Assembly (NCBI GenBank): GCA_014859265.1
Contig: JACUUN010000003.1
Coordinates: 836 to 64,835, forward strand
DNA length: 64,000 nt
Source of the DNA: Coriobacteriia bacterium
GTDB lineage: Bacteria; Actinomycetota; Coriobacteriia; Anaerosomatales; SLCP01
Direction of reading: 5' to 3'
Shown: in pieces, positions 1-64,000 of the stretch
Layout: every line of letters starts with the position of its first letter
How positions within the stretch are numbered: the stretch's first letter is position 1
Made by a program: the position numbers and the translations under genes
The notes under the pieces: model-generated
What the model was told of the DNA's origin: nothing
The model's input: the letters and a program-made list of their open reading frames with translations, nothing else
The model's database searches: none

Positions 1-42
1 GCAGTCTTCCTGCACCTCACCGGCCGCGCGTTCCGGGACTGA
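1..42 (+). CDS. C-terminal fragment of an ABC transporter ATP-binding protein (partial, starts outside the window)
   Basis: Frame 1 reads AVFLHLTGRAFRD-stop. The FLxLTGR ending is typical of ABC-2/DrrA-type ATPases, and two ABC-2 permease genes follow immediately. Confidence 0.4.
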   Translation, partial: AVFLHLTGRAFRD

Positions 43-46
43 GACC

Positions 47-1252
47 ATGCGGACAGCACTACTCATCGCAAGTAAGGACCTCAAGGAGCGTGTGCGGGAC
101 CGCTCGGTGTTCATCTACGGCATCCTGGCCCCGCTCGGTCTCGCGTTCATCTTCAGTTTCGTCTTCGGACCGATCGAGAGCGCGATGTTCCACGCAACCT
201 ACGCTGTCGTGAACGAGGACGACGGCCCAATCGCCACGGCGTTCCTCGAGGTGCTAGAGGGCCTGGAGGACGAGGGAATCGCGACCATCGTCGAAGTCGG
301 CTCGGCTGAGGAGGCCGAGGACCAGGTGGCCCGCGGCTCGGATGCGTTCGGCCAGGGCGAGGGCGAACAGGCGAGCGCGGCGTTCCTCATCCCGGCCGGA
401 CTCTCAGAAGGCTTGCTGGCAGGCGCAGGTGGCGAGATCACCGTCATAGGCGGGGCGGGCACACAGCTTGCCTCGCAGGTCGCGTACTCGGTGGCACAGG
501 GCTTCGCGGCCGAGGTGGGAGCGGTGGAGGTCGCCGTCCGCACCGCGCTCGCCCACGGCGCGGCGGCGGACCCCGAGTCGGTCGCAGCGCTTGCCGATGC
601 GGCTACCCACACGCAGTTGCCGGTCACCGTCGCAGACATCAGCGCCGACACACGCCAGCTGAAGCAGACGACCTATCTGGCGGCCGGCATGTCCGTGTTC
701 TTCCTCTTCTTCACGGTCTCATTCGGTGTGAGCGGGCTGCTCGAGGAGCGCAAGGTCGGCACGCTGTACCGCCTGCTCGCAGCTCCGATCGACCGGCGAT
801 CTATCATCCTCGGCAAAGCGATCACTTCGTTCGTGCTCGGCATCGTGAGCATGACGGTGCTCGTGGTGGCGACCACGCTGCTGCTCGATGCCGATTGGGG
901 CAATCCGCTGGGCGTCGCACTCCTCGTCGTCGCCGTGGTCATCTCGGCCATGGGAATCCTCGGCGTAGTCGCGTCGACCGCGAGGACGCAGGCGCAGGCG
1001 GAGAACTTCCAGGCGATCATCTCACTCGTACTTGCCTTCCTCGGTGGCACCTTCTTCTCGGTATCCCAGGTCGGCGGGTGGCTCGACCGACTCAGCCTCA
1101 TCACGCCACATGCCTGGTTCCTCCGGGGCCTTGCCGACCTGCAAGCCGGCGACGTTGTGGCGGTCTGCCCGTCCGTCGCGGCCTTGCTGGTGTTCGGCAT
1201 CGTGACCGGTGTCGTCGCCTGGCCCTTCATGCGAAAGGCGGTGGAGCGATGA
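47..1252 (+). CDS. ABC-2 type transporter permease
   Basis: 401-aa ORF. N-terminus is MRTALLIASKDLKERVRDRSVFIYGILAPL, followed by a large extracytoplasmic loop and a C-terminal multi-TM ABC-2 domain. Its stop overlaps the next start (ATGA). Confidence 0.8.
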   Translation: MRTALLIASKDLKERVRDRSVFIYGILAPLGLAFIFSFVFGPIESAMFHATYAVVNEDDGPIATAFLEVLEGLEDEGIATIVEVGSAEEAEDQVARGSDAFGQGEGEQASAAFLIPAGLSEGLLAGAGGEITVIGGAGTQLASQVAYSVAQGFAAEVGAVEVAVRTALAHGAAADPESVAALADAATHTQLPVTVADISADTRQLKQTTYLAAGMSVFFLFFTVSFGVSGLLEERKVGTLYRLLAAPIDRRSIILGKAITSFVLGIVSMTVLVVATTLLLDADWGNPLGVALLVVAVVISAMGILGVVASTARTQAQAENFQAIISLVLAFLGGTFFSVSQVGGWLDRLSLITPHAWFLRGLADLQAGDVVAVCPSVAALLVFGIVTGVVAWPFMRKAVER

Positions 1253-2421
1253 AGGCGCTCGTCATCGCCGCCACGGCCGTGCGTCGTCTCGTGCGCGACC
1301 GATCCAACATCTTCTTCGTGTTCCTGATGCCGATGATGCTCATCCTCGTGCTGGGCGCGGCATTCGGGGGCAGCTTCGATACACGCGTGGGCGTGCTGTC
1401 GGCCGACTCCGGGCCACTCGGCAGGAATCTGGTTGGGAGAGTCTCGGAAATCGACGCGGTCGTGGTGTCCGAGTGGGACGACCGTGATGAGCTCGTGCTC
1501 GCGGTCGAGCGCGGCCGGCTCGAAGCGGCCGTCATCGTTCCCGCCAGGTACGACGGAACGCTCCGCGGCGGTGATGACGCCGTTGTGGAGTTCATAGCCC
1601 GCCCGGATCCCTCGGCACAAGCGCTGCGCAATGCGGTCGAATCGCTCGTGGTCGAGCAGGGCTCGCTGCTGAGAGCCGCCGCGCTCGCCAAGGAGTATGC
1701 AGATGTGTCGTATTCGGATGCGCTTGAGACCGCAGAGGATGTCGCCGCAGAGACCAACGGCCTCTCGGTTCGCACCGAGGCCGTCGGCGAGGTATCCCCC
1801 TTCGAGCGGATGGGGCGCTTCGAACTCGGTGCCTACTCGCAGCTCCTGCTCTTCGTGTTCCTGACATCGATGACCGGTTCCACTGCGCTCATCGAGTCCC
1901 GAAGGCTCGGGGTGACCACCCGGATGCTCGCCACCCCTACCCCGGTGCGCACGATACTGCTCGGCGAGGCGCTCGGAAGGTTCGGGGTCGCCCTGGTGCA
2001 AGGACTCTTCATCATGCTGGGCTCGGCGCTCGTGTTCGGCGTGAACTGGGGCGACCCGCTCGGCGCGACCGCGGTGTTCATCGCCTTTGCCCTCGGCGCT
2101 TCGGGAACGGCCATGCTCATGGGTTCGGTGCTGCGCAACGAACAGCAAGCCGGTGGCATCGGCGTCGTACTCGGCATCGGGCTCGGCGCATTCGGGGGCG
2201 CTATGGTACCCCTCTCGGTCATGGAGATCTTCTCCCCGACGCTCTACCGCATCGCGCACATCACCCCGCACGCCTGGGGGGTTGAGGCGTTCGAGAAGCT
2301 CATCCTTCACGGGGGCACCATCGCCGGCATCGTGCCGGAGCTCGCCGTTCTCTTCGCCTTCGCTATCGTGATGTACGCACTCGGGGCGTGGCGGCTTCGC
2401 GTGACCCTCACTCGACCGTAG
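1249..2421 (+). CDS. ABC-2 type transporter permease (second paralogue)
   Basis: The internal ATG at 1249 gives MKALVIAATAVRRLVRDRSNIFFVFLMPMM, the same architecture as the preceding gene. ATGA overlap with the upstream stop. The longer track ORF from 895 is an Arg-rich out-of-context extension. Confidence 0.8.
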   Translation: MKALVIAATAVRRLVRDRSNIFFVFLMPMMLILVLGAAFGGSFDTRVGVLSADSGPLGRNLVGRVSEIDAVVVSEWDDRDELVLAVERGRLEAAVIVPARYDGTLRGGDDAVVEFIARPDPSAQALRNAVESLVVEQGSLLRAAALAKEYADVSYSDALETAEDVAAETNGLSVRTEAVGEVSPFERMGRFELGAYSQLLLFVFLTSMTGSTALIESRRLGVTTRMLATPTPVRTILLGEALGRFGVALVQGLFIMLGSALVFGVNWGDPLGATAVFIAFALGASGTAMLMGSVLRNEQQAGGIGVVLGIGLGAFGGAMVPLSVMEIFSPTLYRIAHITPHAWGVEAFEKLILHGGTIAGIVPELAVLFAFAIVMYALGAWRLRVTLTRP

Positions 2422-2430
2422 GCGGCGACC

Positions 2431-2868
2431 ATGTGGGTTATCACGCACACGCTGTCGGGCATGGCGCTCGGCATTGTGCTTGGCGGCCGCGGAGTTAGCT
2501 GGTGGGCGATCGTCGCGGCCGCCCTGCTGTTCCACATCGTCCTCGACCTCGTGCCGCACTGGGACTACGTACGGACCGACCGGAGCGCGCTGTGGGCCGT
2601 CGCCGACGTCGCTGGGGCACTTGCCGTGCTGGTGGGGGCACGGCTCGTCGGGGGGTTCGAATGGACCGTCGTGATGGCTGGGGCCGTCTCGGCCCTGCCC
2701 GACATAGACATCCTCAATGCGCTCTGGCCCTCAAAGAAACGGATCCGCCTCTTCCCGAGCCACTGGAGCGGGTTCCCGCACGGCTCGGCTCCCCCGTTGC
2801 CAGGCATACTGGTCCAGGTGCTAGTGGCAATCGTCTCGGTGATCGTGCTCGCAGTCGCCAGGGGGTGA
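2431..2868 (+). CDS. small integral membrane protein (possibly YdjM/DUF457-like metal-dependent hydrolase fold)
   Basis: 145 aa, 4-5 hydrophobic helices, His/Asp-containing motif HIVLDLVPHWDY. No firm family call is possible by eye. Confidence 0.5.
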   Translation: MWVITHTLSGMALGIVLGGRGVSWWAIVAAALLFHIVLDLVPHWDYVRTDRSALWAVADVAGALAVLVGARLVGGFEWTVVMAGAVSALPDIDILNALWPSKKRIRLFPSHWSGFPHGSAPPLPGILVQVLVAIVSVIVLAVARG

Positions 2869-2906
2869 CTCTTCGGCGTAGCCACGGCGATGAGAACCAG
2901 CCGCGC

Positions 2907-3794
2907 TCAATCCCGGGCCGACCCCCGCGTGTTGACAACGGCCACACCCGCGAGCGAGATCACGCCACCTACGAGCGCGAGCAGGGCGGGCACCTCACCG
3001 AGCCACAGCCACGCGATGGCGATCGCATTCACTGGCTGGAAGTACAGAAACGTCGAGAGTGACGTGGCCGGCATCCGCGAGAGCGCGTAGGACCACAACG
3101 CATACGCCACTGCACCGGGAAAGACACCCAGGTAGACAACCGCCCAGGTAGCGGCAGGAGTGGCCTCGGCCATCTGGGTGATGAGCCCGGGCGCGAACAC
3201 GAACATGGGCACGGTTCCCGCCCAGATGGCATATGATGTGAACTCGAGTGCGCTGTATCGACGCAGCGGCCGCTTCGACACGATGAAGTACACCGAGGTG
3301 GCAACCGCAGAGACGAACACGAGCGCCGCACCCGGTTCGAAGGTAAGGCCGCCCCCCTCACCGAGAGAGATGAGCGCGACACCGGCGAACGACACGACGA
3401 TGCCGATCCATCCCCACACGCTCAGGCGTTCGCCGATGAACACCGTGGAGAGTAGCGCGGTGATGATGGGGCTTGCGGAGATGATGAGACTCGCCGCTCC
3501 GGCAGTCACCGTCACCTCCCCATAGTTGAGCGCGACATGGTAGACGGTGATGCCGAGCAGGCCGGCGAGCGCGATGCGGGGGATGTCCCGCGCATCGGGA
3601 AGACGCATGCGGATGACCGTGGCCCACACAAGGAACACAGCCGACGCGGTCCCGAAACGCAGCAGCGCCACCTGTCCGGGACCGTACGACTCGAGCCCGG
3701 CACGGATACCCGCGAACGCCGATGCCCAGAACAGCAGCGCCACGATGATGGCCACCCACGTCGACGGCTCGCGACGCCAGGAATGCTCGTCCAC
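2907..3794 (-). CDS. EamA/DMT family transporter
   Basis: Ten-TM pattern with two EamA-like halves (WASAFAGIRAG..., ...GVFPGAVAYALWSYAL). GTG at 3794 is preceded by GGAGG and lies just after the upstream stop at 3808. The longer track ORF to 3989 overlaps the upstream gene. Confidence 0.8.
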   Translation of the reverse strand: MDEHSWRREPSTWVAIIVALLFWASAFAGIRAGLESYGPGQVALLRFGTASAVFLVWATVIRMRLPDARDIPRIALAGLLGITVYHVALNYGEVTVTAGAASLIISASPIITALLSTVFIGERLSVWGWIGIVVSFAGVALISLGEGGGLTFEPGAALVFVSAVATSVYFIVSKRPLRRYSALEFTSYAIWAGTVPMFVFAPGLITQMAEATPAATWAVVYLGVFPGAVAYALWSYALSRMPATSLSTFLYFQPVNAIAIAWLWLGEVPALLALVGGVISLAGVAVVNTRGSARD

Positions 3795-3807
3795 GTGACC
3801 TCCGGCT

Positions 3808-4617
3808 TCAGCCGAGCGTGAAGCGCGCAACATCGGCCCGGTGCTCGAGCAGCTCCCACGAACCGGATGCGCCGGCAGCGCGGACCGCGAGCTCGAAGTG
3901 GAGCATGGCGATACCGCAGTCGAGACGCTTGGACACGATCGGTGTTTCGGGCCCATCAAAGGAGACCACGATGGCACCGCCGTCGGCACGGAAACGCCAC
4001 GGCTGACGGTTGTGCGCGGAGGGTGCGATCCTGGCTGCTTCGGCCCCCGGTCTCGCCCAGGTCGGCCAATCTCTGTCGTGCAGGTTCGGAGCGATGTGCT
4101 CGACTGATTTGCGCGACTTGGGCTTCTTCATCCCGTAGACGAAGCGCTCGGTGGTTGTCACTTTGTGCATGGGTAGTCCGAGGGGAGACACCGAGAACAC
4201 CTTCTCGTCGCCGGTGGCGCCGGCCATCTTGCGCGCGAGGCTCCCGTCGAACATGCCGCCGACCCAGCATGTTCCGAGCCCGAGCGCGGTCGCCTCGAGT
4301 ATGAGTGCTTCACCGGTGTATCCGGCGGAGGTACTCGCCTGAGGAGAGTCGGCGCTACCGACGAAGAGCAGTGCTGACGAGGCCCCGGTGATTCGCCCGT
4401 ATGAGCCCACAATCCCCCGGAACAGCTCCTCGGAGACCGAACGCGCCAGCGCGGCGCGCGCACCGGGTGACGGACGCAGCCGCTCGCATGACTCGTGGAG
4501 CGCGGCTAGGTGCTCTTCGCTCACCTTCGACCCATCGAAAGAACGCCGGGAGCGGCGTTCGCGTGCAGCCTCGAGCCACCGGTCTACGGGGGCGTCAGGG
4601 AGCGAGAGCGTGGTCAT
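3808..4617 (-). CDS. nitroreductase family protein
   Basis: MTTLSLPDAPVDRWLEAARERRSRRSF..., ...AHNRQPWRF... are typical nitroreductase-fold motifs. ATG at 4617 is preceded by GAGGAGGA. Confidence 0.75.
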   Translation of the reverse strand: MTTLSLPDAPVDRWLEAARERRSRRSFDGSKVSEEHLAALHESCERLRPSPGARAALARSVSEELFRGIVGSYGRITGASSALLFVGSADSPQASTSAGYTGEALILEATALGLGTCWVGGMFDGSLARKMAGATGDEKVFSVSPLGLPMHKVTTTERFVYGMKKPKSRKSVEHIAPNLHDRDWPTWARPGAEAARIAPSAHNRQPWRFRADGGAIVVSFDGPETPIVSKRLDCGIAMLHFELAVRAAGASGSWELLEHRADVARFTLG

Positions 4618-4717
4618 GCATCCTCCTCGGCGGGCGTGGTGCGTGCGGCCGGACATGGCCGACCTTTCGGGTACATTCATTCCCGACCCCACCGACGATA
4701 CACGAGACGGAGGCCTC

Positions 4718-5251
4718 GTGAAGGGTCACGACGCATGCAAGGAGCTCATCGAACGGCTGCGTGAGCAGGCCGATCCGGCGAATGTCGAAGGCATGGCGCG
4801 TTTCGGGATCTCGAGCACCGGGACTCTCGGCGTGACGATGCGTGACGTTCGTGCGCTCGGTCGCGAGGCGCTCCGTGAACACCGCCGTGACGGCGTCTGG
4901 CGACACGATCTTGCGACCTGCCTGTGGCAGAGCGAGATCCATGAGGCGCGCATCCTTGCCACCATCGCCGAGGATCCAGAATCGGTCACGCAGGACCAAG
5001 CGCTCGCATGGGCGCAGGAGGTGGACTCGTGGGATGTCTGCGACCAGCTTTGCATGAACCTGCTTCGCCACACCCCGTTCGCCTGGGACCTTGCCCACGA
5101 ATGGACCCGACGGGACGAGGAGTTCGTCAAACGCGCGGGATTCGTGCTGATCGCCACGCTCGCACTCGCGCTCGAGCTTGCCGGGTCCGACGTGCACAGC
5201 GTGCGGTGGGTCGGCCGGGATGCCGCACGCGAGTTGCACGACCGCGGGTGA
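4718..5251 (+). CDS. DNA alkylation repair protein (AlkD/HEAT-like repeat family), apparently shortened
   Basis: GTG at 4718 after GGAGG. Motifs: VEGMARFGI, LWQSEIHEARILA, WAQEVDSWDVCDQLC, RRDEEFVKRAGFVLIA. The segment usually found between the FVLIA helix and the C-terminal RW..DA.REL helix appears to be missing. Confidence 0.7.
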   Translation: MKGHDACKELIERLREQADPANVEGMARFGISSTGTLGVTMRDVRALGREALREHRRDGVWRHDLATCLWQSEIHEARILATIAEDPESVTQDQALAWAQEVDSWDVCDQLCMNLLRHTPFAWDLAHEWTRRDEEFVKRAGFVLIATLALALELAGSDVHSVRWVGRDAARELHDRG

Positions 5252-5267
5252 CGGACCCGCTCCCCGA

Positions 5268-6980
5268 TTAGCCCCGTGCGGCCAGCAGCAGCAGGAGTAC
5301 GGTGAGCGCCCCGGCTGCGGAAGCTGCGGTCGCCCATGCCAGGAACCCGATCTCGAACACACCGGCGCGATCGAGCAGCGCTGATCCCGCGCGCCCGGCC
5401 ACGGGAGTGGGAACGGCCTGCGGGGCCGGCGTCTCTCGCACACTCCGGTCTCGGCGCTCAGCTGCGCCGTCAGCCAACCGGAGGACCGGCGCGTACATGT
5501 CGGCAGGTGGTATCGCGCCCGCGAACCGGCGAGTCATCGTGCCTGCGGCCCAAACGGCTACTGCAGCGATGCAGCCGAGCAGAATCGGCCACACCGCCAG
5601 CCAGAGGTAGTGAGCAGTGAGTGACTTCTCCACCGCATAGCGCGCGTCCGCGGACGGCCACACCCAGAGCGTTGCGGTCACGGCTGCCAGAAGGAGCATC
5701 CACGAGCCGGCTCCGAGCATGCCCGGAGCCGTGGCGCGCGTGCCGGGCGCGTCTGGTGCTTTACGGGTCGCGACCAGATACAGGAAGCGGGCCATGAGCA
5801 GCGTCGTCCCGACCGCCGTCACGGGCAGAAGTGTCTCCAGGGCACCGTGCCATGCTCCCGGTGCGAGACCCGTGGCCTCCTTGAGAACGAGCTTGGCCAC
5901 GGCCCCGCTCGTCAGCGGTGCGCCTGCGAGGGCGACCGCCGGGAGAGCGAGCCCGACGACGGCAGGCCAGCGGCGCGTCGTGCGCGCAGCGATGTCTTCG
6001 CCGATGAAGAGTGCCGCTTTCGCGAGCCCGTGATGAACCGCGTAGACGGTCGCCGCGGTGACGGCGAGCAGCCACACGACCGGCTCAGCGAGCCCCGCTC
6101 CGAGAGCGATGGTGATAAGTCCGAACTGGCTGATGCTCGAGTACGCGAGCACGACCTTCGGCTTGGTCTGCATGACGCCGACAATCGCACCGTAGAAAGC
6201 CGCAGCAACGCCGAAAGCCATCACGACAGCACCGAACGCGACTCCCTCACGCTCTCCGCCGGGAAGGAAGCGCAGCAGGCCGAGGACACCAGCCTTGCTC
6301 ATCGAGCCGGCGAGTGCAGCGGCGGCGGCCGTCGGAGCCGCCGCGTAGCTCACGGGCATCCACCCATGCAGGCCGAAAGCCCCGATCTTGATGCCGAAGG
6401 CGGCAAGCAGGAGTCCGATGCCGACAGACCCGAGCACAGGACCCAGCTCGATGCCGAACGCGGCCGCGCCCACGACGAAGAACCCGCACACAAGCAGCGC
6501 CTCGCCGACGACCGTGAACGCCATGTACGCACGGCCCGCGCTGCGGTCCCCTTCGTGTGCGACGAGCGCGTAGGCGGGAAGGGCCATCATCGCGAAGAAG
6601 GTGTAGAAGGAGGCCGGATCGGTGACACAGCAGAGCGCCAGGTTGCCCGCCATTGCGAGCGCGAACCACCCCGAGAACCACGTCGGACGCTGAGGCGGGT
6701 GGGCGGCGGCGTAGAGCGCGGCCGCGGTCCAGATCACGCCGGAAAGCGCGAGGAACGCACGGCCCGTCGCGTCGAAGTCGACCAGCGTGCCGACAAAGAG
6801 CCAGTCGATCTGTGAGGTACCGTCGGGCACGAGCACGGCCGCCGCGAGCGCCGGCAGTGCGGCGAACACCAGCATCCGCCGGGCGACATCCCGCGTTGCC
6901 GGGAGCGCGCATCCTGCCGCGACGAGCAGCGGCACGAGGGCGGCGGCAAGAGCCATCCAGGCGGGCAGGATCGTCACCAT
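5268..6980 (-). CDS. proton-conducting membrane transporter, MrpD/NuoL/M/N family (third paralogue, with C-terminal extension)
   Basis: ATG at 6980 overlaps the upstream stop (ATGGTGA). Conserved antiporter-like core (GIKIGAFGLHGWMPVSYAAAP, LAYSSISQFG). About 100 extra C-terminal residues form a hydrophilic linker plus one final TM helix. Confidence 0.75.
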   Translation of the reverse strand: MVTILPAWMALAAALVPLLVAAGCALPATRDVARRMLVFAALPALAAAVLVPDGTSQIDWLFVGTLVDFDATGRAFLALSGVIWTAAALYAAAHPPQRPTWFSGWFALAMAGNLALCCVTDPASFYTFFAMMALPAYALVAHEGDRSAGRAYMAFTVVGEALLVCGFFVVGAAAFGIELGPVLGSVGIGLLLAAFGIKIGAFGLHGWMPVSYAAAPTAAAAALAGSMSKAGVLGLLRFLPGGEREGVAFGAVVMAFGVAAAFYGAIVGVMQTKPKVVLAYSSISQFGLITIALGAGLAEPVVWLLAVTAATVYAVHHGLAKAALFIGEDIAARTTRRWPAVVGLALPAVALAGAPLTSGAVAKLVLKEATGLAPGAWHGALETLLPVTAVGTTLLMARFLYLVATRKAPDAPGTRATAPGMLGAGSWMLLLAAVTATLWVWPSADARYAVEKSLTAHYLWLAVWPILLGCIAAVAVWAAGTMTRRFAGAIPPADMYAPVLRLADGAAERRDRSVRETPAPQAVPTPVAGRAGSALLDRAGVFEIGFLAWATAASAAGALTVLLLLLAARG

Positions 6981-8476
6981 GGGAACTCCCATCCGGCGAT
7001 GGTCTGCGCCCAGGAGGCCGGCGAGAGATCCATGCCCGCAAACACACCCATGGCCAGCCCGATGGCTGCCGTGATCACGAGCGGCACGATCATCCGCATG
7101 TCGCCCTCGGGCCTTCCGGCCGCGGGCCCGTGCGCCCACTCAGGCTTCGGCGTGCGGAACCATGCCCGGTGGATGATCGGGAAGAAGTACGCCGCATTGA
7201 GCACGCTGCTTATGCCGAGCACGGCGATGACCCAGCCGCTGCCGGCGTCGATGGAGCCGATTCCGAGCAGCCATTTGCTCGTGAAGCCTGCCACGGGGGG
7301 CACGCCGACGATGCCGATAGCCGCCAGCGAGAAGGCAGCCATCGTTAGTGGCATGCGCCGCCCGAGACCGTCGAACTCGCTCACGCGGTACGCCTTGACC
7401 TCCTCGGCCACGGCGCCTGCTGTGAAGAACATCGTAATCTTCATCGCGGCGTGGTGCGCGAGGTGCGCGATGCCGCCCGCCACCGCGATCGGGCTCGCGA
7501 GCGCCACCCCGAGCGTGATGTAGGAAAGCTGGGCTACTGTCGAGAACGCCAATCGTTTCTTGAAATCATCCTGCGCGAGCGCACGCACGGAGCCGAAGAT
7601 GATAGTGAATCCGGCTACTACCGCGAGCGCCTGCGTCACGCCGAGCTCCGGGCCCAGTGGCCCGTAGACCTCGAGCACGACCCGTGCGATCCCGAAGACA
7701 CCCGCCTTCACGACCGCGACCGCGTGCAGGAGCGCGCTGACGGGCGCGGGGGCCACCATCGCCGCCGGAAGCCACCCATGCAGGGGAAAGAGCGCGGCCT
7801 TCACGCCGAGCCCAAGCATGAGAAGCGCGAAGATCGCCACGAGCGAGCCCGGGTGCGTGGTGGCAAGCGCGGGGTCGAGAGACCCGCCCGCTGCGAACTC
7901 CACCGGCCCCGTCAGCAGATTCAGCCACACGACGCCCACCGCAAGTGCCCCGCCTGCAGGCAGCGCGTATGTCAGGTACGTGCGCCCCCCCTTGAGCGCG
8001 GCGGGCGTGCCCGAATGGACGACAAGCGGATAGGTGGCAAGCGTGAGGGTCTCGTAGAAGATGAAGAAGGTGAGCAGGTTGGCCGAGAGCGCGATGCCGA
8101 TGGCGGAACCTACACACACCGAGAAGAACCCGAAGAATCGCGCGCGGTCGCTCGCACGAGACATGTAGCCAATCGCGTACACAGTCGTAATCAGCCAGAG
8201 TACGCCTGCGATAACCGCGAAGAGAACACCGAGGAGGTCGGCCCTGAGGCCGAACCCTATGTCGAGCAGCGCGATCCCGGCGGTCGGATACGCATCCGGA
8301 GCGCCCGCGACCGCTGCTCCCGCGGCAGTCACGACTGCTGCGACGGTCAGTGCGGCGCCGGCCAGGTTGACACCGGACCGCGCGGCGTCACGCCGCTCAC
8401 CGAGCGCGAAAATGAGCACGGCGGTGACGAAGGGCGCCGTCACAGCAATGACAAGCGCTGTCGTCTCCCAGGTCAC
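6974..8476 (-). CDS. Na+/H+ antiporter subunit D-like (MrpD/NuoN family, second paralogue)
   Basis: GTG at 8476 overlaps the upstream stop (GTGA). Motifs: GVKAALFPLHGWLPAAMVAPAPVSALLHA and AFSTVAQLSYI. Confidence 0.8.
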   Translation of the reverse strand: MTWETTALVIAVTAPFVTAVLIFALGERRDAARSGVNLAGAALTVAAVVTAAGAAVAGAPDAYPTAGIALLDIGFGLRADLLGVLFAVIAGVLWLITTVYAIGYMSRASDRARFFGFFSVCVGSAIGIALSANLLTFFIFYETLTLATYPLVVHSGTPAALKGGRTYLTYALPAGGALAVGVVWLNLLTGPVEFAAGGSLDPALATTHPGSLVAIFALLMLGLGVKAALFPLHGWLPAAMVAPAPVSALLHAVAVVKAGVFGIARVVLEVYGPLGPELGVTQALAVVAGFTIIFGSVRALAQDDFKKRLAFSTVAQLSYITLGVALASPIAVAGGIAHLAHHAAMKITMFFTAGAVAEEVKAYRVSEFDGLGRRMPLTMAAFSLAAIGIVGVPPVAGFTSKWLLGIGSIDAGSGWVIAVLGISSVLNAAYFFPIIHRAWFRTPKPEWAHGPAAGRPEGDMRMIVPLVITAAIGLAMGVFAGMDLSPASWAQTIAGWEFPW

Positions 8477-9963
8477 GGCGTCACCCCCGCCACCAGGGCC
8501 GGAGCGCTCACCATGATGAGGTCGAGCAGCGGCTGGCCGACGATGCCGAGGACGAGCGCGCCGATCGCGAGCACGAGCGCTGCGCTCTCCATCGTCCACG
8601 GAGACGGGCCTGCGTTCAGATCCGCATCGTCCAGATCGTCAACCTCACGGCCGAAGAACGGCCCCACCACCCGGAAGACGTACGCGGCGGCAAGTAAGCC
8701 GCCAGTGACAACCACCGCGGCCCACCACCACTCGCCCGACTCGATCGACGCGCGGATCATCTGCCACTTGGCGACGAACCCACCGCTTGGCGGGAGCCCC
8801 ATCATCGTCACGCCGGCAAGGCCGAACGCCATCGCCGTCACCGGCGCGCGTCGCGAGAGCCCGCCAAGGCCGTCGATGCGATCGTGCCCGAAGCGCGCGA
8901 GCACAGTACCCGCTGCGAGAAACATCGCAGACTTGGCAAGTGCATGGGAGACCGCGTGGAAGATGCCACCCATCCATGCGTCCGCCGCAGCCTGCCCTCC
9001 CCCCGTCACGAGCGGGAAGAGCAGGAAGAGGTAGCCGATCTGGGCCACCGTCGAGTACGCGACGAGCATCTTGAGGCGTTGCTGACGAAACGCCTGGATA
9101 GAGCCCCAGATGATGGCTGTCGAGCCGAGGACACCGAGCACCGTCGAAACCCCCGGGAAGGCCATCGGCTCGGCGACGTCGACCCACAGCCGCACAAGGA
9201 TGTAGAAGGAACCCTTCACGACCAGCGCCGAGAGCACCGCGCTCACCGGCGAGGGCGCGTTGGAGTGGGCCGGAGGCAACCAGAAGTGAAGCGGGAAGAG
9301 CGCGGTCTTGAGCACGAGCCCTACCGTCATGAGCGCCAGCGCGGCCTGACCGGTCGTGTCCGATCGAACGACCTCCCGAAGCGTCTGCATGTCCACGCTG
9401 CCGAATGCCCCGTAGATGAGCGCCACGCCGAGCAGGTAGAAGAGCGAGCCGAGGATCGCGGCGAGCATGTAGCGCATCGCAGCAACAAGCGCCTCGCGAC
9501 GCAGGGTCAGTCCCACCAGCGCGACGGCTGACATGCTCACAAGCTCGAGGCACACGTAGAGGTTGAAGATGTCGCCGGAAAGGAAGAGCGCGTGCAACGA
9601 GCCCCAGAGAAAGAGCCACAGCGGCCAGAAGAACCGATAGCGCTCGCGGTTACCGAAATAGCCGAGCGCGTACACCGTGACGAACAAGCCGACCACCGTG
9701 GTGACCAGCACCATCACCGCGGTGAAGCCGTCGACGACGAGATCGATGCCCAGCGGTCCGCCCCAGCCACCCACCTCGTAGCGCAGCTCGCCTTCACGCA
9801 CGACGGTCACCGCGAGCAGAATCGCAAGCGGCTGGGAAAGCAGCGCTGAGATGAGTGCGATCTGGCGTCCGAATCCGGTACCTAGCAGGTACGCCAGGGG
9901 CGCGGCGGTGAAAGGAACGAGGACGACGAGAGCGGGCAGCTGCCGCGCGATCCACTCAGCCAC
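8473..9963 (-). CDS. Na+/H+ antiporter subunit D-like (MrpD/NuoN family, first paralogue)
   Basis: Motifs: LKTALFPLHFWLPPAHSNAPSPVSAVLSA and VAYSTVAQIGY. Preferred start is GTG at 9963, with GGGGAGAG 5 nt upstream and an 8-nt overlap with mnhC. ATGs at 9987 and 9996 are alternatives. Confidence 0.8.
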   Translation of the reverse strand: MAEWIARQLPALVVLVPFTAAPLAYLLGTGFGRQIALISALLSQPLAILLAVTVVREGELRYEVGGWGGPLGIDLVVDGFTAVMVLVTTVVGLFVTVYALGYFGNRERYRFFWPLWLFLWGSLHALFLSGDIFNLYVCLELVSMSAVALVGLTLRREALVAAMRYMLAAILGSLFYLLGVALIYGAFGSVDMQTLREVVRSDTTGQAALALMTVGLVLKTALFPLHFWLPPAHSNAPSPVSAVLSALVVKGSFYILVRLWVDVAEPMAFPGVSTVLGVLGSTAIIWGSIQAFRQQRLKMLVAYSTVAQIGYLFLLFPLVTGGGQAAADAWMGGIFHAVSHALAKSAMFLAAGTVLARFGHDRIDGLGGLSRRAPVTAMAFGLAGVTMMGLPPSGGFVAKWQMIRASIESGEWWWAAVVVTGGLLAAAYVFRVVGPFFGREVDDLDDADLNAGPSPWTMESAALVLAIGALVLGIVGQPLLDLIMVSAPALVAGVTP

Positions 9964-10285
9964 CGAGACTCTCCCCAACGTCGACATCAGCCGCATCGAG
10001 CGCAGCGGTGCCGGTCTCGGTGTAGATGCGTTTGGCGAGCGCGAGCGCGAACGCTGTCGAGCTCACCGTGACGACGATGCCGGTCAGCACCATGGCGTGT
10101 GGCAACGGGTCAGGCACTGGTCCGCCGACCCGCCGGGCGATGCCGACGAGCACGAAGAAGACACCTGAGCTGGAGATGTTGAGCGCAAGCACTTTGTGCA
10201 GCAGGTGCGGTCGGGTCATAAGCGCGTACAGCCCGATGACGAAGAGCGCCGAGCCGACCAGTGTATAGAGGTCGGTCTGGCTCAC
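9956..10285 (-). CDS. mnhC: Na+/H+ antiporter subunit C (MnhC/NuoK-like)
   Basis: 109 aa, three TM helices, LYTLVGSALFVIGLYALMTRPHLLHKVLALNI is typical of MnhC/NuoK. GTG start preceded by GGGAGG, with a GTGA overlap onto the upstream gene. Confidence 0.85.
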   Translation of the reverse strand: MSQTDLYTLVGSALFVIGLYALMTRPHLLHKVLALNISSSGVFFVLVGIARRVGGPVPDPLPHAMVLTGIVVTVSSTAFALALAKRIYTETGTAALDAADVDVGESLGG

Positions 10286-11001
10286 TCGCCACCTCCCGAG
10301 CGACGGCGCAGCTCCTCGGCCGGGGACGCCGAGGCGATGAAGAGGCTGATGAGGATGGCGCCGATCGAGACCGTGAGCCATGTCTCGACCACGAGCATGA
10401 GCGTCTTGGCGAGATCGGCCGGGTACTCCAGCAGAAGACCTCCGGCAAGCATCTCGCCGATTGCGGTCGCCAGGAAGACGACGAAGCCGACGCTTATGGC
10501 CGCCCGCAGGGCGAACCGGCTCACCCATATGGGGCGCGCGTAGCCCGAGAGCGCAAGCAGCACTCCGGCCGCACCCAGCACCGAGCCCGCCTGGAACGCG
10601 CCTCCCGGAGCATGCTCGCCAGCCCACAGCAAGTAGCCCGAGACGAGAATCATCACGGGGGCGAGGAAGCGCGCGAGCGCCGAGAGCACGGGGTCGGCCT
10701 GGGCCGCAATCGGGTCCCAGGTCCCGGTCTGCGTAACACTGAGAGAGAGCACGCCGATTGTGGCGAGCACCAGCACCGCGATCTCGAGCAGGGTGTCGTA
10801 ACCGCGAAAGTTCAGGAGCACGGCGGTCACCGCGTTCTTAACACCGCTGACCGCGAGGTTTGCATCAACCAGCGGGGCGAGACCCGGCTCGGTCTCGGGG
10901 ATTGCGAGCACGGCGCGTGCGAGAAGCGCGCCGACGCCGGCGCAGATCGCAAGCGCGGCCACGCGGACCGCGATGGGGCTCTTGGCGGTGACCTTACCCA
11001 T
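10282..11001 (-). CDS. mnhB: Na+/H+ antiporter subunit B domain protein (MnhB/MbhE-like)
   Basis: GVKNAVTAVLLNFRGYDTLLEIAVL is the MnhB signature. ATG at 11001 overlaps the upstream stop by 8 nt. Confidence 0.8.
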   Translation of the reverse strand: MGKVTAKSPIAVRVAALAICAGVGALLARAVLAIPETEPGLAPLVDANLAVSGVKNAVTAVLLNFRGYDTLLEIAVLVLATIGVLSLSVTQTGTWDPIAAQADPVLSALARFLAPVMILVSGYLLWAGEHAPGGAFQAGSVLGAAGVLLALSGYARPIWVSRFALRAAISVGFVVFLATAIGEMLAGGLLLEYPADLAKTLMLVVETWLTVSIGAILISLFIASASPAEELRRRSGGGE

Positions 11002-11299
11002 CGGTATCGCCCCCGGACGCTCCCTCGGCGTCGGGCGAAGCAGGATACGGCTCTGCTCTGCCGCGCATGTGGCCCGCCGCATCGAGCAGCAGTGCTCCGG
11101 TGATACCCGCACCGATCGCCGCCTCGGCAAGCGCGATGTCGGGGGCCGACAGACGGACCCACGCAAGCGCCACGAGCAGGCCGAACGCGATGAAGAGCAC
11201 GACAGACTTAAAGAGCTTCACCTCGGCAAGTGCGCGAACGGCGAGCCAGACGAGCGTCGCCACGAGCAGGATGTCGAAGAACCACCCGGATGACGTCAT
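10994..11299 (-). CDS. DUF4040/MbhD-like small membrane subunit
   Basis: 101 aa, three TM helices, LSAPDIALAEAAIGAGITG motif as in MbhD or the N-terminal part of MrpB. ATGA overlap with mnhG. Confidence 0.7.
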   Translation of the reverse strand: MTSSGWFFDILLVATLVWLAVRALAEVKLFKSVVLFIAFGLLVALAWVRLSAPDIALAEAAIGAGITGALLLDAAGHMRGRAEPYPASPDAEGASGGDTDG

Positions 11300-11595
11300 G
11301 AGCGCTTCCTCCAGGGAGCAACGTTCGACGTACGCGCAGCCTCGGCCACGAGGTGACTCGCTGTGGCCCCGGCCACGATGACGAGAGCCCAGATCAGAAG
11401 CATCTTGAGCACGACCACCACCGAGTCGGCCCGCAGCGCCAGGCCGAGGACCACGAAACCGAGTCCGAGGTTATCGGCCTTGGTCAGTGCATGAAGGCGG
11501 GTGTAGACATCGGGGAAGCGCAGCACGCCCGTCGAGCCCGCCAGGAAGAAGAACGCGCCGACCGCGATGAGGGCAAGCGATATCCACTCGGTCAC
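11296..11595 (-). CDS. mnhG: monovalent cation/H+ antiporter subunit G
   Basis: LAGSTGVLRFPDVYTRLHALTKADNLG is the MnhG/PhaG signature. GTG at 11595 is preceded by GGGGGAG and overlaps the mnhF stop (GTGA). Confidence 0.85.
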   Translation of the reverse strand: MTEWISLALIAVGAFFFLAGSTGVLRFPDVYTRLHALTKADNLGLGFVVLGLALRADSVVVVLKMLLIWALVIVAGATASHLVAEAARTSNVAPWRKRS

Positions 11596-11879
11596 GACGA
11601 CTCCCCCTTCTCGTGAGGGCCCGGATGCCACGCTCGCTTCACGAACGCGACCGCGGCCATCGCCGCCAGGAGTGCGAAGACAAGCGCCACGTCGCGCAGC
11701 GCGGGAATCTCCATCGCTTCAGCGAGCAGAAGCAGGATGGCCACACCGGTGGTGCCGAAGAGCTGCGCCGCGAGCATGCGGTCCGCGGGGTTCGGGCCGC
11801 GCTCGACCCGGATGAGCCCGGCTATGACCGTCAGCATCAACACGCTTGCGAAACCGACAAGCACGACCTTCACCGACAC
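11592..11879 (-). CDS. mnhF: monovalent cation/H+ antiporter subunit F
   Basis: 95 aa, IRVERGPNPADRMLAAQLFGTTGVAILLL is typical of MnhF. GTG start, 10-nt overlap with mnhE. Confidence 0.85.
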   Translation of the reverse strand: MSVKVVLVGFASVLMLTVIAGLIRVERGPNPADRMLAAQLFGTTGVAILLLLAEAMEIPALRDVALVFALLAAMAAVAFVKRAWHPGPHEKGESS

Positions 11880-12430
11880 TCACCTCCGGTGATGTTCTCG
11901 CACGCAAGAAGGTTGCCGCCCTCGGCCGAGAGCGTGAGGCCGAAGAGGTCCGCAACACGCCGCTCGACGTCACGCAGACTCTGCTCGACCGGGAGTTCGC
12001 GGTCGAGCACGTGGAGTGTCATCGAGTCGCCCTCGAACCCGGTGCTGAGCGTGCCCGGAAGCAGGCTGACCGTGTCCGCGAAGAGCACCCGGGCATGCTC
12101 GGGGACCAGCCGCATGCGATAGCGGAAGATCATCGGATCGATCGGCATCGAGGGCTTGATGGCACGCAACGCGACGTCGATGCCGCCCATGACCGACTGG
12201 TGGACGAAGTACCACGCATACCTGAGCGCGCCTGCAGGCCGGATCCGCCAGGAGCGTGTAGGGGTGAGCTTGAGCGAGGCGACCGTCGCCAGCCCCACGA
12301 ATGGAATGCCGAACACCCAGCCTTCCGGATCGGCCTCGGCGACCACCCACCAGACCACGGCGAAGACGACCGCTCGTTCGAGCGGTCGCGTGTGGCGGCG
12401 CATGCGCGATGTGGAGGTGTGTGTCGGCAT
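11870..12430 (-). CDS. mnhE: Na+/H+ antiporter subunit E
   Basis: MnhE-like pattern: WVVAEADPEGW..., SVMGGIDVALRAI..., SLLPGTLS. First gene of the minus-strand cluster. ATG at 12403 is an alternative start. Confidence 0.8.
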   Translation of the reverse strand: MPTHTSTSRMRRHTRPLERAVVFAVVWWVVAEADPEGWVFGIPFVGLATVASLKLTPTRSWRIRPAGALRYAWYFVHQSVMGGIDVALRAIKPSMPIDPMIFRYRMRLVPEHARVLFADTVSLLPGTLSTGFEGDSMTLHVLDRELPVEQSLRDVERRVADLFGLTLSAEGGNLLACENITGGECR

Positions 12431-12564
12431 AGGGACTGCCAGTTATCGAGGGGCGGGAACGCGGTCACTATACCATTACCCCTCGTGGTCCACGGGCGTG
12501 CAGTCATCGCGCGGAGCATGGAGACGGCCGGTCCTCTGCGGAGAGGCCGACCGCCCGTTGCATC

Positions 12565-12639
12565 TGGTGGACGAGAAGGGATTCGAACCCTCAACCCCCT
12601 GCGTGCAAAGCAGGTGCGCTCCCGTTGCGCCACTCGCCC
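12565..12639 (-). tRNA. tRNA-Ala (anticodon TGC)
   Basis: Hand-folded cloverleaf: acceptor GGGCGAG/CTCGTCC with the G3:U70 Ala identity pair, anticodon loop TTTGCAC, T-arm GAGGG-TTCGAAT-CCCTT, encoded CCA. Confidence 0.9.
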
Positions 12640-12761
12640 GTCATTGTCTCCGGGAGCGCCATTCGGCACGCCCCGTCCGGAGCCGCGTGATTATAGCACG
12701 CCCGGCTTCGGCTCTCTTCCTGCGCTCCTTCTCGGACTCCCCTCCCCGGCAGTCCTCACCT

Positions 12762-12788
12762 GAAACAAGAGTGTAACTAGACCGAAAC
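12762..12788 (+). promoter_or_regulatory. candidate actinobacterial GlnR box upstream of amt
   Basis: GAAAC-aagagt-GTAAC-tagacc-GAAAC matches the gTnAc-n6-GaAAc a-site/b-site arrangement described for Streptomyces and Mycobacterium GlnR. It lies about 150 nt upstream of the amt start, in a locally AT-richer stretch. Confidence 0.45.
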
Positions 12789-12940
12789 AGCGTTTCTGTT
12801 TCCGCGAAATATCCGGGTGGTTGCATAGGGCCACATCAGTCTCCGGCACTGTGACCGACGAGCCTTCTCGACACAAAGGCGTGCCACAGGAAACGCCTGG
12901 CGCCCAGTCCCGGACCGAACGGCACGAAGGAGGTACCCCT

Positions 12941-14272
12941 ATGCACAAGGGCAAGCTCGCGGGAGTGCTCGCGATCGCACTCCTGCTCGCCCTGCCGGGC
13001 ACGGCGCTGGCCGCCGATCCCGGTGGCGCAGCCACGCTCGGCGACGACCTCACAGTCGCGCTCGACTTCCTGTGGCTCATGATCGCGGCGTCGATGGTCT
13101 TTCTCATGCAGGCGGGTTTCGCGATGGTCGAGGGCGGCTTCTGCCGTGCCAAGAACAACACGAACCTCATGATGAAGAACCTCATGGACATGGCGGTGGG
13201 CTCGATCGCGTACTTCGCAATCGGCTTCGGCTTCATGTACGGGGCGTCGGCGGGCGGCTTCATCGGGACAGACGGCTGGTTCATGAGCGGTGACTTCTAC
13301 GATGTGACCCTGTACCGGGACTTCATGTTCCAGGTCGTGTTCGCCGCTACGGCGGCCACCATCGTGTCGGGTGCCGTGGCCGAGCGACTGAAGTTCTCTG
13401 CATACCTGCTCTACTCGGTGGTCATCACCGCCGTCCTCTACCCGATCTACGGGCACTGGGTGTGGGGCGGCGGCTGGCTCGGCGAGCTCGGCCACCTCGA
13501 CTTCGCGGGCTCGGGCGTCGTGCACGCGATCGGCGGCTTCGTCGGTCTGGCAGGCGCAATCGTGCTCGGACCCCGCTTTGGCAAGTTCGCCAAGGACGGC
13601 ACGCCGAAAGCCATTCCCGGCCACAGCATCCCCCTGGCCACACTCGGCGTGTTCCTGCTCTGGTTCGGCTGGTTCGGGTTCAACGGCGGGTCCACGCTCT
13701 CCGGGACCGACCTGCGTCTCTCCGTCATCATGGTCAACACGAACATGGCAGCCGCCGCGGGCGCGCTCGCAGCTCTGCTGGTCACATTCGTCAAGACGAA
13801 GAAGTGGGACATCGGTATGGGCATCAACGGGGCGCTCGCCGGCCTGGTAGGCATCACCGCACCGTGCGCGTTCGTCTCAGGCGGTGCCTCGATCATAATC
13901 GGCGCCATCGCAGGCGCACTGGTGGTCGCCTCGATTTTCGCTCTGGAGAACATGGGCGTCGACGACCCGGTCGGCGCGGTGAGCGTACACGGCGTGAACG
14001 GGCTGTGGGGGCTGCTTGCCGTGGGCCTGTTCGCCGATGGGACCTACAACGCGGTCGGTCTGTTCTACGGCGGCGGCACCGAGCAGCTAGTGGCCCAGGT
14101 CATCGGCATGGTCACCGTGCTTGCGTGGGCGTTTATCGGCGGACTCGTACTGTTCAAGGTGCTCGACCTCGTCATGGGTATCCGCGTCTCCCCCGAGGAG
14201 GAGGTCGCCGGCCTCGACATCGACGAGCACGGTACCTCGGCCTATCCGAACTTCCTGGTCGTTGAAGAGTAA
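12941..14272 (+). CDS. amt: ammonium transporter (Amt family)
   Basis: ATG after GAAGGAGG, signal-like N-terminus, Amt motifs: LMQAGFAMVEGG, DFAGSGVVHAIGG, GFNGGS. The longer track ORF from 12821 is a 5-prime extension. Confidence 0.92.
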   Translation: MHKGKLAGVLAIALLLALPGTALAADPGGAATLGDDLTVALDFLWLMIAASMVFLMQAGFAMVEGGFCRAKNNTNLMMKNLMDMAVGSIAYFAIGFGFMYGASAGGFIGTDGWFMSGDFYDVTLYRDFMFQVVFAATAATIVSGAVAERLKFSAYLLYSVVITAVLYPIYGHWVWGGGWLGELGHLDFAGSGVVHAIGGFVGLAGAIVLGPRFGKFAKDGTPKAIPGHSIPLATLGVFLLWFGWFGFNGGSTLSGTDLRLSVIMVNTNMAAAAGALAALLVTFVKTKKWDIGMGINGALAGLVGITAPCAFVSGGASIIIGAIAGALVVASIFALENMGVDDPVGAVSVHGVNGLWGLLAVGLFADGTYNAVGLFYGGGTEQLVAQVIGMVTVLAWAFIGGLVLFKVLDLVMGIRVSPEEEVAGLDIDEHGTSAYPNFLVVEE

Positions 14273-14300
14273 GACGAGCACACCTGAGGAGGTGAAGACC

Positions 14301-14639
14301 GTGAAGAAGATTGAGGCGGTCATCCGGCCCGAGAAGCTGGACGACGTCAAGGAGGCCCTCGAGGCCGCGGGTTATCCGGGACTGATGCTCACCCGCATCG
14401 AGGGGCACGGCAAGCAGAAGGGCCTGATGCAGCAGTTCCGCGGTCGCCAGTACAAGGTGGAACTCCTGCCGAAGTACAAGGTAGAGGTCGTCTGTGCGGA
14501 CGCCCAGTGCGCAGGCCTCATCGAGGCGATCGCGGGAGCGGCCCGCACGGGCGAAGTCGGCGACGGCAAGATCTTCGTGAGCGATATCGCGGATATCGTG
14601 CGTATCCGAACCGGCGAGTCCGGCGAGGCAGCCATCTAG
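14301..14639 (+). CDS. glnK: P-II nitrogen regulatory protein
   Basis: 112 aa, VKKIEAVIRPEKLDDVKEAL..., T-loop GHGKQKGLMQQFRGRQYKVEL, C-terminal GDGKIFV...IRIRTGE. GTG after GAGGAGG. Confidence 0.92.
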   Translation: MKKIEAVIRPEKLDDVKEALEAAGYPGLMLTRIEGHGKQKGLMQQFRGRQYKVELLPKYKVEVVCADAQCAGLIEAIAGAARTGEVGDGKIFVSDIADIVRIRTGESGEAAI

Positions 14640-14657
14640 CAGCGTGCGGCTTGTGCG

Positions 14658-14692
14658 CGACAGGGGCGAGAGCGCAAGCCTCGCTCCTGTCG
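14658..14692 (+). promoter_or_regulatory. strong hairpin in the spacer between the two PII genes (possible attenuator or processing site)
   Basis: CGACAGGGGCGAG-agcgcaagc-CTCGCTCCTGTCG. The direct repeat CACGATCACC follows twice before the next start codon. Confidence 0.35.
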
Positions 14693-14766
14693 TGTCGCCG
14701 GCGGACGCCGCGACGGTAGCACGATCACCACAGGTACACCACGATCACCGAGAGGCTGTGAACCCC

Positions 14767-15105
14767 GTGAAGAAAGTCGAAGCCGTTTTCCGACCCGGGA
14801 AGCTCGAGGACGTCAGGGGTGCGCTCGATACGCTGGAGCGTATCGGGATGACGGTGTTCGAGGTCAAGGGTCACGGCATCCAGGGCGGACTCACCCAGCA
14901 CTGGCGAGGCGAGGAGTACCACGTGAGCCTGGTCCCCAAAGTCATGGTGATGGCCGTTGTGCACGACCACGAGGTCCAGGAGACCATCGAGACCATCGCT
15001 TCGGTCGCACGGACCGGGGTCATGGGGGATGGTAAGATCTTCGTTGCCCCCACCGAACAGGCGCTCCGCATCCGCACCGGCGAGAGCGGCCCCCAGGCAA
15101 TCTGA
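14767..15105 (+). CDS. P-II family nitrogen regulator (second tandem paralogue)
   Basis: 112 aa, VKKVEAVFRPGKLEDVRGAL..., divergent T-loop GHGIQGGLTQHWRGEEYHVSL, GDGKIFV...IRIRTGE. GTG at 14767. Confidence 0.9.
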   Translation: MKKVEAVFRPGKLEDVRGALDTLERIGMTVFEVKGHGIQGGLTQHWRGEEYHVSLVPKVMVMAVVHDHEVQETIETIASVARTGVMGDGKIFVAPTEQALRIRTGESGPQAI

Positions 15106-15120
15106 GCACCGGCGTTATTC

Positions 15121-15161
15121 GGACACACGAAAGCCCGCTCATAGCGGGCTTTCGTGTGTCC
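15121..15161. terminator. bidirectional intrinsic-terminator-like hairpin
   Basis: Perfect 19-bp stem GGACACACGAAAGCCCGCT / AGCGGGCTTTCGTGTGTCC with a 3-nt loop. It lies between the convergent PII operon and the minus-strand noncoding region. Confidence 0.7.
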
Positions 15162-15164
15162 CCT

Positions 15165-15569
15165 GAAAAGGATGAACCGGGATGGCCTTCGCGTCGCCCG
15201 AGGCTCCCCTCCAAAGGGATATCCTAGAGAGTTCTTGGCCGAGTGAGCGTTCCCTCTCGGCCGCACCCTCGCATATCCAGGGGCTTATGCCCGACTCCCC
15301 GGTGACCAGTCTTACTGTACCGTGCTTCTCAGTACGCCTCCCTCACGTGAGGCGGCTGTCGAATCGATCTCTCAACGAACGAACCGTATCCTCAGCGAGG
15401 TCATCCGGAGGTCTTATCTGCCATCCCGGCTGAATCCTGGCTCTGCGTCTCATCCAATGAGATGCATCCACCCTTTCGACCGCCTTGGGTGCTCGTTCGG
15501 CCTGGACCTGCGGTCCCGGTCCGGACCTACATAGAATGTACCCTGGGATGCGGCCCGCTTATCACGCTC
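15165..15569 (-). ncRNA. candidate structured noncoding RNA or long structured 3-prime UTR, class unknown
   Basis: About 400 nt with no ORF of 60 aa or more on the minus strand and only Ser/Pro/Arg-rich short ORFs on the plus strand. GC is visibly lower than the flanks. Many local hairpins, e.g. GGCCGAG..CTCGGCC, GGGC-ATAA-GCCC, TCTCAT-tgg-ATGAGA, CGCCTC..GAGGCG. Bounded by the trx-like gene stop and the 15121-15161 hairpin. Strand assignment is tentative. Confidence 0.3.
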
Positions 15570-16274
15570 TCACTCAAGCGAATCGAGCAGCCTGCGCATC
15601 TCGTCCTCGGAGACCTCGCCAACCGCACGGTTGACCTCGGCCCCGTCACTGTTTACGAATACGAACGTGGGAACGTACTGCGCGCCGTACCGGCGCATCA
15701 ACTCCTGCCCCTCGGAACTTTTGTCCACATCGTAGATCCTGAACTCGACCTTACCATCGTACTCCTGCTTGAGCCTGTCGACCACAGGCTTCATCGTCTT
15801 GCAGGCGGGTCACCAGTCAGTCGAGAATTCGTACATAACCGGCGCGGCACCGGGCGTGACATCTGCCGGCATGGGGACGATTTCGCTCCCACGTTCCAGG
15901 TCACCATCCCAGGCGATGATGCCTGCCGCGAGGTGGTAGATGGTCTCGAACCCCTGCGCCTCAAGATAGGTCACGGCCTGGGCGGAGCGGGCACCCGTAG
16001 TGCAGTAGATGAGCAGCGGCTCAGAGCGGTCCCATTCCGACGCGACTGATCCGAGAGAATCCATCGGGACGTTCTCGGCACCCGGGATGTGGCTGAGCTC
16101 GTACTCGCCAGGCGTCCGGACGTCGATGACCCGCACGCCCTCGGCGACGAGTTCGTTCGCCCGGGCAGGTGAGACGTCTTGTACGCCTCCACCCGCAGGC
16201 CTCATAAGCAATACGGCTCCAATGATCACGACAAAGGCGACGCCGCCCCATATGAGCACTTTCCTGAGATCCAT
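15570..16274 (-). CDS. candidate selenoprotein: membrane-anchored rhodanese-thioredoxin fusion with an in-frame TGA (Sec) at 15812..15810
   Basis: Track ORFs 15810..16274 and 15570..15794 share one frame. Reading through gives ...VMYEFSTDW-TGA-PACKTMKPVVDRLKQEYDGKVEF...YVPTFVF..., a complete thioredoxin fold with TGA at the first Cys of WCxxC. The upstream part has an N-terminal TM helix and a rhodanese domain with active-site loop CTTGAR. Confidence 0.65.
15764..15805 (-). other. candidate bacterial SECIS hairpin
   Basis: It starts 4 nt after the TGA. Lower stem CCUGC/GCAGG, internal loop, upper stem AGCCUGU/ACAGGCU, apical loop GGUCG. The apical loop starts 26 nt after the UGA and contains GGUC, as in the E. 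coli fdhF SECIS loop. Confidence 0.55.
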
Positions 16275-16310
16275 GCGCGCTTTCCGTCCGTCGAGTGTTC
16301 GAGAGGCAGT

Positions 16311-16326
16311 ATACCCCTTAGGGTAT
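16311..16326. promoter_or_regulatory. palindromic operator candidate ATACCC-CTTA-GGGTAT in the divergent promoter region
   Basis: 6-bp perfect arms. It lies 37 nt upstream of the rhodanese-trx ATG and about 170 nt upstream of the glucan synthase start. It resembles the GC-tract palindromes bound by CsoR/CstR-family repressors; that comparison is from memory, not checked. Confidence 0.3.
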
Positions 16327-16498
16327 CAAGTAGACAACCCTCGGCGCTGCCTCCATCCTGCGCGATCGCGCGAGTTGCCCTATAAGTAGCAAGGACCCCA
16401 CCAATCGGATACCGGGTCGTCTAGACTACATGTGTGAGCGCCGAGGAAAGGTCGAGTGCGTGACGGACACACGGACCAGGGTACCCGCGGCTCAAGAC

Positions 16499-19400
16499 AT
16501 GGCCAGCCTCGAGCCGCCGTTCAGGGGCGAGCTGCTGAGCGCCGAGCGCATCGCCGACGCTGCACGACGTATCGCCCGCGCGCAAACGTGGACGACCGAG
16601 GCCCCTCCCGCTACCACTCCTCTCATCCCCTTGCTCCAGCAAGCCGCTTCATCGCTCGATTCCGACAACGCCGTACTCACCTCGGCAGTGCGCAGGCTTC
16701 ACCCGGTTTCTCCCGCCACCGAGTGGCTCCTCGACAACTACTACCTCATCGACGGGCAGGTGCGCGCGGCACGCCACGATCTGCCCGTGCACTACGGTGT
16801 CGAGCTCCCGCGACTGAAGGCGGACCCGCTCAAGGGCTTCCCCCGGGTATACGAGGCCACCGTATCGCTCGTGGCCTACACGGACGCTCGGCTCGATGCG
16901 GAGTTTCTCGGCAGGTTTGTCGAGGGGTTCCAGGACATCTCGCCGCTCACCATCGGAGAGGTGTGGGCGATCCCGATCATGCTGCGGATCGCACTCGTCG
17001 AGAACCTCCGGCGGCTCTCGGCCCGGGTGGTGGGCGCGTACCATGCGACACGCGCCGCCGACGAGTGGGCCGAGCGCCTGCTGCTCACTGCCCAGGACCG
17101 CCCCGACGACCTGCGTTCGCTCCTCGACGAGTTAGACACGGTCGCCGCCGACGCCACGCCCGCGTTCTACGTACGCCTCTCGCAGCGACTCCAGGGCGAG
17201 GGCGCCGGAGCTGAGGCGACGAACGCCTTCCTTGCCCGACGTCTTGTGTCAGCCGGGTACGACCTCGACGTTCTGGCACACCGCCTCCAGCAGGAGCAGG
17301 CCGCCGACCAGGTCTCGATCGCCAACAGCATCACTTCCGTGCGCTTCCTCGAGGCCTTCGACTGGAAGGGGTTCTTCGAGGAGACGAGCCTCGTCGAGCT
17401 CATCTTGCGCGAGGACCCCACCGGCGTGTACGCGCGCATGGACTTTCGCAGCCGCGACCGATACCGGCACGCGCTCGAGATGCTTGCGCGCCGCTGCCCG
17501 CTCGAGGAGACCGAGGTCGCGGAGGCAGCGGTGAGCTGGGCACTCGAGGGTGCCGACCGGGCTGATGGTGACCCGGCGGTCGGTCACGTCGGCCACTACC
17601 TCGTTGATGAAGGACGCGCCACATTCGAGGCCAGCATCACGTACTCCCCAAGCGCACGAGACCGGTTCGAGAGGGCTCTTCACCGGCACCGCAGGCTCTT
17701 CTACTGGGGCTCGATATCGCTGGTGACCGCGCTACTCGCCGCGCTGCTCGCCCTCTACGCGTTCATTATCGGCGCATCTGTTGCGGTGATTGGTCTGCTG
17801 ACACTCCTTGCGCTCGTCCCGCTCTCGGAGGTCGCGCTCACGGTCACTAACCGCCTCGCAGCAGCTGCGTCCCCCCCTCGCATCCTGCCTAAGCTCGACT
17901 ACCTCGAGCCGCTCGACGAGCCTCATCGGAGCCTCGTGGTCGTCCCGGCACTGCTGACGTCGGTAGAGTCGGCACGCTCGGTGCTCGACAACCTTGAGGT
18001 CGCCTACCTCGCCAATCGCGACGATCAGCTCGGGTTCGGGCTCCTCGGCGACTTGAAGGGCGCGGACGCTGAGCACCGGGAGGGTGACTCGGAGATCATC
18101 GAGGCAGCGGTGCGCGGAGTGGAGGAGCTCAACGAGCGCTACGCCGCCGATCACGGGCGGCGGCCCTTCTTCCTCTTCATCCGGGGGCGAACGTTCAACG
18201 CGACCGAGGGCACGTGGATGGGGTGGGAGCGCAAGCGCGGCTCGCTCGTCGAGCTCAACCACATGCTGCGCCACTCGCGCGAGACGTCCTTCACCCACCG
18301 GGTCGGCGACGAGTCATTCCTGGGCGGCGTCACCTTCGTTCTCACCATCGACGCCGACACCCAGCTGCCGCGCGACACCGCGCGCAAGCTCGTGTCTACG
18401 ATCGCACACCCCCTCAACCGGGCCCGGTGGACACCGGGCGAGCCGATCGTCCGCAGGGGCTACGGCCTCATCCAGCCGAGGGTCGGAATGGCCCTGCCAG
18501 CCTCGACGCGTTCCTTCTACGCTTGGCTGCACTCGGGCATCACCGGCATAGACCCGTACGCCGGGGCCGTCTCCGACACCTATCAGGATCTCTTCGCCGA
18601 GGGGAGCTTCACGGGCAAGGGCGTCTACGAGGTGAACGTCTTCGCAGGCGTGCTGGACGGCGCAATCCCTGAGAACACGCTGCTCTCGCACGACCTTCTC
18701 GAGGGATGCTTCCTGCGTGTCGGGCTCGCCTCGGACATCGAGGTGCTCGACGACTACCCGGCGACGTACGGCGCACAGGTTGCGCGGCTGCACCGCTGGG
18801 TGCGCGGTGACTGGCAGACGCTGCCGTGGCTCGGTGCGCGCATCCCACGTGAGGACGGCACCGCTCCCAACCCGCTGTCGGGGCTGCACCGCTGGAAGTT
18901 GGTCGACAACTTGAGGCGCAGCCTCTCCGGTCCCGCCATGCTGCTCCTGCTCTCGCTGGGCTGGGCGCTCCTGCCTGGGCCGGCATGGGCATGGCCCCTG
19001 CTCATGATGTTGGTCGTGCTCTTCCCGGTGTACTTCGACGCCGCGAATGGACTACTCTTCCGGCCCCCCGATGTGCCGTTCGCCCGGACGGCTTCGACGG
19101 TCTGGGCGAACTTCGGGCGGGACTCGGCTCGTACCCTGCTCGCCCTCGCGTTCCTGCCCCACCACGCCTACCAGATGATCGACGCCGCGATCCGGGCGCT
19201 CTGGCGCATGTGGGTCTCGCGTCGCAAACTGCTCGAGTGGGAGACCGCCGCCGACGTCGAGCGCTCGGTCGGCCAGGGGGTCTCCGGATATCTGCGCCGC
19301 CTCGGACCAGCAGCGGCCGTTGCCATCATACTGTTGCTGCCGGGGACGCTTGCCAGCCCGCTGCGCGTGACAGTAGCGGCCCCCCTTGTGGCGCTCTTCG

Positions 19401-22400
19401 CCGCGGGTCCCTTCCTCGCGTGGCGTGTCTCGCGTGCGCGCCCGGTCGAGCGCCCCCCGCTCGATCCTGCCCTCGTGCCCTCGCTGCGCCAGGTCGCCCG
19501 CGCCACCTGGCGGTTCTTCGAGACTTTCGCCGGCCCAGAGAGCAACTACCTTACGCCCGACAACTTCCAGGAGGATCCGAAGGGCGAGGTGGCCTACCGA
19601 ACCTCCCCCACCAACATCGGCCTCCAGCTGATTGCAGGGGTCACCGCGTACGACCTCGGCTACCAAACCCTCGGGCGTCTCGTAGAGCGGACCGCCGACA
19701 CGCTCTCGACCATGGCCGGCATGCGGCGCTTCCGCGGGCACTTCTACAACTGGTACGACACGCACACGCTCGAGCCGCTGCCGCCGCACTACATCTCCAC
19801 CGTGGACAGCGGCAACCTCGCGGGCCACCTCCTCGTGCTCCGCATGGGGCTGCTCGAAGCGTCCGAGGCCCCGCTCCTTGGCCCGCAGCTGCGTGCCGGG
19901 CTTGAGGACACCACGGCTCTCGCGCTTCACGACCTTGCCGAGAAACGCGAGCGTGTTGCACCTGAAGCTGCCGTGACAGCCGTGCGCAAGTGTCTCGAGG
20001 AGCTGCGGCGGGACGCAGCGCTCGCCGAGCCGCCGGCAGACGCGGCCGCCTGGCACGCGCTGCTCACACGGTGGCACGGTTTCGCCGAGAGTGCGGTCGA
20101 GCAGGCGGCCGGTCTTGATAGTCTGGCAGTCCCCACCGCTGCCGCCGACCCACTGCACGTCACCGATCCGGCGAAGCACGTCCGCGCGTCCGTCGGTGCG
20201 GTCGCCGATCTCATCACTGACGCCCTTGCGCTGCTCGAAACGTTCGCCCCGTGGGCCGAGTTCACCGCCGAGTTACCTCATGCGGTCGCCACCGACGTGC
20301 GCGACGCTGCGCTCGCCCCGCTGCTCGCGCACATGCCGAGCCTCGTCGGCCTGGCCGAAGGACTCGAGTTCGCGTTAGAGGCGCTCGACTCGCTCGTACA
20401 GGACCCACCCGGCGAGACCACCGGGGAGCGCGAAGCGGCCGCCGCGTGGGCCGCCGCTGTCGCGCACGGCCTGCGGTCGGCACGTTTGGCGTGCGAGGAG
20501 CTCCTCGGCCGGCTCCGGCTCGACGCTGACATGGCACGCGAGATGTGGGAGCACACCGACTTCTCGATGCTCTTCGACAAGCGCCGCCTGCTCTTCTCGA
20601 TCGGCTATAACACCGCCGAAGGACACCTCGACGACTCCTACTACGACATGCTTGCCTCGGAGTGCCGCCTCGCCTCCTTCCTCGCCATCGCGAAGGGCGA
20701 CGTTCCGCAGGAGCACTGGTTCCGGCTCGGCAGGCAGATCACGCGGGCCAACGGCGGACAGGCGCTGCTCTCGTGGAGCGCGTCGATGTTCGAATACCTC
20801 ATGCCGCTGCTCGTGATGCGCTCGTGGCCGATGACGCTGCTCGACCAGACATACGACGCGATCGTGCACCGGCAGATCGAGTACGGCCGCGAGCTCAGCG
20901 TGCCATGGGGGGTCTCGGAGTCGGCCTTCAACGTGCTCGATGCTCACCTTACCTACCAGTACCAGGCGTTCGGCGTGCCGGGGCTCGGGCTCAAGCGCGG
21001 GCTCTCCGAAGACATCGTGATCGCACCCTATGCGACCATCCTCGCATTGCCGGTCGCGCCGGCCGAGGCGCATGCGAACCTCGAGCGCCTCACCGCGATC
21101 GGAGCTCGGGGGCGCTACGGCTACTACGAGGCAGTCGACTTCACGCCCGGGCGCGTGCCTGCAGGTGAGAGGCGGGCAGTCGTCCGCACCTACATGGCTC
21201 ATCACCAGGGTATGACGCTCGTCGCGCTCGGCAATGCGCTCACCGCTGACCGGATGCGCGACCGCTTTCACGCCGACCCGATGGTCGCCTCGGCCGAGCT
21301 GCTGCTCCAGGAGCGCGCGCCCCGCGCGGTCGCATACACCACTCCGCACGTCGGCGAGGTCGAGGCTGTTCGCTCCGTCGAGGAGCTGCCGGTGCCCGCA
21401 ACGCGCACCTACCCGCTCGCGGACACGCCCGCGCCCGCGACTCACTTCCTCTCCAACGGCCGTTACTCGGTCATGGTCACCAATGGCGGCGGCGGGTACA
21501 GCCGCTGGAACGGCGTCTCGGTCACCCGCTACCGCGAGGACATCACGCGGGACTGCTGGGGGCACTTCTTCTACCTGCGCGACGTTGACAGCGGCGAGGT
21601 CTGGTCTTCGGCATACAACCCGGCGCCGAAACGCCCGGACGCCTACCACGTTACCTTCTCGGCAGACAAGGCCGAGTACCACCGGCGGGACGGCGACATC
21701 GAGACCCGCACCGAGGTCGCGGTCTCGCCCGAGGATGACGTCGAGGTGCGCCGGCTGACCATCTCGAACCGGGGACTCGGGCCTCACCGCATCGAGGTCA
21801 CGAGCTACTTCGAGATCGCGCTCTCCGACCAGGCCGCCGATCAGGCACACAAGTCCTTCTCGAACCTCTTCGTCGAGACCGAAGGGGTCGAGGCCCAGCG
21901 GACGCTGCTCTTCTCGCGGCGTCCCCGTTCGACCGCCGAGGAGCGGGTGTGGGGCTTCCATGTGCTCGGCTGCGAAACCGGCCTGTGCGCGTGGAGCTAC
22001 GAGACCGACCGGGCACGCTTCCTCGGCAGGCTCAACGGGGCGGCTGCGCCTGCGGCGGTGCGGGAAGGCGGGGCGCTATCGGGCACGGCAGGCGCGGTGC
22101 TCGACCCTGCGTGCGCGATTAGACACACGCTCGAGCTCGGACCGGGTGAGAGCGCGCGGCTCGCATACGTGACCGGCGTTGCGGCGACCCGCGAGGTAGC
22201 GCTCACTATCGCCGAGCGCTACCAGGACATCCGCACCGCCCAGCGCGCGATCGACCTGTCGTGGACCGCCGCGCAAATCGAGCTTCGTGACCTCGGCATC
22301 GGCGCCGAGGAGGGCGTCGTGCTGCAGCGACTCGCCTCGCGCCTGTTGCTCACCGACCCGTACTCGCCGCTCAAGGTGAAATCGCTCGTGGAGAACGGGC

Positions 22401-25276
22401 TGCCGATGGCGGGACTCTGGTCGCTCGGCATCTCGGGCGACAACCCGATCCTGCTCGTGCGCATCAAGGAGCCCGAGCACGCGCCGCTCGTGCGCCAGGC
22501 GCTCCTCGCCCACCAGTACTGGCGGCACAAGGGACTCGTCGCCGACCTCGTCGTGCTCAACACGCGGCCGACCGCATACTCCGATGAACTCGACGACCGC
22601 ATGCGCCTGCTCGTGCGCACCGGCCACGCCTTGCAGCTCGTGGACAAGCCGGGCGGGGTCTTCCTGCGCCGGACCGACCAGATGCACCCCGACGTGCTGA
22701 ACCTGCTCGAGAGCGTGGCGCGCGCGGTGCTCGAGGGCGATGGCGGCTCCATCGAGCTGCAGCTGAACCGCCGCGCCGAACACCCGGCCGACCCGCCCGC
22801 ATTTGAGCCGGCGGCCGAGCCGCGCGAGTTCGACGCACCGCCGTTCGAGCGGCCCACCCTCGACCATGACAACGGTCTCGGCGGGTTCGACCCGGCCACC
22901 GGTGAGTACGTCATCGTGCTCGAGGATGGCGCGACGACCCCCGCCCCGTGGGTCAACGTGATGGCCACGCCGGAGTTCGGCTGCTTGGTCTCGGAGGCCG
23001 GCATCGGCTGTACGTGGGCGATTAACAGCCACGAGAACCGCATCACCACCTGGAACAACGATCCGGTCTCCGACGGCTCGGGCGAGGCCCTCTACATCCG
23101 GGACGAGGAGACCGGCGAGTACTGGAGCCCCACGCCGCTGCCCTGCCGCTCGACGAATCCCTTCGTGGTGCGCCATGGGTTTGGCTATACGCACTTCGAA
23201 CACACTTCGCACGGCATCGCGCACAAGCTGACCTGGTTTGTGCCCGCCGAGGATCCGGTGCGCATCGCGCGGCTGCACCTCGCAAACGTCTCGGACGTAC
23301 CGAGGCTTCTCACGGCCACGCAGTTCGTCGAGTGGGTGCTCGGCTCGTCGCGGAGCAAGGCACAGCACCAGGTGGTCACGTGGTTCGATGCCGAGCACGA
23401 GACGCTCACGGCGCACAACCACTTCAACCCCGACTTCCCCGGCCGCCCGACGTTCCTGGCGTGCGACCGTCCGCTGCACTCGTGGACGGCGAGCCGTACC
23501 GAGTTCGTCGGCCGTAACCGCCGCCCCGCGTCCCCCGCCGCAATGCAGCGCGAGCGCCTCGATGGCAGGAGCGGGCGCTTCCACGACAACTGCGGCGCGA
23601 TCATGACCGAGATCGCGCTCGCACCCGGCGAGAGCGCGGAAGTCACCTTCCTGCTCGGCCAGGCCGACCGGCTGCAGGACACACGCGAGCTCGTCGCCCG
23701 CTACCGCACACCGGGTGAGGTGGGCCGGACGCTCGCAGGAGTGCGCGCGATGTGGGCCGAGATGTTCGAGACCGTGCAGGTCAACACGCCGGATCCCGCG
23801 CTCGACCTGCTCGTGAACGGTCGACTGCTCTACCAGACGCTCGCATGCCGCCTGTGGGGACGCACCGCCACCTACCAGTCGTCAGGAGCGCTCGGCTTCC
23901 GCGACCAGCTGCAGGACACACTCGGGCTCGTGCTCGCGAGGCCCGATCTGATGCGAGCGCAGATCGTCGAGGCCTCACGCCACCAGTTTGAACGGGGCGA
24001 CGTGTTGCACTGGTGGCAGCCGGTCTCCGGCCGTGGGGCGCGCACCCGCATCACCGACGACCGGCACTGGCTCGCTTTCGTGACCGCCGAGTACGTGGCG
24101 GCTATCGGCGACACGGGCGTGCTCGACGTGCGCACGCCCTTCATCGAGGCGCCCGAGCTCGAGCCTGGCGCCGAGGACGCGTACGTGCAGCCCGCAGTCA
24201 CCGAGAAGGCCGCGAGCGTCTACGAACACTGTGTGGCTGCGCTCGAGCTCGCATTCGAGGTCGGCGAGCACGGACTGCCGCTCATCGGCGGCGGGGACTG
24301 GAACGACGGCATGAACCGAGTCGGACACGAGGGCCGGGGCGAGAGCGTATGGCTCGCGTGGTTCCTCGACGTGGTGCTGCGCGCGTTCGCTCCCCTCTGC
24401 GAGCTGAAAGGCGAGCCCGACCGCGCTGATCGCTACCGCGAGCACGCCGCGCGCCTCGTGGCGGCGGCCGATGAGGCCGGCTGGGACGGCGGCTGGTACC
24501 GCCGTGCCTACTTCGACGATGGCACGCCGCTCGGGACCAAGGACGCCGAGGAGTGCCGTATCGATGCTATCGCCCAGGCGTGGGCGGTCATCTCCGGGCA
24601 GGGCGATCCCGCGCGTGCCGCGAGTGCGCTCGAAGCCGTCGAGGAGAAACTCGTGCGCATGGAGGACGGGCTGATGGCGCTGCTCGCGCCGCCGTTCGAC
24701 CGCATGCCCCACGATCCTGGCTACATCAAGGGCTACGTGCCCGGCGTGCGCGAGAACGGCGGTCAGTACACACATGCTGCCATCTGGGTGGCGCTCGCGC
24801 ATCTGCTGCGCGGCGGTGGTGATGAGGCCGTGTCGCTCATCGACCTCATCAACCCGATCAACCACGCGCTCGACGCCGAGGGCGTTGCCCGCTACAAGGT
24901 CGAGCCCTACGTGGTCGCCGCGGATGTCTATGCGGTGCCGCCGCACGTCGGGCGCGGAGGTTGGACCTGGTACACCGGCTCGGCATCGTGGTTCTACCGC
25001 GTGGCAGTCCAGTACCTGCTCGGCCTGCGCCTCGTGACCGAGGACGGCCGGAGACGCTTCACGGTCGACCCATGCGTGCCCAAGACGTGGCCCGGGTTCG
25101 AGATGGTGTATCGCGATGGCGAGACCACTTACCGGATCGCGGTCGAGAATCCTCGTGGCGTGAATCGAGGCGTGGCATGGGTCGAGCTCGACGGAGCTGT
25201 GCTCGACGAATCGCTCGTGCCGCTAGCCGCAGACGGCGTCGAGCACCGTGTGCGGGTCATGCTGCTGGGAGGGTGA
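16499..25276 (+). CDS. cyclic beta-1,2-glucan synthase (Cgs/NdvB/ChvB-like; GT84 glycosyltransferase plus GH94 phosphorylase-like domains)
   Basis: Single 8.8-kb ORF. It has N-terminal TM segments, a GT domain with IDADTQLPRD, a central region and a C-terminal GH94/cellobiose-phosphorylase-like (alpha/alpha)6 region (GGGDWNDGMN, ENGGQYTHAA). Size and order match NdvB. The start is uncertain: ATG 16499 is preferred, the track ORF starts at 16430. Confidence 0.9.
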   Translation: MASLEPPFRGELLSAERIADAARRIARAQTWTTEAPPATTPLIPLLQQAASSLDSDNAVLTSAVRRLHPVSPATEWLLDNYYLIDGQVRAARHDLPVHYGVELPRLKADPLKGFPRVYEATVSLVAYTDARLDAEFLGRFVEGFQDISPLTIGEVWAIPIMLRIALVENLRRLSARVVGAYHATRAADEWAERLLLTAQDRPDDLRSLLDELDTVAADATPAFYVRLSQRLQGEGAGAEATNAFLARRLVSAGYDLDVLAHRLQQEQAADQVSIANSITSVRFLEAFDWKGFFEETSLVELILREDPTGVYARMDFRSRDRYRHALEMLARRCPLEETEVAEAAVSWALEGADRADGDPAVGHVGHYLVDEGRATFEASITYSPSARDRFERALHRHRRLFYWGSISLVTALLAALLALYAFIIGASVAVIGLLTLLALVPLSEVALTVTNRLAAAASPPRILPKLDYLEPLDEPHRSLVVVPALLTSVESARSVLDNLEVAYLANRDDQLGFGLLGDLKGADAEHREGDSEIIEAAVRGVEELNERYAADHGRRPFFLFIRGRTFNATEGTWMGWERKRGSLVELNHMLRHSRETSFTHRVGDESFLGGVTFVLTIDADTQLPRDTARKLVSTIAHPLNRARWTPGEPIVRRGYGLIQPRVGMALPASTRSFYAWLHSGITGIDPYAGAVSDTYQDLFAEGSFTGKGVYEVNVFAGVLDGAIPENTLLSHDLLEGCFLRVGLASDIEVLDDYPATYGAQVARLHRWVRGDWQTLPWLGARIPREDGTAPNPLSGLHRWKLVDNLRRSLSGPAMLLLLSLGWALLPGPAWAWPLLMMLVVLFPVYFDAANGLLFRPPDVPFARTASTVWANFGRDSARTLLALAFLPHHAYQMIDAAIRALWRMWVSRRKLLEWETAADVERSVGQGVSGYLRRLGPAAAVAIILLLPGTLASPLRVTVAAPLVALFAAGPFLAWRVSRARPVERPPLDPALVPSLRQVARATWRFFETFAGPESNYLTPDNFQEDPKGEVAYRTSPTNIGLQLIAGVTAYDLGYQTLGRLVERTADTLSTMAGMRRFRGHFYNWYDTHTLEPLPPHYISTVDSGNLAGHLLVLRMGLLEASEAPLLGPQLRAGLEDTTALALHDLAEKRERVAPEAAVTAVRKCLEELRRDAALAEPPADAAAWHALLTRWHGFAESAVEQAAGLDSLAVPTAAADPLHVTDPAKHVRASVGAVADLITDALALLETFAPWAEFTAELPHAVATDVRDAALAPLLAHMPSLVGLAEGLEFALEALDSLVQDPPGETTGEREAAAAWAAAVAHGLRSARLACEELLGRLRLDADMAREMWEHTDFSMLFDKRRLLFSIGYNTAEGHLDDSYYDMLASECRLASFLAIAKGDVPQEHWFRLGRQITRANGGQALLSWSASMFEYLMPLLVMRSWPMTLLDQTYDAIVHRQIEYGRELSVPWGVSESAFNVLDAHLTYQYQAFGVPGLGLKRGLSEDIVIAPYATILALPVAPAEAHANLERLTAIGARGRYGYYEAVDFTPGRVPAGERRAVVRTYMAHHQGMTLVALGNALTADRMRDRFHADPMVASAELLLQERAPRAVAYTTPHVGEVEAVRSVEELPVPATRTYPLADTPAPATHFLSNGRYSVMVTNGGGGYSRWNGVSVTRYREDITRDCWGHFFYLRDVDSGEVWSSAYNPAPKRPDAYHVTFSADKAEYHRRDGDIETRTEVAVSPEDDVEVRRLTISNRGLGPHRIEVTSYFEIALSDQAADQAHKSFSNLFVETEGVEAQRTLLFSRRPRSTAEERVWGFHVLGCETGLCAWSYETDRARFLGRLNGAAAPAAVREGGALSGTAGAVLDPACAIRHTLELGPGESARLAYVTGVAATREVALTIAERYQDIRTAQRAIDLSWTAAQIELRDLGIGAEEGVVLQRLASRLLLTDPYSPLKVKSLVENGLPMAGLWSLGISGDNPILLVRIKEPEHAPLVRQALLAHQYWRHKGLVADLVVLNTRPTAYSDELDDRMRLLVRTGHALQLVDKPGGVFLRRTDQMHPDVLNLLESVARAVLEGDGGSIELQLNRRAEHPADPPAFEPAAEPREFDAPPFERPTLDHDNGLGGFDPATGEYVIVLEDGATTPAPWVNVMATPEFGCLVSEAGIGCTWAINSHENRITTWNNDPVSDGSGEALYIRDEETGEYWSPTPLPCRSTNPFVVRHGFGYTHFEHTSHGIAHKLTWFVPAEDPVRIARLHLANVSDVPRLLTATQFVEWVLGSSRSKAQHQVVTWFDAEHETLTAHNHFNPDFPGRPTFLACDRPLHSWTASRTEFVGRNRRPASPAAMQRERLDGRSGRFHDNCGAIMTEIALAPGESAEVTFLLGQADRLQDTRELVARYRTPGEVGRTLAGVRAMWAEMFETVQVNTPDPALDLLVNGRLLYQTLACRLWGRTATYQSSGALGFRDQLQDTLGLVLARPDLMRAQIVEASRHQFERGDVLHWWQPVSGRGARTRITDDRHWLAFVTAEYVAAIGDTGVLDVRTPFIEAPELEPGAEDAYVQPAVTEKAASVYEHCVAALELAFEVGEHGLPLIGGGDWNDGMNRVGHEGRGESVWLAWFLDVVLRAFAPLCELKGEPDRADRYREHAARLVAAADEAGWDGGWYRRAYFDDGTPLGTKDAEECRIDAIAQAWAVISGQGDPARAASALEAVEEKLVRMEDGLMALLAPPFDRMPHDPGYIKGYVPGVRENGGQYTHAAIWVALAHLLRGGGDEAVSLIDLINPINHALDAEGVARYKVEPYVVAADVYAVPPHVGRGGWTWYTGSASWFYRVAVQYLLGLRLVTEDGRRRFTVDPCVPKTWPGFEMVYRDGETTYRIAVENPRGVNRGVAWVELDGAVLDESLVPLAADGVEHRVRVMLLGG

Positions 25277-25375
25277 GGGATCGCTCCCAGGGACTGGATG
25301 AAGTCCGTGCACTTCTCGCCGGTTGTCAGGAGCTGTTTCGGGACATATATCTGAGAGAGCCGGTGGGAAGACCGC

Positions 25376-26587
25376 ATGGTGGGGGTACCGCGCATCATGA
25401 CTGACGAACACGGACCGTCGACCCTGTACGAACGTCTCGTCGATGCCATGCTCTCGCGCGGTCTGCCCGCTGGCAGCCTCGAGATCACGTGGCCGCGAGG
25501 CGGCACTACCTGGTACACCGGACGCGCTCCCGGCCCACATGCCGAGGTGACGCTGCGTGACAGTGACGCCGCGAGGCGGGCCGCCCGGGAGGGATCTCTC
25601 GGGCTTGCCGAATCGTACATGGCCGGCGAGTGGGACACCCCTGACCTGCGAGCGGTGCTCGACCTGGGCGCCGCGGGCCTCGCTGCCGGCGGCCTGCCCA
25701 GGGGGACGAGGCGCGCCTCGCTGCGCTCCCGGCTCGCGCACGCCCTGCGCTTCAACAGCCGGCGCGGGTCGAAACGCAACATCGCCACACACTACGACCT
25801 CGGCAACGACTTCTACCGCCTCTGGCTCGACGACACCATGACCTACTCCTCGGCGTGCTTCGAAGATGATTGCGCCAACCTCGCCGACGCCCAGCGGCGT
25901 AAGTGGGACCGGATCCTCGAGATCGCCGACCCGGACACCCGGTCGAGCCTGCTCGAGATCGGCTGCGGATGGGGCGGGTTCGCCATCCATGCCGCGAAGC
26001 AAGCCGGCTGCCGGGTGACCGGTGTGACGCTCTCGCAGGAGCAGCACGACTTCGCGAAGGCGCGCGTCGCCGAGGAGGGCCTTGAAGGCCGTGTGGAGAT
26101 TCGGCTGCAGGACTACCGGGACGTCCCGGACGTCTTCGACCGCGTCGTCTCCATCGAGATGTTCGAGGCCGTCGGCGAACGATACTGGCCGGTGTTCTTC
26201 CGGCGGCTACGCGAGCTCATGCGGGTGGGCGGGGCCGCGGCCCTACAAGTGATCACCATTCCTGAGGAGCGGTTCGAGGCGTACCGGCGCGGCCCGGACT
26301 TCACCCAACGCTACATCTTCCCGGGCGGCATGCTGCCGAGCCGGGAGCGCTTCGAGCGGGCGGCGCGGGCAGCGGGGCTCGTCCTCGGGACGCCGCACTT
26401 CATCGGCGATTCCTACGCCCGCACCCTCGAGACGTGGCTGACACGGTTCGAACGGGCACAGGCCGAGGTCGGCGCGCTCGGGTTCGACGATCGGTTTATC
26501 CGGATGTGGCGGTTCTACCTGGCCTTCTGCCGCGCGGGCTTCGCCTACCGCACGATCGACGTCATGCAAGTGGGGCTGCGGCCGTAG
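25376..26587 (+). CDS. cfa: cyclopropane-fatty-acyl-phospholipid synthase family SAM-dependent methyltransferase
   Basis: HYDLGNDFYRLWLD, LLEIGCGWGGFAIHAAK, SIEMFEAVG and YIFPGGMLPS are hallmark CFA/mycolic-acid cyclopropane synthase motifs. ATG at 25397 is an alternative start. Confidence 0.88.
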   Translation: MVGVPRIMTDEHGPSTLYERLVDAMLSRGLPAGSLEITWPRGGTTWYTGRAPGPHAEVTLRDSDAARRAAREGSLGLAESYMAGEWDTPDLRAVLDLGAAGLAAGGLPRGTRRASLRSRLAHALRFNSRRGSKRNIATHYDLGNDFYRLWLDDTMTYSSACFEDDCANLADAQRRKWDRILEIADPDTRSSLLEIGCGWGGFAIHAAKQAGCRVTGVTLSQEQHDFAKARVAEEGLEGRVEIRLQDYRDVPDVFDRVVSIEMFEAVGERYWPVFFRRLRELMRVGGAAALQVITIPEERFEAYRRGPDFTQRYIFPGGMLPSRERFERAARAAGLVLGTPHFIGDSYARTLETWLTRFERAQAEVGALGFDDRFIRMWRFYLAFCRAGFAYRTIDVMQVGLRP

Positions 26588-26624
26588 GGGTGGCGGCGAG
26601 CACGCGAGCCGATCCCGGACACGC

Positions 26625-26666
26625 AAACGCCTCTCCAGTCTGCGAGAGACTCGCGAAGAGGCGTTT
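26625..26666. terminator. hairpin terminator candidate between cfa and tRNA-Ile
   Basis: AAACGCCTCT ... AGAGGCGTTT, a 10-bp outer stem with an internal GTCTG..AGAC stem. A/T runs on both sides allow function in either direction. Confidence 0.5.
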
Positions 26667-26678
26667 GACTGCGATGGA

Positions 26679-26755
26679 TGGTGGGCCCGAGTGGATTCGA
26701 ACCACTGACCTCACGGTTATCAGCCGTGCGCTCTAACCAACTGAGCTACGGGCCC
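26679..26755 (-). tRNA. tRNA-Ile (anticodon GAT)
   Basis: GGGCCCGTAGCTCAGTTGGTTAGAGCGCACGGCTGATAACCGTGAGGTCAGTGGTTCGAATCCACTCGGGCCCACCA. Canonical cloverleaf, anticodon loop CTGATAA, encoded CCA. Confidence 0.93.
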
Positions 26756-26839
26756 TCGCCCGTCCGGGCGAAATGCTTCCGTACCATAGCCCAACGCCAG
26801 ATGAAGCGTCAAGCATCTCCCTGGTCAGAAAGTCGGCGC

Positions 26840-27235
26840 TCACAGCCTTGATACTCGCACCTCGATCCGGCGCGTCCTCGGCCCGTCGAACTCGCAGAAG
26901 AAGACGCCCTGCCACGTGCCGAGAGCAAGCCTTCCGCCCGAGACCGGCACGCTCGCCGAGGCCCCGAGCAGCGAGGCCTTCACGTGTGCGTCGGCGTTGC
27001 CCTCGGCATGCTGCCAGCCAGCCTCACGCGGAACGAACCTGGCTAACCCGGCGACGATGTCACGGGCGACCGAGGGGTCGGCCGCCTCGTTTACTGTGAC
27101 CGCCGCGGTGGTGTGCGGGCACCAGATGTGCGCGATGCCCTCGGCCACGCCGGAGGAAGTCACCGTCTCGGCCACGCGCTGCGTGACATCCACGAACTGC
27201 TCGCGCCGTTCGGTGCGAACCTCTATCACCGTCAT
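26840..27235 (-). CDS. YjbQ family secondary thiamine-phosphate synthase (UPF0047)
   Basis: 131 aa, MTVIEVRTERREQFVDVT...HTTAAVTVNE...GNADAHVKASLLG...G.WQ is the family signature. ATG preceded by GGGGGAGG. The longer track ORF to 27598 is an extension. Confidence 0.85.
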   Translation of the reverse strand: MTVIEVRTERREQFVDVTQRVAETVTSSGVAEGIAHIWCPHTTAAVTVNEAADPSVARDIVAGLARFVPREAGWQHAEGNADAHVKASLLGASASVPVSGGRLALGTWQGVFFCEFDGPRTRRIEVRVSRL

Positions 27236-27335
27236 GACGCCTCCCCCGCTCACTGGATGCGCTCGCCCGCCTGCCGGTACCTTCCCGTATGATAGTGGAA
27301 GGTACAGCGTAGGAACGCGAGAGGAGGTGCAGGAG

Positions 27336-27830
27336 ATGATTCCCGTCGGGATCGCCAGTCTGAGTGTGGATTCGGCCAGCAACCAGCCGGTCATCATCCT
27401 GCGCCCCATCGAGGAGGAGGGCACGGGCGGGCGGCTCGTCCCGATCTGGATCGGGCAGAACGAGGCGACCGCGATCCTGCTCGCGCTGCAGGACATCTCG
27501 CCGCCCCGTCCGATGACGCACGACCTGCTCAAAGACGCCATTGAGGCACTCGGCGCCGAGGTCGCACGAGTGGAGATCACGCGCATCGAGGGCGGCACCT
27601 TCTACGCGCTCATCGTGCTCTCGGGTCCCGGCGACATGAGTCTCGAGGTTGACGCCCGGCCGAGCGACTCCATCGCGCTGGCGGTGCGCACCGGCGCTCC
27701 GATCTTCATCTCCGAACAGGTCCTCGACGAGGCAGCAGTCGTGGAGGTCACCGAGGAGGATGAGGAGACGCAGGTCGAGCAGTTCCGGGAGTTCCTCGAA
27801 GGTGTGGATCCCGAGGACTTCCAGGGCTAG
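27336..27830 (+). CDS. bifunctional nuclease family protein (BFN/DUF151)
   Basis: MIPVGIASLSVDSASNQPVIILRP...IWIGQNEATAILLAL...RPMTHDLL...DARPSDSIALAVR is the DUF151 pattern. ATG after GAGGAGG. Confidence 0.85.
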   Translation: MIPVGIASLSVDSASNQPVIILRPIEEEGTGGRLVPIWIGQNEATAILLALQDISPPRPMTHDLLKDAIEALGAEVARVEITRIEGGTFYALIVLSGPGDMSLEVDARPSDSIALAVRTGAPIFISEQVLDEAAVVEVTEEDEETQVEQFREFLEGVDPEDFQG

Positions 27831-27881
27831 GCGGGCCGCACAGCGATCTCGCGCTACGGCCGTCGCGCACCCCGCGCCGCA

Positions 27882-29075
27882 CTACTCGTAGCGCAGCGCC
27901 TCGATCGGGTCGAGCCGTGAGGCCTTGTACGCCGGATACACGCCGAAGAAGATGCCCACACCGGCCGAGAACGTAAAGGCGAGCGCCACGGCCCACACTG
28001 TCACCTCGGTCGGTACCCACCGGGTGAGGACGGCCGCGCCAGCCGCCCCGAGGGCGATGCCCACCACCCCGCCTACGACCGAGAGCGTCACTGCCTCGAT
28101 CACGAACTGACTCATGATGTCGTAGGTGCGTGCGCCGACAGCTTTGCGTATGCCGATCTCCCGGGTGCGCTCGCTCACACTCACCAGCATGATATTCATG
28201 ATGCCGATGCCGCCCACCAGCAGAGAGATGCCGGCGATGCCGGCGAGCATGAACGTAAGCGTGCCGAGAATCTGCTGGAACAGCCCGAGCGTCTGTTCCT
28301 GGGTGAACACGGTGAACTCGTCGCCAAAGCGCGGAGTGAGCGCCTGCCGGATGCGGCGCTGGAGGCCCTCGACGTCGTCAGCCGTCGCCGCCTTGACCGC
28401 GATGAGCCCGACGTCCGTCGTGCCGAGGAGTCGCTGCGCCGTTGAGATCGGCATGTAGACCTGGTTGTCCTGGTCTCCGGTGAGCGAGCCACCCTGGGCC
28501 GCAACATATCCGATGACCGTGAAACGCTGCCCGTTCACGCTCATCGTCTCGCCTACCGGGTCCTGATTCGGGAAGAGGCGGTCGCGTACGGTGGCTCCGA
28601 GCACTATGACCCGGGCACTCGCCGAAACCTCGCTGCGGCGGTACCTCCGGCCACCGACATAGTCTCCGCCGAAGACCTCCCCGGCGTTCTCGTTGGCGGC
28701 CGCGACCGTCGTGCGCATCGTGCGGTTACCGACCCGCAGCGTGAGTGGTCCCTGAACCACCGGCACGACAACGTGCTCGGAACCCAGCCGGCGTTGGAGC
28801 AGGTCCGCGTCTTCGACGCTGAACTGCCTGACCGAGCGCCCTCCGGGCCCTCCCCCGCCGGGACCCTCCTCGAAGTTGCCTGCAAAGACGAAGATGAGGT
28901 TGGAGCCCAGACCCTCGATAGAACCGGTGATTTCGTCCTGGACACCCGTCCCGATGGCTACGAGCAGGATGACCGCAGCCACGCCGATGATGACGCCCAG
29001 CATGGTGAGCCCGCTACGCACCTTGTTGGCGCCCAATGCACGGAGCGCGATGCGGATGCTCTCGACGAAGTTCAC
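27882..29075 (-). CDS. ABC transporter permease, MacB/FtsX type
   Basis: N-terminal TM helix, MacB-like extracytoplasmic domain and a C-terminal FtsX four-helix region (REIGIRKAVGA). 4-nt overlap with the upstream ATPase gene. Confidence 0.88.
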   Translation of the reverse strand: MNFVESIRIALRALGANKVRSGLTMLGVIIGVAAVILLVAIGTGVQDEITGSIEGLGSNLIFVFAGNFEEGPGGGGPGGRSVRQFSVEDADLLQRRLGSEHVVVPVVQGPLTLRVGNRTMRTTVAAANENAGEVFGGDYVGGRRYRRSEVSASARVIVLGATVRDRLFPNQDPVGETMSVNGQRFTVIGYVAAQGGSLTGDQDNQVYMPISTAQRLLGTTDVGLIAVKAATADDVEGLQRRIRQALTPRFGDEFTVFTQEQTLGLFQQILGTLTFMLAGIAGISLLVGGIGIMNIMLVSVSERTREIGIRKAVGARTYDIMSQFVIEAVTLSVVGGVVGIALGAAGAAVLTRWVPTEVTVWAVALAFTFSAGVGIFFGVYPAYKASRLDPIEALRYE

Positions 29076-29872
29076 GCCCGTCCGCCCCCGGTTTCCTCGG
29101 CCACGGCGTCGCGTTGATCGGCCGCCGAGATGCGCTCGGTCACCCGCTCGTCGCCTACGACCAGCCCATCGCGGATGCGCACGATGCGCTCGGCGTGCCG
29201 GGCCACAGAGTCATCGTGTGTCACCAGCACCACGGTGATGCCGTGGATGTTGAGCTCTTGCAGGATCGCCATGACCTCGTGACCGGAGATGGAGTCAAGG
29301 TTGCCGGTGGGCTCGTCCGCAAGCACGATCGAGGGCTCTGTCACAAGAGCGCGCGCGATCGCCACGCGCTGCTGCTCCCCCCCGGAGAGCTGGTTGGGTA
29401 AGTGACCAAGCCGGTCTCCGAGTCCGACGCGTTCGAGCGCTTCGCGCGCGCGGCGCGCCCGCTCGGAACCAGAGACCCCCGCATAGACGAGCGGGAGCTC
29501 AACGTTCGCAAGCGCGGACGTACGTGCGAGCAGGTTAAACGACTGGAAGACGAACCCGATGCGATGATTGCGCACCGCTGCGAGCTCGTTTGGCGACATG
29601 CGTGAGACCTCTTCGCCCTCGACGATGACGCTCCCCTCGGTGGGACGATCGAGCAGCCCGATGATGTGCATAAGCGTGGACTTGCCCGAGCCGCTCGGCC
29701 CCATGAGCGAGAGCATTCGGCCGTCACAGATTGACAGGTCGACACCGCGCAGCGCGTGCACGTCAACCTCGCCGAGGTGGTAACACTTGGTGACCCCGCG
29801 CGCCTCGAGGATCACACGAGCGTCGTCGCGCCTGCCGGACACACCTTCGCCCATCTCGGGCATGTCGCCCAT
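29072..29872 (-). CDS. ABC transporter ATP-binding protein (MacB/LolD-like)
   Basis: Walker [10 protein letters not shown], signature [15 protein letters not shown], Walker [13 protein letters not shown]. Confidence 0.92.
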
Positions 29873-29874
29873 GA

Positions 29875-31353
29875 CTATCGCACGCGGACGGTCATGCCGT
29901 CCTCGAACTCGGTCGCACTCGACAGGGCGACCTCGTCCCCTTCGGAGACTCCCGAGAGTATCTCGACGGCCGTCTCGGTGAGCGTTCCGACCTCCACGCG
30001 CGTGCGCACGAGGCGATTGTCCTCCACCACGTAGACGAAGATCTCCCCCGCCTCGTCGAAGAGCGCCTCGATCGGCACGGTGGTCACACCCTCGACGCGG
30101 CTGACCTCGATCGTCACGTCGCCCTTCATACCGAGGAGCACGTTGGCATCGCGGCCGGACAGACCCAGGTAGACCGGGAACACGGTCCCACCGGTCGGCG
30201 TAAGCGTGGCGGCGGGTCTGATCTCGGAGACGGTCGTCTCGAAGGAGCGGCCGGCGAACGCGTCGAGCCGCACGGTCGCGTGCATGCCTTCCTCGACAAG
30301 GTCGACATCCACCTCGTCGACCTCGGCAGTGAAGCGGACCGCGTCGAGCTGCACGATCGTGAAGGGCGCGGCCTGCGGGGCTACCCCGACATCGATTGCG
30401 GCCTTGGGCGCAGTCCCGTCTGAGGACGGTGTACTGAGCGCGTTGAAGAGCACCACCCCGTCGATCGGCGCCACGAGCTCGGCGTTGGCGACATTGTCAT
30501 TTGCCAACGCGAGCGCCTCACGCGCCTGTTCAACAGCGGCGCGTGCCGCACGCCGCTGGGGCGAGAGGTCGAGGTTCTCCAGCTTGTCCTGCTGGGCTTT
30601 CGCACCGAGGTAGGCGGCGTGGGCCTGGTCGACGCTGGCGTTGGCAGCCGACTGCTGGCTCGACAGGTCGAGCGAGCGGAGCTGGCGCTCAGTAGCCTGA
30701 GCGCCGAGGTAGGCGGCGTTCGCCTGCTCGCGAGCGAGCTCGGCAGCATTGAGGTTCACCAGATTCTCGGGCGTAGGCATCGTCTCATAGAGAGCCTTGA
30801 GCGAATCATACGCGGCGCTCGCCTGGTCGTATGCGGTCTCGGCAGCCCGTGTCGCCGCCGCCGCGGCATCGATATCGGCCTGCGAGGGCGCCTGATTCGC
30901 GACGGCGCTCGCTGCGGCCTGCGCCGAACGGTACGCCGCCCATGCGGCATCAGTTGCGGCCCGGGCCGCTGCGACTTCGGCGCTCGTCGGCGCCTGGTCG
31001 TCAACGGAGGCGAGGCCCGACTCGGCCTGCGCGAGGCTCGCTTCGGCCTGGGCCACTGCAATCTCGAGTGGCCCGGTGTCCATCACCGCGAGGACCGTGC
31101 CGCGGGTCACGCGCTGTCCGTCGGTCACGCGCACCTCAGCCAGCACGCCGGCTGTCGGGGGAAAGACGTCGGCACGCACGCTCGACTCGATCCGGCCGGA
31201 CGCGGTCACGGTAACCGCGAGGTCGCGGACCTCCACGGATACCGTGTCGACCTCGGCTGCCGGTCGGGTCGCTCCGAAGGCGACCACCGTGGCGATGATT
31301 CCAATCACCGTCAGCACAGCAACGGCCGCTATCACTTTGCCTCTCGACGACAC
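29875..31353 (-). CDS. efflux transporter periplasmic adaptor (HlyD/MacA family) with a long Ala-rich coiled coil
   Basis: N-terminal anchor, barrel-sandwich lipoyl-like motifs (VRVTDGQRVTRGTVLAVMD; ELVAPIDGVV) and a long alanine-rich hairpin. It is upstream of and adjacent to the MacB-like genes. Confidence 0.85.
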   Translation of the reverse strand: MSSRGKVIAAVAVLTVIGIIATVVAFGATRPAAEVDTVSVEVRDLAVTVTASGRIESSVRADVFPPTAGVLAEVRVTDGQRVTRGTVLAVMDTGPLEIAVAQAEASLAQAESGLASVDDQAPTSAEVAAARAATDAAWAAYRSAQAAASAVANQAPSQADIDAAAAATRAAETAYDQASAAYDSLKALYETMPTPENLVNLNAAELAREQANAAYLGAQATERQLRSLDLSSQQSAANASVDQAHAAYLGAKAQQDKLENLDLSPQRRAARAAVEQAREALALANDNVANAELVAPIDGVVLFNALSTPSSDGTAPKAAIDVGVAPQAAPFTIVQLDAVRFTAEVDEVDVDLVEEGMHATVRLDAFAGRSFETTVSEIRPAATLTPTGGTVFPVYLGLSGRDANVLLGMKGDVTIEVSRVEGVTTVPIEALFDEAGEIFVYVVEDNRLVRTRVEVGTLTETAVEILSGVSEGDEVALSSATEFEDGMTVRVR

Positions 31354-31389
31354 GGGCTCCTCCTCGGGCTCGATTGCGTACCCACTGCC

Positions 31390-32130
31390 TTACATTGTTT
31401 CCAGTCTGCGCGCGTGGCGACGGCCGCCCGCGCCTTCGGTTTCCGTACGGTTCGCGCGAAACTCCTCGCCCGACCCGTCAAGCAGACGGGGCAACTCCCC
31501 GATGGCCCGGAGCGCGAACTCGGGTCCCGGCTCGAGCACCGCCTCGGCGTCGAATGCGCCCCAGAGTGCCGCCACGGATACCGATCCCGCCGCAATGGCC
31601 GCCGACATGTCGTGCGGACTGTCGCCTAGGTAGAGGCACTCTTCAGCCGGCACTCCGATGAGCTCGGCAGCGCGCAGCAGCGGATGCGGCTCGGGCTTGA
31701 AGATCTCCACGTCGTCCGAGGTCACCACCACCTCGAAGAAGCGGCCGAGCCCAAACGCGTCCAGGCCGCGCCTTGTCATTGGCGTGCCCTTCGAGGTCAC
31801 AACCCCCATCGGGAAACCGTGCCCGGCCAGTTCTTCGAGCGTTTCGCGCGTGCCGGGATACTCGGCCACCATATCGTCGTGGATCCTCGAGTTGTGCTCG
31901 CGGTAGACCCGAAGCAGCTCATCGGCGTGCTCGGGCGCGAACTCGCGCATCTGAACGGCGAGTGGCACCCCGACGTTGCGCATGAGCACCTCGTCGGGCA
32001 GCGGGCTGCCGAGCACCTCGTTCGTCGCGTGGCGAAACGAGCTCAAGATGAGCGCGACCGTGTCTATCAGCGTACCGTCGAGGTCGAACAGGAGGGCGCG
32101 GACCCGCCCTCTGAGGCCTGTGGGGGCCAT
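31390..32130 (-). CDS. HAD family hydrolase (phosphoglycolate phosphatase-like)
   Basis: Motif I LLFDLDGTLIDT, motif II VVTSK, motif III/IV K...YLGDSPHDMSAA. ATG at 32130 lies just after the gyrA stop. Confidence 0.85.
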   Translation of the reverse strand: MAPTGLRGRVRALLFDLDGTLIDTVALILSSFRHATNEVLGSPLPDEVLMRNVGVPLAVQMREFAPEHADELLRVYREHNSRIHDDMVAEYPGTRETLEELAGHGFPMGVVTSKGTPMTRRGLDAFGLGRFFEVVVTSDDVEIFKPEPHPLLRAAELIGVPAEECLYLGDSPHDMSAAIAAGSVSVAALWGAFDAEAVLEPGPEFALRAIGELPRLLDGSGEEFRANRTETEGAGGRRHARRLETM

Positions 32131-32141
32131 CTCACCCGATC

Positions 32142-34733
<2,592 letters not shown>

Positions 34734-35198
34734 TTAGAGCACTCCTCGCTGTTTGAGACTACGCGCGCCCATCCACGCGGCCAGCCCTACGAACAAGCCG
34801 CCCATTACGCTCATGATCGTCGCACCCATGATCCCGGCGGGTCCGCTCCCCGCACTGCGTGCAAGCGCCACCATCCCCCAGATCACGAGCATGAGTCCGA
34901 TCGTTCCCACGAACGCGGCGGCGACCAGCCCGAACCTCCACGCACCCTCCACCACCGCTGGCTCCTCGGCCTTGAGCGCAAGAAGCATCGCGTCGACACC
35001 CGGTGCCTCCGTCTGTGGTACGGCGAGCTCCGGTACCGGGACCTCTGCCTCGGCGCCCAGCGGTCGAGCGAATGGTGACTCTGGCGCGGCACGCGGCGTC
35101 GCGGGCGCGTGCTCCTGCTCGAACCGCTCGAATTGCTCCCGCTCCCACGGCGGGGGCTCGAACCGCCTCGGTTCCCGCCTCTGTGGCCCGTACACCAT
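34734..35198 (-). CDS. hypothetical membrane protein inserted between gyrB and gyrA
   Basis: 154 aa, Pro/Glu-rich N-terminal half, two C-terminal TM helices. Its stop abuts the gyrA GTG. No recognisable family. Confidence 0.5.
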
Positions 35199-35219
35199 GC
35201 TCCACCCGTCCGCCCGGCA

Positions 35220-37193
<1,974 letters not shown>

Positions 37194-37217
37194 CTACCCC
37201 TGATTTTAACACAATGG

Positions 37218-37790
37218 CTAGGGTAACAGCGGTTTCTTCGGCCCCGCCGAGTCCCCAGGCGGCCCCTGGGATGCGCCGCGTTTCTCTCGGCCTTTTTTCA
37301 ACTCCCGGTCACGTATCCGGGCACGTATCGCCGCCTCGCGGAGGCTCTCGTTCTCGATGCCCGCGGCGGCCTCCTCGATCTCCCTTCGCTCCTCGACGGT
37401 CACCGATACCGGTTCGACGCGCTCGCCTCCGTACCGCCGCCCCGCCTCTCGCTCGGAGGTCTCCTGGTCGCGCTTCTCGGCGACCACCCTTGAGACAGTG
37501 AAGCGGATGTGCCTTACCGCGTTCTCACCGAGAGCTTCATTCACTCGCTTCCGCAGGTCGTCCGCCATCAGGGTCAGCTGGGTGGCCCATGCATGCGAGT
37601 CCACGTGCACGTTGAGCTCACCGGCCCGCACCCCCATGCCGACTGTGTGACGAGCGATGTCGGGCCCTACCACCTCCGCCCAGACCTCGGTGGCCCTGGC
37701 TTTCAGCAGGCCGCCAGCGCGATCCGATGACCGGATCAGCGATCGCATGGCCTCACCAACGCGCACCATCCTGCCCCTGCGTTCACCCAT
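37218..37790 (-). CDS. DUF721 domain protein (DciA-family position and fold)
   Basis: The core WAEVVGPDIARHTVGMGVRAGELNVHVDSHAWATQL matches DUF721. It sits between recF and gyrB, as does mycobacterial Rv0004 (DciA). Confidence 0.8.
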   Translation of the reverse strand: MGERRGRMVRVGEAMRSLIRSSDRAGGLLKARATEVWAEVVGPDIARHTVGMGVRAGELNVHVDSHAWATQLTLMADDLRKRVNEALGENAVRHIRFTVSRVVAEKRDQETSEREAGRRYGGERVEPVSVTVEERREIEEAAAGIENESLREAAIRARIRDRELKKGREKRGASQGPPGDSAGPKKPLLP

Positions 37791-38901
37791 CGCCGACCTC
37801 CACCACGGAGGCCGTGGCTAACATTTCCTCCGAGAAGTAGTTCAAGTTCGTGGCCGTCAGGATGGACTGTGGCCCTTCGAGAATATAGGCGGAGAGCTCC
37901 GCCCGGCGGACCGAGTCCAGTTCGGACATGACGTCGTCGAGCAAGAGAAGCGGCCGAACGCCGGCGACCTCGTGGACCACTGCGACCTCGGCCATCTTCC
38001 ACGCGAGCGCGACGGTGCGGTGCTGGCCCTGGGAGGCGTACGCGCGTGCCGGGTGACCATCGATTGAGATGGCCACGTCGTCCCGGTGAGGACCGGCAAG
38101 CGTGCTCCCCCGCTCTCTCTCCTTCGTGCGGCCCTCGTGGAGAGCCGCCGCGATCGCGCCCATGATCTCGTCCTTCTCCCTGCGTGCTATCTCGTCGATG
38201 TCGAACGGGTGCCCAGACTCCCAGGATGCGCGATATGCCAGCCCGAGCTGCTCGCCGCCGCTCACCCTCTCATGGGCCATCACGGCGGGCTTCTTCATCC
38301 GGGATAGCAGCCGCGTGCGGTGCATGGTGAGAGAGGCTCCGGCCCCGGCTACCATCTCGTCCCACGGCTCGAGGTCGCTGTCGGCAGCTCCCTGCCGCAG
38401 GAGCGCGTTTCGCTGCTTCACCAACCTGGCGTACTCAACCCTGAGCGCCGAGTAGGCCGGCGAAAGCCGGTCGCCGAGGGCGTCCAGGGGAACCCTTCTC
38501 GTCTCGGACGGGCCCTTCGACATGGACAGGTCCTCGGGCACGAAGGAGACGAGAGGGACACGACCAACGACTTCGGACATCTTTCTCCGCCTGCGCCCGT
38601 TCACGGAAAACTCGCGGTTGCCCGCGCGCTCTATGCGAACCGAGACGTCCACTGGCGCCCCGTCCCGGATCGCGTGCATGGACGCCCTCGCTTCGTCCCA
38701 ACCCCTCTCGACCAGGTCCTCCCAGGCGAAAGAGCGAAACGATGTTCCTGTCGCCATGACCATGACGGCTTCAAGGATGTTCGTCTTCCCTGCAGCGTTC
38801 TGCCCGACGAGGACCGTCAGTCGCGGGTCGAGTCCGGAGGACCACTCCTCGTGGTTCCGAAACCGAGTCAGAGATACCGATGAGACCCGGAGGTCTGCCA
38901 A
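37783..38901 (-). CDS. recF: DNA replication/repair protein RecF
   Basis: LTRFRNHEE..., Walker A GQNAAGKTNILEA, signature-like region, LLLDDVMSELD. TTG start 7 nt after the dnaN stop. Confidence 0.95.
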   Translation of the reverse strand: MADLRVSSVSLTRFRNHEEWSSGLDPRLTVLVGQNAAGKTNILEAVMVMATGTSFRSFAWEDLVERGWDEARASMHAIRDGAPVDVSVRIERAGNREFSVNGRRRRKMSEVVGRVPLVSFVPEDLSMSKGPSETRRVPLDALGDRLSPAYSALRVEYARLVKQRNALLRQGAADSDLEPWDEMVAGAGASLTMHRTRLLSRMKKPAVMAHERVSGGEQLGLAYRASWESGHPFDIDEIARREKDEIMGAIAAALHEGRTKERERGSTLAGPHRDDVAISIDGHPARAYASQGQHRTVALAWKMAEVAVVHEVAGVRPLLLLDDVMSELDSVRRAELSAYILEGPQSILTATNLNYFSEEMLATASVVEVGDG

Positions 38902-38908
38902 TGTCGCC

Positions 38909-40015
38909 CTATCCGAGCCGCACAGGCATTAGCAGGTAGAGGAATCCCTCATCCCCGGAGCTGGTGATGACCCCGGGCTTAAGCGGACTTACTATGCTGA
39001 TTCGTACCGAATCGCCCTCCGCCGCGAGCAAGCCGTCGAGCAGGAACGCGTGGTTGAACGCAATCTCCACGTCCGGCCCCTCGACCTTAGCCATCAAGTC
39101 TTCGGAGGCATCTCCGACGTCTTGGGTCGTGGCCGAGAGGCTGAGGGTTTGGTCCTCGGTGTTGACGGTAAGGCGCAGCGGAGTGTTGTGTTGAGCGAGG
39201 AGAGAGACCCTCTTGACCGCTGCAAGGGCATCTTCCCTCGGTACGTCCACGGTTGTCTCGGTCTCCTTCGGAATGAGTTGCCGGTAGTTCGGAAACGTGC
39301 CCTCTATCCTCCGGGCTACGAACTCCGTGGTCCCGAACGTAAAGACTGCTTGATTCTCGTTGACCCCTAATGTGATCTCTTCAGATTCCGGAGCGAGACG
39401 GGCCACCTCCTCCATCACTTTTCCGGGGACTATGGCCTGTATATCCTCGAGCGATCCTTCCTCGATTATCGATTCCTTTACCGCTAGACGATACGAATCC
39501 GTTGACACCATTCTGACGGTCTGCCCTTCTACGGACAGAAGGACCCCTGTGAGAACAGGTCTTGTCTCGTCCCTGCTCACCGCTTTAGAGACATGCCGGA
39601 TGATCTCGGTGATTCTTGAAGCCGGCAGAGATATAGATTTCTCGGGCTCCACTCTTGGGAACTTCGGGAAGTCATCTGCCGGAAGCGTTCTTACGGCAAA
39701 GGAAGACTGCAAGCAAGACACCGAGAGGCTTTCCCCTTCCAGCGACAAAGTCACGGCCGCCTCGGGAAGAGAGCGGACGATCTCGGTGAAGAGTTTGCCG
39801 GGTACAACGATCGTTCCCTTTCTTTCCACTGAAACGAGAGGAAGGCTCCTGCGAACCGACACCTCAAGGTCGGTTGATTGAAGCGTCACCGCCCCTTCTT
39901 GGGAAGCCGACACCAGGATTCCAGAGAGAATCGGGAGGGTTGAGCGAGACGAAAGTCCTCTACTTACTGCCATGAGGGCTTCGACGAGTTCTCCTCTGGC
40001 GACTGTCAGCTTCAT
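38909..40015 (-). CDS. dnaN: DNA polymerase III beta sliding clamp
   Basis: 368 aa, MKLTVARGELVEAL..., three-domain clamp pattern, C-terminal LLMPVRL. Confidence 0.95.
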   Translation of the reverse strand: MKLTVARGELVEALMAVSRGLSSRSTLPILSGILVSASQEGAVTLQSTDLEVSVRRSLPLVSVERKGTIVVPGKLFTEIVRSLPEAAVTLSLEGESLSVSCLQSSFAVRTLPADDFPKFPRVEPEKSISLPASRITEIIRHVSKAVSRDETRPVLTGVLLSVEGQTVRMVSTDSYRLAVKESIIEEGSLEDIQAIVPGKVMEEVARLAPESEEITLGVNENQAVFTFGTTEFVARRIEGTFPNYRQLIPKETETTVDVPREDALAAVKRVSLLAQHNTPLRLTVNTEDQTLSLSATTQDVGDASEDLMAKVEGPDVEIAFNHAFLLDGLLAAEGDSVRISIVSPLKPGVITSSGDEGFLYLLMPVRLG

Positions 40016-40253
40016 CTCTTCTGTTCCTTTCTATATATCTTCAGTCAATAACAGTAGTAATAAGGGTTGTGGGACGTGTGGATAGACCCGATTGCTCCTT
40101 GTTATGTCCGGTGTGTCCACTGTAGAGAACATGTGCGCGAAGTGTTACTCCCTATCCACATATTCCTCAGACTTACTTGCGGGTCCACAGATGGGGGAAA
40201 CGTTCCCCAGGCGCTCCACCGTTCTTCCACAAGGGTATCCACAGGGAGAACCA
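40016..40253. other. oriC segment in the dnaA-dnaN spacer (DnaA boxes plus an AT-rich stretch)
   Basis: DnaA-box-like 9-mers: TGTGGATAG (40076-40084), CTATCCACA (40152-40160), GTATCCACA (40235-40243). There is also an AT-rich tract, ctatatatcttcagtcaataacagtagtaataa, near 40031-40063. Confidence 0.7.
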
Positions 40254-41639
40254 TCAGCTCTTCTGCCGTATCTGATTAGTGAGTGCCTGGATCTGGTTGT
40301 AGACCTCACGATCGGCATTCATCATCTTTTCGATCTTCGCCTTCGCATGCATGACCGTTGTGTGGTCACGGCCCCCGAATTCGGTTCCGATGGCCGGTAA
40401 GGAGAGCTCTGTCAGTTCTCGAGTAAGATACATAGCGATTTGGCGCGGATACACTATTGACTGCGAGCGCTTCCCTCCGATGAGCTCCGAATGAGAAAGT
40501 GAGTAGTACTTACATACCTCTCGTTGAATAGTGGAGAGAGTAATCGGGCGCTTCGTTCTCTCAGGGAAGATATCTTTTAGGACGTTGCGCGCAAGTTCTA
40601 TGTCGACCGGGTGGCGCGTGAGAGAGCTAAAAGCCATCACGCGAATAAGGGCCCCCTCAAGTTCCCGAATGTTCGAAGATACTCTGTCGGCCACGAATGA
40701 CAGAACGTCATCCGGGACAGCGAGATTCTGCACCTCGATGTTTCTCCTGAGGATGGCGATGCGCGTCTCGAGGTCAGGAGGCTGGATGTCGGTGATGAGA
40801 CCCATCTCGAAACGGCTGCGCAACCGCTCCTCGAGTTTCTCTATGTCCTTAGGCGGGCGGTCCGAGGACAGGACTACCTGCTTCCCGGCCTGCTGAAGAG
40901 TGTTAAAAGTGTGGAAGAACTCCTCCTGCGTACCCTCCTTGCCCTTCAAGAACTGGATGTCGTCGACCAGGAGGACATCGTTCGTCCGGTATTGACGCCG
41001 GAATCCATCGATACGCTTCTTGTCGCGATCGCCAATCGAGTTGATGAAGTCGTTTGTGAACTGCTCGGTCGAAACGTACTTCACCTTCAGGTGGGAGAAG
41101 CTCATCTGCACATACTGACCGATTGCTTGCAGCAGGTGTGTCTTGCCGAGACCGACGCCGCCGTAGATGAAAAGGGGATTGTATGCCCTGCCTGGAGCTT
41201 CGGCGACGGCAAGCGCGGCTGCGTGCGCGAACTGGTTGGACGCGCCAATCACGTACGAGTCGAAGGTGTACTTGGGGTTGAATTCGCCGTTAGCAGGCCT
41301 GGGAGGCGCATGTGTCTCGATATCCGGGACGGGGGTTACGTCCGAATCCACAGCAGCATCAGCTTCGACCGCGGACACCTTTGGCTCAGGCGGAACCGTG
41401 AATTCCACCGAGAGCTTCCGGCCAAGGACCTGGAGGAGGGCGGATTTCAGCAGTCCGGAGTAGCGGGACTCGAGCCACTCGCGTGCGAACTCGTTCTGTA
41501 CCGCCACCACGAGATAGTCGTCCACAATCTCAACCGGAGAGGTGTGTTCGAACCACGTCTTGAACGTCGGAGTGTTCAGCTCCGACCGGATGACATCGAG
41601 CACGTCGGACCAGATCTGTTCCACGTCGTACGTTTGCAT
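40254..41639 (-). CDS. dnaA: chromosomal replication initiator protein DnaA
   Basis: AAA+ Walker [12 protein letters not shown], sensor motifs, C-terminal DNA-binding signature (YPRQIAMYL...[11 protein letters not shown]). ATG at 41639 is preceded by GAGGGGGAG. The track start at 41684 would overlap the upstream gene. Confidence 0.95.
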
Positions 41640-41656
41640 CGCTCCCCCTCGGGACA

Positions 41657-42526
41657 TCATTGGGCGAACAGGCTGTCGAGACACGACGAGCCCTCGCTTG
41701 TGAGGACGCGCTTGCCGGATGCGTCAGACTCAATAAGGCCGCTGTGCTCGAGATAGGCAAGGTCGCGGTAGGCGGTCGAGAGGGCCACCGAGAGCTCCTT
41801 AGATACTATAGTAGGGCCGACCTCCCCCAACTCGAGGACGAGTGACAACACCTGCTTCTGGCGCGTCGTGAGCGGGGGGGAACCAGCAAAGGGAGAGGGC
41901 GGATCCTCCTCTTCCAGAGAGCCGCCGGGGGCCTCATCGCCAGAAGGCGCGGGAGTGGGTCGTGAAGCCCGTACGGTGACGACGGTTCCGTATCCGAGGT
42001 TGTCGTCGATTTCCAGGCTCCCCCCCGAGAACCCGAGGAAGTCTTTGACGATAGGCAGTCCGGAACCGACTCCCCGTATGATTCGCTTCATGCGGTAGGT
42101 AGCAGTCGTGAAGCCGGGCAACAACGCGCGCTGCTTATCGCTGATGCCGGGACCCTGGTCAGCAAAGCGGATCGTCTGGCCACTGTCCAATATAGACACG
42201 ACGGGCTCACGAAAGTCGGCGTGAATGAAGTTCTCGGCCACCTCGCGGATGACCGTATAGGGGACGCCCCCACCCGCCTCGCGAGAGTGAGCGAAGACTC
42301 TCGCAGCTATCTGCTCGACGAATTCGGCCTCTGTGGAGAAGGTGACCTCCTCGGTGCGGGGAGCGGCTGCGGGAGCATCGTAGATGGCGATTCGGGCAGA
42401 CTGTTCCGGCCCGTGCGTTGTCCCGGTGGCGGGCGGCGCAACGATAACGGAAGAATCCCTCCCGCGGTCCCCTCTCGAAACGGCGGGCCGGCCGCCGAAG
42501 AAGCTCTTCACGTACTCCCCCATCAC
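41657..42526 (-). CDS. GHKL-type ATPase domain protein with a C-terminal winged-helix DNA-binding domain, function unknown
   Basis: Bergerat-fold motifs [10 protein letters not shown] (N box), DQGPGI (G1), GVGSGLPIV (G2). Then a Pro/Glu-rich linker and an HTH-like [47 protein letters not shown]. The stop is 17 nt upstream of the dnaA ATG. Confidence 0.7.
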
Positions 42527-42539
42527 TTTCCACGGTCGT

Positions 42540-43070
42540 GCGGTTCGTCCACACGCTTATCAACAGCTGCGGACTCGCCGCAAAATCCTTAAACACCTGC
42601 AACCTGCCGTAGCCACCTGCGGGTCTCTGGCCGACGCTCCGAGGACTCACGGCCCCGACAAGGGCTTTTCGCTCTTATCCACAGGGCTTTCCACATCTGT
42701 GGAGACCCGCTTTCGTTCCCGCTCCCAGAACCCTCAAGCTGCCAGCGTAGGGGCTTCCAGCGGGGTTCTGGCTTTCCTCTCCTGTTGAAAAAGGGAAGGA
42801 TTTGGCTTTCGGTGTTGTGGATAGAACCCGGAGGCGGGTGCCTCAGCTCCGTACTCCTGTGAAGAAAAGCGATTCGAGAGAATCGTGGTGGAGGAAACAC
42901 CGTGCTGGCATATGTCCTGAACAGGTGTTTTCAAGGTTGTCCCTAGGGATTACGAATCCCATCAGGCACGACCGATGGTAACAAACCAGGACATGCACAA
43001 CAATGCAGAAGGCGGACTTATCCACAGGTTCAACAAGCGCACACGCTGGGTTTTCCACACTGTCCACAGA
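42540..43070. other. DnaA-box cluster in the rpmH / GHKL-gene divergent spacer (second oriC or dnaA-promoter segment)
   Basis: Perfect TTATCCACA at 42675-42683 and 43018-43026. Near-consensus boxes: TTATCAACA (about 42557), TTTCCACA (about 42688), TGTGGATAG (42816-42824), TTTTCCACA (43051-43059), TGTCCACA (43061-43068). GC is lower than the flanks. Confidence 0.6.
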
Positions 43071-43231
43071 TTTGATCGGAGTTTGCCGCCCGTTATCAGA
43101 CAGGCGGTCAAGGCTAAGACACCAAAGTGGAGCCGTCTGACGCGCGGCGTCGTCGTTGACACCGCATCAGAGCGACGCATACAATCAGTGGGCTTTGCTC
43201 CCGTTCGGGAGCTGAATCGGAGGAATCAGCC

Positions 43232-43366
43232 GTGAAGAGGACTTACCAGCCCAACAACCGAAAGCGTAGCAAGACGCACGGCTTTCGCGTGCGCATGTCG
43301 ACGCGTGCCGGCCGCCGCATACTTGCGAACCGTCGTCGCAAGGGCCGCGAGGTACTGTCGGCCTGA
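43232..43366 (+). CDS. rpmH: 50S ribosomal protein L34
   Basis: Translates to [44 protein letters not shown] (44 aa). GTG after GGAGGA. It is too short to appear in the ORF track. Confidence 0.93.
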
Positions 43367-43392
43367 CGGGCTGGGAGTGAGCGGGGCGCGAC

Positions 43393-43725
43393 GTGAAGAG
43401 CACGATCCGGTCGAACCGTGAGATGGACGAGGTGCTCCGTGCAGGCGCGCGAGTATCGCACCCACTAGTGATCGCGCTCATACGAGAGACACCGCCGGGG
43501 CGCGGCCCAGAGGGCCGCGTCGCCTTTGTTGCGGGCAAGAAACTTGGCAACGCCGTGAAGCGCAACCGCTCCAAACGTGTCCTGCGCGCAGCGGTGGCAC
43601 GCGCGGGGGGCCCCTGGCCTGGGGCGGACGTTGTATTCATCGCTCGGCCGACGACCGCTACTGCTCCTCCTGGCCGATTGGACGAGGCGCTAGGGGTCGT
43701 GGCGCGCAGGATTGGTGCACACTGA
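43393..43725 (+). CDS. rnpA: ribonuclease P protein component
   Basis: 110 aa with [17 protein letters not shown], the RNR motif, in the conserved position after rpmH. Confidence 0.9.
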
Positions 43726-43946
43726 TGAGGACTTTGCCGAGAGGTGTGGCGACCGGGGTAGTGCGCGTCTATCAGAAGCTCATCTCCCCGCTCTTTCCCC
43801 CTTCGTGCCGATTCACCCCCTCCTGCTCTTCGTATGCGATAACATCACTGCAGCGATATGGTGTACTCAGAGGGGGCTGGCTCGCGGTCAAGCGCGTAGG
43901 GCGCTGTCACCCGTGGCACCCCGGGGGCTACGACCCGGTGCCCTGA
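43725..43946 (+). CDS. yidD: membrane protein insertion efficiency factor YidD
   Basis: [23 protein letters not shown]...[13 protein letters not shown] is the YidD signature. 1-nt overlap with the rnpA stop. Confidence 0.9.
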
Positions 43947-44005
43947 ACACACGAAGTAAGCCTGACCAGCCGCCTCGGCGGCTTGAATGAGGAGGTCTCC
44001 GACCT

Positions 44006-44719
44006 GTGTGGCTAGCAATCAAGGAAGCCATATTCTCCGGCCTGCAGTTCCTGCACGACATCACCGGCGACTACGGCGTAGCTATCATTCTGCTTACTGT
44101 GGCCATCCGCCTGCTGATGATCCCGCTCACAGTGAAGCAAACCCGCTCGATGTACGAGATGCAGCGGATACAGCCGAAGATTAAGGAACTTCAGAAGAAG
44201 TACAAGAACGACAAAGAGAAACTGCAGGAAGAGACGCTGAAGTTCTACCAGGAGAACAAGGTGAACCCGTTCGGCGGATGTCTCCCCCTTCTCCTCCAGA
44301 TGCCGGTTTTCATCGCGCTTTACCAGGTTCTGGGAGGAACACCCGAGCGGCCCGGCCTCTTCCTCGAGTACGTTGCCTCACTACCAGAAGCGGAGCAGGA
44401 TGTGGCCACACGGTTCTGGATAATTCTTCCAGACCTGACTGCGATTCCGTCGGCAGTCTGGTCTGCAGAAGGGCTTCTTGCAGTGCTCCCTTACGCGTTG
44501 CTTGTGGTTCTTTTCGGTCTCAGTATCTGGCTGCCCCAGATGCTGATGCCTGGAGAGAATCAGCAGAAGCAGATTGCGATGATCATGGCCGTGTTCATGC
44601 TGTACATCGGATGGATAAGCCCCGCAGGAGTGCTCCTGTATTGGGTCACCTCCAGCGTGCTTGGCATTGCGCAACAGCAAATACAGCTGAAGCTCCTCGG
44701 ACAGAGAGGGGATGCGTAA
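44006..44719 (+). CDS. yidC: membrane protein insertase YidC (short Gram-positive type)
   Basis: YGVAIILLTVAIRLLMIPLT, MQRIQPKIKELQKKY, GCLPLLLQMPVFIALY. Confidence 0.92.
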   Translation: MWLAIKEAIFSGLQFLHDITGDYGVAIILLTVAIRLLMIPLTVKQTRSMYEMQRIQPKIKELQKKYKNDKEKLQEETLKFYQENKVNPFGGCLPLLLQMPVFIALYQVLGGTPERPGLFLEYVASLPEAEQDVATRFWIILPDLTAIPSAVWSAEGLLAVLPYALLVVLFGLSIWLPQMLMPGENQQKQIAMIMAVFMLYIGWISPAGVLLYWVTSSVLGIAQQQIQLKLLGQRGDA

Positions 44720-44722
44720 CCA

Positions 44723-45511
44723 ATGAAGAGAGAGACTACCGCCGAAGGCGCAACCGTCGAGGAGGCGCTCGATACGGCTCTTGCCCAGCTGGGGGTGCAG
44801 CAGGACGCAGTGGAGTATGAGGTCATCGAGGAAGCCGGGAAGAGGCTCTTCGGACTCGGCTCAGAGCGTCTGGCACAGGTTCGCGTGTGGCTGCGCGAGG
44901 AGTTCATTGCGGAGATTGGGGAGCGCGAGGACGATGACGCCCCCCCAGAAGGCGTTGCGAAAGAAGACAACCTTGAGACGGCCGAGCCTGGCGCGGACAC
45001 CCCGCCGACTGGTCTCCTCAGGGTTTCGGTCGAGGATCTCAGCGATGAGGAGCTCGACCGGGTGGCCGACGAAGCAGTCAGTGCGATACAGAGTGTCCTG
45101 AACGGCTTCGGCATCGAGGCGAGTATCGAGGAGTACGAAGGCGACGAGGGCGAGATAATCCTGGACATCGTCGGCGACGACCTTGGCCTGCTCATCGGCC
45201 GTCATGGGCGCACGCTCGATGCTCTGCAGATCCTGGTCGCCGCGATTACCAACCGGCGCATCGGTTTCCGATACCCCGTGCTTGTGGATGTCGAGGGCTA
45301 TCGCAACCGGCGACGCGTGAAGCTTGAGGAGATGGGCCAGCGTGCGGCGGAAAGGGCCATCCGTCAGCAGGGCCCGGTAAAACTCCGCCCGATGTCCAGC
45401 CTAGAGCGCAGAGTCGTCCATATGAGTTTGCGCGATAATCCGCGTGTGTCCACCGCTAGCGAGGGGGAGGAGCCGTTCCGTGCGGTGGTCGTAACGCCGC
45501 GACGCAGGTAG
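44723..45511 (+). CDS. jag: Jag/KhpB RNA-binding protein (Jag_N, KH and R3H domains)
   Basis: N-terminal Jag_N, acidic linker, KH-like IGRHGRTLDALQ and R3H-like ERRVVHMSL. Conserved position after yidC. Confidence 0.88.
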   Translation: MKRETTAEGATVEEALDTALAQLGVQQDAVEYEVIEEAGKRLFGLGSERLAQVRVWLREEFIAEIGEREDDDAPPEGVAKEDNLETAEPGADTPPTGLLRVSVEDLSDEELDRVADEAVSAIQSVLNGFGIEASIEEYEGDEGEIILDIVGDDLGLLIGRHGRTLDALQILVAAITNRRIGFRYPVLVDVEGYRNRRRVKLEEMGQRAAERAIRQQGPVKLRPMSSLERRVVHMSLRDNPRVSTASEGEEPFRAVVVTPRRR

Positions 45512-45538
45512 TACCACTTCTCACACAGGAGTGAGTCA

Positions 45539-45568
45539 ACGAAGGGGCGGCCTTGACCGCCCCTTCGT
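45539..45568 (+). terminator. intrinsic terminator-like hairpin after jag
   Basis: ACGAAGGGGCGG-ccttga-CCGCCCCTTCGT, a perfect 12-bp stem, 27 nt after the jag stop. Confidence 0.65.
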
Positions 45569-46217
45569 GCTCTCTCGTGCGTGGTTGTCGAAGGGCAACG
45601 CAAGGCGTCCACACGATCTGCTTTGGAGCCACCTTTTGGACGCATCTGCGCCGAACGATCTGCGGGGGCATCCCCGGCGGGAAGAGAAGCGGGAACCAAC
45701 GAGACAGCACGATGTTCTGGATGACAGAGCGCGATTAACCGGACTCGATGCAAGAGTTCTTGTCTGTGTGAGCCGCTACACTTGGCAGCCCACTTGTCCA
45801 GCGGTGTTGCGCGGCTACCGCGGGACTTGCCGTTTCTGGATTCCATGATTCGAATCGTGATGCGTGGAACCGAAAGCACGGAATGATATTGTCGACGAAG
45901 GTCGCGTCGATGGGGCACAAGTACGGCGAAGGCTCGAGTTTCATGTCCACTTGGCGGGGAGCGCGACAGGATCCTGCGAATCGCGAGTTCTTGTCAGCTG
46001 ACTGCGGAAGTGTCGCTGTCCAGGAGAGATGTGCGCGGTAAAGAGTGCCCCGCCCCATGAGCGTCCGTGTCTTTCTATAATCCGGCAACGTTAAGTAGGC
46101 AGCAGGATGTCCAAGGCGCTGCGTGGCACCCGGGTTCGCGATTTTGATTTGAGGACGAACGCCAGGCGGGCGCCTCCGTAGCGGACCACGAGGGATGAAC
46201 AGCGTGGACGCTCAAGT

Positions 46218-46233
46218 GGTTTCACGTGAAACA
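46218..46233. other. parS centromere-like site
   Basis: GGTTTCACGTGAAACA matches the tGTTtCACGTGAAACa parS consensus at 15 of 16 positions. Confidence 0.8.
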
Positions 46234-46277
46234 TCCGGAAGGCCGTTGAGACGCTTGCGTCTCGATTGCGTGTATGA

Positions 46278-46293
46278 TGTTTCACGTGAAACT
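46278..46293. other. parS centromere-like site
   Basis: TGTTTCACGTGAAACT matches the parS consensus at 15 of 16 positions. It lies 26 nt upstream of the preferred rsmG start. Confidence 0.8.
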
Positions 46294-46318
46294 TCGCCTG
46301 ATTGCCGGGAGGGGCGTC

Positions 46319-47035
46319 GTGAGTGTATGCGAACGCGATTACATCATCCGATGTGCTGCTGATCTGGGCGTCGGGGTCACAGAAGAGCAGGCGCGCCTCC
46401 TGCTGTCTCATCTCGACACCGTACTTGAGGCGAACCAGCGGCTGAATCTCACCGCAATCACCGACCGCTATCGCGGTGTGAGGCTGCACATAGTTGACTC
46501 ACTCGCGGTGCTTCCGTACGTCGGCAGCGCAGAAGGGAGTGCGGCAGACATCGGGAGCGGCGCCGGCTTCCCTGGCATCCCCGTTGCCATTGTGGCCGAA
46601 CGCCCCTTGGATCTCATTGAGTCGATCAAGAAGAGAGCTGTATTCCTCGAGGCGTGCGTGCGTTTGCTTGGAGGCCTATGGGGTACGGAGGTGCTGCCCC
46701 TGCGCGCCGAAGAGGCGGCGGAGTCGCACGCGTGTTCCTACACATGCGTCATGGCCCGAGCTCTGACATCTCTTCCGGCGCTGGTAGAACTCGCAAGCCC
46801 ATTGCTTGTGATTGGCGGGCGCCTTGTGGCGATGAAGGGGGCGCCGACAGCAGAGGAGCTTCGTTCAGGCGAAAACGCAGCTCGAATGGTGGGTATGGAG
46901 GAGACTCAACGAGTCGAGTATCGTCTCCCCGAATTGGGGGAGACCCGGACCCTCGTATGCTACACGAGGGTCGGCCAGTCGGAGGTTCCGCTTCCGAGGC
47001 GCGTGGGTCTCGCCCAAAAACGTCCGCTCGCCTGA
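46319..47035 (+). CDS. rsmG: 16S rRNA (guanine527-N7)-methyltransferase RsmG
   Basis: NQRLNLTAI...HIVDSL...DIGSGAGFPGIPVAI...ARA is the RsmG/GidB signature. GTG at 46319 after GGGAGGGG. The track start at 46274 would put a parS site inside the coding sequence. Confidence 0.88.
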   Translation: MSVCERDYIIRCAADLGVGVTEEQARLLLSHLDTVLEANQRLNLTAITDRYRGVRLHIVDSLAVLPYVGSAEGSAADIGSGAGFPGIPVAIVAERPLDLIESIKKRAVFLEACVRLLGGLWGTEVLPLRAEEAAESHACSYTCVMARALTSLPALVELASPLLVIGGRLVAMKGAPTAEELRSGENAARMVGMEETQRVEYRLPELGETRTLVCYTRVGQSEVPLPRRVGLAQKRPLA

Positions 47036-47096
47036 GCTGTGGGTTCACGCGAGTGAGGCAATCACCTATACTATCGGCTGTCGTCTCGCTCAAGCG

Positions 47097-47915
47097 GTGA
47101 GAGGGGTTGTTGTGTTCGAGGATGTTGAGGGGCCCTGTCCGAATCCTTCACCAGGAGCTCTCGTTCTTGCCGTGGTGAACCAGAAGGGCGGAGTCGGCAA
47201 AAGCACCACCGCCGTCAACCTGAGCGCCTGCCTTGGTGAGCTTGGCAGGAAGGTTCTTCTTGTCGACCTCGACCCCCAAGGCAACGCTACTTCCGGGTAC
47301 GGTCTCAACCGCAATCAACGTAGTGAGTGCATCTACGATGCCTTGCTCGGCGAAACTGCGCTCGAGACCCTGATCGAGCCGGTCGAAGTCGAACATGTGT
47401 TCGCTGTTCCGGCCACCATTCAGCTCGCGGGTGCTGAGATCGAGCTGGTGTCGACCATGAGCCGTGAGACACGGCTGAAGACAATCCTCGCTCCGGTGCT
47501 CGATGATTTCGAATTCATCATCATCGATTGCCCGCCGTCGCTCGGACTTCTGACGGTGAACGGCCTTACCGCAGCTCGGGGTCTAGTGATCCCGATTCAA
47601 TGCGAGTACTATGCGCTGGAAGGACTTTCCAAGTTGCTGGACAGCATCCGCCTTGTCAGGGCCCACCTGAACCCGAGGCTCGAGGTGTTTGGCGTCGTCA
47701 TGACGATGTTCGACGTGAGGACGAAGCTCTCGCAGCAGGTCGTGGACGAGGTGCGGGAGTTCTTCGACACCAAGGTGTTTGACGCGCTCATCCCGCGTTC
47801 GGTCCGGCTCTCCGAGGCGCCGAGCTTCGGCCAGCCCGTGACGCTCTACGATTCCAACGGCAAGGGTGCCCTGGCCTACCGGGCTCTAGCGAAGGAAGTG
47901 ATCGATCGTGTCTAA
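47097..47915 (+). CDS. parA: ParA/Soj chromosome partitioning ATPase
   Basis: Deviant Walker A NQKGGVGKSTTAVNL, DLDPQGNATSG, IIIDCPPSLG. The start is uncertain within the first 15 codons or so. Confidence 0.93.
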   Translation: MRGVVVFEDVEGPCPNPSPGALVLAVVNQKGGVGKSTTAVNLSACLGELGRKVLLVDLDPQGNATSGYGLNRNQRSECIYDALLGETALETLIEPVEVEHVFAVPATIQLAGAEIELVSTMSRETRLKTILAPVLDDFEFIIIDCPPSLGLLTVNGLTAARGLVIPIQCEYYALEGLSKLLDSIRLVRAHLNPRLEVFGVVMTMFDVRTKLSQQVVDEVREFFDTKVFDALIPRSVRLSEAPSFGQPVTLYDSNGKGALAYRALAKEVIDRV

Positions 47916-48780
47916 GAGGGGATTGGGACGCGGCCTGTCCGCGCTCATACCGAACGTGACCGAGGAGGGCGCGCAGGACGTTCGCGAGGTTGCGGTCGAC
48001 CAGATCACGCCGAATCCGAAGCAGCCGCGTACCGATATAGACGAGGGGACGGTCGCCGAGCTCGCCGACTCGGTGCGGAAGGTGGGTGTCCTGCAGCCCG
48101 TCATCGTTCGCCCATACAGCGACGGCTACCAGATCATCGCTGGCGAGCGCAGATGGAGGGCGGCGCGCATCGCGGGCCTGGAGCGGGTTCCCGTCAGAGT
48201 GCTCAACATCAGCGAGACAGAGTCGCTCGAGCTCGCCCTCATCGAGAACCTGCAACGCGAGGACCTCAACCCGATCGAAGAGGCGCGCGGATTCCGGCGG
48301 TTACTGAGCGAGCATCAGATGACGCAGGCCGAGCTGGCCGACAAAGTGTCGAAGTCACGCTCCGCCGTCACGAACGCGCTCCGCCTGCTCGATCTCCCCG
48401 AAGAGGTCCAGGGTCACGTCTACGAGGGACGGCTTTCCGCAGGTCACGCGCGCACCATACTTTCGGTCCCGGACGAGGCTTTGCGAATCAGGCTTGCCGA
48501 CAAGGTGGTGGTCGATGGCCTGTCGGTGCGCGAGACCGAGAACCTCGCGCGGCTCTACGCCGCAGGGCAGGCCGAGCGGGCGCCAAGGCCCCAGACGCCC
48601 AAGTCGTTCAAGATAGTCGCGCGCAAACTCCGCCGCATTCTCGGTACCGGCGTGCGCGTCAGACAGACCCAGAAGAAGGGCAAGATAGAAATCGAGTTCC
48701 ACGGCGAGGAAGAGCTTGAGCGGATCTTCAGGCTGCTTACCGAGGGAGAGGCCCCCGCGGTCTCCACAGAGGAGGCGTGA
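47908..48780 (+). CDS. parB: ParB/Spo0J chromosome partitioning protein
   Basis: GLGRGLSALI, ParB box QPRTDIDE...SVRKVGVLQPVIVR, IIAGERRWRAA, HTH region QAELADKVSKSRSAVTNALRLL. Confidence 0.93.
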   Translation: MSKRGLGRGLSALIPNVTEEGAQDVREVAVDQITPNPKQPRTDIDEGTVAELADSVRKVGVLQPVIVRPYSDGYQIIAGERRWRAARIAGLERVPVRVLNISETESLELALIENLQREDLNPIEEARGFRRLLSEHQMTQAELADKVSKSRSAVTNALRLLDLPEEVQGHVYEGRLSAGHARTILSVPDEALRIRLADKVVVDGLSVRETENLARLYAAGQAERAPRPQTPKSFKIVARKLRRILGTGVRVRQTQKKGKIEIEFHGEEELERIFRLLTEGEAPAVSTEEA

Positions 48781-49079
48781 TGAGGCAGAAGATGGCATGG
48801 TTTGTCGTCGGTGCACTTTCCGGCCTGGCCGCCGGCCTGGCCGTCGGAATCCTGTTCGCCCCATCGAGCGGTGCGAAGACCCGCCGTCGACTCGCGACGG
48901 AGGCACGCCGGGCAGCAGAGGTCGCGCGGAACATGGCCGACGGTGCGGAGCGCGTTGCCGAGAGCCTTGGTGGTCGCGTGGAACACTACCTCGGACGCGA
49001 TGAAGAAGTGGCGAGGCGCAAGGTGCGCGAGATCCGCGAAGGAGTCCAGCGATACACGCGCGCGCAGACCGCGAATTGA
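48777..49079 (+). CDS. YtxH domain-containing small membrane-anchored protein
   Basis: 100 aa, N-terminal TM helix with GILFAPSSGAKTRRRL, typical of YtxH, then a charged helical tail. ATGA overlap with parB. Confidence 0.7.
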   Translation: MMRQKMAWFVVGALSGLAAGLAVGILFAPSSGAKTRRRLATEARRAAEVARNMADGAERVAESLGGRVEHYLGRDEEVARRKVREIREGVQRYTRAQTAN

Positions 49080-49254
49080 TTGTGTCAGACTCGGGAGAGC
49101 CCGTGTCTCTCCGAAAGGGGAGGAGACGATGACGCCCACCCTTGTCACGGGCGCCCGAATGCAGGCGAGTCAGGGTCTCTGTACGACGAGGGGGATTCGA
49201 TAGGTCCGGTTCCGCGCTGCACACGGTGCCGCATCACGGGCATGCTCTGCCCGC

Positions 49255-50307
49255 TCATCCCTCCGGGGCGTGCCGCTGGGTGAGTTGACCGCACGCAGCC
49301 TCGATGTCCATGCCGCGCTCCGTGCGAACGGTCGCCTGTATACTTGCGGCGGTCAAGCCGTCGAGGAAGGCCCTCATCCGCTCGTCGGACGGACGTTCGT
49401 GGCCGGAATCACCGACCGGGTTCACCGGGATCAGATTCACGTGGCAGAGCAGGCCCGTGCAGAACCCGATGAGGGCCGCGAGCTCCTCGGCCGAGTCGTT
49501 CAGCCCGTCCACGAGGGCGTACTCGAGCGAGGGCCGCCGACCGGTCGCTTCCGAGTAGTGCTGGAGAGCGGCACGCAGGCGGGGGAGTGGTTGAGTGCAT
49601 AACGCTGGCATGAGCCGGTCTCTCGTTGCCTGCACTGCGGAGTGCAACGAGACCGCTAGCGTAAACTGCTCCGGCTCGGACGCGAACCGTTCGATGCCGG
49701 CGACAAGGCCGCATGTTGACACGGTCAGGTGCCGTGCACCGATGCCCAGGCCGTCGGGGTCATTCATGAAGCGAAGTCCGCCGAGGGTGGCCCCGTAGTT
49801 AGCGAACGGCTCGCCCTGGCCCATCGCGACCGCGTTGGTGACCCGCAATCCGAAGTCCTCGCCCACGAGACGCACCTGGTCGACCATCTCTCCTGGCCCG
49901 AGGTCGCGCACGAGTCTGCCCTTGCCCGTTGCGCAGAAGGAGCACCCCATGGCGCAGCCTGCCTGCGTGGAGAAGCATACGGTGAGGCGGCCCTCGGCGG
50001 GCAGCCCGACGCTCTCGACCGTTGTTCCGTCGGCGAGTCGCCACAGGTACCTGCGTGTGTCGTCGAGTTCGGATACCTCTCGGGTCTCCAACCGGGGGCG
50101 GGCGAGCGGCAACTGGTCCGCAAGAGTCTCCCGCAGGCCGGCTGGCAGGTCGGTCATATCGTCGTAGGATGCGACACCGCGCTGGTAGAGCCAGCGGACG
50201 AGCTGGCCCGTCCGGAAGCGCGGCTGTCCGGCCTCGGCGAGCCATTCCTGCAGGCCGCTCCGGTCGAGCGCCGAGACACCGATGCCCAGCGGAGCACCTC
50301 CTGTCAC
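49255..50307 (-). CDS. rlmN: 23S rRNA (adenine2503-C2)-methyltransferase RlmN (radical SAM)
   Basis: FRTGQLVRWLY, radical-SAM cluster motif GCAMGCSFCATG, GMGEP, conserved C-terminal Cys region. The start is uncertain: GTG at 50307 sits 1 nt after the rubrerythrin stop and an AGGAGG lies just inside it. Confidence 0.85.
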   Translation of the reverse strand: MTGGAPLGIGVSALDRSGLQEWLAEAGQPRFRTGQLVRWLYQRGVASYDDMTDLPAGLRETLADQLPLARPRLETREVSELDDTRRYLWRLADGTTVESVGLPAEGRLTVCFSTQAGCAMGCSFCATGKGRLVRDLGPGEMVDQVRLVGEDFGLRVTNAVAMGQGEPFANYGATLGGLRFMNDPDGLGIGARHLTVSTCGLVAGIERFASEPEQFTLAVSLHSAVQATRDRLMPALCTQPLPRLRAALQHYSEATGRRPSLEYALVDGLNDSAEELAALIGFCTGLLCHVNLIPVNPVGDSGHERPSDERMRAFLDGLTAASIQATVRTERGMDIEAACGQLTQRHAPEG

Positions 50308-50308
50308 G

Positions 50309-50815
50309 CTACTCGCCGACGTCCTCTGCTGCGCTCTTGTACTCCTCGCGGTGCTCTTTCTCGAAGCCGCGTACGGAGCGGAAGTAGAACGCGATGTCGG
50401 TGAAGCCCTCCTCCTCGGCGGTGGCGGCGAACTCCGGATACATGCTCTCGTACTCGTAGTCCTCTCCGGCAATCGCCTTGCCGAGGTTCTCCTTAGTCGA
50501 GCCGAACCCTCCCATGTAGGCCAGGTGTCCGAGAGCGTGAGCCGTCTCCTCCTCCCGCGCTCGGTCGAAGGCCGCCGTTGCCTCGGGGCGTCCTTCCAGC
50601 TCGGCGATTCGAGAGAACAGGGTATACATGCGGTTCGCCTGCGACTCGCCAGCGAACGCCGCCTTCAGGTTCTCGAGAGTCTTAGTCCCCGCAAGATCGC
50701 CAGGACCGCCGTACTCCACGAACATCTGCTTCGATGCGCCACAGACAGGGCAGCGATCGGGGGCCGGACCGACGTGGAAGTACCCACATGACCTGCAGCG
50801 AAGCTTCTCTACCAT
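50309..50815 (-). CDS. reverse rubrerythrin (N-terminal rubredoxin-like CxxC...CxxC, C-terminal ferritin-like diiron domain)
   Basis: MVEKLRCRSCGYFHVGPAPDRCPVCGASK, then ENLKAAFAGESQANRMY, EETAHALGH, AGEDYE. ATG after GAGAGGAG. Confidence 0.88.
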   Translation of the reverse strand: MVEKLRCRSCGYFHVGPAPDRCPVCGASKQMFVEYGGPGDLAGTKTLENLKAAFAGESQANRMYTLFSRIAELEGRPEATAAFDRAREEETAHALGHLAYMGGFGSTKENLGKAIAGEDYEYESMYPEFAATAEEEGFTDIAFYFRSVRGFEKEHREEYKSAAEDVGE

Positions 50816-51100
50816 CACGCACTCCTCTCGAGGGCCGTGCCCCTCAAACGAACGGTGCCGTACCGAGATATTTGCCCAAATCTTCGCCGATGACACGGCG
50901 CGGGTATGAGTCGTCTCACTCTCGTTATGGAGCACCATGTCACCGTGTTCAGCGATGCCGATGGAAACTCTCCCGCCGACGTCTGGAATGCGGTCACGGT
51001 CCAGAGCGATGATCGCATTCCGCCACGCGAGTCGGCCGAAGAGGTGCGGGACGCGAGGCGCTCTCGCACAGCGTAAACGGAAATCTTACCGGCACGGTAT

Positions 51101-52408
51101 CTAGTCGAGATCGTTCGGCTCGGGCATCGTCTCGGACCGGGGGATGTCGAGATTGGGCGGCTTGATGCCAACCTCCATCTCCACCTCGATGAGCGCGTCG
51201 CCCCTCCAGATCTCAAGCGCGACGCGCTCCCCGATCCGGTGGCGCCGTACCTGCAGGAGCAGGTCGTCCATCGAGCGGATGGGCGTGTCATTGAGGGAGA
51301 CGATCACGTCACCGGTCACGATGCCGGCTGCCTCGGCTTTGGTGCCTTCGATCGGCTCGACGACGTACGCCCCTTCGTCGACGCCGATGCCCTCCGCCGC
51401 TGCGAACTCAGGCGTGACGTCCTGGCCGATGATGCCGAGGAACGGATGTTGTGCCGAGCCGGACTCGATGAGCTGGTCGGCGATGCGGATTGCAGTGTTG
51501 ACCGGGACAGCGAAGCCGATGCCGCCGCTCGCCCCGGTGTCCGAGTAGATTGCGGTGTTGACGCCGATGAGCCGCCCGACACGGTCCACGAGCGCCCCGC
51601 CGGAGTTGCCGGGGTTGACGGCCGCATCCGTCTGGATGACGTCGACAAGCGGGTAGACGTTTCGCTGCCGACCCGTGCCGCCCGGCAGCGAGCGGCCGAT
51701 GGCCGAGATCACGCCGGACGTCACCGAGTGCGAGAGACCGAAGGGCGAGCCGATGGCCGTGGCCGACTGGCCGACCTCGATCTCGTCGGAGTCACCGAGC
51801 TCGATGAGTGGGAGGGTGGCGTCGATCTTCACGACGGCGATGTCGGTCTCGGCGTCCGCACCGATCAATTCGCCGCGCCGACGCTCACGGTTAGTCCCCG
51901 TTACGTAGATCTCCTCGGCGTTCTCAACGACGTGCGTGTTGGTGAGGATGTATGTGCCGCCGTCATCGGTCGAGCGGAACGCTACACCCGAACCATTGCC
52001 CCGCAGCGGGACGCCCGGATGGTTCTCGGGAAGACTACCCGATTCATCCGGCGTGACCTCGGATGCCGAGACGTCGATGTTGACCACGCTCGGCAGCGCG
52101 GCGGCTGCGGCGGCAACGACGGGCTCATCTGTCTCGGGTGGAACGACCTTGACGGTGGTCGTGCTGTCACCGCGGGTGTGGGTCGCGAGCCACGCGCCCG
52201 CGAAGCCGCCAAAGCCGCCGGCGATGGCGCCCGCGAAGAGTGCGACTGCAAGGGCGATTGCGACGACCGCGCCCGCGGACAGGCCACGTTGCGGCTCGGG
52301 CGTGCTCTCGGGCGGGGCGACAGGCGGCACCGTCTCCACCGGCGCGGCGACCGGCACTGGCTCTTGTGGCGCAGGCGGTGTCGGGGACTCGGGGTACTCA
52401 GAGTTCAT
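51101..52408 (-). CDS. htrA: S1C family serine protease (HtrA/DegP-like) with a C-terminal PDZ domain
   Basis: Pro-rich N-terminus and TM anchor. Trypsin-like motifs TNTHVV, DIAVVK, GNSGGALVD. PDZ motif GIVTGDVIVSLND. ATG at 52408 after GAGGTGG. Confidence 0.88.
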   Translation of the reverse strand: MNSEYPESPTPPAPQEPVPVAAPVETVPPVAPPESTPEPQRGLSAGAVVAIALAVALFAGAIAGGFGGFAGAWLATHTRGDSTTTVKVVPPETDEPVVAAAAAALPSVVNIDVSASEVTPDESGSLPENHPGVPLRGNGSGVAFRSTDDGGTYILTNTHVVENAEEIYVTGTNRERRRGELIGADAETDIAVVKIDATLPLIELGDSDEIEVGQSATAIGSPFGLSHSVTSGVISAIGRSLPGGTGRQRNVYPLVDVIQTDAAVNPGNSGGALVDRVGRLIGVNTAIYSDTGASGGIGFAVPVNTAIRIADQLIESGSAQHPFLGIIGQDVTPEFAAAEGIGVDEGAYVVEPIEGTKAEAAGIVTGDVIVSLNDTPIRSMDDLLLQVRRHRIGERVALEIWRGDALIEVEMEVGIKPPNLDIPRSETMPEPNDLD

Positions 52409-52560
52409 GGTCCACCTCGGTGAGTCTGCCCTCAAGGGGGCGTTCGTATCGCTGTATGTCGCTTGATGCACTGCACATTGTATTCCCTGGACACCATCTG
52501 GGTCGCCGGTGTGGGAAACTGCATGAAAGAATCACAGCCGGGTATCGCGGAAGAGGTGTC

Positions 52561-54054
52561 ATGACCAAAGGTCGAGACGAGGCAGCGGCGCCTGCATGCG
52601 TCGCGCACACTGCCGACGAGCGAATCGTCCTGCTGACGCTCGTTGCCGGCACCTTCCTCGCTCCACTCGACTCGAGCATCGTCAACATCGCTCTGCCGGC
52701 GATCGCGGCAGACTTCGGCGCGCGCATCGCCGCCGCCGGTTGGGTCGCAACCGCCTACGTGCTCACAACAGCCTCCCTGGTCCTTACGATGGGCCGGTTG
52801 AGTGACATCCTCGGTCTGCGCAGGATCTACGTCACGGGGTTCCTTGTGTTCGGGACGGGTTCCGCCGCCTGCGCGCTCGCGCCTGCGCTCGGGTGGCTCA
52901 TCGCGGCGCGCGTCCTGCAGGCCATCGGAGCTGCGGCGATGTTCGCGGCCGGGCCCGCGCTCGTCACGCGTACATTCGCGCCCCGACGCAGGGGCTGGGC
53001 GCTCGGGTGGATCAGCCTCTCGGTCTCGGCAGGCCTCACGCTCGGCCCGGCGACCGGCGGTCTTCTCGTGGGCGCCTTTGGCTGGCAGGCGGTCTTTCTC
53101 ATCAACATCCCGCTCGCGCTCATCATGGCGGTACTCGCGCGTCGGCTTCTGCCCGAGGACTGCACGCAGTCCGAGCCGTTCGACCTGACGGGTGCCGTGC
53201 TCGCCGCGGTCACGCTCACATCGCTCCTCCTCTCGCTCTCCGAGATCGACCGGTCGGGCATCACGTCCCCGAATGTCCCCGGCGCCCTGGTGGTGTCGAT
53301 CGCTGCCGCCATCGCGTTCGTCTACGTCGAGCAGTCGAAGGCGCACCCGATGCTGGATCTCTCCCTCTTCTCGAAGCGCGGACTCTCAGCTGGAGTCATC
53401 GCCGCTGCCTGCAGCTACGCGAGCTTGTTCGCGGTGACGTTCACGATGCCCTTCTACCTGCTGCGGGTGCGCGGCATCGACGCGCAGTTCGCCGGTCTCA
53501 TCCTGACGGCGACCCCCATCAGCATGGCGATCTTCTCTCCGCTCGCCGGTCGACTTTCGGACCGATGGGGAAGCCGCGGCCTGTCGACCTTCGGACTCGG
53601 GTGGCTCGCGATGTCGCTGGTCGCGGCGACACGGCTGGGCGTGGATACCCCACCGGTGTACGTCGCGCTCACGCTCTTCAGCGTCGGATCTGGCCTCTCC
53701 GTCTTCCAGGCACCCAACACCGCCGCCATCCTGCGCGCTGTGCCCCCCGGCCGCGCCGGCGTGGGCTCGGCTCTCGTCGGCCAGGCGCGCAACCTCGGCA
53801 TGGCGCTCGGCATCGGCACCACGGCAGCGATCGTCTCGGTGAACCTGCGCGGCGAGGACATCATGGCCATCGCCGGTGCGCTCACGCGTGAGCAGGCAGA
53901 GTTCTTCGTCGCGGCGATGCGTCCGGCACTCCTGACAGCGTCCGCCGTGGCGCTCGCGGGCGCGGCATCCTCTTGGGCCCGGGGCCGAGACGAGTTGGAA
54001 GATCAGGCGGTCGACGCGCGTACACGCCCTCGCGTAGACTCGCCTGGAGAGTGA
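52561..54054 (+). CDS. MFS transporter, DHA2 (EmrB/QacA, 14-TMS) family
   Basis: LAPLDSSIVNIALPAI, GRLSDILGLRRIY (motif A), about 14 hydrophobic segments. ATG at 52561 after GAAGAGGTG. Confidence 0.88.
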   Translation: MTKGRDEAAAPACVAHTADERIVLLTLVAGTFLAPLDSSIVNIALPAIAADFGARIAAAGWVATAYVLTTASLVLTMGRLSDILGLRRIYVTGFLVFGTGSAACALAPALGWLIAARVLQAIGAAAMFAAGPALVTRTFAPRRRGWALGWISLSVSAGLTLGPATGGLLVGAFGWQAVFLINIPLALIMAVLARRLLPEDCTQSEPFDLTGAVLAAVTLTSLLLSLSEIDRSGITSPNVPGALVVSIAAAIAFVYVEQSKAHPMLDLSLFSKRGLSAGVIAAACSYASLFAVTFTMPFYLLRVRGIDAQFAGLILTATPISMAIFSPLAGRLSDRWGSRGLSTFGLGWLAMSLVAATRLGVDTPPVYVALTLFSVGSGLSVFQAPNTAAILRAVPPGRAGVGSALVGQARNLGMALGIGTTAAIVSVNLRGEDIMAIAGALTREQAEFFVAAMRPALLTASAVALAGAASSWARGRDELEDQAVDARTRPRVDSPGE

Positions 54055-54061
54055 ACCGGGG

Positions 54062-54496
54062 GTGAGCAGTGTGGACGTCGAGGAGAGCCAGTCGACCACA
54101 GTAGCACCGGCCGGAGAGCCCGCGCCCCGCGAGCAGGCGCCCTGCCGTCCGAGGAGCTACCTGCCGGGATGGCCGTTCCTGCTCTACCTGATGGTGTGGG
54201 CGGGCATGGCGGCTGCGACCGTCGTGCTGCTGACAGGTCCCGACTCTGCGGCAGTGCCCGTGGACGACCTCTCGTACCCGACGCTGCTGCTCGTCGGCCT
54301 CACGCTTGCGGCGTGCGGGCCGGTGCTCTCGCTGACGGTATGGCTCGTTGCCCGGGCGCAGGCTGCTCCGGAATGCCGCGGGGGGTTGCTGACAACCGCG
54401 CTCGTACGCGGCTCCTCGGCGACGCTCTTCGGTGTGGTCGCATGGTGGGCGGCGCTCCTCCTAGTCGATGCGCTGCGCCTCGGAATGGTTCGCTAG
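54062..54496 (+). CDS. hypothetical membrane protein
   Basis: 144 aa, hydrophilic N-terminus followed by four hydrophobic helices. No recognisable family. Confidence 0.5.
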   Translation: MSSVDVEESQSTTVAPAGEPAPREQAPCRPRSYLPGWPFLLYLMVWAGMAAATVVLLTGPDSAAVPVDDLSYPTLLLVGLTLAACGPVLSLTVWLVARAQAAPECRGGLLTTALVRGSSATLFGVVAWWAALLLVDALRLGMVR

Positions 54497-54521
54497 ATAC
54501 AGAAGAACGGAAGGAATCGCG

Positions 54522-55463
54522 GTGACCGACACAGATCGCACGCTCCGGGTCGCGGTGCTCATGGGCGGCCGCTCCGCCGAACGCGAGGTCTCGCTGAACA
54601 CCGGTGCGCAGGTGGCCGAGGCGCTCGGTACCGCGGGGCACGACGTGGTACGCATCGATTCGGGGGGGCAGGGGTTCATCGGCAAGCTCGAAGAGGCGCG
54701 CCTGGACGTCGTGTTCATCTGCCTGCACGGCCGCTTCGGTGAGGACGGCACCGTCCAGGGGCTGCTCGAGCTGCTAGAACTGCCCTACGTCGGGTCGGGC
54801 GTGCTCGCGAGCGCGCTTGCGATGGACAAGGTCATGTCGAAGCATTTCTTCGCGCAAGAGAACATCCCCACACCGGCCTACGTGCACGTGCGCAGGGGAG
54901 AGCCCGTGGACTACGACGAGGTCACCCGGGTGCTCGGCACAAAGACCGTGGTCAAGCCGGCCAACGAGGGCTCGGCCATCGGCGTGACGATCGCGCATGA
55001 GCCGGGCGAGCTGCCAGCCGCGCTCGAGGAGGCCTTCCACTTCGACGACAGTGTGCTGATCGAGCAGTTCGTCGCTGGCGTCGAGGTGACGGTAGGCGTC
55101 ATCGGCAACGACGACCCGATTGCGCTGCCGACGCTTGAGATCGTGCCCGAGCACGAGTTCTATGACTACGAGAGCAAGTACGTTCCCGGTATGAGCAGGC
55201 ACATCATCCCCGCCCGCGTCAGTGAGGAGGCCCGCATCGAGTGCCAGCGGCTCTCTTTAGAGGCGCACCGCGCGCTCGGGTGCCGGGGCATGTCGCGATC
55301 GGACACGATCGTCACGGCCGACGGCCGCATCGAGCTGCTCGAGGTCAACACGATTCCAGGCATGACTGCGACGAGCCTGCTTCCGGATGCGGCGCGCGCG
55401 GCAGGCATGGAGTTTCCGGAGCTGTGCGACCGGCTCGTACGGCTCGCGCTCGAGCCCCGGTAG
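54522..55463 (+). CDS. ddl: D-alanine--D-alanine ligase
   Basis: RVAVLMGGRSAEREVSL, HGRFGEDGTVQGLLE, VVKPANEGSAIGV, LEVNTIPGMT. GTG at 54522. Confidence 0.93.
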   Translation: MTDTDRTLRVAVLMGGRSAEREVSLNTGAQVAEALGTAGHDVVRIDSGGQGFIGKLEEARLDVVFICLHGRFGEDGTVQGLLELLELPYVGSGVLASALAMDKVMSKHFFAQENIPTPAYVHVRRGEPVDYDEVTRVLGTKTVVKPANEGSAIGVTIAHEPGELPAALEEAFHFDDSVLIEQFVAGVEVTVGVIGNDDPIALPTLEIVPEHEFYDYESKYVPGMSRHIIPARVSEEARIECQRLSLEAHRALGCRGMSRSDTIVTADGRIELLEVNTIPGMTATSLLPDAARAAGMEFPELCDRLVRLALEPR

Positions 55464-55472
55464 CGCCGCGCG

Positions 55473-56180
55473 TCAGGTGGCAGGAGCGGCCGGCAGCTCA
55501 ATCACGAACCTGGCCCCCCGCCCGACCCCCACTGCCTCTGCGTGCACCGAACCGCCGTGGGCTTCGACGATCGTGCGCACGATGTAGAGCCCGAGCCCGG
55601 TGCCCGGGCGTACGGTATCATCGTCTCCGAGCCGCTTGAAGCGCTTGAAGATTCGCTCGCGCTGGTCTTCCGGAATGCCGGGTCCTTCGTCCTCGACCGT
55701 GGTGAGGACAGCGTCGCCCTCGCAGCATACGGCTACCATGATGCGCCCGCCCTCCGGCGTGTAGGCGATGGCGTTGCCGAGGAGGTTGTCGAGCGCCTGG
55801 CGCAGGCGGGCGCCGTCGCCGAACACCTCGCCCGGGCACGCTGCGTCGACTTCCAGCCGGTGGGCCGAGGTGTCCCGGAGGGCGGTGACGCTCTCGGCGG
55901 CGAGGGCCGCCATGGATACGGACACGAGTTCTCGCGGCGCGAAGCAATCGCTGGCGCACGTAGCCGTCACCAGGTCGTCCAGCAGCGTCTCGATGCGCCC
56001 GATGGCGCGGCGCGACTCGGCGAGCGCCCGTGCGTGCGAGGCATCGTCGAGCGGGCGTCCGAGGATTTCGAGGTAGCCGGAGATCACCGTGAGCGGGCCC
56101 CTGATCTCGTGGGCGATGAGCTCGAAGACCCCATCTGCGTCCTCGGCCGGCCGCGCGCGCGGCGTGGGCTTCTTCACCAC
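55473..56180 (-). CDS. sensor-less cytoplasmic histidine kinase (HisKA plus HATPase_c only)
   Basis: H box LIAHEIRGPL, N box LLGNAIAYTP, G boxes EDEGPGI and GTGLGL. No TM or sensory domain. GTG start 3 nt after the ATPase stop with GGAGGGTGG upstream. Confidence 0.8.
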   Translation of the reverse strand: MVKKPTPRARPAEDADGVFELIAHEIRGPLTVISGYLEILGRPLDDASHARALAESRRAIGRIETLLDDLVTATCASDCFAPRELVSVSMAALAAESVTALRDTSAHRLEVDAACPGEVFGDGARLRQALDNLLGNAIAYTPEGGRIMVAVCCEGDAVLTTVEDEGPGIPEDQRERIFKRFKRLGDDDTVRPGTGLGLYIVRTIVEAHGGSVHAEAVGVGRGARFVIELPAAPAT

Positions 56181-56183
56181 GAG

Positions 56184-58871
56184 CTACCACCCTCCAGCCG
56201 TTGCCGGCTTGCGACGGGTACGCACCCGCCGCACCAGCTTGTCCGCCTCGACCACCCAGAACACGATCGTCGAGGCCCCAAGCGCGATGCCGAGCTCGAG
56301 CGGCGAGAGCGGAGCGGTCCGGAAGATCGGGTTGAGGAAGGGCACGTAGAGTGTAGCCATCTGGAGTGCCACGGTCAGGGCGAGCGCGCCGGTCATCGGA
56401 CGGTTCGAAAGCAGGCCCTGCGAGAAGACCGACTCGGTCTGCGAGCGGATGGCGAGCGCGTTGCCTAGCTGGCCGAGGCAGAGCACCGTGAAGACCATGC
56501 TCCTCCAGTTGTCGCTACCTGCCCCAAGCACCTCGATCGCGAAGGCCATCACTGCGAGGGAGACGCCGCCGAGCAGCAGCCCGACCCAGACCATCTGCGC
56601 CGCCATACCCTCGGCGAGAATGCTCTGCGCGGGTGGGCGGGGCGGGCGTCGCATGATGTCGCGATCGGCAGGCTCGGCTGCGTATGCGAGACCGGGGAGC
56701 CCGTCGGTGACGAGGTTGATCCAGAGGATATGTATCGGGAGGAGCGGGATTGGCAGGCCGAGGAAGGGCGCGAGCAGGATTGTGAAGATCTCCCCGGCAT
56801 TGCTCGTCATCGTGTAGCGGATAAACTTGCGGATGTTGTCGTAGATGCGGCGGCCCTCTTCAACGGCGCGCACGATGGTCGTGAAGTTGTCGTCGAGCAG
56901 GATCATCGACGCCGCCTCCTTGGCGACATCGGTCCCGGTCATGCCCATGGCCACGCCGATGTCGGCCTGCCTGAGGGCGGGAGCGTCGTTAACGCCGTCT
57001 CCAGTCATCGCCACGAACTGGCCCTTGTCCTGCAGCGCACGAACGATCTTGAGCTTCTGCTCGGGGGCGACACGCGCGTAGACGTGGGTGTCGAGCACGC
57101 GGGCCTCAAGGTCTTCGAGTGTCATCCGGTCCAGTTCGACGCCTGTCACGACCTCGGTCTCGCGTCGCGCGATACCGATGCGCCGCGCAATCGACATCGC
57201 GGTGGCCGGGTGGTCGCCGGTGATCATGACCGGCACGATGCCCGCGCTCCTGCAAAGCCCGACCGCCTCGGCAGCCTCTTCGCGAGGGGGGTCCATGAGG
57301 CCCACAAGTCCGAGGAAGGCAAGCTCCATCTCGGCCGAGGAGAGGTCGTCAGGCAGTGCGTCAAAGCGCCGCATCGCGTAGCCGAGGACGCGCAGGCCGT
57401 CCGCGGAGATCTCGTCGATGTCGACGTTCAGCTCCTCGGTGTCGACGGGCCCCGCGCCGTCCCCGCACAGCTGAGTGGCCGAGCGGGCGAGGACGGCTTC
57501 GGCTGCACCCTTGGTGAATGAGACGAACCCCCCATCGGGGTCCTCATGAAAGGTCGTCATCAGTTTGCGCTCGGAGTCGAAGGGCAGCTCGGCCACGCGC
57601 GGCCACGCACCCTCGACTTCGGCGCGGGTGAACCCCGCAGCGGCCGCAGCGGCGTAGAGGGCCGCCTCGGTCGGGTCGCCGAGCGGTTCTCCATCCGGGC
57701 CGGGGACGACGTCACTGCAGAGCGCCATCCCGCGCCAGAGCGTCTCCCACACGGGCCCCGAGACGCCGTCGGCGTGGGCGACCGTCTGCCCGTCAGCGAG
57801 GAAGCGCTCGGCTGTCATCCGGTTCACGGTCAGCGTGCCTGTCTTGTCGGTGCAGATGTAGGTCACCGAACCGAGGGTCTCGACCGCTGGCAACCTCCTG
57901 ACCAGCGCGTGCGTGTGCACCATACGGCGGGCGCCGAGAGCGAGCGTGATCGTGGCGACCGCTGGCAACGCCTCGGGCACCGCGGCCACCGCGAGGCTCA
58001 CTGCGGTGAGGAACATCAGCAACACGTCCTCGCCGCGGATGATACCGACCACGAAGACGATGGCGCAGAGCCCCAGTGCGGCCAGACCGAGTGCGCGCCC
58101 GAACCCGGCGAGCCGCTTCTGGAGGGGGGTTTTCCCGCCCTCAGTGCCGACGAGCAGGCCGGCGATGCGTCCGAGTTCGGTGTCGACACCCGTCTCCGCG
58201 ACCACGCCCTCGCCGCGACCGTGCACGACCTGCGTGCCGCGGTACGCCATGGAGAGCCGGTCGCCCAGTGGCGTGTCATCACCGGCAACAGCCTCGACCC
58301 GCTTCTCGACCGCCTCGGACTCGCCGGTGAGTGCGGCCTCGGCCACGCGCAGCTGTGCGCTTTCGATGATACGCAGATCCGCTGGGACGATACGCCCGGC
58401 TTCGAGAAGCACCACGTCACCGGGTACGAGGTCAGCCGCGGCGACGTCGAGGACCTCGCCGGCGCGCCGGACCGAAGCGCGCGTGGCCGCCATCTCTCGC
58501 AGCGCCTCCATCGCGCGCTCGGCACGGTACTCCTGTACCACCCCGATGACCGCGTTGAGCAGGACGATCACAATGATGGCGATAGTGTCGGTCACCTCGC
58601 CGAGCAGCCCTGAAACGACGGCCGCACCGATCAGGAGCAGGATGAGGAAGTCCTTGAACTGGTCGAGGACCATGTGACCGAGGGTCCGCTTTTCCCCCTC
58701 GGGCAGGACGTTAGCGCCGTGAGTCTCGAAGCGCGATGCGACCTCAGCCGCCGAGAGGCCGGTGCGGCCGGATCCGAGCACGCCGAGGGACTCGTCGGCG
58801 GGGATGGTGTGCCAGGGACGGGTGCGTGTGGCGGGCGTGCCGTCAGCGTGCGCTCGCGTGGGAGAGTCCAT
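56184..58871 (-). CDS. cation-translocating P-type ATPase (P2-type, Ca2+/SERCA-like)
   Basis: TGES, phosphorylation motif ICTDKTGTLT, MITGDH, hinge TGDGVNDAPAL, 10-TM pattern. Confidence 0.93.
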   Translation of the reverse strand: MDSPTRAHADGTPATRTRPWHTIPADESLGVLGSGRTGLSAAEVASRFETHGANVLPEGEKRTLGHMVLDQFKDFLILLLIGAAVVSGLLGEVTDTIAIIVIVLLNAVIGVVQEYRAERAMEALREMAATRASVRRAGEVLDVAAADLVPGDVVLLEAGRIVPADLRIIESAQLRVAEAALTGESEAVEKRVEAVAGDDTPLGDRLSMAYRGTQVVHGRGEGVVAETGVDTELGRIAGLLVGTEGGKTPLQKRLAGFGRALGLAALGLCAIVFVVGIIRGEDVLLMFLTAVSLAVAAVPEALPAVATITLALGARRMVHTHALVRRLPAVETLGSVTYICTDKTGTLTVNRMTAERFLADGQTVAHADGVSGPVWETLWRGMALCSDVVPGPDGEPLGDPTEAALYAAAAAAGFTRAEVEGAWPRVAELPFDSERKLMTTFHEDPDGGFVSFTKGAAEAVLARSATQLCGDGAGPVDTEELNVDIDEISADGLRVLGYAMRRFDALPDDLSSAEMELAFLGLVGLMDPPREEAAEAVGLCRSAGIVPVMITGDHPATAMSIARRIGIARRETEVVTGVELDRMTLEDLEARVLDTHVYARVAPEQKLKIVRALQDKGQFVAMTGDGVNDAPALRQADIGVAMGMTGTDVAKEAASMILLDDNFTTIVRAVEEGRRIYDNIRKFIRYTMTSNAGEIFTILLAPFLGLPIPLLPIHILWINLVTDGLPGLAYAAEPADRDIMRRPPRPPAQSILAEGMAAQMVWVGLLLGGVSLAVMAFAIEVLGAGSDNWRSMVFTVLCLGQLGNALAIRSQTESVFSQGLLSNRPMTGALALTVALQMATLYVPFLNPIFRTAPLSPLELGIALGASTIVFWVVEADKLVRRVRTRRKPATAGGW

Positions 58872-58996
58872 CAGTCCTCCAGCATCAGATTACGCGCGGT
58901 AGGGGTCGCGGCAAGCCCGCCGATGGCGGTCTCGCGAAGCGACGGGGCATGCTCGGCCGCTGCGTCGAGCAGGTCGGCGAACGAAGTGTGGGCCAT
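58871..58996 (-). CDS. candidate 41-aa leader/small protein translationally coupled to the P-type ATPase
   Basis: MAHTSFADLLDAAAEHAPSLRETAIGGLAATPTARNLMLED. ATG preceded by AAGGAGG at 8-nt spacing. Its stop overlaps the ATPase ATG (TGATG). No homology is recognisable by eye. Confidence 0.35.
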   Translation of the reverse strand: MAHTSFADLLDAAAEHAPSLRETAIGGLAATPTARNLMLED

Positions 58997-59081
58997 AGAG
59001 ACGGCCTCCTTTCTGACGAGCGGATTGTACCGCACAACGGATTGCCGTTCCCCCGTGTCCGCCACGGCTACCAAGGGGGTG

Positions 59082-59110
59082 TTGACATAGCTAGGCGTGG
59101 TGTGTAGCAT
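59082..59110 (+). promoter_or_regulatory. sigma-70-like promoter candidate for feoAB
   Basis: TTGACA (59082-59087), exactly 17 nt of spacer, then TAGCAT (59105-59110), about 60 nt upstream of the feoA ATG. Confidence 0.45.
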
Positions 59111-59124
59111 ACGTATTGGAAGAA

Positions 59125-59140
59125 CTTAGCACATACTAAG
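59125..59140 (+). promoter_or_regulatory. inverted repeat operator candidate between the feoA promoter and RBS
   Basis: CTTAG-cacata-CTAAG. The TTAG/CTAA half sites recall DtxR/IdeR-family iron boxes, but it is shorter than the 19-bp consensus. Confidence 0.3.
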
Positions 59141-59167
59141 GCCCACGTACGTACAGGAGGTCCCCCG

Positions 59168-59452
59168 ATGGCGCCGCGAGTCAGATACGACGATCTCACA
59201 ACCGATGAGGTCCAAGTCTTCACCCTGGACTGTCTGCGACGCGGCGACTCGTGTGAGGTGCTGGGCATCGGCGACGAGATGGCGCGGATCACCGCGTTGC
59301 GCTTCGGGATGTCAGAGGGCGCGCATGTCTCGTGTGTGACCAAGATTCCCGCTGGCCCCATCGTCGTACGCTCCGGCCGCCAGGAGATCGCTATCGGCCG
59401 CAATCTTGCGAAGCGCATCACGGTGCGCTCGGTTGCCGCGAAGGAGTCGTAG
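59168..59452 (+). CDS. feoA: ferrous iron transport protein A
   Basis: 94 aa, SH3-like FeoA pattern (LRRGDSCEVLGI...RFGMSEGAHV...GPIVVRSGRQEIAIGRNLA). AGGAGG RBS. Confidence 0.9.
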   Translation: MAPRVRYDDLTTDEVQVFTLDCLRRGDSCEVLGIGDEMARITALRFGMSEGAHVSCVTKIPAGPIVVRSGRQEIAIGRNLAKRITVRSVAAKES

Positions 59453-61321
59453 ATGCCATTGACGACCCAGCACTGCCACGGCCCCGGAGCAGTAATCGCA
59501 CGTGAGGGTGTCACGAGCGTCGTGCTCGTGGGCAACCCGAACGTCGGCAAGTCTGTCGTGTTCAACGCGCTCACCGGCACCTACGTTGATGTTAGCAACT
59601 TCCCTGGCACCACCGTCGAGGTCATGCGCGGGACGATGGGAGCCGCGGACGTGGTCGATACGCCCGGTGTGTACGGCGTCTCCTCCTTCAACGACGAGGA
59701 GCGCGTGGCCCGCGACGTCATTCTCGAGGCGGACGCGGTGATCAACATCGTCGACGCCGTCCATCTCGAGCGCGACCTCTTCCTGACCTTGCAGCTCATC
59801 GACATGGGCAAGCCCCTCGTCGTGTCGCTCAACATGGTCGACGAGACGCGGCCGGCCGGCGTGAAGGTCGACGCCGACCTGCTTTCCGACCTCCTCGGTG
59901 TCCCCGTGATTGAGACCGTCGCCGTGCGTGGCGATGGCATCGGCGAGCTCAAGGCCGCTCTCGCGCACGCGCGAACCGGTCACAGCGACCCCGAACTCGA
60001 CGCTGAGTTCGTGCACTTGGCCTCCCGCGTCGGGTGCCGTGCCGAGGTGCTCCTCGTGATGGAGGCCGACGACGCGGTGGCCGCACGCCACGGCATCGAG
60101 CCGGCCCCTACCGCCAGCCGAGACGAGATCTACCTTCGCCGGCGGGAGCGGGTCAACGACATCGTCGGGCACGTGGTGACCCAGACCACCGAGGGCGTCC
60201 GTTTCTCGGCCCGGCTGTCCTCGGCAATGATGAACCCGCTCACAGGATTGCCCATGCTGGCGTTGTTGCTTTGGGGCATGTACAAAGTCCTGGGCGGGTG
60301 GGTCGCGGGCGTTGTCGTCGGCCTGCTCGAGGAGACGCTCTTCATCGAGCGGGTCGTCCCGGTGGTCGAGCAGCTCGTCGGACGCGTGTTCGCCGAGGGC
60401 AGCGCGCCCTACACCATCGCAGCGGGCGAGTTCGGCGTGCTCACGATGACGCCCACCTACCTATTCGGCGTCATCCTCCCGCTGGTTACCGGGTTCTACC
60501 TGTTGCTTGCACTGCTCGAGGACTCGGGCTACCTGCCGAGAATCGCAGCACTTGCCGATCGCTCGCTGTCCTCGCTCGGCCTCAACGGCCGGGCGGTCAT
60601 CCCGCTCATCCTCGGTCTGGGATGCGTGACCATGGGTACGCTCACCACGCGTATTCTCGGCAGCAAGAGGGAGCGCTTCATCGCCACCGCGCTCATGGCG
60701 GTCGCGGTGCCCTGCTCCGCGCAGATCGCCGTCATCGCCGCGCTCATGGCCGGTGTCGGACCCGGCTACGCCGCGGCGTACTTTGGAGCGCTGCTCGTCA
60801 TCTTCGCCGGCGTCGGGACCGCACTGAACCGGCTCGTCCCCGGCGTCTCGACCGACCTGCTCATCGACCTGCCGAGCCTGCGCGTACCCCGTCTGGACAA
60901 CGTCGTGCGCAAGTCCTTCATGAAGGTCTACCATTTCATGAAGGAGGTCACACTCTTCTTCCTGATCGGCGCTCTGGCCATCTCGGTCCTCGAGGTCACC
61001 GGCGCGCTCAGCGCGATTCAGACGTTCGCTGTGCCGCTCACCGTGGGCTGGCTCGGCCTGCCCGCCGAAGCCGCGACGGCGTTCGTCATGGGCTTCGTAC
61101 GGCGCGACTTCGGCGCCGCCGGGTTCTTCACGATGAACCTCACCGCCGCCCAGCTGCTCGTCTCCATGGTCACGATCACGCTCTTTGTGCCGTGCATCGC
61201 GAGCGTCATGGTCATCTGGAAGGAGCGCGGCGCCGGGTACACGACGGGCCTGTTCGCGGCCTCGATCGGTCTCGCGTTCCTCACCGGTGGCCTGCTCGCC
61301 CGGATCGTGGGGGTGGTCTAG
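59453..61321 (+). CDS. feoB: ferrous iron transport protein B
   Basis: G1 motif VGNPNVGKSVVFNALTG, G-domain motifs DTPG and NMVD, followed by polytopic gate-motif membrane domains. Confidence 0.95.
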   Translation: MPLTTQHCHGPGAVIAREGVTSVVLVGNPNVGKSVVFNALTGTYVDVSNFPGTTVEVMRGTMGAADVVDTPGVYGVSSFNDEERVARDVILEADAVINIVDAVHLERDLFLTLQLIDMGKPLVVSLNMVDETRPAGVKVDADLLSDLLGVPVIETVAVRGDGIGELKAALAHARTGHSDPELDAEFVHLASRVGCRAEVLLVMEADDAVAARHGIEPAPTASRDEIYLRRRERVNDIVGHVVTQTTEGVRFSARLSSAMMNPLTGLPMLALLLWGMYKVLGGWVAGVVVGLLEETLFIERVVPVVEQLVGRVFAEGSAPYTIAAGEFGVLTMTPTYLFGVILPLVTGFYLLLALLEDSGYLPRIAALADRSLSSLGLNGRAVIPLILGLGCVTMGTLTTRILGSKRERFIATALMAVAVPCSAQIAVIAALMAGVGPGYAAAYFGALLVIFAGVGTALNRLVPGVSTDLLIDLPSLRVPRLDNVVRKSFMKVYHFMKEVTLFFLIGALAISVLEVTGALSAIQTFAVPLTVGWLGLPAEAATAFVMGFVRRDFGAAGFFTMNLTAAQLLVSMVTITLFVPCIASVMVIWKERGAGYTTGLFAASIGLAFLTGGLLARIVGVV

Positions 61322-61322
61322 G

Positions 61323-61619
61323 ATGAGCACGCGCGTCTGCCCGGTCTGCGGGTTCGCCGCCGAGGAGCTGCGCTGCCCCCGCTGCAACGCGGTCAAGGTG
61401 ACGTCGTGCGCGCGGGGCTGTTTGGCGTGCCGGGCCTCCGGATGCCCGTCCGGGACAAGGGGTCCCGCGATGGAGAAGCGGGCCCGCGACCGCGTGGCGA
61501 CCTGCCCGACCGGCACGTCCGTCTCGATGAGCATGAACGCACCCGCGCCGCGCTCGTCCGGCTCCGAAAGCTCGAACGAGGCGCTGTTGAGGTGGACTCT
61601 CCCAGGTCGACGACGCTGA
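61323..61619 (+). CDS. candidate Cys-rich zinc-ribbon-like small protein downstream of feoB
   Basis: The ATG is 1 nt after the feoB stop. The first 41 aa, MSTRVCPVCGFAAEELRCPRCNAVKVTSCARGCLACRASGC, carry 8 Cys, and third-codon positions there are almost all G/C. The C-terminal two-thirds is low-complexity, so the true end is uncertain. Confidence 0.4.
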   Translation: MSTRVCPVCGFAAEELRCPRCNAVKVTSCARGCLACRASGCPSGTRGPAMEKRARDRVATCPTGTSVSMSMNAPAPRSSGSESSNEALLRWTLPGRRR

Positions 61620-61894
61620 AGGAGATGTCGAGCCCAGCTTCGGCGGCGAGGGCGCTCCGCGTCACGTATGGAGAGGTCGTCCGGGGCCATCCCGAGTAGT
61701 CCCGCGGTCAGCGCCCGCCGTGTGGCTCGATGAGGACCCGGCCATCATGGGGCCTACGATGTCGAAAACGCTGCGTTGGCGTGCCATTCGCTAATCATGC
61801 CCTGTCGGGAACTCCGGATTGCGTGCCCGGTTGTCCGGCAGTATCATCGGTCAGCGCAATCGCGCAGTTCAGGCAAGCGAAGGAAGGAACGCAC

Positions 61895-62440
61895 ATGTCC
61901 CAGTCCGCACTCGGACAGAAGCAGATCACTATCCTGCTCGTTGTCGCCGCGGTCCTGCTCGTCGCCATCATCGGCATCCTCATCTGGCAGAACTCCTCAT
62001 CCCCGTCGTCGAGTTCATCGGTCCCGCCGGTCAGCACCGATTCTGCGGCCGTCACGCCTCCCGCGGGCATGGGTGCCCAGGTTCCCGAGGTGGACTTCGA
62101 CCCGGCGACCGCACCAGCGGTTCCCGAGGGAGAGACGCCGCTTGAGTATCTAACCGGCTACTACGAGGCGTGTGTCGCCAAGGAGTATGAGAAGGCATAC
62201 GGCCTGCTCCCCGTGGCCTCGCAGCAGTACTATGGTGACGCGGCCTCCTTCGCCCAGACCCTTGAGGGCTACGGCATCAGTGAGTTCTCCGTCGACGAGC
62301 CCGTCGAGAGCGACGGCACCGTCTCCATCGTCGGCTGGCAAGTCGCACAGGGTATGACGTTCGGCTACGAGTGGACCTTCGTGAAGGCCGACGACGGCAC
62401 ATGGCGGGTCAAGTCCCGCACGATGGCCGGCGCCCAGTAG
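61895..62440 (+). CDS. membrane-anchored hypothetical protein (Ser/Pro linker plus a small alpha+beta, NTF2/DUF4878-like domain)
   Basis: ATG after GAAGGAAGGA. N-terminal TM helix, poly-Ser/Pro linker and a C-terminal domain ending WTFVKADDGTWRVKS. The longer track ORF from 61730 is an extension. Confidence 0.6.
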   Translation: MSQSALGQKQITILLVVAAVLLVAIIGILIWQNSSSPSSSSSVPPVSTDSAAVTPPAGMGAQVPEVDFDPATAPAVPEGETPLEYLTGYYEACVAKEYEKAYGLLPVASQQYYGDAASFAQTLEGYGISEFSVDEPVESDGTVSIVGWQVAQGMTFGYEWTFVKADDGTWRVKSRTMAGAQ

Positions 62441-62470
62441 CACACCCGCTTTCACAGATTCGCCCCTCAC

Positions 62471-62504
62471 GCACGCCGCTCCGACTGCTGTCGGAGCGGC
62501 GTGC
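62471..62504 (+). terminator. intrinsic terminator-like hairpin
   Basis: GCACGCCGCTCCGAC-tgct-GTCGGAGCGGCGTGC, a perfect 15-bp stem, 30 nt after the preceding stop. Confidence 0.65.
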
Positions 62505-62519
62505 TAGTCTTGTCCGGTG

Positions 62520-64000
62520 ATGAGCGCAGACCTTTCCGGTTTCCTCGTTCCGGGCACCGATCCGGATGTCGCCGCATCGTACGCGGCCGCCATCGAGCGC
62601 GCCCGCGATGCGGTCTTTGGCTTCGAGGACGAGGTCGTGCTTGTAGACATCGAGACGACCGGTTTTGACCCGGGGCGCGACAGCGTGATAGAGATTGCTG
62701 CCGCGCTCATGCGGGGGCCCGAGGTTCTCAACACTTTCCAGACGCTAGTCGACCCCGGGTGCGCTATCCCGTCCGAGATCGTGAGGCTCACCGGCATCAC
62801 GGACGAGGAGGTTTCCGGTGCGCTCTCGCCCGACGCGGCGGTCTCGTCCCTCGCAGCCTTTGTCGACGGGCGCGACGTGGTCGCGCACAATGCGCCTTTC
62901 GACCGTGGTTTTCTCGATCCACTCGCCGGGAGCGGACGCTTTCCTGGCGAGTGGATCGATACGCTCCAGCTCGCCTTGATCGCGTTTCCCCGGCTTAGCA
63001 GCCATCGCCTGCGGGACCTCGTCGAGGCGTTCGGCCGAGACCGGCCCTCACACCGTGCGCCTGACGACGTCCGGGCGCTCTGCACCGTATGGCGCACGGC
63101 GCTCTGCGGCCTGGACGACCTGGGTCCGGCGCTCCTCGGCAGGCTCGCCTCACTTGCTCCCGCGACCGAATGGTCCGCCCGGAAGGTGCTGGCCCATCTC
63201 GCCGCAGGCTCCCGGGCGAGCGCCTTCGACCTCGCCGACACGCGCAAGTCACGTGCGGGCGCTGAGCGCGCGACTGCCCTGCCCGACGCCGGCGACTTCG
63301 AGTGCGCGTGTCCGGAACCGGAGGAGATCGCCGCCGAGTTTTCGGCAGGCGGCATCGCCGGGCGCATGTACCGGGGTTACGAGCACCGCCAGGAGCAGGC
63401 GCAGATGGCCCGTGCGGTCACGGGCGCCTTCTCGGGGGGTACGTGCACCGCGGTCGAGGCGGGGACCGGCGTGGGCAAGTCGCTCGCCTACCTCGTCCCC
63501 GCAGCCCGCTTCGCGCTGCTCAACAACATCGGCGTGGGCATTGCGACCAAGACGAACGCGCTCATGGATCAGCTCGTATACGGTGAGCTTCCCGCGCTCT
63601 GCTCGGCTCTCGATGAGCCGTTGCGCTTCGTCGCGCTCAAGGGCTACGAGCACTACATCTGCCTGCGCAAGCTCGACCGGTTCGCCTCCGGCCTCGATGA
63701 CTCCGATCCGGACACGGTCGGCGCTGCTGCTGTGCTGGTCGCGTGGGTGTCTCAGAGCGCCTGGGGCGACCTTGCGGCCACCAACGTCCACTTACGCCGC
63801 GAGGTTCGCGCCGAGGTCACGGCGTCAGTGGCTGACTGCACCCGCAAACGCTGCCGCTACTATCCGCACCTGTGCTACGTGCACGGGGTGAGACGGCGCT
63901 CCTCTTCGGCACACGTGGTCGTCACAAACCACGCGCTGCTCTTCCGCGACGTGGTCGCCGACGGCGGGATCCTCCCGCCGATACGCCATTGGATCGTCGA
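62520..64000 (+). CDS. dinG: bifunctional DnaQ-like 3-prime-5-prime exonuclease / DinG-family ATP-dependent DNA helicase (partial, continues beyond the window)
   Basis: Own translation. Exo I VLVDIETTGFDP, Exo II VAHNAPFDRGFL, Exo III HRAPDDV. Then helicase Walker A AGTGVGKSLAYLVPA and the Fe-S Cys cluster region (YICLRK..., CTRKRCRYYPHLC). The ORF is open to the window end, so it is absent from the ORF track. Confidence 0.88.
   Translation, partial: MSADLSGFLVPGTDPDVAASYAAAIERARDAVFGFEDEVVLVDIETTGFDPGRDSVIEIAAALMRGPEVLNTFQTLVDPGCAIPSEIVRLTGITDEEVSGALSPDAAVSSLAAFVDGRDVVAHNAPFDRGFLDPLAGSGRFPGEWIDTLQLALIAFPRLSSHRLRDLVEAFGRDRPSHRAPDDVRALCTVWRTALCGLDDLGPALLGRLASLAPATEWSARKVLAHLAAGSRASAFDLADTRKSRAGAERATALPDAGDFECACPEPEEIAAEFSAGGIAGRMYRGYEHRQEQAQMARAVTGAFSGGTCTAVEAGTGVGKSLAYLVPAARFALLNNIGVGIATKTNALMDQLVYGELPALCSALDEPLRFVALKGYEHYICLRKLDRFASGLDDSDPDTVGAAAVLVAWVSQSAWGDLAATNVHLRREVRAEVTASVADCTRKRCRYYPHLCYVHGVRRRSSSAHVVVTNHALLFRDVVADGGILPPIRHWIV

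What the first reader, a model, noticed from the sequence alone, without database searches (positions are those of the whole stretch)
15570..16274. In-frame TGA on the first Cys of a thioredoxin WCxxC motif: candidate membrane-anchored rhodanese-thioredoxin selenoprotein
**Seen directly**
- Track ORFs 15810..16274 (TM helix plus rhodanese with CTTGAR active-site loop) and 15570..15794 (thioredoxin fold lacking its N-terminus and active site) are in the same frame.
- They are separated only by TGA (15812..15810) and five sense codons.
- Reading through gives ...APVMYEFSTDW-[TGA]-PACKTMKPVVDRLKQEYDGKVEF...YVPTFVF. This is a full thioredoxin with the stop codon on the nucleophilic Cys.
- A two-stem hairpin with apical loop GGUCG starts 4 nt after the TGA.

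**Established**
- Bacterial Sec insertion needs a SECIS hairpin just 3-prime of the UGA.
- UxxC redox motifs and Sec-containing thioredoxins are known, for example in Treponema denticola. Rhodanese-like selenoproteins are also known.

**Inference**
- This is one 234-aa Sec protein.
- I cannot match the fusion (TM anchor, Cys-rhodanese, Sec-thioredoxin) to a described selenoprotein family. It would couple persulfide or selenium handling to a Sec-based oxidoreductase at the membrane.
Basis: partly seen in the sequence, partly recalled or inferred. Interest (0 to 1): 0.8.

Follow-up and report, generated by a model that had tools for sequence, protein, structure and literature searches.

The report
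Exported rhodanese-thioredoxin selenoprotein gene
Public annotation splits this gene in two at a TGA codon, but it is almost certainly one gene for a membrane-tethered, outward-facing sulfur-transfer (rhodanese) plus thioredoxin protein whose attacking active-site residue is selenocysteine; the family is conserved in dozens of anaerobic Actinomycetota and is absent from the selenoprotein catalogues I could check.

Summary
On the minus strand, 16274..15570 is one 234-codon frame: TM anchor, rhodanese, then thioredoxin, with TGA (15812..15810) at the first Cys of W-x-P-A-C.

The TGA is not an error or a pseudogene:
- All 46 related species-level genomes carry TGA at this column. The 78-80 downstream codons stay open and conserved.
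- A 6-bp hairpin with loop GGUCG, 26 nt after the UGA, is fully paired in all 46. Three pairs show compensatory changes, and it meets all four published bacterial SECIS criteria.
- Codon choice inside it is under RNA-level constraint: Arg is AGG in 27/27, and Pro is CCU or CCC, never CCG.
- The rare Cys-form orthologue has TGT and no hairpin.

- Only the apical stem is conserved, not the outer one.
- Both domains are predicted to face outward. Variants have lipoprotein signal peptides, and seven loci lack rhodanese.
- Sec forms vastly outnumber Cys forms.

Sec-decoding genes could not be checked; none lie in the sequence held. No NCBIfam model claims the protein, and a 2026 list of 119 selenoprotein families has no such architecture. 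I rate it a new variant of the UxxC thioredoxin-fold selenoproteins. The proposed function, persulfide/thiosulfate reduction at the cell surface, is inferred.

The parts
15570..16274 (-). Complete recoded gene, 234 codons plus stop: ATG 16274..16272, Sec-UGA 15812..15810, terminating TGA 15572..15570
   Evidence: tblastn of the read-through covers residues 1-234 in related genomes.
16203..16262 (-). N-terminal hydrophobic signal-anchor (residues ~5-24, VLIWGGVAFVVIIGAVLLM). Predicted N-in/C-out.
   Evidence: 104/106 homologues have exactly one N-terminal hydrophobic segment. The N-side is more positive than the C-side in 103/106. Relatives carry lipoboxes instead.
15906..16160 (-). Rhodanese domain (residues 39-123). 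Catalytic Cys91 is TGC 16004..16002, in the loop Y-C-T-T-G-A-R-S.
   Evidence: Pfam PF00581, 59.7 bits against a cut-off of 22.2. Y90, C91, G94, R96 and S97 are invariant in 65 homologues. PDB rhodanese 3iwh matches at E 2e-12.
15849..15905 (-). Variable linker between rhodanese and thioredoxin (residues ~124-142)
   Evidence: Variable in sequence and length among homologues.
15582..15848 (-). Thioredoxin-fold domain (residues 143-231). Motif W-U155-P-A-C158; putative cis-Pro P202 (V-P-T, 15671..15669).
   Evidence: Pfam PF00085, 52.6 bits against 23.5; PF13098, 55.4 against 27. Residue-by-residue alignment to solved thioredoxins.
15810..15812 (-). In-frame TGA read as selenocysteine (residue 155), the nucleophilic position of UxxC
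   Evidence: TGA in 46/46 related genomes. Cys codon TGT in the rare Cys-form orthologue.
15801..15803 (-). Resolving Cys158 (TGC) of the UxxC motif
   Evidence: Cys in 46/46. It lies between the TGA and the ATG that gene callers use for the 74-aa fragment.
15772..15790 (-). SECIS hairpin: 5' arm 15790..15784, loop GGUCG 15783..15779, 3' arm 15778..15772. The conserved core is 6 bp (15789..15773). The loop starts 26 nt after the UGA.
   Evidence: 276/276 core cells paired, and 3 pairs have compensatory double changes; 46/46 pass the bSECIS criteria; codon bias; at least 7 independent U-A/C-G switches.
16308..16337 (-). Promoter-like site (TTGTCT-18-TATACT), 34 nt upstream of the ATG, in the 155-bp divergent intergenic region
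   Evidence: This is a consensus match only and is not tested.

Best explanation
**What it is**
Window 16274..15570 (minus strand) is a single gene for a 234-residue selenoprotein. The ribosome reads UGA 15812..15810 as selenocysteine. It is directed by a SECIS hairpin 20 nt downstream (GCCUGU-GGUCG-ACAGGC core) that lies within the codons for P163-V-V-D-R-L168.

**Protein layout**
- One N-terminal signal-anchor helix.
- A rhodanese domain with catalytic Cys91, then a minimal thioredoxin fold with the redox motif W-U155-P-A-C158. Both are predicted to sit on the outer face of the membrane.

**Proposed mechanism (inferred)**
1. Cys91 takes a sulfane sulfur from thiosulfate or polysulfide and becomes a persulfide.
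2. The Sec155 selenolate attacks it and sulfide is released.
3. Cys158 resolves the intermediate, leaving a Sec155-Cys158 selenenylsulfide.
4. An unidentified membrane electron carrier (CcdA/DsbD-type) or a small thiol re-reduces it.

**How likely, and what is shown**
- 'One recoded Sec gene': about 0.9.
- Outward-facing topology: about 0.8.
- The persulfide-reductase chemistry: about 0.4.
- Shown: gene structure, conservation, hairpin covariation, domain identity.
- Inferred: Sec rather than another amino acid at the UGA, topology, substrates, electron donor.
For: **Gene structure**
- Frame, TGA position and domains.

**Conservation of the TGA**
- More than 100 homologous protein clusters (40-100% identity) all end at ...YEF-x-T-D-W, immediately before the TGA. 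106 of the 120 listed do so.
- Homologues of the thioredoxin half are almost all 71-76-aa fragments that begin at the Met after UxxC.
- 46/46 species-representative genomes have TGA at this codon, followed by P-x-C and an open, conserved 78-80-codon frame.
- That Met is replaced by Ile or Val in some relatives, so there is no conserved restart.

**Hairpin**
- The 6-bp core is paired in 276/276 cells. Compensatory changes occur at three pairs (U-A 27 / C-G 19; G-C 43 / A-U 3; C-G 45 / U-A 1). The structure beats all slid registers and 500 shuffles.
- The U-A/C-G switch needs at least 7 changes on a tree.
- It links a synonymous Pro site (CCU/CCC, never CCG) to an Arg(AGG)/Gly(GGG) replacement. 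Arg here is AGG in 27/27, while another Arg column uses six codons.
- All 46 hairpins meet the four bSECIS criteria stated in PMC13188914.

**Controls**
- Cys-form orthologues P0293 and P0389 (WCPGC) exist. P0293 has TGT and the hairpin is lost, at -1.0 kcal/mol.
- TGA ends 16 of 36 predicted genes in the window, including this gene itself.

**Topology**
- A single N-terminal hydrophobic segment, positive-inside in 103/106.
- Lipoprotein signal peptides in rhodanese-less variants and in the Cys forms.

**Chemistry**
- The rhodanese catalytic Cys and loop are invariant.
- Rhodanese persulfides are reduced by dithiols to sulfide plus disulfide. PspE is a periplasmic rhodanese, and GlpE interacts with thioredoxin (PMC2593051).
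- Cultured members of the order Anaerosomatales, to which the nearest named relatives belong, include a sulfur/thiosulfate reducer and an Fe(III) reducer (PMC9686372).
Against: - No selA, selB or selD (tblastn) and no tRNA-Sec were found in the window or in the 46 loci. Only about 0.7 Mb was searchable, so this is absence of data, not evidence of absence.
- No other selenoprotein gene was found in the sequence held.
- No Rfam family matches the hairpin.
- Folding energy of the window's 66 nt is not unusual (z = -0.8).
- No redox partner (CcdA/DsbD) lies nearby.
- Seven loci keep the Sec-thioredoxin module without rhodanese. Rhodanese therefore cannot be its only client.
- Topology rests on sequence rules, not on a dedicated predictor or an experiment.
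Confidence: 0.8

Rival explanations
1. The selenoprotein gene is real, but the Sec-thioredoxin module is a general extracytoplasmic thiol-disulfide reductase or isomerase, like ResA, CcsX, TlpA or DsbC. It would act on other exported proteins, for example apocytochromes c or oxidised cysteines. The fused rhodanese would be just one client, kept reduced after sulfenylation, or a lineage-specific add-on.
For: - Seven of 46 loci encode the same Sec-thioredoxin module behind a lipoprotein signal or TM anchor with no rhodanese. Both forms co-occur in two MAGs: L030+L042 and L037+L043.
- The thioredoxin module is more conserved than the rhodanese.
- The isolates of the order are reported to encode multiheme cytochromes c (PMC9686372).
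Against: - The gene is not in a ccdA/resBC-type operon.
- The fusion with an invariant catalytic rhodanese Cys is kept in 39 of 46 loci and in both Cys forms. That argues for coupled chemistry.
Confidence: 0.3
2. The UGA is read through without selenocysteine, for example by near-cognate Trp or Cys tRNA stimulated by the downstream hairpin. The active site would then be WWPAC or WCPAC.
For: - The Sec machinery was not found in the sequence held.
- One JGI record translates the codon as W (P0107).
Against: - The hairpin fits the SelB-type bSECIS model in loop sequence (GGU...), size and spacing in 46/46.
- Trp at the nucleophilic position would kill a thioredoxin.
- A lineage needing Cys would simply use TGC/TGT, as the two Cys forms do, and those have lost the hairpin.
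- The W in P0107 is an annotation choice, not data.
Confidence: 0.05
3. The TGA is a true stop. The locus would encode a 154-aa membrane rhodanese plus a separate 74-aa thioredoxin fragment, or a decaying pseudogene, as current public annotation has it.
For: - Public gene calls.
- Bacterial Sec insertion is inefficient, so some truncated product is likely in any case (general knowledge).
Against: - The P-x-C codons between the TGA and the supposed restart are invariant (46/46 P, 46/46 C).
- The restart Met is not conserved.
- The 74-aa fragment would lack both the active site and the first strand.
- There is no frameshift or extra stop in 46 genomes at 45-85% identity.
- The first thioredoxin strand (PVMYEF) sits upstream of the TGA.
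Confidence: 0.03
4. The protein handles selenium rather than sulfur. An outward-facing rhodanese would bind selenium as a perselenide. The Sec-thioredoxin would reduce selenite or selenotrisulfides for uptake or detoxification.
For: - Thioredoxin systems reduce selenite for selenoprotein synthesis (PMC8538045, listed; abstract only).
- From memory: rhodanese can carry selenium in vitro.
Against: - There is no linkage to selD or other selenium genes in 46 loci.
- The cultured relatives do not reduce selenate or selenite (PMC9686372).
- Nothing in the sequence distinguishes Se from S substrates.
Confidence: 0.07

Closest known systems
Selenocysteine-containing thioredoxin (Trx, PF00085, UxxC; Treponema denticola, listed as experimentally verified in PMC13188914)
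   Same: - Thioredoxin fold.
- Sec replaces the first, nucleophilic Cys of CxxC.
- The SECIS lies inside the coding sequence just downstream.
   Different: - T. denticola Trx is, from memory, a small soluble cytoplasmic protein.
- This protein is membrane-anchored or lipidated and predicted to face outward.
- It is usually fused to a rhodanese.
- Its dipeptide is P-[S/A/T].
- It does not reach the NCBIfam thioredoxin equivalog cut-off (52.8 bits against 96.8).
Predicted 'thiol:disulfide interchange protein' selenoprotein (PF13098, UxxC) and 'thiol-disulfide isomerase-like' selenoprotein (cd02966, UxxC), listed in PMC13188914
   Same: - Thioredoxin-fold oxidoreductase with a UxxC motif.
- The PF13098 domain matches here (55.4 bits).
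   Different: - Neither is listed with a rhodanese domain.
- I could not obtain their representative sequences. Orthology is therefore untested.
TsoB, rhodanese/DsbD fusion-like selenoprotein (NCBIfam NF045694; 'rhodanese form 5', motif UxxxxU, two Sec)
   Same: - It combines a rhodanese domain with disulfide-reductase machinery in one membrane selenoprotein.
- The C-terminal thioredoxin region gives a weak match.
   Different: - 38.8 bits against a cut-off of 805.
- The TsoB model is 572 positions long, and TsoB is listed with a UxxxxU motif and two Sec.
- By name and size TsoB should contain a DsbD transmembrane core (inferred, not checked). This protein has one TM helix, one Sec and a UxxC motif.
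Rhodanese-like selenoproteins forms 1-4 (PF00581 / NF041203; UxxS, UxxG, CxU)
   Same: - Rhodanese domain in a selenoprotein.
   Different: - The motifs and domain IDs listed for those families put the Sec in the rhodanese domain. Here the rhodanese keeps an invariant Cys and the Sec is in the fused thioredoxin.
- NF041203 scores 31.6 bits against 115.
E. coli PspE (periplasmic rhodanese) and GlpE with thioredoxin; the thiosulfate:dithiol sulfurtransferase reaction (PMC2593051)
   Same: - Single-domain rhodanese whose persulfide is discharged by a dithiol, giving sulfide plus a disulfide.
- PspE is extracytoplasmic.
- GlpE interacts with thioredoxin.
   Different: - Those are separate, all-Cys proteins.
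- Here donor and acceptor are one polypeptide and the acceptor nucleophile is Sec.
- This is a functional analogy only.
Membrane-anchored extracytoplasmic thioredoxin-like reductases of Gram-positives (ResA/CcsX/TlpA type)
   Same: - N-terminal anchor or lipoprotein signal plus an outward-facing CxxC thioredoxin fold.
   Different: - NCBIfam ResA, StoA and DsbD models score far below cut-off.
- There is no ccdA/resBC neighbourhood.
- This protein has Sec instead of Cys and a rhodanese fusion.

Membership tests
Bacterial selenoprotein gene (Sec-UGA recoding) | In-frame UGA conserved among orthologues, with the downstream frame under purifying selection | tested here: met
   - 46/46 genomes have TGA.
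- 78-80 downstream codons stay open and conserved.
- P and C of UPxC are invariant.
Bacterial selenoprotein gene (Sec-UGA recoding) | The UGA aligns with Cys in homologues (Cys/Sec pair) | tested here: met
   - Orthologues P0293 and P0389 have WCPGC, and P0293's codon is TGT.
- All solved thioredoxins align Cys at this position.
Bacterial selenoprotein gene (Sec-UGA recoding) | bSECIS element: 3-9 nt loop, 4-16 bp stem, G in the first two loop positions, 16-37 nt from the UGA, MFE <= -7.5 kcal/mol (PMC13188914) | tested here: met
   - Loop of 5 nt (GGUCG in 37/46).
- Stem of 6-7 bp.
- Spacing of 26 nt.
- MFE of -9.4 to -12.3 kcal/mol.
- 46/46 pass.
- Covariation is shown.
Bacterial selenoprotein gene (Sec-UGA recoding) | The genome encodes SelA, SelB, SelD and tRNA-Sec | not testable with these tools
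   - None were found in the window or in 46 flanking loci.
- The rest of these genomes could not be read.
Bacterial selenoprotein gene (Sec-UGA recoding) | Selenium is physically present in the protein | not testable with these tools
   This needs 75Se labelling or mass spectrometry.
Thioredoxin fold (Pfam PF00085 / PF13098) | Profile match above the curated cut-off, with the CxxC position and the cis-Pro loop | tested here: met
   - PF00085: 52.6 bits against 23.5. PF13098: 55.4 bits against 27.
- U155-x-x-C158 aligns to WCGPC.
- V-P202-T aligns to the I-P-T loop.
NCBIfam thioredoxin equivalog TIGR01068 | Score at or above 96.8 bits | tested here: not met
   52.8 bits.
Rhodanese domain (Pfam PF00581), catalytically competent | Profile match plus a catalytic Cys in the active-site loop | tested here: met
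   - 59.7 bits against 22.2.
- Y90, C91, G94, R96 and S97 are invariant in 65 sequences.
- Activity itself is not tested.
TsoB rhodanese/DsbD fusion-like selenoprotein (NF045694) | Score at or above 805 bits; UxxxxU motif; DsbD-type membrane core | tested here: not met
   - 38.8 bits, over the thioredoxin part only.
- One TM helix.
- The motif is UxxC.
Rhodanese-related (seleno)protein NF041203 and rhodanese selenoprotein forms 1-4 | Sec in the rhodanese domain (as indicated by the listed motifs and domain IDs); model cut-off 115 bits | tested here: not met
   - 31.6 bits.
- The rhodanese active site has Cys91.
Other NCBIfam thioredoxin-like selenoprotein models (SaoT NF040730, TsoX NF045809, PDO_seleno_TRX TIGR02187) | Score at or above the model cut-off | tested here: not met
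   - 24 bits against 65.
- 20.8 bits against 52.
- 19.9 bits against 185.
'Thiol:disulfide interchange protein' selenoprotein (PF13098, UxxC; WP_011366075.1) | Orthology to the named representative | not tested
   - The domain and motif class agree.
- The representative sequence was not retrievable with these tools.
Extracytoplasmic (exported) protein | Signal-anchor or lipoprotein signal peptide with N-in orientation | tested here: met
   - A single N-terminal hydrophobic segment in 104/106, positive-inside in 103/106.
- Lipobox variants LSAC, IAAC, LAAC, LVAC, AWGC, LAGC, MAGC and ISGC.
- This is a sequence-rule prediction only.

The most novel reading that the evidence does not exclude
This would be a self-contained, surface-exposed sulfane-sulfur reductase that depends on selenium. 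A tethered rhodanese captures thiosulfate or polysulfide sulfur outside the cell, and a fused selenocysteine thioredoxin reduces it to sulfide. It is used almost only in its Sec form by subsurface anaerobic Actinomycetota (the OPB41/Anaerosomatales group and relatives). I found no exported rhodanese/Sec-thioredoxin selenoenzyme like it in the sources I could search. It would be a previously unrecognised selenium requirement, possibly tied to sulfur handling, in these organisms.
Probability: 0.3. Interest if true: 0.7.

Novelty: new variant of a known kind. Interest (0 to 1): 0.6.

Why it matters
- **Annotation.** In every public record of these genomes that I saw, the gene is annotated as two unrelated short ORFs ('rhodanese-like domain-containing protein' and 'thioredoxin family protein'). 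More than 200 protein clusters are therefore mis-called. One profile model with a Sec column would fix this.
- **A new architecture.** It adds to the catalogued prokaryotic selenoproteins an anchored or lipidated protein, predicted to face outward, that combines rhodanese with a Sec-thioredoxin.
- **Sec as the rule.** The Sec form is the norm here: 46/46 genomes, against two Cys clusters. This runs against the general pattern that Cys homologues far outnumber Sec forms. It gives a clean system for asking what Sec buys in a thiol-disulfide oxidoreductase outside the cell.
- **RNA shaping protein.** The SECIS sits in the coding sequence and visibly dictates protein sequence (Arg or Gly at residue 167 according to the base pair). 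This is a clear example of RNA structure constraining protein evolution.
- **Physiology.** The order Anaerosomatales has cultured isolates (I did not find the gene in them). If an isolate carries it, the prediction of surface sulfur chemistry becomes directly testable.

Tried and rejected
**Searches that found nothing**
- Rfam, at gathering threshold on the whole window and at E <= 10 on 15650..15900: only two tRNAs and no SECIS family.
- ARAGORN on the window and 46 loci: no tRNA-Sec.
- tblastn of E. coli SelA, SelB and SelD against the window plus 46 loci: no hits.
- Crude scan of the window for other in-frame TGAs flanked by coding-like frames. It gave seven candidates, all off-frame or overlap artefacts; one looked like W-U-x-x-C but is the end of a NuoN/MnhD-type gene. 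The scan's GC3 threshold also missed the true gene, so it is insensitive.
- Scan of all held DNA for TGA followed by a GGU-loop hairpin at SECIS spacing in open frames: only this family plus two off-frame hits.
- Neighbourhood analysis for a redox partner or operon: none. The only conserved neighbours are a divergent giant GH94 glucan-synthase-like gene and a downstream tRNA-Ala.

I searched with the N-terminal 154 aa instead.
- Structure prediction was not run. The read-through sequence is not admissible, the alignment built around the Cys form misplaced the 74-aa fragments onto the rhodanese domain, and the tool returns no coordinates from which a Cys91-Sec155 distance could be read.
- Haft & Tolstoy 2025, the source for TsoB, is not in the held library.

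**Considered and rejected**
- Sequencing error: the TGA is present in 46 independent assemblies.
- Genetic-code reassignment: TGA ends 16 of 36 predicted genes in the window.
Full report
**1. The observation**

On the minus strand an ATG at 16274 opens a frame that runs 234 codons to TGA at 15572..15570. It has one internal stop, TGA at 15812..15810.
- 15810..16274, 154 aa, ending ...APVMYEFSTDW;
- 15570..15794, 74 aa, starting MKPVVDRL.

They share a frame and are separated by the TGA and the five codons P-A-C-K-T.

With Cys substituted at the stop, Pfam finds Rhodanese at residues 39-123 (59.7 bits, cut-off 22.2). It finds Thioredoxin at residues 143-231 (52.6 bits, cut-off 23.5; Thioredoxin_2 55.4 bits). 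Alignment to solved thioredoxins places the stop on the first Cys of WCGPC and V-P202-T on the cis-proline loop.

**2. Is the TGA real and conserved?**

A search with the read-through protein returned 140 clusters at 40-100% identity. Nearly all were about 150-180 aa long and covered only the first 66% of the query. Their C-termini are telling: 106 of the 120 listed end at ...[VM][YL]EF-x-T-D-[W/S/T/G], exactly one residue before the TGA column. Conversely, homologues of the thioredoxin half are almost all 71-76-aa fragments beginning at the Met after UxxC. Gene callers have cut this family at the same codon everywhere.

I then fetched DNA. A pattern built from the conserved strand upstream of the codon is blind to what follows it. 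It found 46 loci in species-representative genomes, labelled Coriobacteriia, Anaerosomatales, Actinomycetota and a few others.
- All 46 have TGA at the column and none has a Cys codon.
- All continue P-[S/A/T]-C...M-x-P-V-V-D-[R/G]-L...E-Y-E-G-x-V-x-F for 78-80 codons to a stop at the same aligned place. Two records are cut or masked.
- P and C of UPxC are invariant.
- The Met used as a restart by gene callers is Ile or Val in some relatives.

A true stop, a pseudogene or a base-calling error cannot produce this. TGA is otherwise an ordinary stop here: it ends 16 of 36 predicted genes in the window, including this one.

**3. The hairpin**

Downstream of the TGA, the sequence GCC[U/C][G/A]U-GGUCG-A[C/U][A/G]GGC is conserved. 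In the window it is AGCCUGU-GGUCG-ACAGGCU at 15790..15772.

| Measure | Result |
|---|---|
| Core pairs (6 bp) formed across 46 sequences | 276 of 276 cells |
| Pair at alignment columns 30-40 | U-A 27 / C-G 19 |
| Pair at alignment columns 31-39 | G-C 43 / A-U 3 |
| Pair at alignment columns 28-42 | C-G 45 / U-A 1 |
| Cells paired, given 7-pair register | 95% |
| Cells paired, slid registers | 20-45% |
| Shuffles (of 500) reaching the observed pairing or covariation score | 0 |
| Minimum U-A/C-G switches on a tree built without the hairpin codons | about 7, no mismatched intermediate |

The tree comes from a short protein, so the count of seven is approximate.

The U-A/C-G switch couples the third base of Pro163 to the first base of residue 167. 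CCU goes with AGG (Arg) and CCC goes with GGG (Gly). A silent site therefore covaries with an amino-acid replacement.

Codon usage confirms selection at the RNA level:
- Pro163 is only CCU or CCC, while the Pro column 10 codons upstream of the UGA is mostly CCG.
- Arg167 is AGG in 27 of 27, while another Arg column uses six codons.

All 46 hairpins satisfy the four published criteria for bacterial SECIS elements (PMC13188914; tested):
- a 3-9 nt loop;
- a 4-16 bp stem;
- G in the first two loop positions;
- 16-37 nt between the UGA and the loop, and MFE at or below -7.5 kcal/mol.

Here the loop is 5 nt, the spacing is 26 nt and the MFE is -9.4 to -12.3 kcal/mol.

Only 56% of its cells are paired across relatives, so it is not part of the conserved element. 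No Rfam family matches.

**4. The Cys control**

A whole-library profile search with the N-terminal 154 aa found one full-length form, P0293 (230 aa). It has a lipoprotein signal (…LSMAGC), a rhodanese and a thioredoxin with W-C-P-G-C. A further search added one more cluster, P0389 (238 aa, WCPGC). Everything else similar is truncated at the Sec column.

In the P0293 locus the codon is TGT. The corresponding stretch (GCCGAU-CGUCG-AGAAGC) pairs at only 3 of 6 positions, and the best fold is -1.0 kcal/mol. So TGA and hairpin travel together, and the Cys codon comes without the hairpin. This also supplies the Cys/Sec pair that the field uses as a criterion.

**5. What could not be tested**

- The window has only tRNA-Ala and tRNA-Ile.
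- The 46 loci have no tRNA-Sec.
- E. coli SelA, SelB and SelD find nothing in the window or loci by tblastn.
- I found no second selenoprotein gene in about 0.7 Mb of held sequence.

It is the main reason my confidence is not higher.

**6. Anatomy and topology**

Of 106 family members, 104 have exactly one hydrophobic segment, at the N-terminus. In 103 the N-side is more positively charged than the C-side (median +3 against 0). Many have long Lys/Arg-rich N-termini.

Seven of the 46 loci encode the same Sec-thioredoxin module without rhodanese:
- six behind lipoprotein signal peptides (…LSAC, …IAAC, …LAAC, …LVAC, …AWGC);
- one behind a TM anchor.

A further rhodanese-less example is the protein record P0107, which has the lipobox …LAGC. 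Both Cys forms are lipoproteins. Two MAGs carry both a rhodanese form and a rhodanese-less form (L030+L042, L037+L043).

By these rules the rhodanese and Sec-thioredoxin domains sit outside the cytoplasmic membrane. The thioredoxin module is the constant core.

The rhodanese is nonetheless built to work. Y90, C91, G94, R96 and S97 of the active-site loop are invariant in 65 sequences.

**7. Context**

The gene stands alone. Upstream and divergent lies a 2948-aa GH94/glucoamylase-like protein resembling cyclic beta-1,2-glucan synthases. It is conserved in about 41 of the loci. tRNA-Ala(TGC) lies downstream in 36 of 46 loci. In the window, two P-II genes and amt are inserted between the gene and that tRNA. 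A promoter-like site lies 34 nt upstream of the ATG. No CcdA/DsbD, cytochrome-maturation or selenium gene is nearby. The window is the chromosome-origin region, with gyrA, gyrB, recF, DciA, Jag, parA and parB.

**8. How it probably works**

*Shown:* one recoded gene, two intact catalytic domains and export signals.

*Established chemistry:*
- Rhodaneses carry sulfane sulfur as a Cys persulfide.
- A dithiol acceptor yields sulfide plus the disulfide.
- E. coli PspE is a periplasmic rhodanese, and GlpE interacts with thioredoxin (PMC2593051).

*Inference:*
1. Cys91 is persulfidated by thiosulfate or polysulfide outside the cell.
2. Sec155 attacks the persulfide.
3. Sulfide leaves.
4. Cys158 closes a selenenylsulfide.
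5. An unidentified donor recycles it.

The nearest named relatives belong to the order Anaerosomatales (OPB41). Its two cultured isolates are a sulfur/thiosulfate reducer and an Fe(III) reducer (PMC9686372). I put about 0.4 on this mechanism.

The main alternative (about 0.3) is that the Sec-thioredoxin is a general surface disulfide reductase and the rhodanese is one client or an add-on. The rhodanese-less forms suggest this.

**9. Comparison with what is known**

Sec-thioredoxin (UxxC) is an experimentally verified family. Several thioredoxin-fold UxxC families and five rhodanese selenoprotein forms are listed among 119 families and subfamilies in a 2026 inventory (PMC13188914). In the rhodanese forms the listed motifs and domain IDs put the Sec in the rhodanese domain, or in TsoB's UxxxxU motif. 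None is a rhodanese plus Sec-thioredoxin fusion.

No NCBIfam model reaches its cut-off:

| Model | Score (bits) | Cut-off (bits) |
|---|---|---|
| TsoB | 38.8 | 805 |
| NF041203 | 31.6 | 115 |
| SaoT | 24 | 65 |
| TsoX | 20.8 | 52 |
| thioredoxin equivalog | 52.8 | 96.8 |

I could not retrieve the representative of the listed 'thiol:disulfide interchange' selenoprotein, nor read Haft & Tolstoy 2025. Prior description cannot be fully excluded.

**10. Verdict**

This is a real feature and almost certainly a genuine selenoprotein gene that is mis-annotated across public data. It is a new variant (architecture, location and lineage) of the known class of UxxC thioredoxin-fold selenoproteins. Interest is moderate to high for selenium biology and for annotation. 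Its function is still to be shown.

Noticed in passing
window 12565-12639 (-) and 26679-26755 (-); L001-L046: tRNA-Ala(TGC) and tRNA-Ile(GAT) lie 14 kb apart as stand-alone genes that bracket the selenoprotein gene. From memory, this pair usually sits together in rRNA spacers. tRNA-Ala lies downstream of the gene in 36 of 46 related loci, so the synteny is conserved.
   Followed up: partly
window 16430-25276 (+): A giant 2948-aa protein with two GH94 supersandwich stretches, a GH94 catalytic domain and a glucoamylase-like domain, plus a weak GT2 hit in an orthologue. It resembles cyclic beta-1,2-glucan synthases. It is the conserved divergent neighbour of the selenoprotein gene in about 41 loci. 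No functional link is evident.
   Followed up: partly
window 32142-48780: This is the chromosome-origin region: gyrA, gyrB, DciA, recF (all minus strand), Jag/KhpB, parA and parB. dnaA and dnaN presumably lie at about 39-44 kb but were not checked.
   Followed up: partly
window 12821-15105 (+): An ammonium transporter followed by two tandem P-II genes is inserted between the selenoprotein gene and tRNA-Ala in this genome. It is absent from that position in most relatives.
   Followed up: no
window ~5268-12430 (-): A multi-subunit Mrp/Mnh-type cation:proton antiporter operon (MnhB/MbhE, MNHE, MrpF, PhaG and NuoL/N-like subunits). Its genes overlap at TGA stops, and one of these mimicked a W-U-x-x-C motif in my scan.
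   Followed up: partly
P0107 (JGI metagenome protein); L054 10484-10699; L056 8955-9179: Public annotation is inconsistent. One JGI record translates the Sec-TGA as Trp (…TDWWPSC…). Others call the downstream 71-74 aa as a separate 'thioredoxin family protein' or leave it uncalled.
   Followed up: yes
L030+L042 (UBA6100), L037+L043 (MFD12108 bin10): Two MAGs carry two paralogous Sec-thioredoxin genes each. One is fused to rhodanese with a W-U motif. The other is a lipoprotein without rhodanese, with an S-U motif and a hairpin variant GCCCAU-CGUGA-GUGGGC.
   Followed up: partly
window 15772-15790 (-), residue 167: Residue 167 is Arg (AGG) or Gly (GGG), strictly according to whether Pro163 is CCU or CCC. 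The SECIS base pair dictates an amino-acid polymorphism in the thioredoxin helix.
   Followed up: yes
window 25376-26587 (+), 26916-27830 (+), 50309-50938 (-): A cyclopropane-fatty-acyl/mycolic-acid synthase-like methyltransferase, a bifunctional-nuclease-domain protein and a rubrerythrin. The nuclease-domain gene is also next to the Cys-form gene in L049.
   Followed up: no

Follow-up and report, generated by a model that had tools for sequence, protein, structure and literature searches.

Here, we describe a gene, hereafter X, that lies directly upstream of dnaA in a 64,000-nucleotide stretch of a Coriobacteriia genome (assembly GCA_014859265.1, contig JACUUN010000003.1; the whole stretch is referred to as the window) and that is, judged from sequence and gene context, a strong candidate for a previously unrecognised regulator of the initiation of chromosome replication. 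X probably acts on replication initiation or on dnaA expression in some way; more tentatively, its target may be DnaA protein itself or the orisome, which it would modulate in an ATP-dependent manner while tethered to DNA. The gene is under a constraint equal to that of dnaA, has a very long history of linkage to it, and encodes ATP-using as well as putative DNA-binding modules; few leads that genomics offers through guilt by association could be stronger.

How DnaA is controlled has been worked out for only a few model organisms. All accessory DnaA regulators known to us are lineage-specific, and we know of none for the Coriobacteriia, for Rubrobacter-like and other deep Actinomycetota, or for the uncultured CSP1-3 phylum; the Coriobacteriia include Eggerthella, Gordonibacter, and Collinsella, which are abundant bacteria of the human gut. 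If X acts on DnaA, replication control would gain a regulator of a biochemically novel kind (GHKL), which might also be the first kinase or partner-switch dedicated to a bacterial initiator; if it is merely a transcription factor, it would still set dnaA expression in these phyla. The features of the locus are collected in Table 1.

Table 1. Features of the rpmH-X-dnaA-dnaN region, in window coordinates; residue numbers of X follow the longest open reading frame.
Feature	Position	Strand	Details
dnaN	38909..40015	-	downstream of the trio/AT-rich element
Lowest-GC stretch	40010-40069		33% GC, at the dnaA-dnaN spacer
dnaA-dnaN spacer	40016..40253	-	238 bp; downstream half of the bipartite origin
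DnaA-trio-like run	about 40046-40063		TTA-TTA-CTA-CTG-TTA, in the dnaA-dnaN spacer
Three DnaA boxes, dnaA-dnaN spacer	40077-40085, 40152-40160, 40235-40243
dnaA	40254..41639	-	461 aa, ATG at 41639; Pfam DnaA_N, Bac_DnaA, Bac_DnaA_C
X-dnaA gap	41640..41656	-	17 nt; reads TGTCCCGAGGGGGAGCG, contains the dnaA Shine-Dalgarno sequence GAGGGGGAG
Gene X (GHKL/HATPase_c plus winged helix)	41657..42511	-	about 284 aa; most likely start GTG at 42511
C-terminal winged helix-turn-helix	41660..41872	-	residues 219-289; DeoR/TrmB/IclR/MarR-like
Linker	41873..41965	-	residues 188-218; disordered, poorly conserved
GHKL/Bergerat ATP-binding domain	41966..42331	-	residues 66-187; histidine-kinase CA type
G2 box	42059-42073	-	G152-x-G154-x-G156
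G1 box	42146-42160	-	D123-x-G125-x-G127
N box	42218-42244	-	E95-x-x-E98-N99
N-terminal beta-hairpin	42341..42400	-	residues 43-62; motif R-I-A-V-Y-D ... A-P-R
rpmH-X spacer	42512..43231	.	705 bp; upstream DnaA-box cluster
One-mismatch DnaA boxes, rpmH-X spacer	42557, 42816, 43051
Perfect DnaA boxes, rpmH-X spacer	42675-42683 and 43018-43026
Two-mismatch DnaA boxes, rpmH-X spacer	further ones, e.g., 42687-42695
Candidate X-dnaA promoter	42975..43006	-	TTGTTG, 17 nt, TG-T-TACCAT (extended -10)
rpmH promoter	43156-43185		near-consensus; TTGACA, 18 nt, TACAAT
rpmH	43232..43366	+	divergent from X

There is very little doubt that X truly encodes a protein and that it opens an X-dnaA unit as its first cistron. 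A preliminary description, made from the letters alone, had noted an open reading frame of 289 aa with N, G1, and G2 motifs and a C-terminal HTH-like domain; the frame was found (41657-42526, minus strand; TGA at 41659-41657), as were the motifs and both domains. The start most likely lies five codons inside this longest frame, judging from its context: the product would begin M-K-S-F-F, a GGGGGAG Shine-Dalgarno sequence stands just ahead, and both this sequence and the MKxFF motif are kept in alignments of relatives. The family is large, with 394 clusters (at 50% identity) matching its profile at E<=1e-30. It is labelled "ATP-binding protein" in public annotation, no Pfam or NCBIfam entry describes it, and full-text literature searches returned no description of it. 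Annotation should name the X family, rather than "ATP-binding protein" or "histidine kinase", and the start belongs at the conserved MKxFF.

The architecture of X is nearly beyond question: its ATP site, of the histidine-kinase type, is intact, and a flexible tether, which varies in length, leads from there to a winged helix like those of DeoR/TrmB. The ATP site is matched by Pfam HATPase_c (PF02518) at residues 90-187 (E 2.9e-8; 34.6 bits vs. a cutoff of 26.4), and this model exceeds its gathering cutoff in all 60 of the 60 family members scanned. In alignments of 26 and 60 homologues, the N, G1, and G2 residues are invariant or nearly so, and the same holds for G180. By Foldseek and profile matches (EnvZ, CpxA, HK853, KinB, WalK, CheA, BCK), the fold is nearest to the CA domains of histidine kinases and to the histidine-kinase-fold Ser kinases BCK/PDK. 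Ahead of this domain stands a beta-hairpin that no Pfam family covers in X or the 60 members; A47, Y49, and P56 are invariant in the X alignments, and the two strands (residues 43-48 and 57-62) were modelled by AF2 with pLDDT >90.

The linker that follows is of low model confidence (pLDDT 51-58), with variable and gapped alignment columns, and its length ranges from ~30 to >150 residues across the family, being far longer in Eggerthellaceae and Collinsella-type orthologues. Homologues of 340-490 aa match the profile in two stretches without an extra Pfam domain; added domains were considered and rejected, as 10 such proteins (382-491 aa) hold only HATPase_c and the winged helix, and their additional length seems to reflect over-called starts or else long linkers. 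At the C-terminus, weak Pfam matches to DeoR/TrmB/IclR winged helices cover residues 219-271 of X; among the 60 members, matches to TrmB, IclR, and HVO_A0261_N are found in 25, 21, and 32, respectively, and TrmB, IclR, MarR, and HTH_24 pass their own cutoffs in several. The AF2 model places helices at residues 221-233, 238-245, and 249-261 and strands at 265-267 and 273-275 (pLDDT 95-98), and profile matches in the PDB include the PhiH1 repressor, AdcR/ZitR, and IclR. This three-helix bundle with a beta wing is a putative DNA-binding domain.

The same modules could belong to an ATP-sensing one-component transcription factor, a reading that we consider rather unlikely: the GHKL domain would sense ATP/ADP (the energy state) or dimerise on ATP, and the winged helix would repress or activate the X-dnaA promoter, tuning dnaA transcription while leaving DnaA protein and the orisome untouched. 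Such a function is in keeping with the kinship of the winged helix to those of ligand-sensor regulators (Csa3/CasR CARF-wHTH, TIGR01884; TrmB; IclR; MarR), with the best full-length Foldseek match (3LMM), itself a predicted regulator built GHKL-then-wHTH, and with the first place in an operon that X may regulate, which is typical for autoregulators. However, the catalytic Glu and all phosphoryl-transfer motifs are invariant, beyond the needs of a mere sensor, and a long, disordered linker of variable length is poor for allostery; it would rather suit a module that localises the protein than one under tight allosteric coupling.

The DnaA boxes around X define its setting. The box sequence TTATCCACA occurs, with at most one mismatch, 12 times in the window (3.2 +/- 1.8 expected), a number reached in 0 of 100 shuffles. 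Five of these boxes lie in the rpmH-X spacer, where ~10 box positions are invariant in an alignment of 10 family-level relatives, and the density of boxes upstream of X across 80 loci is 6.8 per kb vs. 0.25-0.28 in coding DNA; none were found in the 17-nt gap between X and dnaA or in 5.3 kb of such gaps. It had been noted earlier that the box cluster lies upstream of X and not directly before dnaA; the five boxes and the empty gap bear this out, but the picture of the origin was incomplete, since three more boxes, DnaA trios, and an AT-rich stretch occupy the dnaA-dnaN spacer. The lowest-GC 40-mer is located in this spacer in 47 of 57 loci, and strand-specific (C/T)TA runs, following the published definition of DnaA trios (PMC6669920), number 31 in 14.5 kb of dnaA-dnaN spacers vs. 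2 in 38.9 kb of upstream DNA. With trios and AT-rich DNA downstream of dnaA, the origin is thus Bacillus-like and bipartite, X belonging to its upstream, promoter-bearing half, and the unwinding site likely lies in the dnaA-dnaN spacer rather than beside X. That the X-dnaA unit sits between the two DnaA-box clusters of such an origin is as good as certain.

This position invites a structural explanation, which we regard as very unlikely, in which X is an architectural or segregation factor of the origin region: it would bind DNA near oriC, and its ATP-driven self-association would loop or bridge the two box clusters, or organise and segregate the origin. X would then be a neighbour of dnaA simply because genes cluster near the origin, as parAB and gidAB do. 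Some GHKL proteins (MutL, GyrB, MORC) are indeed ATP-driven dimerising clamps, and the conserved N-terminal hairpin of X could, speculatively, serve as a strap, but the GHKL domain of X is of the histidine-kinase CA type rather than the GyrB/MutL/MORC type and lacks a transducer domain, and we know of no ATP-driven dimerisation of histidine-kinase-type CA domains. X does lie between the halves of a bipartite origin, which in B. subtilis are thought to interact via looping (PMC6669920), yet its coupling to dnaA, at translational range, is tighter than mere origin-proximal clustering.

Upstream of X, the candidate X-dnaA promoter would leave a leader of ~457 nt containing several DnaA boxes. In the 10-sequence spacer alignment (columns ~312-340), the TTGT and TGnTAnnnT positions of this element do not vary; it was recognised by consensus match and phylogenetic footprint only and is absent from the list of a strict promoter scan. 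A conserved promoter-like element with lineage-conserved blocks just downstream of it would suit a transcriptional role for X. In k-mer enrichment across the upstream spacers of 76 diverse X loci, however, no common motif emerged except DnaA-box variants, which tells against transcriptional control through a family-wide operator and also against X as a modulator of DnaA. One block, CTTGAAAACACCTG, is present in 9 of 78 loci, always ~500-550 nt upstream, and is lineage-specific rather than a family-wide operator for the winged helix. Two other kinds of element were considered and rejected: terminator-like hairpins (42885-42870 and 42462-42449, minus strand) occur at chance level (2 vs. 2.9 expected) and are not conserved, and an Rfam search for known RNAs in the spacer gave only a chance lncRNA match and a sub-threshold AsdA match inside the dnaA coding region, which dnaA conservation explains.

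At the junction, the earlier observation that X ends 17 nt before the dnaA ATG, with the dnaA Shine-Dalgarno sequence in the gap, was confirmed, and relatives align to DnaA from residues 1-5. (A Pfam Hda_lid match at the locus belongs to DnaA itself and not to X.) The preliminary description had allowed for a terminator of X and an independent dnaA promoter in the gap; across 66 loci, the gap has a median of 16.5 nt (10th-90th percentile 9-61) and is too short to hold both, although a dnaA promoter may lie inside the 3' end of X. Because box-rich, promoter-bearing DNA is found only upstream of X, the production of X should go along with that of DnaA and be subject to the same regulation through DnaA boxes.

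The arrangement is also old. The order of rpmH, boxes, X, and dnaA, with rpmH divergent, is kept in all loci where both X and dnaA were seen: in 80 of 80 named loci, among them those of CSP1-3/Sysuimicrobiota and Limnochordia, X and dnaA share a strand with X immediately ahead, and the arrangement is present in 139 of 151 Coriobacteriia genomes. These counts settle the earlier question of whether rpmH-X-dnaA is conserved in related genomes, and they leave no room for the random insertion considered alongside it, X being single-copy in its carriers and never away from dnaA where both were seen. The gene also precedes dnaA in several other deep Actinomycetota classes, is found in 55 of 61 CSP1-3/Sysuimicrobiota genomes, and occurs in a subset of Limnochordia-type Bacillota, a range of hundreds of species that spans three or more bacterial phyla. 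The X and DnaA trees contain the same clades (patristic r = 0.83), and the core of X evolves at about the rate of DnaA (patristic distance ratio 0.88). A mobile or defence origin was rejected: apart from one generic kinase match, no relative of X was found in 72,556 plasmids, none was found in 50,697 phage records, and PADLOC matched only the C-terminal winged helix, to Csa3/CasR-type models, with no match to the catalytic part.

X could nevertheless be unrelated to replication, namely a Ser/Thr kinase that works on its own, or a regulator resembling anti-sigma factors, that serves another process (stress, growth phase) and is fixed in the dnaA operon only because an old arrangement is difficult to break up; we consider this quite unlikely. 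JGI pipelines name homologues "anti-sigma regulatory factor (Ser/Thr protein kinase)", and the N box (E-x-x-x-N ... H) is akin to that of SpoIIAB/RsbW, with a weak TIGR01925 match (E 0.0055; 16.6 bits vs. a cutoff of 135), but anti-sigma models are not matched at their cutoffs. The ordinary anti-sigma or serine-kinase module that had been raised as an alternative was not recovered in other respects either: HisKA-type Pfam matches at E<=1e-3 are absent from the 60 members, PF13581 (HATPase_c_2) matches neither X nor any of them, no STAS antagonist or sigma factor gene lies between rpmH and dnaN, dnaA being downstream of X in all loci examined, and no response regulator is adjacent, the neighbours being rpmH and dnaA in 80 of 80 loci. 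X has been lost without loss of dnaA in a few lineages of Coriobacteriia (f28 genera, genome G131), and in one genome with a clean deletion the same spacer now adjoins dnaA. These losses mean that X is not indispensable everywhere, and dispensability in such backgrounds counts against a modulator of DnaA as well. On the other hand, a position kept in at least three phyla and hundreds of species, without one relocated copy, is not predicted by neutral hitch-hiking, and the congruent trees and similar constraint of the two proteins likewise speak against an unrelated function.

If DnaA protein or the orisome is indeed the target of X, the winged helix would anchor X to DNA in or near the origin region, and the GHKL domain, depending on its nucleotide, would bind, and perhaps phosphorylate, either DnaA itself or a partner bound to DnaA, much as SpoIIAB and RsbW act on sigma-F and sigma-B, whose genes follow in the same operon. 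The co-production of X and DnaA would then provide a built-in feedback on initiation. The unmatched SpoIIAB/RsbW family models and the lack of a nearby STAS antagonist weigh against this analogy, and literature searches returned no precedent for DnaA phosphorylation or for GHKL control of DnaA. A broader proposal makes X the first representative of a new class of replication-initiation regulators: a GHKL nucleotide switch or kinase, held at origin DNA by its winged helix, that is co-produced with DnaA from a DnaA-box-controlled promoter, binds or phosphorylates DnaA directly, and was ancestrally present in much of the Terrabacteria. This is possible but stays short of an even chance. The carriers behind the ancestral reading are deep Actinomycetota, including human-gut Coriobacteriia, together with CSP1-3/Sysuimicrobiota and Limnochordia-type Bacillota.

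Among known systems, the layout most resembles B. subtilis oriC (incA/B - dnaA - incC), which shares the upstream box cluster with the dnaA promoter and, between dnaA and dnaN, the succession of boxes, 3'-GAT-5' trios, and AT-rich DNA (PMC6669920); here, however, X is interposed between the upstream cluster and dnaA, and the two halves are ~0.9 kb further apart. Among proteins, residues ~66-187 are matched best, in sequence as well as in structure, by histidine kinase CA domains (KinB 3D36, WalK/YycG 3SL2, HK853, CpxA, EnvZ, CheA P4) and BCK/PDK, with which X shares the fold, the N, G1, F-like, and G2 boxes, and the ATP lid. Unlike two-component kinases, X has no DHp/HisKA, phospho-accepting His helix, sensor, or transmembrane part, and carries instead the N-terminal beta-hairpin (a beta-hairpin, not a helical hairpin, in the AF2 model) and the C-terminal winged helix.

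The B. subtilis operons spoIIAA-spoIIAB-sigF and rsbV-rsbW-sigB place a GHKL gene directly before the gene of its target: SpoIIAB acts by binding sigma-F, and RsbW by binding sigma-B. X resembles these two proteins as a small GHKL protein that lacks DHp and has an E-x-x-x-N...H type N box, and, as a working analogy, its gene stands just before, and would be co-expressed with, the gene of a potential binding partner, a DNA-binding protein of the initiator type; unlike them, it bears a winged helix. The same GHKL-then-wHTH order is found in DIP2311 of Corynebacterium diphtheriae (PDB 3LMM; a COG2865-type predicted regulator, AlbA_2 - HATPase_c_4 - wHTH), the top Foldseek match (E 7.6e-6, 274 columns, TM (query) 0.41) and the only solved structure to align over both the GHKL-like domain and the winged helix, at 14-15% identity and an rmsd of 11.5 A. 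In contrast to DIP2311, for which we know of no function and no link to dnaA, X and the 60 members lack AlbA_2 and a PF13749 match. The GHKL ATPases GyrB, MutL, Hsp90, and MORC differ further, as in X a disordered linker and winged helix, rather than a transducer domain, follow the GHKL domain; the MutL N-box gives a marginal local match (E 2e-4).

Finally, the families of Hda, YabA, SirA, Soj, DiaA, and HobA are not matched by X in Pfam or NCBIfam, and to our knowledge none of these DnaA regulators is a GHKL protein or is encoded by the first cistron of the dnaA operon. X is possibly analogous to these DnaA/oriC regulators (Soj/ParA among them) as a lineage-specific accessory of initiation, and would, in the manner of Soj, link a nucleotide state to DNA binding and to the control of DnaA.

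Gene X, which encodes a predicted GHKL ATPase with a winged helix and directly precedes dnaA, is a real and ancient gene that has been inherited vertically together with dnaA. It is present in single copy in the genome of the window (a 2.34-Mb assembly of 255 contigs, assigned to the class Coriobacteriia from the source names of close homologues), and a full-length homologue was found in 35 of 41 relatives, in all 35 adjoining dnaA upstream on the same strand. Within the Coriobacteriia, 139 of 151 genomes carry X, each in single copy, and its coordinates abut dnaA in every case in which dnaA was matched. Across the phylum (88/251 genomes) the distribution is all-or-none by family, with X in 18/18, 16/16 or 8/9 genomes of some families and in 0/17 or 0/18 of others. 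A scan of GTDB species representatives yielded 568 relatives, and among the loci of the best 80, X is followed by dnaA in 80/80, with a divergent rpmH upstream in most; these loci include Thermoleophilia, Candidatus Hakubella, CSP1-3/Sysuimicrobiota, a Limnochordia MAG, and a Clostridia MAG. The rpmH-X-dnaA arrangement, whose conservation the preliminary description had proposed to survey, is therefore widely retained. X was also detected in 55 of 61 genomes of the CSP1-3 phylum and in 19 of 151 from the phylum of the Limnochordia MAG. A family profile recovered 394 clusters (50% identity, E<=1e-30) among 1.84 billion representatives, well apart from the generic-kinase tail, and plasmid and phage searches found no X. 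The sole annotation of X in Gordonibacter, Rubneribacter badeniensis, Arabiibacter massiliensis, and Raoultibacter timonensis is "ATP-binding protein". Several MAG records with the X-dnaA pair (L026, L030, L031, L040, L049, L052, L062, L067, and L070) bear NCBI labels, including Desulfuromonadales, Eubacteriales, Aeromicrobium, Acutalibacteraceae, and Armatimonadetes, that conflict with their placement in the X and DnaA trees, and are probably mislabelled or mis-binned.

Maximum-likelihood trees of the X core (residue 58 onward) and of DnaA from 76 loci share their major clades, with correlated patristic distances (Pearson 0.83); on average, X distances are 0.88 times those of DnaA. Within the genus, identity is 75% for X and 88% for DnaA. 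X and dnaA have been inherited as a pair, and the X core is constrained about as strongly as DnaA. X was unmatched in 12 class genomes; the four inspected have rpmH and dnaA in direct divergence, 0.8-1.0 kb apart, without traces of X. For example, G131, which lacks X, has an X-bearing congener, G123, and DNA comparison of their loci (G131 L104, C6:31600-36000; G123 L107, C5:73800-77600) revealed homology in dnaA, rpmH, and blocks of the X-upstream spacer, with no counterpart of the X coding region in G131. This is a clean deletion of the whole coding region, after which the retained spacer abuts dnaA; thus, the spacer serves dnaA, and X is dispensable in some backgrounds.

The layout of the locus and of the X product is summarized below. 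As the preliminary description had stated, a 289-aa ORF ends 17 nt ahead of the dnaA ATG, and GAGGGGGAG lies within this gap; across loci, the median spacing between the X stop and the dnaA start is 16.5 nt (10th-90th percentile, 9-61). The product is probably 284 aa long, because aligned homologues start with M-K-x-F-F and the corresponding GTG, with GGGGGAG just before it, is kept in relatives. In high-GC genomes, the start of X is frequently called too far upstream, as in the window and in the public homologues P0197, P0205, P0215, and others, with over-called products reaching ~490 aa without an additional domain.

Features of the rpmH-X-dnaA-dnaN region and of the X product (residue numbers follow the 289-aa ORF; DnaA boxes counted with <=1 mismatch)
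Feature	Position	Strand	Description	Boxes per kb (80 loci)
dnaN	38909-40015	minus		
Box, trios, AT-rich DNA	40010-40085	minus	box at 40077-40085; lowest GC at 40010-40069	
600 nt after dnaA				2.6
dnaA	40254-41639	minus	ATG at 41639	0.25
AsdA-like match	41104-41165	plus		
X-dnaA gap				0
X ORF	41657-42526	minus	289 aa; stop 41659-41657; probable GTG start 42511; over-called 42512-42526	0.28
Leader block	42729-42749	minus	TACGCTGGCAGCTTGAGGGTT	
Promoter-like element	43006-42975	minus	TTGT, 17 nt, TGnTAnnnT	
rpmH-X spacer			705 bp	6.8
rpmH, rnpA, yidD, yidC, jag	beyond spacer	plus		
X part 1	~40 residues		variable N-terminus	
X part 2			conserved R-I-A-V-Y-D ... A-P-R; A47, Y49, P56 invariant	
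X part 3			GHKL; invariant E98-N99, H102, D123-x-G125-x-G127, K131, P137-G138, G152-V-G-S-G-L-P158, G180	
X part 4			gapped, variable linker	
X part 5			conserved winged helix, L-S-T-A-Y-R-D-L ... G-K-R	
Modelled beta-hairpin	residues 43-62		pLDDT above 90	
Modelled GHKL	residues 66-186		pLDDT 86-98	
Modelled linker	residues 187-218		pLDDT about 50-58	
Modelled three helices plus wing	residues 219-289		pLDDT 95-98	

The box consensus TTATCCACA occurs with <=1 mismatch at 12 window sites against 3.2 expected, a count reached in 0 of 100 shuffles. Five sites (two perfect) lie in the rpmH-X spacer, three in the dnaA-dnaN spacer, and none in the X-dnaA gap, in agreement with the earlier reading that the cluster is upstream of X and not directly upstream of dnaA. 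Directly ahead of dnaN is the lowest-GC stretch of the region (33%), itself preceded by a box and TTA-TTA-CTA-CTG-TTA; reading towards dnaN in the window, the order is a box, TTA/CTA triplet runs, the region's most AT-rich DNA, and the dnaN Shine-Dalgarno sequence. The lowest-GC 40-mer falls in the dnaA-dnaN spacer in 47 of 57 loci, and this spacer holds 31 strand-specific runs of three or more (C/T)TA triplets in 14.5 kb, against 2 such runs in upstream spacers (38.9 kb) and 0-1 in coding DNA. These triplets complement the DnaA-trio, 3'-GAT-5', defined in B. subtilis (PMC6669920). The box-trio-AT-rich order is strand-specific and is seen in the dnaA-dnaN spacers of L022-L101 (in most of 57 loci), suggesting that deep Actinomycetota, CSP1-3, and Limnochordia have a basal unwinding module of the Bacillus type. 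Box density, trio runs, and lowest-GC position together indicate a bipartite, Bacillus-like origin, with boxes and promoter upstream of dnaA and boxes, trios, and AT-rich DNA downstream, where the last two would place the unwinding side; X sits within the upstream half, probably as an extra first cistron. About ten box positions are invariant in a spacer alignment of 10 family-level relatives, as is the TTGT, 17 nt, TGnTAnnnT element, a footprint of a plausible extended -10 promoter whose transcript would have a box-laden leader of ~457 nt. In the same relatives a non-box leader block, TACGCTGGCAGCTTGAGGGTT, is nearly invariant; a second block, CTTGAAAACACCTG, some 25-45 nt past the promoter-like element, recurs in no more than 9 of 78 diverse loci. 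Both could be operators, leader-RNA elements, or nucleoid-protein sites. A sub-threshold Rfam match (31.4 bits; gathering score 52) to AsdA, a Salmonella RNA antisense to dnaA mRNA, lies on the strand opposite the dnaA Walker-A region; conservation of the dnaA coding sequence is its simplest explanation.

Pfam HATPase_c matches X residues 90-187 above the gathering score (E 2.9e-8), and the C-terminus gives weak DeoR/TrmB/IclR winged-helix matches; the domain content proposed for the ORF beforehand was thus recovered. HATPase_c was matched in 60/60 members, HisKA and HATPase_c_2, _3, and _4 in 0/60, no X-specific family was found in NCBIfam, and long public gene calls (382-491 aa) showed no further domain. 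Alignments of 26 and 60 homologues both resolve five parts, and the nearly invariant E95 completes E-x-x-x-N. An AlphaFold2 model built from the 60-sequence alignment (mean pLDDT 84.9) was compared with the PDB using Foldseek; the top match, loose (TM 0.41, 14% identity) and the only entry covering both domains, was DIP2311 of Corynebacterium diphtheriae (3LMM), followed by dozens of histidine-kinase CA domains and the Ser kinases of the same fold, BCK/PDK. In line with this, a PDB sequence profile search matched the ATP domain to KinB, WalK, CheA, and HK853, and the winged helix to PhiH1 repressor, AdcR/ZitR, and IclR. The profile and structure checks suggested for the protein alone therefore show a stand-alone histidine-kinase-type ATP domain, its catalytic motifs all intact and a phospho-accepting DHp domain absent, tethered by a linker predicted to be floppy to a DNA-binding-type domain.

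All that the preliminary description had seen in the sequence was recovered, and the genomic side of its interpretation is supported. X is placed by position for co-expression with dnaA under DnaA-box control, and its product pairs an intact ATP site with a DNA-binding-type domain. We tentatively suggest that it may modulate DnaA or the orisome in an ATP-dependent manner while tethered to DNA. Near-translational coupling would tie the production of X to that of DnaA, as for proteins acting on each other. In B. subtilis, the GHKL genes spoIIAB and rsbW immediately precede sigF and sigB, whose products they bind, a direct precedent pointing to X acting on DnaA or the orisome. The long, variable, disordered tether is a better fit to a localisation module than to allosteric control. 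Chief among the rivals is an ATP-sensing autoregulator of the X-dnaA operon, which draws on the first-gene position of X and on a winged helix resembling that of ligand-sensing regulators; we regard it as somewhat unlikely, and a kinase with an unrelated function or an architectural or segregation factor as improbable. Against all specific versions stands the result that no DNA motif other than DnaA boxes was found to be common to the whole family.

X resembles the histidine-kinase CA domain in fold and motifs. A two-component kinase was rejected (no DHp domain or regulator), as was membership in SpoIIAB/RsbW (scores below the family models, neither a STAS nor a sigma gene), GyrB/MutL/MORC (no transducer), and the COG2865-type predicted regulators represented by 3LMM (AlbA_2 absent, HATPase_c_4 unmatched). 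No homology to known DnaA regulators was found, nor any mention of X in a full-text literature search. X constitutes an undescribed, deeply conserved family in which known modules occur in a new combination and context.
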